Of a DNA stretch of 64,000 nucleotides, positions 1 through 64,000 are shown piece after piece. This stretch comes from Hormiphora californensis (lineage: Eukaryota; Animalia; Ctenophora). Below the pieces are notes generated by a model, which saw only the letters and a program-made list of their open reading frames with translations, had not been told where the DNA came from and searched no databases. The translations under genes and the position numbers were made by a program. The DNA lies in NCBI GenBank assembly GCA_020137815.1, contig CM035350.1, forward strand, positions 124,001-188,000. The letters are read 5' to 3'. Position 1 is the stretch's first letter; each line of letters starts with the position of its first letter.

Positions 1-696
1 GTGTCATGAGTGTATCATGAGCGCTTATGAGTGCTCATGAGACCTTGCTCATGAGCGCTAATGAGCACATATGTACCTCACCCATCTCTGTTTGTCAATG
101 TCTCATGAGCGCTCAGAAGTTTTGACCCTCATTGCTCTGGTGATCATGAGATCATCATGTCATCATGAGACCATGTATCATGAGACGTTGGGTTAGGGTA
201 GTGGGGTTTACGGTTGGGCTAGGTTAGGGCTTCCTTAGGTCTAGGGACCCGTAGGAGGGTAGGGCTAGGTCAAAGTCTATGAGTCAACCCTAACCCTATC
301 CCTATGAGTCCTAGATCTAAAGGATAACCTAACCCAGCCCAACCGTAAACCCAACCAACCCTAACCAACGTCTCTGAGACAATGTTCTGAGACAGTCTCA
401 GATACACTCATGCAGCACATTAGGTCCAAAACGTCTAATGGACGCTATGAGACATTGAAACGAGATGGATGAGACTATGTCTCATGAGCCCTCATGAGCA
501 GGTCTCATAGTCATCATGAGCGCTCATGATACACTCATGACACACTCATGATACACCATGAGCGCTCATGAGACGTTGAAACACCTAAAAAACGTACTCA
601 TGAGCGCTTACATGATACACTCATGAACACTCATGACACACTCATGATACACTTATGAGCGCTATGAGAGGAACGGAAAGGTTCTTCCGACTTCCC
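1..696. mobile_element. Truncated foldback/MITE (CTCATGAG-rich arms, TTAGGG-like core), same family as 43230-44155
   Basis: Arms are mutually inverted. The end GAACGGAAAGGTTCTTCCGACTTCCCC resembles the TIR GACACGTTCTTCCGACTTACC at 44135-44155. The left end lies outside the window. Confidence 0.7.
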
Positions 697-885
697 CGGA
701 TTTATGGTCATTACGAAATTTGAAATACTACCCAGGGGGTGACAGTTCAAAAAAAATCCGACTTTTATAATGTCGAATTTTTTATTTAAGCGACACGGCC
801 GCGCGCACTCCATTAGGTTAATTGGTCATAAAACCGAGTTCCTGATAAGATAAAGAATTGATCCTGGTTGCGTTGGAAAGATAAA

Positions 886-945
886 TTTTTTTCCCCGCCC
901 GGGTGAATGCCGAAGTAAAAAGGCATAGGGGTTTAGAATTCGACA
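886..945 (+). mobile_element. 5' end fragment of Helentron/DINE-like element
   Basis: TTTTTTCCCCGCCCGGGTGAATGCCGAAG..AAAAAGGCATAG..GTTTAGAATTCG matches the 5' end of the complete copy at 41378-41953. Confidence 0.6.
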
Positions 946-1322
946 AGTTTACATACTAGTGAGGTGTCACGGTCACAAAAGTGGCTGTAACACACTCAGT
1001 TGCGAGGTACTCATTATTCAGCATAACATAAACACTTTCATTTTCATTGTTGTTATAGCTGAAGACGTCTGACATAGATCAGTCGAAAGCTCCTTCTTAA
1101 TTGAATATTAGTACTGCAAAATCGTTGTTTCTCTTAATTGATTCAAAATTGTCTGAAAAATCGTTCTTCACTGCCCACAGCTGTATCTCAAACGGTGCTA
1201 GAGCTCCAAAAAAGTCCAAATTTTTAGTTGACACACACTGATACACCAGTTCAATGATCAGTATTGTTAAATTTCATACTCATTCTACTATATATAAATA
1301 TAGGTTCTTTTCATTAGTGCAG

Positions 1323-1720
1323 ATGTCTGGTATAACAAAGACAGAAACGAAAAAGTGTGGCTTTGCGAATAATGGAAAGGTGCTAGGAGGAGGACGCTCA
1401 TCATCAATCACCTAAGAAACGAGGTACCTAGTTTTAGATTCCAAAGCTAACTATTAAAGCAAAAATTTTGCATATTTAAAGGAGCTGCTGATTAGTCTAT
1501 AGTTGATAACTATTAGTTATACGCCATAGTTTCTACATGGTTTATCCACAACATATCTACCAATGTTGTTGACATCTTTTAGAAGCGATATTGGACGATT
1601 CTCTACTTATTGAAATGAGGAGCAGTCGAAAAGAAGAAAAACAGGAAATCTCGTTCTTACGGTATGTAGTTATCACTTTTTCTTCTCTCTCTACAGTCAC
1701 TATAACCCACTGCAAAGGGC
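1323..1720 (+). CDS. NCAPH: Probable 5' exons of condensin CAP-H (1323-1423, 1583-1661, 1697-~1720), with indel errors
   Basis: ATG directly after TGCAG, GT..AG introns. With one frameshift exon 2 reads N-E-E-Q-x-EKKKNRKSRSY, resembling the CAP-H N-terminal NDDExE..RRSR motif. The 48707 exon has no nearby start exon. Confidence 0.5.
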
Positions 1721-2349
1721 GTAGTTGTTTAATGTAGTTTTATGTAGACATAGAGGCCAGCTTGTTTAGACTTTTAGATAAGAGTCCGCTCTGTGTTGAC
1801 TTTTTAGATAGTCGCCTGCTTTTAGACAAAGAGTTCAGAGTCCTCCTAGAGTTTAGACTTATTCGGAATCTAAACAAGAGTCCATTGTAAAATTTTGAGA
1901 TAATATAATTCTTTAGGTAGCACTGCTTGTACAACTTATAACACCCCCCTTAAGCCCAGTGATGGTTCGGGCTACAAGTGTTACACAGTGAAGCGTCTAT
2001 ATATACAATTATATCTATACCATCGCACACTGAATTTTCTGTTTTGGGGGGTGTCATAACTTGTCGACCGGAAGAGCTAGCTACTTGAAACTTTTACCGT
2101 CAGTAGAGGTCTATGTGAAGCTTCTTGTACCAAATTCAGCCTCTTAGCTCATCTGGTTCCGGAGTTAGGAGGGGTCGAAAAGTGCCAAAATGGGCTCAAA
2201 CTTCCAAATTGTTAATCCACGATGTTGGCAAGCGGGCCCACTTTTTCGGGGAAAGTTTTTGGGGGGGTGGGATGGGGCCACCTTTGCGCTTGCCAGCGTA
2301 GTGATTTATATATTATCGTCTTTTATCATATATCAGCTCTTATCAGAAA

Positions 2350-2660
2350 GTTGGCGATTGGAGATCTGCCTTGGATGAGAGAGTAACATGGCTAATCAGA
2401 TGCAGATTGGTCGATGTGAAGAACTTTTCCTTGGCTGCATCTTTATATCTTGCCGACAGGGTCCAGGGATGAAATACTCTGTGGGACGGGGAGCATCTGC
2501 GTCTGCCGCAGCTTTTGCTAACTGATCCGCGTCTGCTAACTGATCCGCACGTTTCCTGCTATCCCGTCGTGTCCCGGACACCAGATGATGGATACCAGGC
2601 ATTTTCCCTCAGCTTCTCTAGAGTCTTGATGAGGGCCACGGTACTGTGAGCGGTTAACTT
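2350..2660 (-). pseudogene. Spacer: RNase H C-terminal fragment of non-LTR retrotransposon type
   Basis: Hand translation LIKTLEKLRGKCLVSIIWCPGHDGIAGN/ADQLA(DADQLA)KAAA matches the WxPGHxGIxGNExADxLAK motif. Confidence 0.8.
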
Positions 2661-2761
2661 ATTCGTTATCCATCTCCATTGGTCTCCAGAATATTCCGGT
2701 GTTTTGGCATTATCATCATCTTCATTTATCAGCCTTTATCAATTATATTATAGCTTTGTTA

Positions 2762-3195
2762 CTAGATCCAAAAACCAAACAAGTTTGGTGGATAGCCGGG
2801 CCGCAGGAATTAAAAAACGTGCGAAAGTTCTGAACTAACTACTTTCGGGGCCTGGGGTGCTGTAAACTTCGCGTCTTCCATGATTATAACCAGCATCATT
2901 TTCAAACTATACGTAGGAAACTATCGCAATGATCAAATTATCATTATTTTTTTTATTCCGCATTATCAAACATACAGATCCACACATGTCACATATAATG
3001 TACTGTGCAGTGCACACAGTGGGTCGTTTCAGAGTCTGTTTACAGGATAATAGCGTGTTTTGAAAGAACGGCTGACTATCATGGAACGCGAATTTAACAG
3101 CCCCAGGCCCCGAAGTTCATGTATCAAAATTTTCGCACGTTTTTTAATTCCTGCGGCCCCGGCTATCCACCAAACTTGTTTGGTTTTGGATCTAG
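2762..3195. mobile_element. MITE with ~65 bp TIRs inserted at the end of array repeat 1
   Basis: CTAGATCCAAAAACCAAACAAGTTTGGTGGATAGCCGGG..AACGTGCGAAA is mirrored at 3130-3195. Confidence 0.8.
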
Positions 3196-4359
3196 ATCAA
3201 GCATTGTTATACTACGAAATGCATTTGTAATACTAGCTGAATTTAATAAACGCGATTAGGGTACAACCTGGCGTTTTTCATCATCGAGTGACCCAACCAA
3301 ATGACTTCACAGGGTTTAGGCCATACAAATGGACCTCAAATATGCAATTTTAGCCCTAAAGTCGATTCTATTTTTTGCAACCGCTATTTTCAAAGTGGCG
3401 TTTTTCAATTTTTGGTGGAATTTTTAACCTCAGGACCACTTTTTTTGAGATAGAAACATTAATTCTTGGAATTGAAGAGATCTAAGGTAAATAAGCCCAA
3501 GAAGGATTTTTGAAATGGAGCTTATTCTGGCCATGAGAACGGTTTACTTTTTTGCTCTTTGACAGCTGGCGAGAAGTTCCCATGCTTCATTAGAGATGAA
3601 AATCTGGAACATAGTTGCTCAAAACGATTATCTATGTGGCCCAAAAATTTTGGAACTTCCCGCCAAAGATGTGGTGTACAGAGCTTGTTTTGCGAAACCA
3701 TCTTTTTGAAAAGAGGGAAATTCCCGTATCTCAAAAACGGATGATCGTAAGGAACCTGCGACCAAGATTCAGAAGGTCCGATTTTTGGGGGGTCTTCTGA
3801 GAGACATTTGCTCTACTCCCAACCGTTTTTGCTTGTATTGCGAAAAAGGTATCAGCAAGTAAGGGGGAAATCAGCCCGAAGCAGTGCAGTCGATCCGAAG
3901 ATCACGAATATTATTTATTTTGATTATTAGTCAAGGATAATGATCACGGATAACCATTGATAATCAGATATATCTGATACAATCTGAATCAGGTTTTAGT
4001 GTGCTAATTCGTTCTTTCCTCATTGATTTTTAAAATCATCGTATATTTAAGATAGTCATAAATCTAGATATGACTACCAATTATAACTGAAAATGCGGCA
4101 ATAAACCTAATTTTATAAAATAAATCTGATTCAATGTTAATTTAGACTCTGAATCGCTTTTTTTCTAGGTATTTTAAAATCGTCTTAAATTTAAGACAGT
4201 CATAAAATCTAGATATGACTACTAATTATATCTGAAAATACATCAGTTGACCTACGTTGGCAAAATATGTATCATAAAATTATGATTAATAGTTTAATTT
4301 GCTCTTTTCTAGGTTTTTTTGAAAATCGTCTTAAATCAGATGACCGTAACTGAAGAACC

Positions 4360-4619
4360 AAAAGTCAAAGTCAAAGTTCAGGTCTCTCCCAATCATTGGG
4401 TATGCCTGCGGTGCTTATCTCCGATTGAAGTCCTAAGACACTCCGTACCGAAGTACTAAACTTGCAGTCGTGGGGACCAGCCCTACGTGCAAGGGAGTGT
4501 GACTTTCCAGCAGTTGCTGTACCAATTTATAGCTCGTTAACTAGACGGCTTGCATCGGGTCCCGAACCCGGGACCTTCTGCTGAGAAGCGAGTGTGTTAC
4601 CATACACCACCCCACCGCG
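4360..4619 (-). mobile_element. tRNA-derived SINE
   Basis: Minus-strand head with A box (GTGGTGTATGG) and B box (GGTTCGGGACCC), (TGACTT)n tail, and an 11-bp TSD ACTGAAGAACC (4349-4359 / 4620-4630). Confidence 0.8.
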
Positions 4620-5282
4620 ACTGAAGAACCGTAACTCGGATTTGCGTGAAATTTTGAACGTGGTTCAAGATGTCAGGCAACACCATCGTACCAACGCAGT
4701 AGCGCCTCCCGTTCCGTATGTAACGACGGGAAGGTGGTCTAAGACGCCAAAGAAAACTTAAGACACCTGTTAATACAAGGTACACCACTAGAACCTACCG
4801 ACTCCCAAAGTTTCATGTGGTAACAAGTGTCCGAGGGTCTAGCGTAAAACTGTCGGCCTCTATGCTTTACGCAAAATTGTCGTTACTCGTTACGTGTTGG
4901 TCTCAGTCACGCTAATAGCGGCCCTTTGCTAAAACACACGACCATCTGTAGCACAAAAACCGTAACTCCGATTTGCATCTGAAATTTATTTGAACGTGTG
5001 CTCTAGGTGTCAGCACACACGAACTACACAGCGGCATGTTCGTATATCACACACGGGAAGGTGGCTAAAACAAGGTTGAAATTGCCGATTTCAGACAACA
5101 AGTATAGTAGCGCCGGTCACAATTTTCAAAAATTTTCAAAAATTCCCAAAAATTTTTTCCGCCAATTTCGTTTTCTTTTTACTGGAGTAAAGATGCTTGT
5201 TGGAGGGGAATTTTGGGGGAAATGATGGTTGGGGGAAGGGAGGATTGGGCCCCGGGCGCTTGCCAGCGCTATGATTTTATCG

Positions 5283-5570
5283 CTTCCTCCAAAGGGAGTG
5301 TATTTGTCAATATGATGATGAGGGATCTTACCCGAGACACGGAGCTGGTCCCTCTCAAAGTCAATCACTGCACCCATCTGACTCAATAGTGCCTGGATAG
5401 GAGAAGGGGAATGTTAATATCAAGAACATATACCGCAAACTCAGTAAACTTCACACCAAAAATATCAGTTGGGATATAAGCAATACGTCTCAAAGTTTGT
5501 TTGGTTGTCAAAGACCGGGGCATGAATATTGGATGACATAATGTCGTCAGCTTCACTGCTAGCACTGTCA
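5283..5570 (-). pseudogene. Spacer: retrotransposon aspartic protease C-terminal fragment
   Basis: Adjacent ORFs join as AYIPTDIFGVKFTEFAVYVLDINIPLLLSR/SQMGAVIDFERDQLRV, the PLLLS/G..L..MGA.IDF motif of retropepsins. Confidence 0.7.
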
Positions 5571-5782
5571 ATATGACATATTCATGACAGTATTATCTCT
5601 TGCCTTGTTTGAACAAAACAAATTATCTCCACAGATATCAAAACACACCGAAGACCCATTATCAACAAAACCGTGCAGCCTCCTCCCGGTAGTCCCGGTG
5701 TTTTAGCATTGTTGTTATCTTCTATCATCCTTTTAATTAATATATCAATTATGTTATAGGGGAAGGTTTTGTTATTTTACCG

Positions 5783-6044
5783 CTGATCAAACGATCAAAT
5801 AAAGCAAACAGAGTAATTTAAGTGGTATTTAGAATACGGTGTCCCTCAGACAACTTCCTTGTTTTTCTGTGTTGCTGCTGTGTCTATATCTAGTTTGCCT
5901 CAAGAACCCGATGCTTTCATAAACCTTTCGCTAATCTATTGAGCCCTTGATTACAGTTCTAGGAGTATCTTTTGGGCGGCAGCTTTGTTATTTTCAGTAT
6001 TGCTGGTATTGCAACATTCTTTGGCCGGAGGTCACAGGTGCCAG

Positions 6045-6080
<36 letters not shown>

Positions 6081-6980
6081 CTCAACTAACTGTATGACAC
6101 TCATGACTCTAACTGTATAAAATTCCCAAATTTCTCTAGGTACTACCCTTAAGATGCTGTAGGTACCCCAAATTCAATCAAATTTTGATCCAAATTCCAA
6201 ATGTTAGTGTGTAAATACAATATTGTGTACAGTATTTTAGGTCACGTGAACAAAGTTGACCATACATGGTCATAGAATGGGTCACATGATCATCACGTGA
6301 TTGCAGTGAACACTGAACAACCAATCAGAGTTATCCCGTGCCTGCACTCTGCAATCAGAAGCCGATCAGAGGCCAGAACGGGTGCCTCACTTGGTCCAGA
6401 ACCAATACGCGGGAACAAACGTATCATGTGAACCACATATTAACCATATATAATGGTCATATCATGGGTTAATGATCATCACATGACTGCAGTCAACAGC
6501 CAATCAGAGGCCGAACGGGTACCTACTTGGTTCTGAATCACGTGACCAGTATAATACACTAGTAACCTAAACAAGAATTATTGCTTAAATGTATTCATAA
6601 TGCGGTGTTTCCCTGCCACAGCCCACAAATGGGTGTAAAATTGATGACTAAGCTTCAAAACTGGATTTCCGGGTAAATTTTGCACCTAACTGTCGGACCC
6701 CTCCGGGGTACCACCCCGCTAAGAGTCATGAGTGTCATGCAGTTAGGTGTTGAGCCCCCCCCCCCCCCCCCCCGGTGCCAGGGCAACTGCATAGATGGTT
6801 GCACGTCATCTTACTTTTTCTGCAGCCGCAACTGATTTTGCACGAATTGTTGCAGCTACAACAAATTCCAAGGCTGGTGGAAAAAGAAACGGCACTTGCT
6901 GATACAACTGCTTCCTCCCTTGGAAGTGTCGGTGGGGTTCTTTGATTGTCGGTAGCATCTGTATAGGCCTATGTAGTAGG
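5783..6980 (-). pseudogene. Spacer: Cys8 (CxC/tesmin-like) zinc-finger fragment typical of DNA-transposase C-termini, interrupted by a MITE
   Basis: Removing 6045-6774 and one TSD restores an open frame ..SLGICCSCNNSCKISCGCRKSKMTCNHLCSCPGTCDLRPK.. Confidence 0.7.
6045..6774. mobile_element. MITE with poly-G/poly-C termini
   Basis: C(G)nCTCAACTAACTGTATGACACTCATGACTC pairs with GAGTCATGAGTGTCATGCAGTTAGGTGTTGAG(C)nG. TSD GTGCCAG (6038-6044 / 6775-6781). Contains a Helentron-like 3' end at 6569-6618. Confidence 0.8.
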
Positions 6981-7092
6981 CCTCCAATTACACTGCAGGG
7001 CTCCATGAGATATTCAGTCTACATTTAAATGGGGTAGTTCCGGTGTATCAGTTTTTATTACAATTATAATATTATATTTTATAGCTTTGTTT

Positions 7093-7374
7093 GCTGAACC
7101 ACACGCACCTTGTGTTCGGGAAGTCAGGTTTGTGGTCTTTTGCGAGTGGGTAGACTATTGGGTGGGGCAAGTGAAGTATCTGCCTTCCTTTAGCAGTCCC
7201 TTTAGGAGAGTGTTGGGCTTTTAGCTGGAATGAGTTTGGAGGGGTCCTCGCTTAGTTCACCCATCCTTTGCCAATGTTGCTGTGTCTCTCCTCCTCATGC
7301 CCGCGTGTGGAGCGGGTGCAGAATCGATTTGTCTTGTCGTTGTGGTTTAGTTCAGTTACTTTCTTACTTTCTTT
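7093..7374 (-). pseudogene. Spacer: Penelope-like retroelement RT N-terminal fragment
   Basis: NDKTNRFC..ELSEDPSKLIPAK/NTLLKGLLKEGRY/PIVYPLAKDHKPDFPNT matches the PLE motifs DK.N, L..DP and P..Y.L.K.HK..P. Confidence 0.75.
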
Positions 7375-7503
7375 CCTCCAATTACAACTGCAGGGCTCCA
7401 TGGGCATTCAGTGACTTTTAAAATGGGGTAGTCCTGTGTATCAGTTTTTTATCACGATTATAATTATTCTTATATTTTATCGTGCATTGTTATTTTAAAA
7501 CCG

Positions 7504-8026
7504 TCTCCCTCTCAAGTCGGGACCACAACCTCCTCCCAATTACCACCACCTCCGCCCCCTCGGACCTCCGCATACCAAGGGGTGTGTCCTGTAACCACCT
7601 ACAATCTTATAATCGTAGATTTAAATAACAATCCAGATTTCCGGAACTAGTAAGAATTCATCTCCGTCCTCACTTGCCGGTAATGAGCCTTGTATATCGT
7701 TTTCCCCCTACTTCCCCTTCCATCGTTCTCGTATATTATCAAGTCTCAAAGTCGCTTCAGGTCATCAAGGTAGACAGATGCGCCTATCCGATAGTTAGTC
7801 CGGTCCAGAACAAACATGTAGGACATCAGAGTCTCGAACATAGCGATGAAGGTTTTGAACTTCCTTGCCCGTGTTGCATGGAGGTATGCGAAGAAGTTTG
7901 TCAGGAAGTCAAGTATTGCGTTCTAGAATATATATATATACATAGGGTAGTTTTTCCGTTTCTGCACGTTCCCATTGCAGGTAGACCCCGTTGGCCGCTC
8001 TGCATTCTCCTTCTTCATACTCACAT
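7504..8026 (-). pseudogene. Spacer: large DNA-transposase fragment (Academ-like)
   Basis: 7750-7920 reads ILDFLTNFFAYLHATRARKFKTFIAMFETLMSYMFVLDRTNYRIGASVYLDDLKRL, like the RA.R.G.F..FFALDR.NY..VY..D motif. The family name is from memory. Confidence 0.6.
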
Positions 8027-8369
8027 CCATGGAATCCCGTGATGTCCGTCCTAGACAATTATGTATAGCTTTGTTATTTATATTTCCCTACTCCCAAGGC
8101 CAGCTCCCTCCGTTCATTATCATTTGCCGCATAATCCAGGGGCACAACCAGGGCTATACAAGAGTTCAACCAAGCAGAAGGTCAGCGGGCCGGGGTGCGT
8201 CTGATGAGGCACTACATGAAAACCTCTCTCCAAATCCTCCCACGTGGACCTCCACATACCGAAGGGGGTGTCCAGAACCACCTACACCCAGGGTCCATCC
8301 TCCTCCATTTTCATTAGAAAGCATCGTTGCAGAAACCATATCACTTGGGGATGAATCCAACCACTTCCT

Positions 8370-8461
8370 TTCTCCCAGGCCATGTTATCTCCACAGATGT
8401 CGAAACAGACAGTGCACGTCAATGTGTCCTTCAGGAAGTCCATGTCGAGTGTTGGGGCCAT
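8370..8461 (-). pseudogene. RING-finger-like gene start fragment
   Basis: MAPTLDMDFLKDTLTCTVCFDICGDNM. A related VCFDICGDNL sits at ~5620-5650. Confidence 0.45.
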
Positions 8462-8499
8462 GACTGAGACATGACATAAAGGTAAACACTACCGAGTTA

Positions 8500-11440
8500 A
8501 CCAAGCAGAAGGTCTTCCAATCCCACACCTGTGTTTTCGCAGGTATTCGAGTTCTCCCCTTGCATGTGGTAGAAAATGGAAAGTAAGAAATTTATACCAA
8601 AAAAGATGGGCAGGTGCACAGTTGCGAGCAACTGTGCACCTGCCAAAAGATGACTATTTGATAAAACGACAAAAAGATGAAAATACGATACAACATGCGA
8701 GTGTATGCACCCGCACGACGGGTTAGTAAGGGTCTGTCCAGTTCTGTCTGGGCCAGAGCAGCGATCCACGAAGCTGGCAGCTGTATTGCCCGCTTCGTGC
8801 GAGCTAACATACTATTGCCTCAACAAGAAGGGAAAACAACGGATTCATCTTTGAGTCGACTCAATGTACCTCGATAGTATATAGTCCAGGACCTATATAT
8901 TCCATGTACCTCTATTGCCTCTATATATAGTAAGTAGGCAATTGAAGCATTCCGTTTGTCCTTCCAATATATTCCCTGTAGTTTCGATGGAGTACATCTA
9001 TCTATCTATCTATCTATTTCTCCCCTCCTACTTGTATCGGAGGTCTTCTCAATTCTGTTACCCCTACTTCCCTCCAGTACTCCATAATAGGCTCGAAGGT
9101 GGATTTGTCAACAACAAAATCCCCCTGATTAGGGCATCTTACTCCTTACTTCTCTTCATCCTGCTTCCCACTATGGAATAGTTGTGTTCCCTAACCCAAA
9201 AGTCTGAGAGTGGACTTGGAGTCCAAATTTTTAGGAGAAATATGACTTGTACACCTATCATGGCCTTGGTCAGCGCCTCACGTTGTAAACGGATCATGGC
9301 AATTGTCCGCGCATTTAACACAGAGAGAGAGAGAGAGAGGAGAGAGAGAGCGAGAGAGAGAGAGAAAGAGAGAAATGTAAAAAAAAATATTCATTAGTTA
9401 TTTTGAGTTTTGCGGGAATTGGACACGGGGATAGCCTGCTTCAGAGTCGGAGCTGCTGCTAACCGTTGCACCATGGACAGAGGTGCTACTCTAAATTCAA
9501 GAGACTATAAATCGGCGGCTTGTAAAGCCGCGGAGAGTGGAGTAGAACAACAAGTATGGAGCGGAAGAGTGAGAGTCATTTTATTGGAGTCTAAATATGG
9601 TGACCGTTCATCGCAACATGTAAGGGGGGAGGGGAGATCATGGAGCCGTATGAGTGTCTTGTCACCATTCAAATGCTGCTTCTCTCTCAGGTCTCAGTTG
9701 ACAAGTACGCGCGACAACAAGGGCCATGATACGTTAAACAATGCAAGGCGCCTGACAAGGGCCATGATACGTTTACAATGCAAGGGCGACCAAGGGCCAT
9801 GATATGTTTACCAAGGCAAGGCGATGAACACGGGCCATGATATGTTACAAGCAAGGCGCTGACAAGGGGCCATAATATGTTTACACAAGACAAGGCGCTG
9901 ACCCAAGGGCCATGATATGTATACAAGGGCAAGGCGCTGACAAGGGCCATGAATGTTACAAGGCAAGGTGCGACAAGGGCCATAATAACGCAAGGCACTT
10001 ACTGCCTTATGAGCTCTCTTTCTCTCTCCTCTTATCTCTCCTCTCGCTTTCTCTCTCTCTTTCTCTCTTCTTCCCTCGTTTTTAGTTCGACTTTTTCCCT
10101 ATTCTAACTCACGAATTCGACTTGGAGTTCACGCTCGAAACTCCACGACTTTGTGTATGGGGTTGTGTTGTCCGGTATTGTTCGAGAAGCTGTTATAATA
10201 AAAACTTACATTTAAATTTAAGTTTTTTGATTGTACAAAACTTAGTTATGAGTTTTCTACAATTTGATCAATCTTTACCATTCTTTCGTCAAGTGCTTCT
10301 TAGCTGAACGATCGTTAATAACAATTTCCCAATTAGCATCGCTGCTTACATTGGGTCGGCCCTGCAGGGTTGTCGTGTCCCTTCCAATCACGTGCTTCTA
10401 AAAAAAAGTTTAGTCACAAATTCACAAATTCGACACAGTACCGGGCGTGTAAACGACAGCCAATTCAACATGGTCGGGGCGGGGTGGTAATCAATTGACA
10501 AAGGAAAACTAAGGCGTTATCCAAGATCCATAGCTGGCGAGTGCTAATAAGGGGGCGAGGTAACTGCGATCATGGTCTTTGTTTGTTTACCTCTACATTG
10601 CAAATGAATATTAAATTAAGCAAATAAATACATAAATAGGCAATAGTTGACTCCTTAATACACCGTTGCGGTTGTCATGACAATTTACTTTCCTTATAGT
10701 TTATGTTACAATCTTTGCTCTTATTACAACTGTTGACCGAGATCACTCTTTGAAAACTTTCTTACAAATCTGTTACCTTCGTTCCTGTTGTAAAGTTGGT
10801 AATGAAAGAAGAAATTGAGGAGCACACCACTCCTTTGGGGAAAACGCAATATGGTGTACAGCAAAGAAAGACTGCAACAAAAATCGCCATCAACTGCAAG
10901 CACTATCCATTAAAAAAACTATGTGTCGTTATTGACAACCATTCTTTCATCTCGCACCGTGGTTTCAAGATTCACTCGCCACACGTCAGCTTTCAAATCA
11001 ATTCTCTTCTGCCTCGCAGAAGATTGGCGGGGAAGCACGTCCGGAGCATGGGCGGTCATTATAACAAGGTAAAACACGGGACCTGTTCGAATTTCGGGGT
11101 TGTGTAAACGACTTATAACTCTTATAACAGTTATGTAGTGACTACAATAACTGTTAGTAGAGGTTTATAAGTCATGTATATATATTCTATGTTAAAGTTA
11201 TATGGCCAATTGACGCTTTGCCTTCCCATGTATTATATATGTTCCCTATATAGTTTCGATGTCATGTCACTCGACAAGTCGGTTACTATTAGGGCATCCT
11301 CCTCTTCACTTCTCTTCATCCTGCTTCCCACTATGGAATAGTTGTGTTGTCCGTTATTGTTCGAGACTGTTATAATAAAACTTACGTTTAAAAGCCCATG
11401 GTATACTTTTAGAAAACTTACATTTTCTTTTTGAATACCT
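8500..11440 (-). repeat. Scrambled, indel-rich paralog of the MATH locus (32820-33740, 37585-37760, 38245-38850)
   Basis: Blocks 8515-9000, 9140-9190, 10185-10730, 10740-10925, 10927-11350 and 11350-11430 each match those regions, in shuffled order. Confidence 0.75.
9715..9995. repeat. ~38-bp minisatellite flanked by (GA)n/(TC)n tracts
   Basis: About 7 units of CAAGGGCCATGATATGTTTACAA.GCAAGGCGCTGA. Confidence 0.8.
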
Positions 11441-11628
11441 TTCTTTGAAGAAGGCTTCGGTATAAGGGAGCTTCGGTATAAGGGAGCTTCCCTCACCATA
11501 CGATTTGGCAGAGAGAGCCTTCTCCTCTGCCGCCATTACTTTCATGGTAAACTCTTTCCTCATTGGTTCCATCGATGCTGGATCTTGTCTGATCTTTGGA
11601 TCTGAAATGACAATACATAATATATATG

Positions 11629-12163
11629 AGGGGGGGGGGGGGGCAAGGACAAAAAAGCCAAACCGCCCCTGAAATCCGGGTCTGATCTGGCTTGTTTTTT
11701 TTTTGATCTGGCTTTGTGAGTGGCTTTTTTTGATCTGGCTTTTTTTTGAATCTGGCCTTTTGGCTTGTTTGATTCTGGCTTTTTTTGGATCTGGCGTTTT
11801 TTGCTTTTGGCTTTTTTTGATCTGGCTTTTTGATTTGGCAGTTTGATCTGGCTTTTTGGCTTTTTTTGATCTGGCTTTTTTTGAGCTGGCTTTTCTGGCT
11901 TTTTTTGATCTGGCTTTTTTTTTGCTTTTTTTGATCTGGCTTTTGTAAATCAAACTTTTTTCGGCTTCGCAAAAAAATTGTTCCTATCGATAAAAAGGAT
12001 AAAACTATATCAAAAGAAGCATTTTAAAGGGTTTTAGTGTCATACAGACCATTAAGGTCCAGAATACATGTCCAAATGACTAAAAAAGTATGGGCCAAAA
12101 AAAGCAAACCCGCACAAAATCGGGATTGTCTGGCTTTTTTGGCCTTGGGCCCCCCCCCCCCCC
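11629..12163. mobile_element. Poly-G-ended MITE containing (GATCTGGCTTTTTT)n
   Basis: (G)nCAAGGACAAAAAAGCCA is mirrored by TGGCTTTTTTGGCCTTGGG(C)n. Confidence 0.7.
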
Positions 12164-12167
12164 TTAA

Positions 12168-12400
12168 CTTTGGGGTTTCTTAATTTTGGGGTTTCTTCAT
12201 TTTTGGGGTTTCTTAATTTTGGGGTTTCTTAATTTGGGGTTTCTTAATTTTGGGGTTTCTTATTTTTGGGGTTTCTTATTTTTGGGGTTTCTTAATTTGG
12301 TTGGTTTCTTATTTTTGGGGTTTCTTAATTTTTGGGTTTCTTATTTTGGGGTTTCTTGTTTTGGGGTTTCTAAGTTTGGTTTCTTAATTGGGGGTTTTTG
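12168..12400. repeat. (TTTTGGGGTTTCTTAA)n minisatellite; inverted copy at 32390-32660
   Basis: Directly visible. Confidence 0.85.
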
Positions 12401-13639
12401 TAAAAAGTTTATATTTAAAAGTTTCTGAAATATTGCGAGGCTGAATTAACGAGAGTAAGGTAATATAAATGTTTTATAAAAACGATAAAAATAACACAGC
12501 ATCTTCCCTGCCTGGTTCTGCACGAAAAAGGTTATAAAGTTTCTGGGGGCATCAAATAGATCATTGCTGACAGTATCTAGCTGTTGTTGCCTTTTTTCGT
12601 CAACTCTCTCCTTTCGTGGTATCTCCTCCTTCTTTCAAATAGCTAGTTTCTACCCATATATCTTCCTACATATGGCAAATTATATATGGCAAATTATATA
12701 TGGCCAGGTTAGACTGTTTTTCGTGCGCCCCGCCGCAAATTATATAGTATGCATTATTTTACATTTTATGTTCCTATCCCATTCATGATCTAGTTATTTT
12801 CTGGCGCTGAATCTTTTCCTTTTGGGAGGAGGGAGACTGAGCTGCATGATAACAGCTCTTCCCACGTAAGATAACTCAAAAGTATCACCAAGATATCTTC
12901 GGGCAAGAGAATTAACATATTGGATCTAATGCCTGAAGGATTTATTGGCATGAAGGAGTTATTGGCATGACGGAAATTATTAGTGGTTTAATTCGGTAAC
13001 CCTGACAAAGAGCGGCTCGACCCTTGTCGAACATAAAACACACTCCCTTCTCGCACACAATGTCCATAGCAGGAAGGAATTTTCGATATCTCCTTCTGGT
13101 ATGAAATTGCCTAAATTAATTATCTTTTAAAGTTTTGGGAACTCTATCCTGTCAACTAGTATTCATTTTGGAAAGCATTTTCTCGAAATTGGTAAATTAA
13201 AGCAAGATTCACTCTTTGAATGCAACGGAGAATAGGCGTTGTACAGGATTTTGCATGAAACTCTGCTCCAGGACGAAAAAGACCCGAAAAATACGATTGT
13301 GATATTTTTGGGACTCTATCTTATCATTCTACTACGTCTTAGAACGCTTTTTGTGAACGCGTTTTTCACCAAAAAAAAACACCTTAAAACGCTGATGTTC
13401 TCAATTTTGCCGACAATTTAGAGAGTTGACTTCAAACGGCATTCGATTCTACCCTCAAAAATAGGTGGGGGACAACCGTAACGTATCTACCTATCAAGGA
13501 TCTTTAAATAAAAAAAACGTCTTATTTTCAAAGTGGAATAGAAGATAGCTCTTTTTCTCAATTTTCTGACGCCGCCGCGGGTCTACTGATTTTTCCCGCC
13601 ACCACCACGACTTCAGGGAGGTCTTCCCGATCAGTTACA

Positions 13640-14400
13640 TCTGAATGATGGGTTAAAACTATAAATCAGGAGTGGTGGGTCTAGAACATCCATAGGTACC
13701 AAAAGGCTTCGTTTGTCTGATACAACTTTCCTGAAAGTTTTATGTCGTTACTCCAACTACTCTTGATTTTTTGGGCGTTACAAAAATTTGCCGGAAAAAG
13801 ACCGTTTTAGCTCTAATTTGCCTCTTAGTGGGAATCCGCCTTAACTCCTGAGATAACGGCTGACTCAGACCGGAGCCGGTTTGGCATAGTTGTTATAGCG
13901 ACCGTGTGCTTCAAAATTGGAAGGGATAGCTAAAAGTACATGATAGACACGCCGCTCCGCCCTTACCCTCCTGTCATTGTCCCCTTTATCCGATTAGCTG
14001 GCGCTTTTGATAAGGCCCCGCTTCAAAAATATAGCGGTTTACATAAAATTTCCTGGACAACACAAAATGTTAACCCTTATTTGAACGGGGGCCTTAATCA
14101 AAAATCGCTACACCAAATTTGAAGAACACGGTCTCTTAGAAAAAACTATGCCAACGCAAGGTCTGGTCCGAGCCGTTTATCTCAGGAAAGTTAGCAGGAT
14201 GTCCCAAAAAGAGCAAAATTAGAGGCAAAAAGGGCTTTTTCCGCCGATTTTAAACCCCAAAAAATCACGAAGTAGTTGGAGAGTAACGACATGAAAACTT
14301 TTCAGGAAGTTGTTCAAGACAAGACGAAAGCCTTTTGGTTGACAAGATGGATGTTCTAGACCCCACCAATGTGATTTAAGGGGTTAACATCCATTTATGA
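13640..14400. mobile_element. Degenerate foldback element
   Basis: GGTCTAGAACATCCAT..TCGTTACTCCAACTAC is mirrored by GTAGTTGGAGAGTAACGAC..ATGGATGTTCTAGACC. Confidence 0.6.
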
Positions 14401-14759
14401 GGCCAAAATGGTAACCCCAAAATTTTTGCCAAACGGGTGCTTAGGTGCGCAACATCGATTGGCATCAGTTCTAATCGATTCGCCTTGCCAGCGCTTTCCT
14501 ATACGTTATACCTCAAAAAACACCCCAAAAAACCCGTCGACCCCACCCCCCCTCGGGCTTAACATTCGGTACTTTGTTAGATTAGAGCGTAAGCTATCCA
14601 TGAAACTTTCGGCATTTACGTCCTCCACATTCCATTTAAAGGTTGTGTAAGCTCGACCACTGTTCCTTTTCGAACAAGTAGGGATTTCAAAGTTTTTGTA
14701 AAAATATCGCGATCGGTTGTTTTCGCTGTGAAATTGCAGGCATGAAGTTATATCGATAG

Positions 14760-15312
14760 AACCGACCGCGAGCGTTCTCTGGGACAGGTTTGTCTCCTCT
14801 AGAACCTCATCTTCACAAGTGATGGTTTTACATGGAAAATTATTGTAACGTATCGGTGAGAGATGGCTTCATCAGATACGAATGAAATATCGACAACCGA
14901 ACCGCGAGCGTTCTCTGGACAGGGTGAACCATAGCTTGCAGGCCTGATACATTTCAGGCAAACGACGGGTCAAGGAAAGTAAAAATTTGAAGAAATCACT
15001 TCATTGGTAGCTGATGAAGACTCGGTCTCCCTCAACCATCCTTTCCATCGTGACCTGCATATAGTAGAGACTGTGCTTGATCGTCAAACACCTGGAAGCA
15101 ACTTTTGGATTTTCGTGGACGCAACAAGACCGTGGACAGTTCAGACCACGTTCTGGAAACAGCACGACAGTTCAGGAGCTCAGGTGAGTCCAACTAGCGA
15201 AAAAGGAACAGGCGAACTTCGCCGGGAGATAATTGAAGGAGAGACTTGTTCAATCGAGCGGTTTCTTTTATTTTTTCTGGTGGGCTCGGTATTTTCATCA
15301 TCTTTTGACATG
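14760..15312 (-). pseudogene. Degenerate 5' copy of the F-box/LRR gene
   Basis: Aligns with 24310-24830 (MSKDDENTEP.. start) with many indels. Confidence 0.75.
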
Positions 15313-15779
15313 CTCAAAGAGGAAATAAATGAGGTGAGGAATGAAATCAAAAATGGGACTTGATCAAAGTTCACTTTGCAATACAACAGTCCCAATGGTA
15401 TCCCTTGGTTTTAAGTCTATCATTTTGGTCAGATTATGCGCTTGGCTCGCGGAAGCGTTCGGCGACGAAGCGAGGGGGTACGAAATAATTGAAGGATTAA
15501 TTGTCGGCTATTCTTCGCTCTTATAAGTGGGGCGGCATGGTTATTGGTTGTTTCCTATCTTAGACTACTGCAGCTCTAAATAGGGAGGAGATATAATTAT
15601 TAGAAGAGACGGGTGTTTTTAGGACACTTCAGTGGAAGATAATACCAAATATTCGCCAAAAGGCAACGAACCTTTAAATATTAAATATAGTAGTGGTAAA
15701 ACGAGTCATTTTTGGTTCAAAAAAAGGTATAAATGTGTTTGTTGAAACATGTAATCTTATACAACTAAAACAATAACAT

Positions 15780-16137
15780 TTATACTTTATTGTTTTTCTG
15801 AAAAAGGAGAGTATAACTGCCATCTAAAATGATAAATTTGGGAACACACTGGGATCGACAGTTTATTTTGTTTTCGGAAATCGGAACTATCCTATTGAAT
15901 GTGAGTTTAGGATACAACGTTCTTTCACAGAAATAGTTCGAGGAAATATTCAGTATTTTATTACAATTTACTGATACAAAGTTCCTTCAGTTTCTCCAAA
16001 TGATTAATGATAAATGCTAGCTCACTGTCCTGGATGTCTGATCGCGATAGTGTAAGGCTCGTCAAGGATTTACAAAATGACAGAGAAACAATGTTCCTTC
16101 CACTCGCAGAGATTTTGAGTTTTCGAACTCTTGACAT
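15780..16137 (-). pseudogene. Detached 3' part of the F-box/LRR gene
   Basis: After removing the Gypsy element and one ACAT, ..NDEFRLM continues in frame as SRVRKLKISASGRNIVSLSFCKSLTSLTLSRSDIQDSELAFIINHLEKLKELCIS (LRR-like). Confidence 0.8.
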
Positions 16138-17092
16138 TGTTAAGGGTGTATGTAGCGCTGGTTAGTGAATGGGTGAGCGATGATAGATTGGTTCTGGGGC
16201 AAGGAACACGGAAATAAACAGATCTGTCGAAATGAATTATTCGACAGGAATATGTATAGTCTTCGGTGTTTTTAGCTCAGTGATCGCTCGTGATATCGAT
16301 CTTGACAACGCTCCTTCTTCCGTCCTCGTCGTAGTATAAATACTCTTCCTAGAATCCGGATTGACGTAGATTCCTCGTGTTAAACGTAGAGGTTGTTGTG
16401 ACTATCTCTTCTTAACAGTTCAGATTGTTATGATTATCTCCGCAAGTGCCAGGATGTTATGACTATCTCCACAATGATCTCACTCGGTCCAAGCTGTTCC
16501 GAGTAACTATGACGTACCGAATCCGATTTGAAGTGGGTGAATAAATATATATTCAATTTAAAGAAGAGTGGGTAGGAACCCAATTTATCGGGGGTGCACA
16601 TGAGTGTACATATTTGTAATGACGAAAAGAGGTGTATAACACATCCATACACCAAATTTTTAAGAATAAATTTCGGTCCCGTGGACCGACAAATTATTCG
16701 TGAAATAATCCACCGCTTTAATCGACTGGTTGGACATTTGGCTATCGAACAGATTTATCACCATTAAATTATGGTATTTTGGTTTCTCTTGGCACAGGGA
16801 CTAAAATGTTTCATCCCTGCAATTTTCAATCCTCTTTTGGCACCAGCTTTGATGCAGTGAGTCGCGGTAGCCCATGGTTAAATGATAGTGGACCAACCCG
16901 CACTGTTTGATCCCATTTAGGCAATTTATAATGATTATTTTGACAGTGTGACTTACTACATCAGTATAGTCGTTTGTATGTTTTTTATTTCACAGCTAGT
17001 TTTTTGGACCCGTAAATCTGACGTTTGTTTCTACGAGGAAAGTGCTTATGGCCATTAGCATATTTCCAGAAATTACTAGTCCAGGTATCTTT

Positions 17093-18070
17093 TTAGCTTG
17101 CAATCTTCACAAAACATGTTCCATTGTTCCTCGGAGTAGTGGGGATTACTGCTTCTTCTCTAGCTGCTTTCTCCTCGCTTTCTCCGCTCTGTACATCCTC
17201 AGCATCACCTTCTCTTCCGGTTGTGTATAGCTTTGAAGCTCCCGCGATATATGCCAAGTCATCTTTCCTCTGGGTTTCTTCAGAGGTTTCCCTGGAAACG
17301 TTGAATTCTGGCTCTATCTTTACTGGTGCTGGGATTGAAGGTCCAGCTTCTGTTTCATCTGTTGGTTGAACAGCTGTAGGTAAGTCTGGTTGCCCTTCTT
17401 CGTCAGTAGTCATCTTCGTGTGACTTTCCTCCGTCTCGTTAGTCGTTAACTCTGGTTCGCTTTCGTCCGATTCATCAGTCATCATCTCTAGCTCCAGTTG
17501 CCTTTCCTCCGCTTCATTAGCTATCTCTGGTAGCCTCTCCGTCGTTACATCAGCCATTGTTTCTGGCTGACTTTCCTCCGATCCATTAGTCGTCACTTCT
17601 GTGATCGTATCGTCGTTTTCTGGTTGTCCCCTTGTCTCCTTGGGACCTCCGAGACGGTTATAATTGAGCCTCTCCATAGGTTTCCTGTCCCTGGAAGAAG
17701 TCCGCCTCTCAGCAGGTATTGGTGTTGACGCACTAACTGGATCAGTATCTCTGATTTCGCCTATGGGCTGCGTCACCTCTGCATGTTCCTCAATCTCTGC
17801 TCCCGAATGAGCCGTAGAGAAAGGATCCTGTTCATCTTCTTGGCTCCCAACTGAGCTGCTAGCCGCCGGTACAGAACTGGGTGTGTTGCAAGTCGGTCTC
17901 CGGAATGAGTAGAATCCCCAATCCTCGTCATCAGAACTGGATGAGCTGGAAGAACTTTCCACATTATACTCTGGCATCCTAGTAGTTACATTTTTTGGAA
18001 TGGTATTTTCTTTCCTCAATTCATTCACCTTATCATTGGGTGAGTATTTATTCGTCTTGTACAGCTTCAT
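17093..18070 (-). CDS. Acidic low-complexity ORF after integrase (Pol tail or accessory ORF)
   Basis: 325-aa E/S/T-rich ORF inside the element. Confidence 0.45.
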   Translation of the reverse strand: MKLYKTNKYSPNDKVNELRKENTIPKNVTTRMPEYNVESSSSSSSSDDEDWGFYSFRRPTCNTPSSVPAASSSVGSQEDEQDPFSTAHSGAEIEEHAEVTQPIGEIRDTDPVSASTPIPAERRTSSRDRKPMERLNYNRLGGPKETRGQPENDDTITEVTTNGSEESQPETMADVTTERLPEIANEAEERQLELEMMTDESDESEPELTTNETEESHTKMTTDEEGQPDLPTAVQPTDETEAGPSIPAPVKIEPEFNVSRETSEETQRKDDLAYIAGASKLYTTGREGDAEDVQSGESEEKAAREEAVIPTTPRNNGTCFVKIAS

Positions 18071-18108
18071 TTTTGTGATGTTGACTAGTTTTTTCTCTGT
18101 TTCTGTTT

Positions 18109-21100
18109 TTACAATGTAATTGTGGTCAGATAACTTTTCTGTGATGAGGTACGGTCCTTCAAATCTTGGTAGCCATTATGTTGAGCTGGTTTACGAGCAG
18201 CATGCAATATGTCTCCTCTTCGAAGAAAGGTCCGTGCACGTGGTTTGTCATACGCAGCTTTCATGTATTTGGCTTTTTCTTGTATAGATTTGACCGCCTC
18301 TCTAGTTACCTTCTGTATCTTCATGTATGTTTCATAAATTTGTTTTTCACGTGTGTCACACAATTTCATTTACTGCGTTTTCTGTTCTCTCATTATCGAC
18401 AACAAACCAATCTCTTGGGGCAGCAAGTTCCCTAGAGAATACTAGAAAATTTGCAGTATGTTTTGTTTTCGAACTCTTATAAACAGTTCATGGTGAATGT
18501 TATGTATCCGATCCATTGATCAAAATTCATTTGTTGTTGTGGTGTTAACACGTTCGTATACATGTGTTTATACGTTTGTTCATTTGCTTCACATAACCCA
18601 TTTGCTTGTGAGTTGCCAAGCCACTCCATGTTTGCTTTGTATGTCGAACATCTTCAACATAGCTTGGAATAATTTTGAGGTAAAAGCAGATCCCAGATCA
18701 TGCCTAATGGATTTCATAACACCTAGACGTTGTATCCATTCCCTCACAATAACTCTGGCAGCCTCCTCGGCCCCAGTGGATTTCACAGGTATTGCTACCA
18801 CGTAATTAGAGAATTGGTCCACCATGACCAATAATGCAGTGTACCCTCTTGCATTTGGTGTTTTGGAGCGTTCCAAAAAGTCAATTGCCACACACTGTCC
18901 AAATTCCGTGTATGTCATTGGTTTTAGTGGCGCTTTTTTGAATCTATGGGGCTGTTTTCCCCTGGCACATTTTAAGCATGCATCGCAGTACATGTGGAAC
19001 ATTTTCCGTTGTTTGTAAAAGTAGTATGTCTGTTGACAACTGCTTAGACATGTTTCGAAACCAGCATGACCGTTTTTGTCATGGTAAGCGTACATTGTTC
19101 TCTCTACGAGAGTGTGTGGTAGAACAGTTAATGTTCTGTCATTTTCTTTGTTGTTGGGGTCTATCAACCTCTTTTTGAGTACACCATTTTCAACATGTAA
19201 CATTTTTATCTGTCTCCAGTAGTGGAGAAGTTCAGCCGGTGTTTTCCTGCTAGACAGATGTTTTGGTGTGTTCTTGTTCTTTAGCCAACCAATGACTGTT
19301 GACAATGTTATATCATCAGCATAATCTTGCTTTATCTCTGTCAGAGTGACAGGTATATCAATTGCAAGTGATTTGTTGACCTGAACCACGTGGTCAGTTA
19401 GATTTCTTTGTTTGTCATCCGATCTCTTCATTGTATCATTTTCCAAGGTTTGTGTACCTACACAGTTTGTTTTGGGTATTGGGTGTCGGCTCAAATAATC
19501 TGTCATACCCATGTGTACAGATTCGCCAGCAATGTGCATTATGTCAAAATTGTATTCTTCCAATTCAGCTATTTTTCTGTGAATGTAGCTACTCTCTTTC
19601 TTGAAAATGGTTTTCAAGTTTAGCAGAGCTTTACAATCAGTTAGCACCTTGAACCTTTTTGTACCCATCAGGTACATCCGGAAGTGCTTTAGAGCATGAC
19701 ATAGACCAAGAAATTCTAGTCTAGTTTGCCCCAAATTTTCTCTGATGCACAGGTACCCGATTTTGACCAATAGGCTATGGTCCTCTTTTTCCCATGTAAT
19801 ACTTGGTTTAGTGTGGCCCCATGGCCGATTTTACTGGAGTCAATTGTCAACTCATAATTTTGGTCAGGGTGCTGGTAGTTTGGAATCACCAAGACCGGTG
19901 TTTTTCCAAGTGCATTTTTCAAATTTTCAAATGCTTTTGTGGAAGTAGAATTCCACTCAAATTTGCGTTTCTTCTGTAGCATGTCGTATAGTGGGGTTGC
20001 TATTTTGCTGTAATCTTTTATATAGGCTCTGTTATAATTTACAGCTCCCAGAAATTTTTGCAGTTCTTTCACAGACTTTGGCAATTGTAGTTTCTTTATT
20101 GCATCCACACGAGCTGGATCAATAGAAATGCCATTTTTGTTCATGATGTGTCCGAGAAATTTGACTTGTTTTCTGAACAATTGTGTTTAGAAGGACTAAT
20201 TTTCAATCCTCCAAATGACAGTCTTGCTAAAACGAATTCCAGCCTGTCTAGATGTGTATCAACAGTGTTGCTTCCTATTAGCACATCATCCAAGAAGCAA
20301 ATTAGCGCTTGGAAAGGAACTTTTTGGAACAATTCTGCCATAGATTTGGCAAATATACTACTGCTAGAACAGTGACCCATAATGAGCCTCGTCCATTGAT
20401 AGCGAGTGTTTTTATAAGTGAAAGCTGTTAGTGGTTTGCTTTCCTCGTCAAGTTTTATCTGATTGAAACCTTTTGTGAAATCAAATGAGGTTAGCCACTC
20501 ACATTCATCCATGTTGTTCATCACCGTGTTTATATTTGGTAATGGGAATGTTTCGGGGATGCTCTCTTTGTTGAGCTGTCTCAGGTCTTGCACAACTCGG
20601 TATTTTTTCGTTCCTGGCTTTTTCACCAGAAGACCGGACTGTTCCAGATCCCTGGTCCTTTGCACTCTTCAATTTGTCCAGACTTGACCAATGTCATGAG
20701 CTCTTCTTCCATGACGTTTTGTAGATCATATGGAACTTCCCTACTGGGTATCCACCTTGCTACATAACTGTCTTTGAGTTTCAAGGATGCCTCAACAAAT
20801 GTGGCAGTTCCTAGGTCAAATTGGTGTTTTGAAAAACAATGGGAATAGTGTTTCAGAATGTTTTTTAGTTTGGTTTTGTGTTCTTCATCAATTTGGAGTG
20901 ATCCAACGCCAAGCTGATCAAACAATTTTTCTATATCCTCCCATTTGTCCCTATTGCGTGTCACCTCTTCAGGTTCAGCTTCAGGTAATCGAGGAATATT
21001 TTCAAGAGTAACATCTTCTGATGTTTTGTAAACATTTTGTCTGTACGACTGATCCAGTGGCATCATGTTGCCAATGACCCTATTTCTGTGCAGTGTTATG

Positions 21101-21693
21101 ACGTGTGGGAATGGATTGATACATCGCACCAGTATCTCATTACCCTTGCTATGCGCCATAGAATTTTCAATGCACACACCCATAGAGTTTGTTATTCTCC
21201 GATTTCCAAACAATACCCCTTCATATGTTTTCTCAGATTTAGGGATGTTCAGCATTGCTGAGATGTGTGTGACGCTGTTTCCAGGAATGGTCACAGTACG
21301 TTTCACCTTGACTTTGCAAGTTTGTGGTAGGGCGATAGGATAGCTCCTTGCCAATGTTTTCCCGTATTGGGTGAATATTTTGTTTTCCTTCACATCAATT
21401 CTCATATCAAGTTTCTCCATCAGATCTGTCCCAGCTAGGATGTCATCAGCCAGGTTGTCCATGACAACAAAACGTTGCTGTACTTCCGTTTTTGCAACAG
21501 CTATTTTTAAGTAGATCTCTCCTTTTGGCAGAAGATTTGTTTTAGATAAGCCCCGAATTATTGTTTCTGTGGGCTGAATTTTGTCTTGTTTACCGAGTTG
21601 GTAGACAGTGCGTGTACTGATGAGAGATGCACCAGCTCCAGTGTCCAGTAAAATGTTCAACGGTGTATTTTCAATGTGACCTGTCACGATCAT
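18109..21693 (-). CDS. pol: Gypsy pol (protease, RT, RNase H, integrase), broken by frameshifts
   Basis: LLDTGAG; DLRQLN, DFTKGFNQI, FLDDVLI; IDSSKIGHGA, TDCKAL, DYLSR; H-x4-H..C-x2-C finger; IDF, VDQFS, HDLGSAFTS. Confidence 0.9.
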
Positions 21694-21756
21694 TTGTTTT
21701 CCTCTCCTTGGTTGCCTTTACAAGAATCCGCAGAATAACCTTGGTGCAACCCGCAT

Positions 21757-22730
21757 CTAGTTTAAATGGTTCCGCCTATTCGAGTAGCAGTTTCTGGCCA
21801 TGTGACCTCTCTTCCCGCAGTTGTAGCACCTGATCTGATTATCCGACCAGTTCACTTTCCGTCGGTGTGGTGTAGAATCTCTTCGTGAGTTGTATCTGCC
21901 GCTGCTCCTGTTACGGTGGTTGTAGTAGCCCCGGTATCTATCTTGTTCCATGCTTGGGGTGCGACTCCTCTGTCTGCTGCGATCGTTCCTTCCCCTGCTG
22001 TTATCCCGATATCTCTCACTGCTCCTCCACCGATCCTGGTTACCTCTCGAGAAACTATCCTCTCGTGCCTCTCCTGCTTGTAGGACGTCAGTAGAAGGTT
22101 CACCGTTTATCAGGTTGTTTACAGTCTCCAATTTCAGTGCCATTCTCATCCCTTCCTCATAGGATGTTAGTGATGCTTCATTCAGTTTTTGTTTAATATC
22201 CCTATTTCTCAGACCTCTCAGTAGTACAAGGAGTGCAATGTCATCCGCATCCTTCATGTTTCCATAAGACAATCTTGCTTTTTCCTCAATGTTTGCACAG
22301 AACGAGGTAATGCTCTCTGTTGATGACTGCTTTAAACTCATCAATTGTTGTTTCACAGTTTGTGTTTCACCGCCAGAGAAATGTCATTTTTAACCGTGTC
22401 GGGTAGACCGTCCATCAAGGTTCTCAAAGTTGGATATGATGTGTTGTCTACACACTGTAAAAACAGAGTATCAAGATTTTTTACAGTTTTTGTGTATTTT
22501 GCATAATCCTCAAAACGGTCACAAAAAGTGTTGAAGTTGTCTCCCTTTTTGAATTTGGGGAGTTTTGATCCGGTATTTTTCGTGAACCCTGGATCTGGTT
22601 CCAATCCATGTTCTGTCATACTGACAGCCAATTTTTCCATTTCAGCCTTCAGACTGATCATTTTTTCTTGGAGTTGTTTTTTCTCGGTCATATTTTTTGG
22701 AGTAGTGGTTCGCTTTGTAGCAGGCTCCAC
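21757..22730 (-). CDS. gag: Gypsy gag (two frames, one frameshift)
   Basis: CCHC knuckle CYNCGKRGHMARNC and LKQ...ESI gag motif. Confidence 0.85.
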
Positions 22731-23148
22731 TTATGTTAAGGGTGTATGTAGCGCTGGTTAGTGAATGGGTGAGCGATGATAGATTGGTTCTGGGGCAAGG
22801 AACACGGAAATAAACAGATCTGTCGAAATGAATTATTCGACAGGAATATGTATAGTCTTCGGTGTTTTTAGCTCAGTGATCGCTCGTGATATCGATCTTG
22901 ACAACGCTCCTTCTTCCGTCCTCGTCGTAGTATAAATACTCTTCCTAGAATCCGGATTGACGTAGATTCCTCGTGTTAAACGTAGAGGTTGTTGTGACTA
23001 TCTCTTCTTAACAGTTCAGATTGTTATGATTATCTCCGCAAGTGCCAGGATGTTATGACTATCTCCACAATGATCTCACTCGGTCCAAGCTGTTCCGAGT
23101 AACTATGACGTACCGAATCCGATTTGAAGTGGGTGAATAAATATATAT

Positions 23149-24828
23149 TCAATTTAAAGAAGAGTGGGTAGGAACCCAATTTATCGGGGGTGCACATGAG
23201 TGTACATATTTGTAATGACGAAAAGAGGTGTATAACAACATCAGACGAAACTCATCGTTGCCTGGATTATAATTGTCTGTACCAGGGCAAATGAGCTCAA
23301 TATCCATACGGTGAATCTTTGGGCACATCTCCATTATTTCTGGCAGACATCTTTTCATAGAAAACCGGAAACCACTACAAGACAACTCCTTTAGATTTGG
23401 CGTTCGAGCTAAAAGAGTCAAAAACTTCGAGGACAAGTCGGGATCACTCCTTATAAAGACATCCCATACAGACAATCGGGTCAACTTCGGGTCAAAATCT
23501 GGAAGTCGGTGGAGATTTTCGTTAATTAGAAACGTGAAGGGAATCGTCAGTTGTTCCAGAGTCTTGCTAAAAGAAAGCAGGATTTCCATTATCGTCTGGC
23601 TGTAAACTTTTCTGCAATTGTCAGTGAAAGATATCCACTCGATAGGATTTCCGTCCAGCATTTTAGCAATTGACTTTCCTGTCATATTTGCACAGCCGTG
23701 AAAGCCAAATAACGCAAGTTTGGGCATTCTGGACAGCAAGTATCCTAAAGATTTTTCCTCCAGACTCTCACATTCCAAGATGTCAAGATACTTCAAGTTT
23801 TTGAAATATGGTAAAGGATTAGGGCCGATCAGGAAAGATCCTCTGATAAATAACCGCTCCAATGTTTCTGACACATTGCCAAATATTTTGTTCAATACCA
23901 AAGGTGATTTTCTTCGGTAAGGTAAGGGTAATAACTTTCCATCGAAATTTTTTAGAGGAGAAAGGTTTAGGTAAAGTTCACGAAGTGGATGTTTCTTTAA
24001 ACTGCTGGCAAGATAGTCCTCTGAGTTGAAATTTGCATCTCCTAATTCGAGCTTCTGAAGGAATGGCTGGTTTGAAATGATTTGGCAAAACCGATCCTCG
24101 GCACAATTTTGGTTCCAAAGGTTGTTTATATCAAGACTCTCGAGTGTTCTGGGCAAGTAAACAGCTGCAGCGTGTGCCAAAGCTATGGACATTGTACGAC
24201 ACCCCAAGCGCAGCGACTTCAAATGTGTTATCGTGTTTAGAGCCATTAAGTTCTCCATCGAAATGTCGCATTCAACGTCATCGACAACTTCTTTAAAGGT
24301 GTTAAGAGCCTCCTCTATAACCTCATCTTCACAAGTGATGGTTTTACAAAAATTATTGTAACGTATCGGTGGAGAGATGGCTTCATCAGATACGAATCGA
24401 AATCGAACCGACCGCAGAGCGTCTCTGGACAGGTTGAACCATAGCTTGCAGACCTTGCTACATTTCAGCAACTCAAGAGGGTCAAGAAAGGTAAAAATTT
24501 GAAGAATCACTTCATTTGGTAGCTGATGAAGACTCGGTTCTCCCTCAACCATCCTTTCCATCGCGAACTCTGCAAATCGAGGTTTACTCTGTTGAGACTC
24601 TGCTTGGTCGTCGACACTGGAAGCAGTCCTGGATTTCCGTGAAAGCAACAATGCTAATAACAGTTCAGACCAAGTTCTGGAAACAGCACGACAGTTCAGG
24701 AGATCAGGTAAGTCCAGATAGCGAAAAATGAACAGGAGAACTTCGCCGGGTAGATAATTGAAGGGAGACTTGTTCAATCGAGGCCTTTTACTGAGTGGCT
24801 CGGTATTTTCTTCATCATCTTTTGACAT
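23149..24828 (-). CDS. Intronless double F-box/LRR protein, truncated by Gypsy; last ~28 aa come from the LTR
   Basis: Two F-box motifs (YLPGEVLLFIFRYL..CRAVSRTW; QLPNEVILQIFTFL..CSKVCKLW) followed by LRRs. Confidence 0.9.
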   Translation of the reverse strand: MSKDDEENTEPLSKRPRLNKSPFNYLPGEVLLFIFRYLDLPDLLNCRAVSRTWSELLLALLLSRKSRTASSVDDQAESQQSKPRFAEFAMERMVEGEPSLHQLPNEVILQIFTFLDPLELLKCSKVCKLWFNLSRDALRSVRFRFVSDEAISPPIRYNNFCKTITCEDEVIEEALNTFKEVVDDVECDISMENLMALNTITHLKSLRLGCRTMSIALAHAAAVYLPRTLESLDINNLWNQNCAEDRFCQIISNQPFLQKLELGDANFNSEDYLASSLKKHPLRELYLNLSPLKNFDGKLLPLPYRRKSPLVLNKIFGNVSETLERLFIRGSFLIGPNPLPYFKNLKYLDILECESLEEKSLGYLLSRMPKLALFGFHGCANMTGKSIAKMLDGNPIEWISFTDNCRKVYSQTIMEILLSFSKTLEQLTIPFTFLINENLHRLPDFDPKLTRLSVWDVFIRSDPDLSSKFLTLLARTPNLKELSCSGFRFSMKRCLPEIMEMCPKIHRMDIELICPGTDNYNPGNDEFRLMLLYTSFRHYKYVHSCAPPINWVPTHSSLN

Positions 24829-25617
24829 GCTCTAAAGAGGGAAATAAAACTTGAGGTGAGGAATGAAATCAAAATGGGACTTTGTATGTAAATGTAATAC
24901 ATACTTATCACGTGACCCCTTTTTCCATTAATAATTTTCTTCGCTTAATAATTAAGGAAGTGATCCCTGTTATATCTCATGTAGAGATGTGTATGTTGAG
25001 ATGTGTGTAGAGTGTGAGAGAGAAAGGGATGGAGTGAAATCTCTTTTTTTTGTCTAAACAAATTCAAAAATGCATCTGAAAGAAGAAAAATAAATAAAAA
25101 ATGTCTCGTGTCAGGGGTTACAGTCCTGGAGGACCGCTGGAGGATACCCTGCCTGGAGGACCGCTGGAGGATACCCTGCCTGGAGGATACCCTGGGTGGT
25201 TAGTGGTCAGGCATTTCCAGGGTGTCCTGATCCAGGTTTACAGGGTTAAGGCTCGTTTCTCCCTCTGCTGGAGGATACCCTGGAGGACTGCTGGTGGATG
25301 CCCTGCCTCGGTTCTTCCTGCAAGGAAAAGAGGGGATGATTAGGGTTAGGATTTATGGGAAGTTTCGTTATATTTGATAGAACAATAACTAATGACAAGA
25401 TGTGATGAAAAGAAGATAAAAAGATGATAAAAAGATGATTTAATGATGAGTCAACAAATTCTGATAAAATGAATAATCAATGATAATTGACAAAAGTAAC
25501 CATATAATAGTCACTCGAAGTCTACTGAATTTGACTAAATAAAGCCCATCTTCTTCAGATATTCAAAACATTTACGGCCTACACTCGATTCTCTCTTTTC
25601 TCACGTGGATTATTAAT

Positions 25618-28103
25618 CAGGGTATGAACTGCATGTCGTGTTTGCTAGTCGCGAGCGCGCTTGCGAGACAAGCAAACACGTCAAGGTTCATTAACAAGCA
25701 TGCTGCTCAGTCATTTTAGATTTAATTCACAATGTAAGGATACCATGTAATAGGTGAGACTCTTGCCGTCACCCTCGTTCAAGTCCCGTGAAAAACGGAG
25801 CAGTACACGCAAACTGATGCCCATTTTCCTCGCGTGACCCCGATTCAGCAGTTTGAGACACCAACTCTTTAGGGGGCCATATCTCAGGAACCAGACAAGA
25901 TAGGAAAAATCGCCGTCTAACGAGGCGTACAGTTTTTAATCTAGTTTACCACTGTACCGGCCGTTTCACTCTCCGACCTAAAACAAAAATCGCAACCCCA
26001 CAAAACTTCAAAATAATGAAATTCGCATCTCGCATGTCGTGTTGCATGTCGTGTTGCATGTCGTGTCATGTTATTGACACGCTCGCATTCAACTCTCACA
26101 CAGCAGCTGCAGAACATGGCGGGAAACATCGAGGAGTAGAGAGAGGGTCGGTGCCGAATCAAATATTTCTTGATCTTGATCTACTCCATCTCTCAGCTAT
26201 CCTACCCCTCATCAACTCGATCTCTCAGCTATCCTACCCCTCATCAACTCGATCTCTCAGCTACCCTACCCCTCATCTACTCCATCTTTCAGCTACCCTA
26301 CCCCTCATCTACTCCATCTTTCAGCTACCCTACCCCTTATCTAGTCCATCTCTCAGCTACCCTACTCCTCATCTACTCCATCTCTCAGCTTCCCTATTAG
26401 GGAAGCATAGAGATGGAAACGATTAGGGGTAGGGAATCCCTATCCATAATCGTTTCCATCTATATGCTTCTCTAGCCCTCATCAACTCCATCTTTCAGCT
26501 ACCCTACCCCTAATCTAGTCCATCTCTCCGCTACCCTACTCCTCATCTACTCCATCTCTCAGCTACCCTACCTCCCATTTACTCCATCTCTCAGCTACCC
26601 TACCTCCCATTTACTCCATCTCTCAGCTTCCCTACCTCCCATTTACTCCATCTCTCAGCTTCCCTACCTCCCATTTACTCCATCTCTCAGGGGTAGGAAT
26701 GTTAGGATAAATGAGAGATGGAGTAAATGGGAGGTAGGGAAGCTGAGAGATGGAGTAAATGGGAGGTAGGGAAGGTAAGCGATGGAGTAAATGGGAGGTA
26801 GGGAAGCTGAAAGATGGAGTAAATGGGAGGTAGGGAAGCTGAGGGATGGAGTAAATGGGAGGTAGGGAAGCTGAGAGATGGAGTAAATGGGAGGTAGGGT
26901 AGCTGATAGATGGAGTGAATGGGAGGTTGGGTAGCTGAGAGATGGAGTAAATGGGAGGTAGGGAAGCTGAGAGATGGAGTAAATGGGAGGTAGGGAAGCT
27001 GAGAGATGGAGTAAATGGGAGGTAGGGTAGCTGAGAGATGGAGTAAATGGGAGGTAGGGAAGCTGAGAGATGGAGTAAATGGGAGGTAGGGAAGCTGAGA
27101 GATGGAGTAAATGGGAGGTATGGTAGCTGAGAGATGGAGTAAATGGGAGGTAGGGTAGCTGAGAGATGGAGTAGATGAGGAGTAGGGTAGCGGAGAGATG
27201 GACTAGATTAGGGATAGGGTAGCTGAAAGATGGAGTTGATGAGGGCTAGGGAAGCATAGAGATGGAAACGATTATGGATAGGGATTCCCTACCCCTAATC
27301 GTTTCCATCTCTATGCTTCCCTAATAGGGAAGCTGAGAGATGGAGTAGATGAGGAGTAGGGTAGCTGAGAGATGGACTAGATAAGGGGTAGGGTAGCTGA
27401 AAGATGGAGTAGATGAGGGGTAGGGTAGCTGAAAGATGGAGTAGATGAGGGGTAGGGTAGCTGAGAGATCGAGTTGATGAGGGGTAGGATAGCTGAGAGA
27501 TCGAGTTGATGAGGGGTAGGATAGCTGAGAGATGGAGTAGATCAAGATCAAGAAATATTTGATTCGGCACCGACCCTCTCTCTACTCCTCGATGTTTCCC
27601 GTCATGTTCTGCAGCTGCTGTGTGAGAGTTGAACGCGAGCGCGTCAATAACATGACACGACATGCAACACGACATGCAACACGACATGCGAGATGCGAAT
27701 TTCATTATTTTGAAGTTTTGTGGGGTTGCGATTTTTGTTTTAGGTCGGAGAGTGAAACGGCCGGTACAGTGGTAAACTAGATTAAAAACTGTACGCCTCG
27801 TTAGACGGCGATTTTTCCTATCTTGTCTGGTTCCTGAGATATGGACCCCTAAAGACTTGGTGTCTCAAACTGCTGAATCGGGGTCACGCGAGGAAAATGG
27901 GCATCAGTTTGCGTGTACTGCTCCGTTTTTCACGGGACTTGAACGAGGGTGACGGCAAGAGTCTCACCTATTACATGGTATCCTTACATTGTGTATCAAA
28001 TCTAAAATGACTGAGCAGCATGCTTGTTAATGAACCTTGACGTGTTTGCTTGTCTCGCAAGCGCGCTCGCGACTAGCAAACACGACATGCAGTTCACACC
28101 CTG
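25618..28103. mobile_element. 2.5-kb foldback element with ~1.07-kb arms and ~29-bp internal minisatellite
   Basis: CAGGGT..ACCCTG ends, 5-bp TSD TTAAT (25613-25617 / 28104-28108), empty site at 29631-29635. Confidence 0.9.
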
Positions 28104-28217
28104 TTAATTATTTATTTAGTCTAAAATGGATCCTTTTTTCATGAACGCAACCGTGTGAAGGAAACTCGCACATAGTTTCATATCGTTACTCCTCTTTGTG
28201 TCTATTGTGTCAAGACA

Positions 28218-29747
28218 CAGCGACTTCAAATGTGTTATCGTGTTTAGAGCCATTAAGTTCTCCATCGAAATGTCGCATTCAACGTCATCGACAACTTCTT
28301 TAAAGGTGTTAAGAGCCTCCTCTATAACCTCATCTTCACAAGTGATGGTTTTACAAAAATTATTGTAACGTATCGGTGGAGAGATGGCTTCATCAGATAC
28401 GAATCGAAATCGAACCGACCGCAGAGCGTCTCTGGACAGGTTGAACCATAGCTTGCAGACCTTGCTACATTTCAGCAACTCAAGAGGGTCAAGAAAGGTA
28501 AAAATTTGAAGAATCACTTCATTTGGTAGCTGATGAAGACTCGGTTCTCCCTCAACCATCCTTTCCATCGTGAACTCTGCAAATCGAGGTTTACTCTGTT
28601 GAGACTCTGCTTGGTCGTCGACACTGGAAGCAGTCCTGGATTTCCGTGAAAGCAACAATGCTAATAACAGTTCAGACCAAGTTCTGGAAACAGCACGACA
28701 GTTCAGGAGATCAGGTAAGTCCAGATAGCGAAAAATGAACAGGAGAACTTCGCCGGGTAGATAATTGAAGGGAGACTTGTTCAATCGAGGCCTTTTACTG
28801 AGTGGCTCGGTATTTTCTTCATCATCTTTTGACATGCTCTAAAGAGGGAAATAAAACTTGAGGTGAGGAATGAAATCAAAATGGGACTTTGTATGTAAAT
28901 GTAATACATACTTATCACGTGACCCCTTTTTCCATTAATAATTTTCTTCGCTTAATAATTAAGGAAGTGATCCCTGTTATATCTCATGTAGAGATGTGTA
29001 TGTTGAGATGTGTGTAGAGTGTGAGAGAGAAAGGGATGGAGTGAAATCTCTTTTTTTTGTCTAAACAAATTCAAAAATGCATCTGAAAGAAGAAAAATAA
29101 ATAAAAAATGTCTCGTGTCAGGGGTTACAGTCCTGGAGGACCGCTGGAGGACCGCTGGAGGATACCCTGCCTGGAGGACCGCTGGAGGATACCCTGCCTG
29201 GAGGATACCCTGGGTGGTTAGTGGTCAGGCATTTCCAGGGTGTCCTGATCCAGGTTTACAGGGTTAAGGCTCGTTTCTCCCTCTGCTGGAGGATACCCTG
29301 GAGGACTGCTGGTGGATGCCCTGCCTCGGTTCTTCCTGCAAGGAAAAGAGGGGATGATTAGGGTTAGGATTTATGGGAAGTTTCGTTATATTTGATAGAA
29401 CAATAACTAATGACAAGATGTGATGAAAAGAAGATAAAAAGATGATAAAAAGATGATTTAATGATGAGTCAACAAATTCTGATAAAATGAATAATCAATG
29501 ATAATTGACAAAAGTAACCATATAATAGTCACTCGAAGTCTACTGAATTTGACTAAATAAAGCCCATCTTCTTCAGATATTCAAAACATTTACGGCCTAC
29601 ACTCGATTCTCTCTTTTCTCACGTGGATTATTAATTATTTATTTAGTCTAAAATGGATCCTTTTTTCATGAACGCAACCGTGTGAAGGAAACTCGCACAT
29701 AGTTTCATATCGTTACTCCTCTTTGTGTCTATTGTGTCAAGACACAG
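28218..29747 (-). pseudogene. Tandem duplicate of the F-box 5' half and upstream region (ORF 28116-28835)
   Basis: Near-identical to 24211-25617 plus 28109-28220. Junction microhomology CAG. One A->T amino-acid change. Confidence 0.9.
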
Positions 29748-30404
29748 TGTCCGAGTGTTGGTCGATTTCATAATACTGAAAGTAAATTTCATTGATATAA
29801 AGAAATTTCAAGGGCTTGGTAATTGGTATGGCAAACACATCATAGTAAAAATATTGCTGATTGCACCGCTAAATATACAAACATACCGTTGCGACCTAAA
29901 TACAGCTGTATTATTTCGTGGTTTTTAATTCGATATCAATCAGATGTGGTAATTCATGTACTGGCTTTTTTATCGAATACTTGAATTCCACTGAGTTCCA
30001 ATCATCTGCAGCCCCAACTAAAAAATGATAGAAATACTAGGTAGACAATCTAAAGGGGTCAAATATTTCAGTAGAAATCTATTGACCTACCTTCGACTAG
30101 TCCTTGTCTTCTCAACGTTATACCAAGGGGTTGGCATCGAAGACACCTTACACTCTGTTTGGTAACGAAGTTACCCCTCCCTTGCCGGTGCGTGAAGCGG
30201 CCTGAGAGTGAGGTGTCTTTTTTGAGTGCATTCATCCAGGACAAGAACTGCCTTTTGGTCCAGTCGACCGATGCGCTCCCTTTCAGCTTTCAGATATAAT
30301 AATAATAATAACAATAATAATAGTAATAAGATATATGGTTCGACGTCCTCAGCAAAAACAATGTTGTCTTTGCTTTGCTTCCGAGGTCTTCCCATCTTAC
30401 CGAT

Positions 30405-30718
30405 CCTCTGATGAATAACCGCTCCAATGTTTCTGACACATTGCCAAAGATTTTGTTCAATACCAAAGGTGATTTTCTTCGGTAAGGTAAGGGTAATAAC
30501 TTTCCATCGAAATTTTTTAGAGGAGAAAGGTTTAGGTAAAGTTCACGAAGTGGATGTTTCTTTAAACTGCTGGCAAGATAGTCCTCTGAGTTGAAATTTG
30601 CATCTCCTAATTCGAGCTTCTGAAGGAATGGCTGGTTTGAAATGATTTGGCAAAACCGATCCTCGGCACAATTTTGGTTCCAAAGGTTGTTTATATCAAG
30701 ACTCTCGAGTGTTCTGGG
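30405..30718 (-). pseudogene. Internal LRR fragment of the F-box gene between ~70-bp direct repeats
   Basis: Matches ~23840-24153. Flanking repeats at 30335-30404 and 30720-30790. Confidence 0.85.
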
Positions 30719-31185
30719 CTATGGTTCGACATCCTCAGCAAAAACAATGTTGTCTTTGCTTTGCTTCCGAGGTCTTCCCATCTTACCGATGACAAATCAT
30801 CCTCCACCATAGCTGGGAAATCACCCGGGAGTGGCAGTTCCCAGATGGACATCAGGCACGCTACCCGGAGTGACTCTTACTCCCTCCTCTTCCTAGGACC
30901 ACCTCTAACTCCTCGTCCTCCCACGGGAACAGTTCAAGGAGCCTCGCTGCTTGGCCGGCCATCTTGGAATACGATCAAAATTATCACCAAGATATCTTCG
31001 GGCAAGAGAATTAACATATATTGGCTCTAATGCATGGGAGGACCGGTATGATCTCTCAGCCTCACAGTACACTGTCTCGAGGTACTCTTCTCCGCTTGTA
31101 TCTACTCAAGAATAGTAGCTGAGCTGGCGGGTTCTCTGGTTCTCTGGTTATTGAAACTGAAAAATTTGAGAACATCAGTTTCTCT

Positions 31186-31528
31186 GCACAGCTGGGACAC
31201 TCCTAGTTAACCATGCAGCACGTGCACAGCTGGGACACTCCTAGTGAACCATGCAGCACGTGCACAACTGGGACACTCCTAGTGAACCATGCAGCACATG
31301 TACTCCTAGTGAACCATGCAGCACGTGCACTCCTCGTGAACCATGCAGCACGTGCACAGCTGGGACACTCCTAGTGAACCATGCAGCACGTGCACTCCTA
31401 GTGAACCATGCAGCACGTGCACAGCTGGGACACTCCTAGTGAACCATGCAGCGTGCACAGCTGGGACACTCCTAGTAAACCATGCAGCACGTGCACGACA
31501 CTCCTAGTGAACCATGCAGCGTGCACGA
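31186..31528. repeat. Minisatellite (GCACAGCTGGGACACTCCTAGTGAACCATGCAGCACGT)n
   Basis: Directly visible, with 38-bp and 27-bp variant units. Confidence 0.85.
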
Positions 31529-32799
31529 CATTTTCGATCATTAACTACTTATAATAATAGCATAATTGGATCTGAATCTTTTCCTTAGGGAGGGGTGGTC
31601 CTCCTTATTTTCTTACAGACTGAGCTGCATGATAACAGCTCTTCCCACGTAAGATAACTCATAATTACCACCAAGATATCTTCGGGCAAGAGAATCAACA
31701 TACTGGCTCTAATGCATGACGGAATTATTTAGGTGGTTTCAGTGTTACCTGGCAATAGAGCGGCTCGACCTTGTCGAACATAAAACACACTCCCCTTCTC
31801 GGCACAACAATGTCCACAGCCTCATGAATGAGACCCTCCTGTCGTGCCCCCCCAAATTGTCTTCTACCATGGCTTGGGTCCTCTCCGGGATTGCTAGCCC
31901 CCTGCGCGAGTTACTTCTATTCTCACCCTCTTCCTAATATCGTAATACTGTTTAGCCTGGGTTTTTACGGACGTATTCACAGCATAATATTTATTTTATT
32001 GTTTAACGATAATATTTCTTTGGCTACAAAGTTTAAGGGGAAACAATTGTTCGCGATCTTGAGAACTTCGTCAGATTCCATTTTCAGACAGCGGATGCCC
32101 CCTACTGCTCCGAGCGTTAGGTATTCTGCTGGGGGTAACAATGTCCGTTTCTATCCACTTACTAAATTTGGTGCCAGAATATCTCGTTTCTGTACCGTTG
32201 AGGTGTATTATTTATTATTTTATTGAAAGGGGGAAAAGTTAGGGTTGGGTATTCGGGGAATGTTTCACGAGGGAAGACAGGGTTTCTAATAGATTGAAAC
32301 TCGTAATATACCTTACTCTCGCTAATTAAGAAACGCTTTAGGAAAAAAAAATTTATAAGAAACGGGAAATGTGGAAACACATTAAATAAGACACCCCAAA
32401 ATAAGAAACTCCCCCAAGAAAGTAAGAAACCCCAAAAATAGGAAACGCAAAAATAAGAAACCCCAAAAATAAGAAACGCAAAAATAAGAAACCCCAAAAA
32501 TTAAGAAACCCCAAAATTAAGAAACCCCTAAATTAAGAAACCCCAAAAACAAGAAACCCCAAAATTAAGAAACCCCAAAAAAATAAAAATAAAAAACCCC
32601 AAAATTAAGAAACCCCAAAATTAAGAAACCCCAAAATTAAGAAACCCCAAAATTAAGAAACTTAATTAGGGTCCAGCCTCCTCCATAATCATTTGCCAAC
32701 TCCTTTTTTGGCGCTGGGATTTCCCATATAGAACACCTGTGATAGGTCGGTTCCTTCAACAATATCAGGGACTTTCAGGCACAAGAGCACACGTTTCCT

Positions 32800-35700
32800 G
32801 GAGTAAAAGAATGTTAACAGTGTTCTTCCAATCCCGCACCTGTGTTTTCGCAGGTCGAGTTCTTATCTCCCCTTGCATATGGTAGAAAATGGAAAGTAAG
32901 AAATTTATACCAAAAAGATGACTATTTGATAAAACGACAAAAAGATGAAATACTGATACAAAATGCGAGTGTCTGCACCCGCACGACTGGGTTAGTAAGG
33001 GTCTGTCCAGTTCTGTCTGGGCCAGAGCAGCTGATCCACGAAGCTGCAGCTGTATTGCCCGCTTCGTACCGCGAGCTAACATACTCTTGCCTCAACAAGC
33101 AGGGAACAACGGATTCATCCTTTGAGCTTCGGACTCAATGTACCTCTATACTCTATAGTCTATATTCCATGTACCTATATATTCCATGTACCTCTATTGC
33201 TCTATACTCTATGTAAGTATGGCAATTGAAGCATTCCGTTTGTCCTTCCAATATATTCCCTGTAGTTTCGATGGAGTACATGTCACTCGAAAAGTCGGCT
33301 ACTATTAGGAAGCTTCCTCCTCACTTCTCTTCATCCTGCTTCCCGCTATAGTTAGTTACACATAGTTAGTTATGTTGTCCGTTATTGACAACCATTCTTC
33401 ATCTGCGCCACCGTGGTTTCAAGCTTCACCTCGCCACATGTAGCTCAAATCAATCTCTTCTGCTCCGCAGACAGATTGGTGGGGAAGCACGTCTGGAGCA
33501 TGGGAGGTCATTATAACAAGTAAAAACACGGGTACATGTTCGAACATTTCGGGGTTGTGTAAACGACTTATAACCTCTATAACAGTTATTGTAGTGCTAC
33601 AATAACTGTTATAGAGGTTATAAGTCATGTATCTATATTCTATGTAAGTTATATGGCAATTGACGCTTGCCTTCCAATGTATTATATATGTTCCCTATAT
33701 AGTTTCGATGTCATGTCACTCGACAAGTCGGCTACTATTAATTGAAACTGCCATATTGGTAAGACTACTGTCAAGTTTTCCGTTCGGGCCGTACTTTGTT
33801 ACCACAAATTCTAGACCATTGTGAGTCTTTCTACCCTCCACAATCCAAGTAGAATCGTTGACTTGATGGCTGCTGGTTTGTGTTGCCACCTTGGCGAAAT
33901 CCTTTGCTAATCGGTGGAAAGTTACCTGGTTCGGTTTTATTTCGGTAACAGTTGGAGGTCCGAGGTAGCTATCTTCAATCGCAACCTCAGCTTCAATCGT
34001 AAATTTTTTCCCTGCCCGGCATGGATGATGTTTTTAGCACGCACGTGCTAAAAAGATCATTCAGGGTTTAGAAATCAGCAGATTGTGTAGTTAACTAAAA
34101 GTGTCCGTCCATCCGTCCGTCCGTCCGTCACGGACAACGCCTAACAACAATACTGCTCCTTCATAAAACTTTCATCTCACGCTTCGTTGATTCAACAAAG
34201 GTTGATTTCGGACACTATGATCACGTCTGCTGATGAAGCGCCACACTTTACCACACTCAGCAGTCAGCACCAATAACTATCATCGATATTGAACATGGGT
34301 TAAAAATACTGCAAAATAACACCACGTTATGACATAACAATTTGTACATTGATAGATATATAAATATAAAATTAACCATGATAATTAATTCAATCATGAT
34401 AACTGTCATAATCCTCCGCTGTGATCCGCTGTGAGTAATGACACACACAAGTGAAGAGCTTGGCTGGTCGTAGATCTTAATGTCCGCTTCAGACTCCCAC
34501 TCAAACGCTGCAAAATAGTTGGGTTAGTTTCTACCGAGGCGGGACAGAGATGGAGGTAAAAGAATGTTAACAGTGTTCTTCCAATCCCGCACCTGTGTTT
34601 TCGCAGGTCGAGTTCTTATCTCCCCTTGCATATGGTAGAAAATGGAAAGTAAGAAATTTATACCAAAAAGATGACTATTTGATAAAACGACAAAAAGATG
34701 AAATACTGATACAAAATGCGAGTGTCTGCACCCGCACGACTGGGTTAGTAAGGGTCTGTCCAGTTCTGTCTGGGCCAGAGCAGCTGATCCACGAAGCTGC
34801 AGCTGTATTGCCCGCTTCGTACCGCGAGCTAACATACTCTTGCCTCAACAAGCAGGGAACAACGGATTCATCCTTTGAGCTTCGGACTCAATGTACCTCT
34901 ATACTCTATAGTCTATATTCCATGTACCTATATATTCCATGTACCTCTATTGCTCTATACTCTATGTAAGTATGGCAATTGAAGCATTCCGTTTGTCCTT
35001 CCAATATATTCCCTGTAGTTTCGATGGAGTACATGTCACTCGAAAAGTCGGCTACTATTAGGAAGCTTCCTCCTCACTTCTCTTCATCCTGCTTCCCGCT
35101 ATAGTTAGTTACACATAGTTAGCTATGTTGTCCGTTATTGACAACCATTCTTCATCTGCGTCACCGTGGTTTCAAGCTTCACCTCGCCACATGTAGCTCA
35201 AATCAATCTCTTCTGCTCCGCAGACAGATTGGTGGGGAAGCACGTCTGGAGCATGGGAGGTCATTATAACAAGTAAAAACACGGGTACATGTTCGAACAT
35301 TTCGGGGTTGTGTAAACGACTTATAACCTCTATAACAGTTATTGTAGTGCTACAATAACTGTTATAGAGGTTATAAGTCATGTATCTATATTCTATGTAA
35401 GTTATATGGCAATTGACGCTTGCCTTCCAATGTATTATATATGTTCCCTATATAGTTTCGATGTCATGTCACTCGACAAGTCGGCTACTATTAATTGAAA
35501 CTGCCATATTGGTAAGACTACTGTCAAGTTTTCCGTTCGGGCCGTACTTTGTTACCACAAATTCTAGACCATTGTGAGTCTTTCTACCCTCCACAATCCA
35601 AGTAGAATCGTTGACTTGATGGCTGCTGGTTTGTGTTGCCACCTTGGCGAAATCCTTTGCTAATCGGTGGAAAGTTACCTGGTTCGGTTTTATTTCGGTA

Positions 35701-37537
35701 ACAGTTGGAGGTCCGAGGTAGCTATCTTCAATCGCAACCTCAGCTTCAATCGTAAATTTTTTCCCTGCCCGGGTGAATGCCCGAAGGGCATTCACCCGGA
35801 TGATGTTTTTAGCACGCACGTGCTAAAAAGATCATTCAGGGTTTAGAAATCAGCAGATTGTGTAGTTAACTAAAAGTGTCCGTCCATCCGTCCGTCCGTC
35901 CGTCACGGACAACGCCTAACAACAATACTGCTCCTTCATAAAACTTTCATCTCACGCTTCGTTGATTCAACAAAGGTTGATTTCGGACACTATGATCACG
36001 TCTGCTGATGAAGCGCCACACTTTACCACACTCAGCAGTCAGCACCAATAACTATCATCGATATTGAACATGGGTTAAAAATACTGCAAAATAACACCAC
36101 GTTATGACATAACAATTTGTACATTGATAGATATATAAATATAAAATTAACCATGATAATTAATTCAATCATGATAACTGTCATAATCCTCCGCTGTGAT
36201 CCGCTGTGAGTAATGACACACACAAGTGAAGAGCTTGGCTGGTCGTAGATCTTAATGTCCGCTTCAGACTCCCACTCAAACGCTGCAAAATAGTTGGGTT
36301 AGTTTCTACCGAGGCGGGACAGAGATGGAGGTAAAAGAATGTTAACAGTGTTCTTCCAATCCCGCACCTGTGTTTTCGCAGGTCGAGTTCTTATCTCCCC
36401 TTGCATATGGTAGAAAATGGAAAGTAAGAAATTTATACCAAAAAGATGACTATTTGATAAAACGACAAAAAGATGAAATACTGATACAAAATGCGAGTGT
36501 CTGCACCCGCACGACTGGGTTAGTAAGGGTCTGTCCAGTTCTGTCTGGGCCAGAGCAGCTGATCCACGAAGCTGCAGCTGTATTGCCCGCTTCGTACCGC
36601 GAGCTAACATACTCTTGCCTCAACAAGCAGGGAACAACGGATTCATCCTTTGAGCTTCGGACTCAATGTACCTCTATACTCTATAGTCTATATTCCATGT
36701 ACCTATATATTCCATGTACCTCTATTGCTCTATACTCTATGTAAGTATGGCAATTGAAGCATTCCGTTTGTCCTTCCAATATATTCCCTGTAGTTTCGAT
36801 GGAGTACATGTCACTCGAAAAGTCGGCTACTATTAGGAAGCTTCCTCCTCACTTCTCTTCATCCTGCTTCCCGCTATAGTTAGTTACACATAGTTAGCTA
36901 TGTTGTCCGTTATTGACAACCATTCTTCATCTGCGCCACCGTGGTTTCAAGCTTCACCTCGCCACATGTAGCTCAAATCAATCTCTTCTGCTCCGCAGAC
37001 AGATTGGTGGGGAAGCACGTCTGGAGCATGGGAGGTCATTATAACAAGTAAAAACACGGGTACATGTTCGAACATTTCGGGGTTGTGCAAACGACTTATA
37101 ACCTCTATAACAGTTATTGTAGTGCTACAATAACTGTTATAGAGGTTATAAGTCATGTATCTATATTCTATGTAAGTTATATGGCAATTGACGCTTGCCT
37201 TCCAATGTATTATATATGTTCCCTATATAGTTTCGATGTCATGTCACTCGACAAGTCGGCTACTATTAATTGAAACTGCCATATTGGTAAGACTACTGTC
37301 AAGTTTTCCGTTCGGGCCGTACTTTCTTACCACAAATTCTAGACCCTTGTCAGTCTTTCTACCCTCCACAATCCAAGTAGAACCATTGGCTTGATGACTG
37401 CTGGTTTGTGTTGTCACCTTGGCGAAATCTTTAGCTAATCGGTGGAAAGTCACCTGGTTCGGCTTTACTTCAGCAACAGTTGGAGGTCCGAGGTAGCTAT
37501 CTTCAATCGCAACCTCAGCTTCAATCGTAAATTTTTC
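32800..37537. repeat. Tandem array (~1753/1775-bp period) of MATH 3' part plus Helentron-like 5' segment
   Basis: Identical ORFs recur at 32842, 34595 and 36370. Helentron-like segments at ~34005-34556 and ~35757-36331 have a hairpin and (GTCC)n. Confidence 0.85.
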
Positions 37538-37852
37538 CAATTTATTTATGTTTGCTAGTGGCTCGAACCATTGACCCCATCCCCGATGATCACTCTTTGA
37601 AAACTTTCTTACAAAATCTGTTACCTTCGTTCCTGTTGTAACGTTGGTAAAGGAATAAGAAATTGAGCACATCCACTCCTTTGTGGAACGCATAGGTGTA
37701 CAGCAAAGAAAGGCATAAACAAACTCGCCATCCAACTGCAATGCAATATTCCATAAAAAACCTTGAAGTAGAGTGGCATCACTGTTAACAGTAGTTTCTT
37801 TGCAGAGTGAAGATGCTGTGAAATCTGCGGAGATGGTGGTGGTAGTTGTCAT
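37244..37852 (-). CDS. MATH (TRAF-like) domain protein
   Basis: GFLWNIAL..FVYAFLCC..EWMCSISYSF..RKFSKSDHRGWGQW..FTIEAEV is a typical MATH strand pattern. Confidence 0.75.
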   Translation of the reverse strand: MTTTTTISADFTASSLCKETTVNSDATLLQGFLWNIALQLDGEFVYAFLCCTPMRSTKEWMCSISYSFTNVTTGTKVTDFVRKFSKSDHRGWGQWFEPLANINKLEKFTIEAEVAIEDSYLGPPTVAEVKPNQVTFHRLAKDFAKVTTQTSSHQANGSTWIVEGRKTDKGLEFVVRKYGPNGKLDSSLTNMAVSINSSRLVE

Positions 37853-38869
37853 ACTGGACCTAGCTGAAAAGGGAATAAGTGTGTGAGATCTGAGAAACTC
37901 ATTTAGGGAGGGAGAGACGGTGGATTTGGGGGCTTTACATACAAGAAAAAGAGATTATGTATTAGAAACAACAAGTTCATTTAGAAGGAGAGGTAGGGAA
38001 TTTGTGGGGTAGGGCATGGATCAGTGAGTACTGAGTACAACAATCAACTTTAAAAAAAATGTAATAATAAAAAGTATACTTGGAATAGTTTCTACGTTTG
38101 AGACCCCTGAAAATAAAATCCCTTGGATATCTTTGGCTGTATCATAAATTTGACAATTGACTGTTCTTAGATTGGATTCCTAAGTAGGATATTCTTCCCT
38201 AAATCCCCTGATACACGCTCTGCTGAGTATGGGGTATTAATCTTCCTCCTTACTTCTCTTCATCCTGCTTCCCACTATGGAATAGTTGTGTTGTCCGTTA
38301 TTGACAACCATTCGAGACTGTTATAATAAAACTTACATTTAAATTTTAATGTTTTTGATTTGTAAAACTTACGTTTATGAGTTTCTACAATTTGATCAAT
38401 TCTTTCCCATTCTTTCGTCAAGTGCTCTTAGCTGATGATCGTTAATAACAATGTCCCATTAGCTATCGCTGCTTCACATTGGTCCAGGGCCCTGCAGGGT
38501 TGTCGTGTCCCTTCCAATCACGTGCTTCTAAAAAAAGTTTAGTCACAAATTCACAAATTCGACACAGTACCGGGCGTGTAAACGACAGCCATTCAACATG
38601 GTCGGGGCGGGGTGGTAATTCAATTGACAAAGGAAACTAAGGTGTTATCCATAGCTGGCGAGTGCTAATAAGGGGGCGAGGTAACTGCGATCATGTCTTT
38701 TGTTTGTTTCCCTCTACATTGCAAATGATATTAATATAAGTCAATAAATAAATAAATATAGCAATAGTTCGACTCCTTAATACACCGTTGCGGTGTCTGA
38801 CAATTACTTTCCTTATAGTTTATGTACAATATCTTTGCTCTTATTACCAACTGAGTGGCAAGTGCTAAA

Positions 38870-40010
38870 TAATTCCGGCGTTATTACCGTCTCCCTGGCT
38901 GTGCTCGTAATTTTTCCGTTGTTGCGACACGTCAGGGATTCAAAAGTAGCTAGGTGGTCCCTCCTTGGCACCGGTCCGAAACTCCCTTCAGTAACGATGT
39001 GGCTATTTTGGTAGATGCTCCTTCCTACAATCTATCAAATAAGTGGTATGTTGGTTGAGTACTGTCGCTGCTCCTGCACTGAAATAGTTTATCATATGTT
39101 ATAAAGTACGCCTGAGTACGACTTTTTATAGTTATAAAAGAGCCAACACCATCGAATTTTTTAATTCGACAGTGTTTTTCGTACAATGGTCATTTCGTTT
39201 CTCTTTGTTCTCCTTTGGGTGGGGGCTCTTTCCTGCGGGCATCCTGAGGGCACGTCCTTGTACAGGTCAAGGTGGGGTACCGTCCTGTCGTAGGGGTATT
39301 GCAATGGATTGTTTCTGAGACTGCTCCAGTTGAATGTAACCGCCGGCTCAGGGGTGTCGTCCTCGGAACAAATCAGTTGTCCCAATGTTCAATTAGTCCC
39401 TGGGTTAGTCTCTGGGTTCAGATGTCAGTTTCCTTCTTCAAACACAGTGTTTTTATAATCTTCTATGTATCAGCCTTTTTTATGTCTTCATCGTTCCTAT
39501 ATTTATCAGGCTTTATCAATTATGTTATAGATTTGTTATTTATCGCTTCTTTCTCGATTGCACTGCCTGCTATGGCCGAAGTAGCCGCACGCCTTGCAAT
39601 AGATAATCTGTTGTTGTTTGGGTACAATCATCCCATAATATTTAGAATACACGTGTATCACGCAGTCTGCACATCTCTTCTTGCCCCTGGTGGTAAAGTC
39701 CCTAAATGGCAGAATAGCCGAATCACTATACATACTAGGGCCGATTAATCACTGACTCAAAACTTTGAGTTTTTAACTATTTGGACCTCACTATACGGTG
39801 TTTCTTCACAATCATTGTTCGGGTGGCTATTTTTATAATGTTCTGGTATGTTGCCAATGAATAGCTTTGCAGTTCGGGATAGAGCATGGCTCGATTTTTT
39901 CAGTGTTTCTGATGTGTCTATACATATAATCTAGTTTTGACTCAAGAAACCGCCGATCCTGTCATTCGTTATTGGTCTCCGGAATGTCCCGGTGTTTTAG
40001 CATTACATTT
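38870..40010 (-). other. Repeat-spacer array, part 2
   Basis: Repeats at ~39086-39105 (partial), 39440-39545 and 39964-40010 match the part 1 repeats. Confidence 0.65.
39546..39963 (-). pseudogene. Spacer: LINE (L1/Tx1-like) ORF1 fragment
   Basis: KLFIGNIP (RRM-like) then YYG..PK..CKACGYFGHSRQC (CCHC-like knuckle), across frameshifts. Confidence 0.55.
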
Positions 40011-40095
40011 ATATACAAGGTGGGCCACGGATTGTTAGTAAGGGTTAGCGAGGTGTGACGTAAAAACGGTGATAGTTGTGAGAATAATGTATATA

Positions 40096-41066
40096 CATTA
40101 GAGCAAAAACTAATTTAAATTAGTTCGCCAGAAAGGTGGCCCATTTTGAACTTACTCCTTCATTTCCGTCACCTTTGAGTTGAGGCTTCAAAGACATTGA
40201 GGTATCCGTAAACTTTTCCGCCTACAACTCAAAGGTGACGGAAATGAAGGAGTAAGTTCAAAATGGGCCACCTTTCTGGCGAACTAATTTAGGGTAAGCT
40301 GGGGTAAAAGTGGCCCACTTTTAACGTTTTAGGTTCTAAAATACGCAATTTATACAACAGGAAGAAAAAATTATATAGGCTATCCAATGAAACCTTTTCC
40401 TTTCAGCCGAGCTAAATTTTAATATCTACAAGTTTTATTTAATGGGTTAATTAATCAATTCAAATAATTTGGTGAGGCGTTTTTTGGAAAATTTGCACCG
40501 GGGCAAAGTGGCCCAAGCCAATAGCATTGCTCGATTTTATCACGTGCCTGGTGTTGTTAGACGAAACGATCAAATTAGGGGCAAAGTGGCCCATGTTCTG
40601 CACCGGAACATGGGCCACTTTGCCCCTAATTTGACCGTCTGGACTACATTTTTGTGCATTCCAATGTCACGTGGTATTGCAGGCGCCATTTCATTGGTCC
40701 TAGAGGTGGGCCAATTTGCCCCAGACCGGACCACTTTGCCCCGGAGAGTGGGCCATATTCGCCCCGATTTCACTTTATTGACAATTAAGACAACAAAAAT
40801 GCCAATTTCTTCAAAAATTTTATACCACGTTTTAGAGAATTATAAAGCCTAACTGGCAATTTTTGCAAAATTAAAATCAGCCAACCCAAACAGAAATGAC
40901 AGCAGTTTTAAAGCGAAAATTCGGAACAGAACGAGCAGGTCTCCGCTGGAGAAAAAGTCACGTGACCACATGTAATAACTAGGGCCACTTTGCCCCATAC
41001 ATGGGCCACTTTACCCCGCGGGCCATTTCACCCCAGCTTACCCTAAATTAGTTTTTGCTCTAAATG
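40096..41066. mobile_element. Palindromic MITE with nested TA-flanked Tc1/pogo-type MITE (40292-41043)
   Basis: Outer ends TAGAGCAAAAACTAATT / AATTAGTTTTTGCTCTA. Inner TA|GGGTAAGCTGGGG..CCCCAGCTTACCC|TA. Confidence 0.8.
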
Positions 41067-41377
41067 TGTACTCTTTTTTTGGTCGTTTGAGGTCATTTAT
41101 GACCTCAAACAACTAAGCTAATTGTCAACTAAAGTGTTCAAATGTAATTCAAATGTATCCTGGGTTGTAGGAAACTGATTTGACGAAATTTTCCAAATTC
41201 GACGTCGTTTTGACGACGACGTAAAAGATTATGACAGACTATTCGGCCAATGAAGCACTAAACGTGTGAAAAGTTTTAAAGGCCATGGTAGTCAAGAACT
41301 GAAGTGATTGCACGAAATGCGAGTTTTTATGTGGATTTTCACATCAAATTTTTGAGTTCCGACGCGTTTTAAGGTCT

Positions 41378-41953
41378 AACAAGAATTATTGCATTATGTA
41401 TTCATAATGCTGTGTTTCCCTGCCCTACCGTTTCACATGTCAGTGACATTGTCACTGCCAACAGGATCAAGGCTTGGTCATAATGTAATGTGAGATGCAT
41501 ACGATCTAGCTGTCAGTATACTTCTCAGTTCTCACATAGCTTAGAGTTAGCTAACTCCCAATCACATGACACTTGCTAACCAGCTTTTGACATTCCAACT
41601 TAACTACTTATCTAACATCTCACACTCGTCTCGCAAGATGAAAATGTGTATGTAACACGCGAAACGCGCGGCAGAGCATTTCATGTTTTGTTGAGTGACG
41701 TGCGCACACACGTCCATCAAACTGTGGTCGGTGTCAATGAGGTGTTTGATGAAGGAGTAGCTCGTCACTGTGCGCGCGGCTCTAGTTGCTACACCGTTGC
41801 CCTCGCAACGAAAGTGTGACCAAAAAATGTCCCTCTACCGATTAGTTAGTATACCAAAATGTCGTTTTCGAATTCTAACCCTGCTATGCCTTTTTACAAA
41901 GTAAAAAGGCATCCGGGTGAATGCCTTCGGCATTCACCCGGGCAGGGAAAAAA
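41378..41953 (-). mobile_element. Complete non-autonomous Helentron/DINE-like (HINE) element
   Basis: 5' TTTTTTCCCTGCCC plus hairpin; 3' subTIR GGGCAGGGAAA, hairpin GCATTATG-AATA-CATAATGC and terminal TCTTGTT. Confidence 0.7.
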
Positions 41954-42467
41954 TGACACGTTAGAGAAAATCGCATAACAGTATATGAAAGTTCAGACAA
42001 TTTGCCACTAACGATTTATAGTCAAATCAGGAATCAGAATACGTCTTGAGGGTGTCAGAGGCGTTTGAAAATATTTGGTCAGAGATTTTTCAATGACGTC
42101 ACTTTCTGACGTCATTACGCCCATCATAGTGGACATTTTCACTCGAAACCTTAACTAATGCATGCCCCGAACGATTTGCTAACGGATAAAACTCGGTTCA
42201 AGTTTCTAGCTAGCATGGTTCCCCAGTGTCAAAGTTCGTGTATCCCGGGATCCTGGCTGCTAGTCAATTTTTTCGCCAAGATATCTAGTCAATTTTCTAA
42301 AATGGGAAATTATAGTGAGACTATGGTATATTTACTGTTGTAGCACATTAAAAGAAACTATGTAAATAGGGATGACAAACTTCAAATCACCATCTATGTA
42401 TTTTCTCTAATTTACAGAACATTGTTTTCTCTGATTTTCACCAATCACCATCTCCATTCTTACATTT

Positions 42468-42537
42468 TCCATCAGTGGTGTAGTGGTTACACCATGGACT
42501 CTCACCCCGATCGTCTGGGTTCGAATCCGGATGGGGT
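42468..42537 (+). pseudogene. tRNA-Glu(CTC)-derived pseudogene
   Basis: GTGGTGTAGTGGTTA..CTCTCAC..GGGTTCGAATCC; stems pair poorly. Confidence 0.55.
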
Positions 42538-42828
42538 GATTTGGCTTACTTTTTAATTTCATGATTTTTCTCTCTCTATATTCATTCTAGTGTGTTGTAA
42601 CATGACACTGATATCATCACAATATCATAGAAGAACGCTCGTCAGTGCATATATGTGTGAGATCTCTCATTGATGCCAGAATCTCTAGTCGGTAAAGAGG
42701 GAGCCTAGGAGGTATCCTGTGCTAGTCATGGATCCCGCCGCGCATGATAAGCTAATTGCTGAAAAGTCATGCTTTGTAGACTAGAGATCCAAACATTATA
42801 TAGAGCGCTGAATAGTGAAACTGGCACA

Positions 42829-42899
42829 AAGGGTGGTGGTCGAGTGGTACAATTCTCGCCTGCCAAGCGGGCGACGCGGGTTCGATCCCCGGGATTGAC
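42829..42899 (+). pseudogene. tRNA-Gly(GCC)-derived pseudogene
   Basis: GGTGGTCGAGTGGTACAATTCTCGCCTGCCAAGCGGG..GGGTTCGATCCCCGG; acceptor stem does not pair. Confidence 0.6.
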
Positions 42900-43229
42900 A
42901 AACATCCTAGAAATTTTTTTTAAATTTTTTAAAAATGTAACCCTTTGTTACTATACAATAATCTAGTTATTTAATCAATTTGTTGAAACTTAATTATTAG
43001 AAGAGAAAATTTTTTTTCCTTCCTAGTCAAATTTTGTAAAAAAAATCACGATCGTCGTCAGATTGAGATACTTTGACACTGGGCCCCCCAGTGTTATAAG
43101 TTTTCACTTATAACACCCCCAGTGTTATAAGTTTTCACTTATAACACCCCCCAGTGATACATGAAAACTTATAACACCGCTGCACTTCGAACTCCTTACT
43201 CCACTGTTTCTGTCACACTTAGAAAGATA

Positions 43230-44155
43230 GGTAAGTCGGAAGAACGTGTCCGTTTGTCTTATGAGGCCTCATGAGGCGCCTCATGAGACCTCATGAGGCA
43301 CTCATGAGGCCTCATGAGACATTTTCAGCTGTTTTAGTGCCTCATGAGGCCTCATGAGACACTGCTCATGAGGCCTCATGAGACATGTGCCTCATCCCGA
43401 CTTTGTTTTGATGTCTCATGAGGCCTCATGAGCAGTTTTGACATGAGACATGTCTCATGAGGCATATCTCATGATACCTTAAAGTTAGTATAGCTATAGG
43501 ATTAGGGTTAGGGTTAGGGTTAGAGTTAGGAGTACGAACCTAACCACTAAGCCCTAACCACTAAGCCTAGGGGTTAACCCCAACCAATAGGCGTAGGCCT
43601 AGAAGTCTATCCTTAACCCTAACACTAACCCTAACCTTAATCCTAATACCAACCTAAAGTTACTAGTTAGGGTTAGGATTAGTGTTTGGGTTAAAGATTG
43701 AACCCTAGGCCTTGGACCTAGGTTTATCATATTGTCATAAAAGTTTGGGGTTAACCCCTAGGCCTAGTGGTTAGGCTCATACCCCTAACTGGAACCGAAA
43801 CCCGGTGCTAACTCTAACCCTAGCCTTAACCATATGGCTATACTAACTCTAAGGTGTCATGAGGTATGCCTCATGAGGCCTCATGAGACATGCCTCATGT
43901 CAAAACTGCTCATGAGGCCTCATGAGACATCAAAACAAAGTCGGGATGAGGCACATGTCTCATGAGGCCTCATGAGCAGTGTCTCATGAGGCCTCATGAG
44001 TGCCTCATGAGTGCCTCATGAGGCCTCATGAGGCACTAAAACAGCTGAAAATGTCTCATGAGGCCTCATGAGGCGCCTCATGAGTGCCTCATGAGGTCTC
44101 ATGAGGCGCCTCATGAGGCCTCATGAGACAAACGGACACGTTCTTCCGACTTACC
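43230..44155. mobile_element. Foldback MITE, Merlin-like
   Basis: GGTAAGTCGGAAGAACGTGTCCG TIRs, 8-bp TSD GAAAGATA (43222-43229 / 44156-44163), TTAGGG-like core. Confidence 0.85.
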
Positions 44156-44631
44156 GAAAGATAAGCGTGTACGAACACTCTCTTTCTTTATGTCACACTC
44201 ACAAGTTGTTGCAGCACCGATATCAAGATAACAGTTACGAACTCCCGGACCCACGTCCCACACATTCTTTATCTCTCTCACTCTCACTAATCTCTCACTC
44301 TCTTTACCTATCTCAGGCGTTATCTTATCTTATACTGATATCTCTGCCTGCTACCATATCATGAATTCGCTCTGATCTATTGTTACGCCCTAAAGTGTCT
44401 CTCACTCTTGTTTTAAAAATTTTACAATGCAATTTTATTATGCGTAACAATAGAACGAATTCATGATAATTGATAAGGTAGCAGGCAGAGATAAGATAAC
44501 GCCTGATATAGGTACAGAGTGAGAGATAAGTGAGAGTGAGAGAGATAAAGAATGTGTGGGTCCGGGAGTTCGTAACTGTTATCTTGATCTCGGTGCTGCA
44601 ACGGCTTGAGAGTGTGACATAAAGAAAGAGA

Positions 44632-44718
<87 letters not shown>

Positions 44719-45147
44719 GAGAGAGAGAGCTGAGAGAGAGAGGGGGAGTTGGTCCACCTGCCACCACCTCCAATCGGTTTCCCCCGGGCAACGGGGTCAC
44801 ACGGAGTACCTTTTTCCCCATCCCCTTTTCCCCCTGTTCGATTTCCAGGTCCGTGTGGCCGCGGCTGAGCGTGGCTGTGTATCAGAAATACGGAAAAAAA
44901 TCAGAAAATACAAAATACAAAAAAATCTTCTTGGCTAGGCGGCCCACAGTGTATCATGCCAACTACTACGTTCCTACCCCGCCTTCTCCGGCTCAGGGTT
45001 ACCAGTGGAACAGGCATCTTCCAGCCAACTGTGGACCCCCAACGCCCCTTTATCCACTAACCCGCTAACCAATACTGTTTTTGTTCTACTGGCCCCCCTA
45101 ACCCACTTCTTCCATTTTTGATAGGGTTCTACATCGGAGATGATTCT

Positions 45148-46243
45148 TTGGAGCGGGGTGGCTGTCCTCTCTGGGGCGGGGTCAGCTGTCTTTACTGGAG
45201 CGGGGTCAGCTGTCCTCTTTGGAGCGGGGTGGCTGTCCTCCCTGGAGCGGGGTGGCTGTCTTTACTGGAGCGGGGTCAGCTGTCTTTACTGGAACGGGGT
45301 CAGCTGTCCTTACTGGAGCGGGGTCAGCTGTCCTCTTTGGAACGGGGTTGCTGTCCTCACTGGAACGGGGTCAGCTGTCTACTGGAACGGGGTCAGCTGT
45401 CTTTACTGGAACGGGGTCAGCTGTCCTTACTGGAGCGGGGTCAGCTGTCTTCTCAGGAGCGGGGTGGCTGTCTTCTCTGGAACGGGGTCAGCTGGCTTCT
45501 CTGGAACGGGGTCAGCTGGCTTTTCTGGAACGGGGTCAGCTGGCTTCTCTGGAACGGGGTCGGCTGTCTTCTCTGGAACGGGGTCAGCTGGCTTCTCTGG
45601 AACGGGCTGGCTGTCTTCTCTGGAACGGGGTCAGCTGTCTTCTCAGGAGCGGGGTGGCTGTCTTCTCTGGAACGGGGTCAGCTGGCTTCTCTGGAACGGG
45701 GTCAGCTGGCTTTTCTGGAACGGGGTCAGCTGGCTTCTCTGGAACGGGGTCAGCTGGCTTCTCTGGAACGGGGTCAGCTGGCTTCTCTGGAACGGGCTGG
45801 CTGTCTTCTCTGGAACGGGGTCAGCTGTCTTCTCAGGAGCGGGGTGGCTGTCTTCTCTGGAACGGGGTCAGCTGGCTTCTCTGGAACGGGGTCAGCTGGC
45901 TTTTCTGGAACGGGGTCAGCTGGCTTCTCTGGAACGGGGTCAGCTGGCTTCTCTGGAACGGGGTCAGCTGGCTTCTCTGGAACGGGGTCAGCTGTCTTCT
46001 CTGGAACGGGGTCAGCTGGCTTTTCTGGAACGGGGTCAGCTGGCTTTTCTGGAACGGGGTCAGCTGGCTTCTCTGGAACGGGCTGGCTGGCTTCTCTGGA
46101 ACGGGGTCAGCTGGCTTCTCTGGAACGGGGTCAGCTGGCTTCTCTGGAACGGGGTCAGCTGTCTTCTCTGGAACGGGGTCAGCTGGCTTTTCTGGAACGG
46201 GGTCAGCTGGCTTTTCTGGAACGGGCTGGCTGTCCTCTCTGGC
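45148..46243. repeat. ~23-bp GC-rich minisatellite (TCTCTGGAACGGGGTCAGCTGGCT-like)
   Basis: Directly visible; explains the three long overlapping ORFs. Confidence 0.9.
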
Positions 46244-46762
46244 TCGACTATCATCCTTTGTATTATTTATTGTTTTTTTTTCGCTCGAACCCGTTCCTGC
46301 TTGTTTTAGGCTGCCTTAGATTCAGACGGTTTGCTTCTTCAGTTCCTGATAAGTTGTCTCTTCTTAGAATTAATTGTAGCAGATTGGGCTTCTTTGCAGA
46401 TAGTTTAGGAGGTCTTGTGCTCCGTCACCATGAGCTTTAATCCCACTTTACTTCCCCCTTTTTAATATCATCCCCTTTACTTAACCCGTATGTACATTGT
46501 TCTACCTACCCTTACTACCTTTACTCCGCAGGCCCTCCGGGCCCTCAGATCCAACAGGATCCGGGTCCGGGGGATTTAACCCTGCTCTCGCATGGGGCCT
46601 CACGGCCCCATGTGGGAGTGGTGCGTGTAGTGGACCGAGAGAGAGAGAGAGAGAGAGAGGGGGAGTTCGTACACGCTTATCTTTCTAACGGTTTTTAAGT
46701 GTGACAGAAACATTACTGGAGTAAGGAGTTCGAAGTGCAGCAGTGTTATACGTTTTCATGTA

Positions 46763-48494
46763 GGGGAGCCACAGGTAATATGGGATACCTAACTACTTTT
46801 GGCCATAATTTTTTTTCAGATGACAATAAAGTCACGCCGTCTTCATAGGTGTGCCTTATTTGGACTAGGCTAACACATTGCCACCAAAATTACCCCAACG
46901 AATACCCCACGACAGAGATCTGGCACTATCCCATATTACCTTGAAAATTTGCAGTGGAATTTTATTTTGGTGAAATGGGATACCCATTTTTAACGAAAAT
47001 GGGATATCCCATTTTGTCAAAAAATTGGTATCCCATTTTATCAAAATTAATTTTCCTCAAAATATGGTAACTTTAAGTTGCACTTTGCTTGGATTAAACT
47101 AGTTTGTAATGGTATTTAAGTTTTGTTTATAATTAGTAAATGGTCTGAAGGCCCTATAATAGCCGGCAGCCGTGAAATCATGAAAAGTTAGGAACAAGCT
47201 ACCTAATTTCTTCACCAACGGGTCCCTAAAGCCTCATTTTACACTACTAAGTTCAACAGGAGGGGTAAAAGCGTGAACAGGTTCATTTCCTAGCGGGGTT
47301 CTACCTGTATATAATTTCAGACAGGTCCAAAATTTAGAAATTCTCTAAAATTTGCTAAAGAATTGGGGACCAAAGAGTTGATCGTTAACACATAAATGTG
47401 GATAATATTTAGTAACTGCTAAACTAAGAAAGCTACACGGATACCAGAAACCTTTTGGTGTCTATATAGAAGATTAGATTAATGAGAATTGAATAAGTAT
47501 ATCCACACGTGTAGTCGTATTCTGCAGTTGTCACTCGGTGCATTTTTTTCAGAGAATACAAGTACAAGTTTTTTCGAGTTATGAACGAAAATAGGCTATA
47601 TTAATAATCGTAACTGAGAAGTTTGCGTTTAAAATGGCCGTTTAAACAGCCAAAATTTCAGTATCCCATTTTTCAAAAACATGTTTTGGAAAAATGGTAG
47701 TAGAATACCTTAGACTCCGCATCCGGTTCGCAATCCTGAGAGTGTGTCTGATAGCACTGCGAGGCACGCGAGTGAAAGTCCATCATGCACCAATAAACAA
47801 TGTGGACCTTAATCTTATTTGAACATTTGTTAGGGCTCCCCCCCATTTTTTAGAATTTATATTTTGTACAGTGTGTAGGTGTAAAGATAGATATACTTTA
47901 CTTCAAACAGCAATCCGACAATACCGGGTTCCATGATGGATACGAGGGTACTCTCGACACTTCGGTGTTGTACCACTTTGCAGGTTCACTCTGTGACCGA
48001 TCGTGGTGTGCGTTTATTATCTGAGACCCCGGTGTCGGATTGCTGTTTCACTTTGGAAAAATGGGATAGTTAAAATTTGGTAAAATGGGGTATCCCATTT
48101 CAGTAAAATAAAAGTATCCCATTATACCAAAATCATGAGTTTCTATAATTAGCTAATTATAATTAGACACGTTCATTCTGATGCTCTGATCTCTTCAGGT
48201 ATCGCTAATAAATATCTTGCTCATAAACTAAGCCAATCGATAATTTCTCAAAGAAACAGAGACGTGTGTACCAAATGAACAAAGTGGCCTGAATTTTTAC
48301 TTTCCTTATTTTAAGATGACGAGGGTGCTAGTGTACCATCTAAACACTTCCCACCAAGACTATAAACGGTTTCAGAACTAATCTAAGATCAATAATAAGA
48401 GTTATTAACTATTTATGAGCCTGTAACATGGCCAATCTTTTCAAAACACCGATTTCCCATTTTACCAAATTTCCCATATTACCTGTGGCTCCCC
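46763..48494. mobile_element. TA-flanked non-autonomous Tc1/pogo-type element
   Basis: TA|GGGGAGCCACAGGTAATATGGGA..TCCCATATTACCTGTGGCTCCCC|TA. The empty site is mirrored at 43152-43170. Confidence 0.85.
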
Positions 48495-48706
48495 TATCAC
48501 TGGGGGGTGTTATAAGTGAAAACTTATAACACTGGAGGGTGTTATAAGTGAAAACTTATAACACTGGGGGTGTTATAAGTTGTACAAGCAGTGCTACCTA
48601 AAGAATTATATTATATCTCAAAATCTTACAATGTAGAATGTAGTACTATAAAGTACGCACACCCCATAACCCCTAGTGTAAATAATGATAATATTTTCCT
48701 CTTCAG

Positions 48707-51700
48707 AGTTTCAATAGCAAGACACCAAGTTTGCTGTCTTCCCCCCGGAGTACTATGAAACCCCTGTCTACTGCACCACGCCTCGACTCAGACCAGCTGC
48801 AGCAGCACTATTCAGACTGCATCAAACTCAGCACAGAGAACAAGATAAATGCCAAAAATGCGTTTGGACTTCATTTATTGGAATACATTGAAACCATTAT
48901 CAGCGAAAAGAGTGACAATTTCCAGGTAAAGAAATAAGAATTACCGATGATTTGTTATTTAATGTCGTAGGAGTCATAACTTGTACCGTTCTCTCACAAT
49001 CAGAACGGTCCAAGCCAATACAAGTTGAAAGTTCGTATACAGAATTCTGTTCTCTTTTGACAGTAACGCGCGATGCTCTGCTCAGGGGCTACGTGGCGCG
49101 CATACCGCCCTTTCTTTCATATGAAATACATGACTTGCTGAGAGACGGCAATTTCTCATTTGCCGCATACGGCGTCTAGACGGCGTCGCAACGCCGTCTG
49201 GACGGGTTTCGGTGAAATCAGCTAAAAACGGTACCGAAATTGCTTGAGACGGGTTATAGACGGTATCAGACGGTCTCTAGACGGGTTATAGACGGTATCA
49301 GACGGTGTTTGAATCTCGCGATTCAGTTTCAAATACCGTCTAGACAACTTCTCCAGCAATTTCGATACGAATACCGTCTAAACAACGTCTCAAATAATGA
49401 TGTCTAGACTCGACCGTTTTGGATTACCCATGCCAGTTGGAATTAGTGGTAGATGTGTGCCTATTGAATGAAAATTACACATGTGTTTAACCAGCACAGT
49501 CTATGGCTGATACTATCAGTGATCGATAGTGTCGGTTATGAAACGTTGTTTAGACGGTATCTGTATCGGATTCGCTTAAGACGTTGTCTAGACGTTGTTT
49601 AGACGGTATTCGTATCGAAATTGCTGGAGAAGTTGTCTAGACGGTATTTTAAACTGAATCGCGAGATTCTGTTTAGACGTTGTTTAGACGGTATGTTGAC
49701 CGGTTTCAGTTGAGACGTTGTCTAGACGGTACTTTCATCGATTTTCCTTTAGACTGCGTTGAGACGTACTTTTAAAACTCCGTCTGAAATACAGACGGAG
49801 TTCTAAAAGTCCGTCTCAACGTCTGGTACAATTTTCAGACGTGCCGTCTCAACTTCGGACGGATACCGTCTAGACACCGTCCAGACACCGTCTAGACACC
49901 GGGACGGTACCGTCTAGAGACCGTCTGATACCGTCGCAACACCGTCTGATACCGTCTATAACCCGTCTAGAGACCGTCTGATACCGTCTATAACCCGTCT
50001 CAAGCAATTTCGGTACCGTTTTTAGCTGATTTCACCGAAACCCGTCTAGACACCGTCTAGACGGCGTTGCGACGCCGTCTAGACGCCGTATGCGGCAAAT
50101 GAGAAATTGCCCTGAGAGACGACAGTATACATTGTCACTACTCACTTGTATTGCAGTACACGGTCTACACTGTTTTGCCTATTAGCTATATTCTACTTTC
50201 AGGTTGTCGGGTGCACAATAGACGCTGGTGCGAAGATATACGCTGGCAGGGTAGACGCAGTTCACAGCGATATGCTCAAAATGGTGGGGTCAATTACTGC
50301 CGACGCTACTGCAGTTTCCTCCTCTCAGGGTTCACACAATGGTGAGTGTTACAACTCACTCAGGTATCAATGTGACCAATGTTACAACCAGTTAACTGTC
50401 TTATTTTGGCTATTTTGAAACTGTCATAATTTGGCTAATCTCCAGCAGATGAATCGATGGTTCAAGGGGAAGGTGAGGATGAAGAAGTTGGGAAGAAGAA
50501 AAAGAAAAAGAAGTCACTTTGTGAAGGACGAACTATAGAGAAAAACTTAGCGAACATCAGGCAGAGTTTCTATGATCTAAGTTTTGATGTTGATCCACTA
50601 CTACAGGTAATTGGTTAGAGAATTGGTCAACTTTCAGCATCAAGTTTCAGGTATGAAATACTTACTTCTGTTACTTCTCTGTCGTTTGCCTGCTACTGCT
50701 CGTCTGATCGGGATGTGGATTTCAATATGAAAAAATATCTAACCAAATCTTGTATTTTTTCAGAAATCAGCTCGACAGTCAGATGAACAATGCAGTGCTG
50801 CTCTCATCTCTTACAACACGCCCATGAAGAACGGTCAACTTCTCTTTGACTCTTCTGCAGTCCTTTACACTCATACAGAGAGCAGTGACCCCTCCCCCTT
50901 GGTGGATATGGGGCTTCTAACTCTGCCCTCATCATTAAGTGGGCCCTTCAGTGAACCTGCTGCTTTGCCTGCCAGCCAGGAGAGTTGTACAGAAGGCCTT
51001 GTGGAACCTGTAGTACCCGGTATTGACGCAATGGAAGAAGATGAGATGGGTGATGACATGGGGGGCTGTTCAGATCAATCTGATATCGAGGACACCCAAC
51101 CCCCTCAAAAGATGACAATTGATCAGTTGGCGTTGGCCCTTGAACCCTCTGAGTTTGGTTATTTCAACCCGCGGTTAGCTAACATGTGGGCAGGACCAGC
51201 ACACTGGAAACTGAAGCCAGTCTCGAGTAGCAAAGAGAAGGGAGAGAGAAAGAAGAAGGTGACCGTTGTACACGCTTTTAACCAGACTCCTGATGATCTC
51301 TTAAAGCATTTTATCAAATCGAGAGCGAAGACAACCCTTGCTAACGAGACCATTCGAAGCAATCAGCTGTCCTCTAACATCTTGCCAGTAGATATCAGGT
51401 ACGAAGAGTCTAACCTGAGGAGAGTGTCTATGTTGCCACTGTGGCGGGGTCGTTTCGCACCCTCTACCGAGAAAATAGTTAGCAGCGGTGGGGGAGCAGC
51501 TGAAGGGGACAAGAGTTGGTACAACTATGAGAACCCCCACGACACCAGCAACTACTGCCCCAATACTGCTGAAGAGAGCGACAGTGACGGCGGAGGAGGT
51601 GTTGATTTTGGTGATGTTGAGAGACATGGTGCAGTGATTGGTGGTATTGAGTTGATAGAAGCAGCACCTGCTGTTGAAAGAATTCATATCAACTACGCCA

Positions 51701-52658
51701 AAAAAGCCAAAAAGATCGACATCAAAATGCTGAAAGGTGCAATGTGGGGCAATCTATCAACGAAAAGCGGTAAGTTGCTGAATTCACAAAATTAGGTTTT
51801 ACCGTTATTTTAGCTATGATAGACTCTTGGAAGAACTAAATGTGATTACTAATAACCATCCTGTTTCAGATTCGATGAAGACTGGTGCAGTGGAGATCGA
51901 GAAGAAGACATTTTCCCAAACCTACAAGAAGCTTCCTAACGGGGTATGATTTATAAAACAAATATTGTAATTTGTGATAAACATTTGATATCGTCTCTAG
52001 CTACATTCTCACATTCTCTCTCACACAACACACGGACAGAGTGCAGATCCCGGGTGTGGAAATATTTTTTGTTAATTATTATGGATCCCAGGGGTGGTGG
52101 AACCGTGGATCGTAGCTGAGGAGCTGGGATTTTGGCCAAAATGAGCTCAAAACACTGGCTTAAATTCACCCTAAACTTCAAATTTTTTCGGGCTCGGCCC
52201 AAATTCGAAAAACGATAGTATGTACCTCAAACAATGAAAAGTGAACCATCGACTGTTTGGCTAAAATCCTAAACTTTTTTCGGGCTCCACTATCGCTCCG
52301 CCCAAATTATGGAATTTGCACTAGTCATCACAAAAAGTTTTGGTCAACCCCTCCTCCTACCCCTCCTCCTACTCCCCTACTCCTCCCCTGAGTACCTCAG
52401 CCCTATACCCAGCCGGAAAATAGCTAAACATTGAGCTTGCTCAATGCGTGTGTGTGTGTGTTTTAAAATAATTCCGCCACCCCGATCAGATCTGATTCAT
52501 GATAATTAACACACATTTTATTTTAGTTATCGGAGTCAGTGGCGGAGAATCTTTCTGTCCCCATCGCATTCTCCTGTCTTCTCCATCTCGCTAACGAGCA
52601 CGGACTTGCTTTATTGGACAAGAAAGACCTTAGCGATATTCACATCTCATTGTCCTAG
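48707..52658 (+). CDS. NCAPH: Condensin complex subunit 2 (CAP-H/Barren kleisin); exons 48707-48925, 50203-50341, 50446-50606, 50764-51769, 51870-51943, 52527-52658
   Basis: [24 protein letters not shown]; [24 protein letters not shown]; FDVDPL; WAGPAHWK; [16 protein letters not shown]; [16 protein letters not shown]. All GT-AG junctions are in phase. Confidence 0.93.
49147..50111. mobile_element. Intronic foldback MITE rich in GTCTAGAC palindromes
   Basis: GGCAATTTCTCATTTGCCGCATAC TIRs, 9-bp TSD CTGAGAGAC (49138-49146 / 50112-50120). Confidence 0.9.
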
Positions 52659-52909
52659 GTATATGCAATAACAAACTCTAAATATTATACTTTGTTAAAA
52701 TAGGAGTTATTCTGCAAATTAACTAAATTCAGTTCTCTCAAGATAAATTTGCTTATTGTTTCGATTCGAATCTATGGAATTTTGGACCTGAGGGCTAATA
52801 CGGTTTGAAACTCTGGGAAGGCTAGGCCTGGTGTTTAGAAGAAATAAAAACATCGGGTTTCGGTGTATAACAAAACGACAACATAAATTGAAAGCACGCA
52901 ATTACACAC

Positions 52910-54070
52910 TTATACGTTTCCTTTTGAATTGTTTTTGCACTCCTCCTCGTCTCCCACATCCACACACCTCTCCATTGTTTTTAGTTGCAGTATTGTGCCG
53001 GACCTGCACAGGGTTGGATTCTCGAATATAACATGCATGCTCATGCCCCGAGTTAAGGGGTTCGTGGCCATGGTGCTCCTGGTGTAACTGGCACGTCTCA
53101 ACTCAGGGTGGAGAGCAATGCGGAGAGCATTTGTCCGTGCCACAATGACACAGGGATTAAAAGCACTTGTTAATATTGGCAACATGTAGTGGTTAACAAG
53201 CTTGAAATCGATATTCACCACCTGGTAAAATGCTACAAAGTTGCTGATTATTGACGTTACATAAGGCACATTCATTATCAGGATGGTAGTACAACCTTTC
53301 AACTTCCTAGCCCCCTCTGTGTTGCCTACCATTATGCAGCGGAGGTAGAGAACTGTTGCGAAACTGCATACTATACCAATAAAGCAGTGAAGAACATTCA
53401 TGACGAAGCACACAAACTTGTTTAGAGTCTCAAGAGTAAGAACACTTAGATCAAGATGGTTGTTGTGGTGGTTGCTATGGTTACCATGTGCCTCATTATG
53501 GGTCTCATTTGCGTGTCTTACCGACCTGTGAATATCCATTCCATCCGCTATGCGCTGGTGGTCCTTGATACCCGTTATTATGAGGCTCCCTGCGTTGCCA
53601 AAGGACATGTAGATAGCGTAGAAGATGAGATATGCAAGGACAAGTTTGAAGCGAACCTGAAGGAAAGGTCTGATGATACTGATCATCCTAGTGACTGCCA
53701 GCATGGTGGTGGTAACCTGACTGATGCACCCAAATGTACAGCTGAAGAACTCTGGCAGCTGGTTTACAAATGTGTACTTAAACTGTACCCGAGACAAAAA
53801 CACATAAGCCATGAAAATAGTGGGCACGAGGTTGGTCATGAAGTCCGTGACTGCTATGACTTTGAACAAGAAGTTTTGTATTGTCTTGTTCTTGTAGGTG
53901 TAGGAGTAGTAAATGAGAGGGTTAAGAATAGTAGAAATTAGGAAACACCCTACCATGAACACTCCAAACACGTAGTTAAGTAGGGTGTTATAGTGTGTCG
54001 GCGCTCCAAAGTCAAATGTCATGTTGCTAGGTATCCTGCTGAGGAGGGATCCTGACAAGGGGGAAACCAT
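52910..54070 (-). CDS. Intronless rhodopsin-like 7TM GPCR
   Basis: Seven hydrophobic segments; LN (TM1), AVTD (TM2), AVTR..I..PF in place of DRY, VPY (TM6), SAFNP (TM7). Confidence 0.85.
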   Translation of the reverse strand: MVSPLSGSLLSRIPSNMTFDFGAPTHYNTLLNYVFGVFMVGCFLISTILNPLIYYSYTYKNKTIQNFLFKVIAVTDFMTNLVPTIFMAYVFLSRVQFKYTFVNQLPEFFSCTFGCISQVTTTMLAVTRMISIIRPFLQVRFKLVLAYLIFYAIYMSFGNAGSLIITGIKDHQRIADGMDIHRSVRHANETHNEAHGNHSNHHNNHLDLSVLTLETLNKFVCFVMNVLHCFIGIVCSFATVLYLRCIMVGNTEGARKLKGCTTILIMNVPYVTSIISNFVAFYQVVNIDFKLVNHYMLPILTSAFNPCVIVARTNALRIALHPELRRASYTRSTMATNPLTRGMSMHVIFENPTLCRSGTILQLKTMERCVDVGDEEECKNNSKGNV

Positions 54071-54624
54071 GATGTGAGAAAGGGAATAATCTTCAAACTA
54101 CTAATTATATGAATAGAGAAAGGCACGGAGATAAAGACTAATGGCAGAGTAAAATCATTAGAGTCATACGACGGCAGGCACGCTTTGGTAATCGCTTTGA
54201 GATATCAGATCAGAACTACTCAAGAACACATCATCACTGTCAGAGCATTGGCCGGACAGCATCATCATGTAACTCAAACTTGCCGAATTGTTTAGTGCAA
54301 TTCTTCCAAATTTATCAAATATCTGTACAGGAGTAAAGGGAACAGATTCCATATGGCTTACCCCTAGATTTATCAACATCAGAGATTCATCAGAAAATTG
54401 CCAAACAAATGTTATCACCTACCACTACTGCTGGCTCCAATCAAATATAAAGAGATGTATCATGAGCTTATTGGGGCGAAAGGTTCCAGAGAAAAGGGGG
54501 TAGTGAAATATGGTGAGGCTGAAAGGGAGGGAGATTTTGAGACAACAACTGATGAGCGACCCTTGCCAGTGGCAGTGTAACAAGTCAATTTTCTCCATGG
54601 ATCATATGATTTTAGCTCTCTCCC

Positions 54625-54680
<56 letters not shown>

Positions 54681-55987
54681 CCTCTCTCTTTCTCTCTCTC
54701 CCTAATTCGCAGTTGCATGCATGGATAATCAACACAAAGAGCTACAATCTGACACGTCTCAATCACATAAACTGCTTATAATCGGACGCATAAGGGAGTG
54801 TGTGAGAGGGGAGAGAGAGTCACAGTGTGTGTGCGAGAGGGAGAGAGCAAAAAATGTTACTATTTACATAGAATACTTAGAGGATACGGTCGAACTAGTG
54901 TGAGAAAGAAAGGGGGGAACAGTTGTTAAAAGAATGCTTTATGTTCATCCATTTTACATTCGACTTATTTCATTCTTATTATATAGACTATACATCTCTT
55001 CGGGTTGTCCTACTTCTAGCAGGGGTTATTAGTTACTACAACTACTAAATTGGGTACTAGCTGTCGATTCTAGAAAGTATTATATCGCACCACCAACAAC
55101 AAATAATTTGCAGTAAAAAAGGGTGCACTGCGGGGGCTTGTTGAGTAAGCGGGGGCTGTAATTTGTACTGAGCACATGCCACTTGTTTACTGTTCAAAAT
55201 TAGTTAACGAGAGTTGAGAGAGAGAAAATGCGTGTGAGAGAGAGGGAGAGAGAGTGAAAGAGAGGGAGAGAACCCGAGAAATTGGGGTGTCAGAACAAGC
55301 GTTCTGTTTGAAAATTATTGCCATGTACAGCTAGCATTCTAATAAAGCTAAGGTATTTTGTGCATACCGACCTGTTTACAATTTATATCAAGTTCAACAT
55401 GGCTTAAAGCATGTGCTATTTGTACAATAATGAATTCATGAAGTGATGTTCATACACATGTTTGATAAATGTGGTCAGATTTGACTTGGCTTCACTTCAA
55501 ATTCAGACATCGCCAGTACAATAGCAAACAAAGGTAGAGGAACACTGACTGTATATTTGATCTCTCTTTCACTCTCTTTCCATCTTTATCTCAGACTTCT
55601 TTTCTCATCATGTCTACCTTTGCTTTTGGTCTATTTCATTAATTAGTGCAGCAGCAATGACGTAACGATCATACATTTGGCTTCATGCCCTCACATGAAG
55701 TACCTAGCTTAGGCGTGGCAGATATCTACCACTCGTCTGGCCCAGGCCTAAATCAGAGAGACACAGAGACAGAGAGATAGTCCGTTTTTTGCTTAAAATG
55801 TAGGGCGGACTCTAAGTCTAAACAGGGGACGCTAAGTCCAAAAAACAACGAATGTCTAAGATCGTATAGATTCAGATAGCACACACATATTGTGGTGGTA
55901 GACAATAGCCATAATGCATGGTAGCATTGCATTGCTGATCAAGCTGCATATTATATGAGACACGGGTCATACTGGAGAAGAGCATGC

Positions 55988-58950
55988 TGAAGAGAACACA
56001 CCTGTTGTTAGGAGGGGGTGATACTGTTGGATCTTGAAGAGAACACACCTTTACCTGTTGTTAGGAGGGGGTGATACTGTTGGATCTTGAAGAGAACACA
56101 CTTTTACCTGTTGTTAGGAGGGGGTGATACTGTTGGATCTTGAAGAGAACACACCTTTACCTGTTGTTAGGAGGGGGTGATACTGTTGGATCTTGAAGAG
56201 AACACACCTTTACCTGTTGTTAGGAGGGGGTGATACTGTTGGATCTTGAAGAGAACACACCTTTACCTGTTGTTAGGAGGGGGTGATACTGTTGGATCTT
56301 GAAGAGAACACACCTTTACCTGTTGTTAGGAGGGGGTGATACTGTTGGATCTTGAAGAGAACACACCTTTACCTGTTGTTAGGAGGGGGTGATACTGTTG
56401 GATCTTGAAGAGAACACACCTTTACCTGTTGTTAGGAGGGGGTGATACTGTTGGATCTTGAAGAGAACACACCTTTACCTGTTGTTAGGAGGGGGTGATA
56501 CTGTTGGATCTTGAAGAGAACACACCTTTACCTGTTGTTAGGAGGAGGTGATACTGTTGGATCTTGAAGAGAACACACCTTTACCTGTTGTTAGGAGGGG
56601 GTGATACTGTTGGATCTTGAAGAGAACACACCTTTACCTGTTGTTAGGAGGAGGTGATACTGTTGGATCTTGAAGAGAACACACCTTTACCTGTTGTTAG
56701 GAGGGGGTGATACTGTTGGATCTTGAAGAGAACACACCTTTACCTGTTGTTAGGAGGGGGTGATACTGTTGGATCTTGAAGAGAACACACCTTTACCTGT
56801 TGTTAGGAGGAGGGTGATACTGTTGGATCTTGAAGAGAACACACCTTTACCTGTTGTTAGGAGGGGGTGATACTGTTGGATCTTGAAGAGAACACACCTT
56901 TACCTGTTGTTAGGAGGAGGTGATACTGTTGGATCTTGAAGAGAACACACCTTTACCTGTTGTTAGGAGGGGGTGATACTGTTGGATCTTGAAGAGAACA
57001 CACCTTTACCTGTTGTTAGGAGGAGGTGATACTGTTGGATCTTGAAGAGAACACACCTTTACCTGTTGTTAGGAGGGGGTGATACTGTTGGATCTTGAAG
57101 AGAACACACCTTTACCTGTTGTTAGGAGGGGGTGATACTGTTGGATCTTGAAGAGAACACACCTTTACCTGTTGTTAGGAGGGGGTGATACTGTTGGATC
57201 TTGAAGAGAACACACCTTTACCTGTTGTTAGGAGGAGGTGATACTGTTGGATCTTGAAGAGAACACACCTTTACCTGTTGTTAGGAGGGGGTGATACTGT
57301 TGGATCTTGAAGAGAACACACCTTTACCTGTTGTTAGGAGGGGGTGATACTGTTGGATCTTGAAGAGAACACACCTTTACCTGTTGTTAGGAGGGGGTGA
57401 TACTGTTGGATCTTGAAGAAAACACACCTTTACCTGTTGTTAGGAGGGGGTGATACTGTTGGATCTTGAAGAAAACACACCTTTACCTGTTGTTAGGAGG
57501 GGGTGATACTGTTGGATCTTGAAGAGAACACACCTTTACCTGTTGTTAGGAGGGGGTGATACTGTTGGATCTTGAAGAGAACACACCTTTACCTGTTGTT
57601 AGGAGGGGGTGATACTGTTGGATCTTGAAGAGAACACACCTTTACCTGTTGTTAGGAGGGGGTGATACTGTTGGATCTTGAAGAGAACACACCTTTACCT
57701 GTTGTTAGGAGGGGGTGATACTGTTGGATCTTGAAGAGAACACACCTTTACCTGTTGTTAGGAGGGGGTGATACTGTTGGATCTTGAAGAGAACACACCT
57801 TTACCTGTTGTTAGGAGGGGGTGATACTGTTGGATCTTGAAGAGAACACACCTTTACCTGTTGTTAGGAGGGGGTGATACTGTTGGATCTTGAAGAGAAC
57901 ACACCTTTACCTGTTGTTAGGAGGGGGTGATACTGTTGGATCTTGAAGAGAACACACCTTTACCTGTTGTTAGGAGGGAGGTGATACTGTTGGATCTTGA
58001 AGAGAACACACCTTTACCTGTTGTTAGGAGGGGGTGATACTGTTGGATCTTGAAGAGAACACACCTTTACCTGTTGTTAGGAGGGGGTGATACTGTTGGA
58101 TCTTGAAGAGAACACACCTTTACCTGTTGTTAGGAGGGGGTGATACTGTTGGATCTTGAAGAGAACACACCTTTACCTGTTGTTAGGAGGGGGTGATACT
58201 GTTGGATCTTGAAGAGAACACACCTTTACCTGTTGTTAGGAGGAGGGTGATACTGTTGGATCTTGAAGAGAACACACCTTTACCTGTTGTTAGGAGGAGG
58301 TGATACTGTTGGATCTTGAAGAGAACACACCTTTACCTGTTGTTAGGAGGGGGTGATACTGTTGGATCTTGAAGAGAACACACCTTTACCTGTTGTTAGG
58401 AGGGGGTGATACTGTTGGATCTTGAAGAGAACACACCTTTACCTGTTGTTAGGAGGAGGTGATACTGTTGGATCTTGAAGAGAACACACCTTTACCTGTT
58501 GTTAGGAGGGGGTGATACTGTTGGATCTTGAAGAGAACACACCTTTACCTGTTGTTAGGAGGGGGTGATACTGTTGGATCTTGAAGAGAACACACCTTTA
58601 CCTGTTGTTAGGAGGGGGTGATACTGTTGGATCTTGAAGAGAACACACCTTTACCTGTTGTTAGGAGGGGGTGATACTGTTGGATCTTGAAGAGAACACA
58701 CCTTTACCTGTTGTTAGGAGGGGGTGATACTGTTGGATCTTGAAGAGAACACACCTTTACCTGTTGTTAGGAGGAGTTGATACTGTTGGATCTTGAAGAG
58801 AACACACCTTTACCTGTTGTTAGGAGGGGGTGATACTGTTGGATCTTGAAGAGAACACACCTTAACCTGTTGTTAGGAGGGGGTGATACTGTTGGATCTT
58901 GAAGAGAACACACCTTTACCTGTTGTTAGGAGGGGTGATACTGTTTGATC
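55988..58950. repeat. 53-bp satellite, ~56 nearly identical copies
   Basis: Unit TTGAAGAGAACACACCTTTACCTGTTGTTAGGAGGGGGTGATACTGTTGGATC. Confidence 0.95.
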
Positions 58951-59011
58951 TCCGATGCAGAAGCATTTCAAAATCGGAAAACATTTTGTTGACAGATAGG
59001 AAACTAGAAAA

Positions 59012-61986
<2,975 letters not shown>

Positions 61987-62255
61987 CAAATACTTTTGAA
62001 GAAAAGAGAAAATAAATGCCTGTCAGTTAGATGTTGAAATATAATCTAAACAATTAACTACTAAAATTGTATTACTACTAACATTTGATTGACAATTCGT
62101 TACTGACTGTATCTCATATCTCCACATGAAACTAGGGGCTTCACTACTGCTCATGTTGCTAGCATGACTATGACAGACAGTTTTCCCGACACTGCTGAAA
62201 AGCTCACTGTCTCACATGATATATTTTATTGAACCATTGTATTCAAATTGAACAA

Positions 62256-62870
62256 CTACTTCATAAGAATCAACTGTCCTGCTGAGGGGTCTTCATTTTC
62301 ATCATACATTGGATTATAGATTGTGACTAAGGGCCCCATTCCGCATATCAGCCCTCTATTTTTCTGAACATGAACTTTCTCAACACCGATAAGAGTCTCT
62401 GTTTCACCCCTTGCTAGCACCAGGAATCGATGCTGTCTTTGTAGTTCTCGGTGTTTCCTCCAGAGAACGGTGCCCATAAATACCATGCCACCCAGGAGTA
62501 CCCCGAGTAGAGACACCATCACCAGAAGTAGCTCCTCCCTGCCCTGGGAGCGTCTGGAGATATGAACCCTTGTCACCAGTGGCTCAGGCTGGCTCTCCCA
62601 GGGGGACCGCCCAGGATTCTGGATTACAACACCCCGAGGTACAACTGCCTGCTCCTCTGAGGGCTCAGGGCTGGGCAACTCACACAACCTTACTTCCCGG
62701 TCACTTTCTTGACCACTCACACACTCCGATCTCACCCTAATCCTCTCTCCAATATTTTGTTCAGTGTACCAATCGCTCTCACTGATAGTGCATTCAGACC
62801 ACTCAGTCCAGGAATCATCGCATGCTCCTGCCATACCACTCACCATTAGATAACACAACAGTACAAGCAT
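62256..62870 (-). CDS. Small type-I membrane protein with one TSP1 repeat and a cytoplasmic NPxY
   Basis: Signal peptide; WTEWSEC..GERIRVRSEC..REVRLC; TM LLLVMVSLLGVLLGGMVFMGTVLW followed by RKHR; YNPMY. Confidence 0.75.
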   Translation of the reverse strand: MLVLLCYLMVSGMAGACDDSWTEWSECTISESDWYTEQNIGERIRVRSECVSGQESDREVRLCELPSPEPSEEQAVVPRGVVIQNPGRSPWESQPEPLVTRVHISRRSQGREELLLVMVSLLGVLLGGMVFMGTVLWRKHRELQRQHRFLVLARGETETLIGVEKVHVQKNRGLICGMGPLVTIYNPMYDENEDPSAGQLILMK

Positions 62871-63088
62871 TTTACAAAATATACCAATGTAACATGAACC
62901 TTTCTAAGACTCGTGAGCTTGGTCACCATACTTTTCCTACCTCTCTCCTCTCTACCTCTATCTTTTTCTATCTCTCTTTCTCTCTCTATCTCTTTCTCTC
63001 TACATCTTTCTCTCAGTGTCTCTATCTCTCTACCTCTTTCTCTCTCTATCTCCCTCTCTTTATCTCACCCTCTCTCTTTGTCTCTTTG

Positions 63089-63142
<54 letters not shown>

Positions 63143-64000
63143 GTTTTTTTGACAAATTACATTTGCGTTTCCTCCCCGCATTGACAGACAAGTACAAACT
63201 CACATCACCATATACAATGTACATAATTGAAACAGTTTCACCAGACAGCAGGGCGACTAGAATAAATCTTATGTCGGGGTGCTGATATCCCTTTCTATGG
63301 CGTTTCGGTACAGATTTCTCTCCAGCATAGCCGGGCGCTGCCCCACTGCACCAACAACCATATTATGTTCTTTATGCACTTGTGTCACTCTCTTTCAAGA
63401 AAGCCCCTACCAATCATATCTTGTAGTTGTTGGACTAGATGACATGCGCTAAACTAAGGTCAAACCCGGACAATGGTGAATGAATTTTGTACTTGCGACC
63501 TTGACACAATTATCGTCACTTGCGATTTAGAATGGTTCCATGTGTTATGAATACAATCGAAAACAATAATCTAAATATTTGTTTTAACTCATTTAGTAGC
63601 TTCCATAATGTATCATCAAAGATAAAAACACAATATAATAATTCAGCTGTGACAGTTAACACACGACCTGCAAGGTAGTGGTTGACCATGTATAAGGTAT
63701 AAATAAGGCACAAAGCTTTTCTGTAATCAGTTTTTCAAGACGAACGCAGGAATTAATAGTAAGGTGTCTAAGCAGGGAAATCATCCGTGGCAAAGGTTTC
63801 TCAGCGGTCATATCTGAATCCATTTGACCGTTATTTGGATTTTAAGATGCCCAAAATTTGGCTTTTACCGTTAATGCTACGCTGAGCACTTTACTAAAGT
63901 CTTTATAAAAAATAGTACCCTCGATTTTATGGTTTTGAGTTTTCATTCCAGGCTAAAAAACCAGGTAAAACGGTGTGGCCAGAAAACACCCCTGTACCCC

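Follow-up and report, generated by a model that had tools for sequence, protein, structure and literature searches.

A repeat-punctuated row of co-oriented transposon scraps in the ctenophore Hormiphora californensis

A stretch of contig CM035350.1 from the ctenophore Hormiphora californensis is laid out as a row of scraps of about 300 bp, apparently from several unrelated transposons, all in one orientation and separated by a worn repeat of about 100 bp. The alternation of repeats and coding scraps is confirmed in the window (the entire 64-kb stretch that was analyzed), and its junctions are found again in short-read contigs of two samples. An earlier note had read this layout as a CRISPR-like library of transposon fragments built by a dedicated capture process; its observation is partly confirmed and its interpretation partly supported. 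What survives of the capture process is the addition of co-oriented coding pieces of similar size, and the evidence speaks against the repeat as a fixed, conserved unit. No description of a repeat-punctuated layout of antisense scraps was found in the literature searched. Our preferred explanation, which we hold tentatively and which falls a little short of being probable, is that scraps of about 300 bp were serially pasted, likely from transposon RNA and with long target duplications, into a locus that would supply small RNAs from one of its strands.

Coding scraps on one strand

Six of the pieces between repeats (spacers) measure 268-315 bp when boundaries are placed by hand, in agreement with the similar sizes noted previously: A, 315; the protease part of B, 281; C without its MITE, 268; D, 283; E, 279; and an insert within F, 310. 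The remaining spacer-like pieces span 104-409 bp. Contrary to the proposal that spacers are unique, three pairs share sequence (7546-7603 with 8230-8286, 5623-5648 with 8385-8410, and 5862-5920 with 39896-39965). That each spacer represents a different transposon class is backed by one strong protein match and two donor continuations, and otherwise by motifs and weak matches. The identities are less firm than had been claimed, as 0 of 55 minus-strand spacer pieces pass the Pfam cut-off, nor does any spacer piece among 18 read-through frames searched together with the Pleurobrachia bachei protein P0001, or among 62 plus-strand pieces.

Spacer A (2346-2660, minus strand) resembles the C-terminal part of a retroelement-type RNase H, frameshifted and with a WxPGHxGIxGN motif. 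Its Pfam RNase_H match is at noise level (E = 0.16), its only PDB match is the RNase H of a retroviral reverse transcriptase (E = 0.047), and several diverged variants of it occur among the contigs. Spacer B (5287-5570, minus) resembles the C-terminal half of a retro-type aspartic protease, in two frames; the nearest ESM Atlas clusters are of RVP type (score 0.82, a lead only), Pfam, PDB and BLASTP provide no support, and BLASTP yields no alignment of note with the protease of the gypsy element in the window. Next to B lie B0 (5571-5682, minus), a 112-bp piece having a 26-nt motif in common with F (z = 5.7), and, after an intervening repeat, a deleted relative of spacer H (5786-5980, minus; 5862-5920 against 39896-39965, z = 13.5).

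Spacer C (5995-6999, minus) is a cysteine-rich C-terminal piece, interrupted at 6046-6773 by a MITE associated with a duplication of 8-9 bp. At 6999 an X5 contig parts from the window and extends the piece, with a frame that, read by hand, stays open over the 30 letters shown. C may be an Academ-type Cys8 finger; protein searches returned no homologue, and its PDB matches are at chance level. Spacer D (7092-7374, minus) reads as a piece of a Penelope-like reverse transcriptase from upstream of the RT core. Its frame in the window reads DKT, and an X5 contig runs on past 7339 with the hand-read ending ...TIIPTDKTNRF. A change from DKG to DKT is a trait of Hydra-clade Penelope-like elements (PMC8557442), which the donor of D, judged from these readings, would share. 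A database search returned no homologue of D.

The interval that follows the next repeat (7500-7748, minus) consists of an F-related piece (7500-7603; z = 11 to 8230-8286) and a further piece. An X2 contig lacks 7590-7748 and joins 7589 to 7749, and the similarity of 7604-7748 to 9010-9127 is not significant (z = 0.8). Spacer E (7749-8027, minus) is a coding fragment with 85% identity to P0001 (E = 5.4e-15), a Pleurobrachia protein that carries no functional name. P0001 was also the sole match when a 581-residue read-through of 6777-8519 was compared with 1.84 billion proteins, a search that left C, D and F unconfirmed. For E the Atlas gave a blank and PDB gave chance-level matches only; it may derive from an Academ-type transposase, and C and E, as Cys8 and Academ-like spacers, may presumably share one superfamily. 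F (8085-8515, minus) is a multi-copy, coding-like sequence with the highest contig depth of the stretch. Direct repeats of 22 bp (8162-8183 and 8494-8514) bracket its 310-bp insert, and it has no family match and only chance-level PDB matches.

Self-comparison and shuffle tests reveal a second locus (39000-40012) made up of piece G, repeat Ra, spacer H and repeat Rb, with H (39552-39960, minus) containing a zinc knuckle (zf-CCHC_6, E = 0.02; nucleocapsid match, E = 0.038). Between 2 and 40 kb, all nine coding pieces with any support are on the minus strand, as had been proposed for the spacers: A, B, C, D, E, H, a MATH piece at 37.5-37.9 kb (E = 2e-8), the gypsy element and F-box genes. The locus thus has the one-strand arrangement of a unistrand piRNA cluster, with weak support for A, B and H. 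The 62 plus-strand pieces of the same spacers yield no transposon family, and weak Pfam matches are equally frequent on both strands (5/62 plus, 5/55 minus). The stricter flam-like pattern, a strand bias driven by Gypsy elements, is not seen, there being one gypsy element among mixed pieces. This element is full-length and young (LTRs 99.8% alike) and has the same orientation.

A worn repeat and the duplication at spacer D

The five related AT-rich repeats described previously are all recovered by self-comparison, and in total the array holds seven worn copies of variable length, with two more at 39.4-40.0 kb. On the plus strand are R1 (2661-2761, also supported by a shuffle test), R2 (5683-5785; z = 9.8 to R1), R3 proper (7000-7091, bridged to spacer D by X2 and X5 contigs), R4 (7375-7497) and the short R5 (8028-8081; z = 5.9 to Ra and 3.2 to R1). 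Two copies are additional: the truncated R0 (2305-2345, plus), whose left side is cut by a MITE end (79% to R1, z = 4.3, equaled by 1 of 300 shuffles) and left of which the contigs hold further R-like sequence, and Rx (5981-5994, plus), a bare right end containing AGCTTTGTT (z = 5.4 to R5). A weak similarity of the Rx region to R5 starts at 5934. The second locus contributes Ra (39440-39551) and Rb (39962-40012), with z values to R1 of 9.9 and 11.0. The right end of R1 has received later, nested MITE-like insertions (2762-5273; inverted arms 2762-2884/3078-3195), and an X6 contig joins R1 directly to sequence like that from 5275 onward.

These copies form one common repeat in their right ends; the left ends differ, and when the five repeats are compared in all 10 pairings, just three score above every one of 300 shuffles (R3-R4, z = 27.5; R1-R2, 9.8; R1-R3, 4.3). 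Apart from the common right end, R1-R4, R3-R5 and R4-R5 are similar at chance level, and R5 is unlike R4 (z = -0.2). The motif AGCTTTGTT, picked after being seen, occurs four times in the window, always on the plus strand and always inside 2752-8067, where its expected count is 0.05. Copies range from about 14 to 125 bp and so lack the near-identity and constant length of CRISPR-type repeats. Spacer junctions fall at differing places in the repeat: that of R0 is mid-repeat, and those at right ends differ by as much as about 15 nt.

The repeat is low-copy and unstructured. Its depth is about that of the spacers and far under that of the MITE flank (by rough figures for X5, ∼690-830 at 2670-2703 versus 58,509), and no family of dispersed solo copies is seen in the contigs aligned; a preponderance of such copies was one of the outcomes that the earlier note had named as fatal to its proposal. 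All eight folds are no better than shuffles (z = -0.7 to 1.0), which rules out the repeat as a structured RNA. Rfam gives 0 matches in the 64 kb, including no CRISPR repeat family, and exact-pattern scans of metagenome contigs found 0 loci.

These properties bear on two alternatives. In the first, a dedicated host system would write in pieces of transposon RNA of measured length on purpose, at a repeat selected as integration site and perhaps as a processing signal (e.g. a trans-splice acceptor). We consider this improbable, given that the copies are degenerate, variable and unstructured and that other duplicated sequences fill the same role nearby. In addition, donor-like splice motifs show no plus-strand bias (18 plus, 27 minus), and the count of acceptor-like motifs (47 versus 28) is confounded by T-richness. 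The second is a non-autonomous gene-capturing transposon of the Helitron/Helentron or Pack type, with the repeat as a terminus re-acquired with each captured flank. Helentrons carry gene fragments, and the A-R1 and D-R4 junctions each occur in several diverged versions, implying that arrays spread as units. Nonetheless, Helitrons and Helentrons have a subterminal hairpin near a conserved 3' end, which the folds of the repeat do not reveal, self-comparison shows neither termini nor inverted repeats that would enclose the mosaic, and captured flanks are not expected to be coding-only and of a single orientation. This origin is therefore quite improbable.

In R3 and R4 as first delimited, the initial 19 bases are donor sequence of spacer C. 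An independent contig shows that the 19 bases that open R4 are coding sequence of C, and X5 contigs connect spacer D to position 6982. D lies exactly between R3 and a copy of the end of C plus R3. Because R4 starts with the last 19 bases of C, followed by R3, it would be an approximately 115-bp duplicate of the landing site of D. A direct target duplication thus appears to flank D (6981-7091 and 7375-7491, 82% alike, z = 27.5), with the other spacers less clear and the clean duplication confined to D-R4. This duplication sits inside the array and not at its edge. No allele without D is present among the contigs listed.

Insert-plus-duplication patterns are also seen at a P repeat around piece J (68-72% over ∼190 nt) and at a T repeat nearby, and several pieces at 37.5-38.2 kb adjoin with no repeat between them. 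The variable length of the copies, the shifting places of the junctions, and the joining of neighboring pieces by other duplicated sequences or by none point to a repeat that was probably multiplied as a target-site duplication rather than as a fixed unit.

Selection acting on ordinary insertions can likewise produce a single orientation (PMC10643416). If the locus were a transposon graveyard, or a one-strand piRNA cluster of the ordinary kind, complete elements would have inserted, been kept when antisense and been trimmed by deletions; the repeat, as a bystander, would have been multiplied when paralogous blocks crossed over unequally or underwent gene conversion. The regions at 8-13 kb and 30-40 kb do share shuffled and duplicated blocks, deletion variants are present (2359 joined to mid-B, 7589 to 7749, and 2461 to 2534), spacers have pieces in common, and the young, full-length gypsy element shares their orientation. 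However, decay should leave termini and mixed sizes, whereas six pieces are internal coding sequence of 268-315 bp, and the precise position of D between R3 and its extended copy is poorly accounted for. On balance, we find such an origin somewhat unlikely.

It is extremely improbable that the layout is an assembly artefact, or a spliced gene with the repeats as introns; both are largely refuted already. Many single-base indels separate the window from contigs of both samples at 7215-7305 and no contig aligns on 7380-7499, so local consensus errors are likely. Nonetheless, the A-R1 and R3-D junctions are bridged by contigs of two samples and R1-B by an X6 contig, the repeats have no GT start or AG end on the coding strand, and the spacers come from different protein families.

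Serial templated insertion and known systems

Serial templated insertion builds on what is seen directly, namely the alternation, the single orientation, the donor-like continuations of C and D, and the composition of R4. In a first step, the plus strand would be nicked within the T-rich right end of the repeat or close to it, and the 3' end would prime reverse transcription of a transposon mRNA; because priming would start from the plus strand, every insert would be antisense on that strand. The cut in the other strand would lie 20-190 bp upstream, its exact position varying, such that the repeat would be duplicated with a ragged left edge. Growing arrays would then be block-copied, deleted and struck by MITEs, and a plus-strand transcript would give rise to antisense piRNAs or siRNAs. 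A protein borrowed from a retrotransposon likely serves as the enzyme, and the array encodes none.

The shared right ends and variable left ends, together with the same pattern at the P, T and F repeats, argue for this scheme. Long target duplications reportedly have a precedent in the rotifer non-LTR element R9. The retrotransposon R2 exists in ctenophores (PMC5035012), and a ctenophore has piRNA and endo-siRNA clusters mapping to transposons (PMC6211395). Conversely, the inserts show no poly(A) tail or element 3' end, the repeat running straight into coding sequence, and this counts against the scheme because normal target-primed insertion gives such an end. All four listed contigs that cross 2660 enter R1 and none listed continues A without R1, so A and R1 could together belong to one element in its native state.

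Flamenco and flam-like unistrand clusters of Drosophila, as described in PMC10643416, extend over hundreds of kb and hold whole, Gypsy-biased insertions. Like them, the array carries almost all of its transposon fragments on the same strand, the one opposite to the putative transcript. Unlike theirs, its pieces are of about 300 bp, coding-only and from mixed classes plus host gene families, with a duplicated target between them. R9 reportedly inserts between direct duplications of ∼100 bp, with orientation fixed relative to the target, and in this it resembles the array; the array differs in that its inserts are internal pieces of other elements without 3' ends or tails, its duplication length varies, and its target is not rDNA. 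Templated insertions at DNA breaks, and the virus pieces found in piRNA clusters of mosquitoes, are likewise short stretches of other RNAs or DNAs copied into a genome, with a possible part in small-RNA immunity, as proposed for the array. We know of no description of break-templated insertions or endogenised non-retroviral virus pieces as serial arrays sharing one duplicated target.

The array is not a CRISPR array. As in CRISPR spacer acquisition, six of the foreign pieces fall in a narrow size range, a repeat would be duplicated with each gain, and the product would be an antisense-capable memory of mobile elements. Unlike CRISPR, the repeats are long, ragged and degenerate and match no Rfam CRISPR repeat, the spacers share sequence with one another and are roughly tenfold longer, and the genome is that of an animal. 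No cas family was found among the pieces scanned, part of 116 long frames. On our best reading, the locus would be piRNA-cluster-like with a putative output of silencing RNAs, and by analogy with CRISPR the repeat would be a by-product of acquisition, but a sloppy one. It is rather unlikely that comb jellies possess a CRISPR-like adaptation in which a site-directed reverse transcriptase/endonuclease writes antisense pieces of about 300 nt from active transposon mRNAs into a small-RNA locus, at a fixed target that is duplicated with every insertion. If this were true, immunity would be gained even though the transposon itself never entered the cluster.

In the usual model of how animal piRNA clusters gain new transposon memory, an entire element has to jump into the cluster. 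If RNA pieces of about 300 bp from inside retro- and DNA transposons are copied with target duplication, then clusters would be directly writable, and the product of such writing would look like a repeat-spacer array, here in an animal lineage that branched off early and for which the sources of small RNAs are poorly understood (PMC6211395).

Repeat copies and their layout in independent contigs

The five repeat copies described in the earlier note (R1 2661-2761, R2 5683-5785, R3 7000-7091, R4 7375-7497 and R5 8028-8081) were recovered in place by self-comparison of the window. The array has two more, R0 (2305-2345) and a bare repeat end (5981-5994). The copies are degenerate: 3 of 10 pairs outscore all 300 shuffles (R3-R4, z 27.5; R1-R2, 9.8; R1-R3, 4.3), four are matched by 5-10 of the 300, and three are at chance. 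Their common feature is the right end. The motif AGCTTTGTT, picked post hoc, occurs four times in 64 kb, always on the + strand and inside the array, where 0.05 occurrences are expected. Two further copies at 39.4-40.0 kb, Ra (39440-39551) and Rb (39962-40012), are nearer to R1 (z 9.9 and 11.0) than R3-R5 are. As RNA, neither strand of the repeat folds better than its shuffled versions (8 of 8 folds), and the repeat has no match in Rfam.

Parts of 6780-8520 are present in six sequencing runs from two samples. Alignment to 6780-8560 yielded 53 contigs from run X2, 50 from X5 and none from X7 or X8 (12 of 37 loose ends and 16 of 106 pieces listed), and alignment to 2296-2787 yielded 23 from X2, 22 from X5, 23 from X6 and none from X8 (17 of 18 loose ends and 24 of 69 pieces listed). 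Contigs from both samples bridge the junction of R3 with spacer D (7092-7374), and those from three runs bridge that of spacer A (2346-2660) with R1; thus, the repeat-spacer layout is not an assembly artefact. Consensus errors in the window are likely at 7215-7500. One X6 contig passes from R1 straight into the left end of spacer B (5287-5570), which is the state before MITE insertion.

Read depth of R1 resembles that of A and is far under that of the MITE flank (about 690-830 versus 58,509 in X5; 82 versus 13,978 in X2), a rough sign that the repeat is low-copy. The listed R1 contigs carry A or, in one X6 contig, Ra-type upstream sequence, the remainder being one short piece and one low-depth exception. 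A family of mainly dispersed solo copies, which the earlier note regarded as incompatible with its reading, was not seen among listed contigs within a limit of 80% likeness. The A-R1 and D-R4 junctions also occur in contigs in diverged form, and three deletion joints are present; arrays therefore undergo duplication and erosion.

Coding identity and orientation of the spacers

With MITEs subtracted and boundaries set by us, six pieces measure 268-315 bp, four others 104-195 bp, and spacer H of the second locus (39552-39960) 409 bp. A different transposon class had been proposed for each spacer, and the strength of coding evidence varies among them. Spacer E (7749-8027), a putative Academ piece, is clearly coding; its sole protein relative, from Pleurobrachia bachei (85% identity, E 5.4e-15), bears no functional name but makes a cydippid ctenophore the probable host. 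Spacer A contains a WxPGHxGIxGN RNase H motif, with a Pfam E of 0.16, and its single PDB match (E 0.047) is a retroviral RT; the closest Atlas clusters for B are retroviral-type proteases (0.82, a lead only). Database searches found no homologue for the Cys-rich, MITE-split spacer C (5995-6999) or for D, but X5 contigs depart from the window at 6999 and 7339 and, read by hand, keep the frame over the 30 letters visible. The continuation of D reads IIPTDKT, also by hand, and PMC8557442 gives DKG-to-DKT as a mark of the Hydra clade of Penelope-like elements. Nor are the spacers unique, as had been supposed: pieces related to F (8085-8515) recur at 7546-7603, 5623-5648 and 32668-32697, and 5862-5920 resembles H.

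The proposed minus-strand orientation was upheld, with A, B, C, D, E, H, a MATH-domain piece, a gypsy element and F-box genes, each counted once, all on minus (9 of 9; chance ∼0.004 by hand under independent coin flips, the pieces being not fully independent). Weak Pfam matches are as common on plus (5 of 62 pieces) as on minus (5 of 55), and none among the 62 plus-strand pieces belongs to a transposon-related family.

Templated insertion as a candidate mechanism

By comparison with a donor-like contig, 6981-6999 is coding sequence of C. Because R4 begins with a copy of this stretch, it is a ∼115-bp duplicate of the sequence directly left of D, which is the signature that an insertion with long target duplication would leave. 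Counting against insertion, listed contigs include no A-like sequence running on without R1 and no allele without D. A fairly fixed + strand break and a second break at a variable upstream place would fit the fact that the repeats share their right ends but are ragged on the left. The + strand 3′ end might then prime copying of an mRNA, such that all inserts would lie antisense on + and their orientation would be explained without selection; DNA-templated break repair plus selection, instead of RNA-primed copying, is also possible. Because the inserts have no tails or element ends, they do not reflect retrotransposition of the ordinary kind, and one has to suppose internal priming or template switching. 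This geometry of insert and duplication recurs for repeat T, for 22-bp repeats around F and for P, an unrelated repeat that surrounds piece J; thus, the process seems to be a feature of the locus and not of the array repeat alone. Templated insertion with long target duplication is the best mechanism we can offer, held tentatively at slightly under even confidence.

Repeat P (∼190 bp, degenerate; 8880-9190, 10162-10216, 11181-11392, 33201-33740 and 38240-38313) alternates with minus-strand coding-like pieces, including J and 9010-9127, the latter seemingly Merlin/ISXO2-like by motif alone. A near-perfect AT-rich palindrome of 62 nt lies within J (33565-33626 and 11110-11173). The intronless minus-strand MATH-domain piece (33741-34008 and 37537-37870; Pfam E 2e-8), of host-gene type amid transposon scraps, sits inside a P copy and is split by a three-fold tandem duplication of ∼1.75 kb. 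Repeat T (12802-13070, 30975-31036 and 31567-31820) has a 30-nt exon-like core with acceptor- and donor-like + strand motifs at its edges. Paralogous mosaic blocks at 8.5-13.1 kb and 30.8-40.0 kb contain the same modules in different order.

Genomic setting and comparison with known systems

Window content is animal-like, with MITEs, a condensin CAP-H gene (48692-51792, +) and a minus-strand gypsy element (16138-23242) that has RT, RNase H, integrase and protease domains in several reading frames and LTRs 99.8% identical. F-box gene copies lie at 23152-24831, 28119-28838 and 14794-15361; two of them on minus, 99% alike, surround a 32-bp satellite in a 1.1-kb inverted repeat. An intronless 395-residue membrane-protein-like frame without a Pfam match (52913-54097, minus) and a 53-bp satellite (55988-58951) are also present. 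Several acceptor- and donor-like + strand motifs lie just upstream of the array (950-2030), where a host transcript may have its 5′ exons.

The literature covered, with few subscription papers and no supplements, yielded no description of such an array. CRISPR adaptation likewise duplicates its target at each gain, as the array would under templated insertion, but the array repeats are unlike CRISPR repeats by the repeat criterion. A dedicated acquisition system is unlikely. Rotifer R9 reportedly offers a precedent for long duplications, and R2 is present in ctenophores (PMC5035012). Orientation matches that of flamenco-type clusters, but the array lacks the Gypsy bias of flam-like clusters. 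For Mnemiopsis, PMC6211395 describes clusters of piRNAs and endo-siRNAs, the multi-mapping members of which align to transposons, as well as 25-mer clusters left without explanation there. Unistrand piRNA clusters carry transposon pieces on one strand (PMC10643416), as does the array. The array is a real, unusual structure with what resembles the layout of a unistrand piRNA cluster, of putative small-RNA output.
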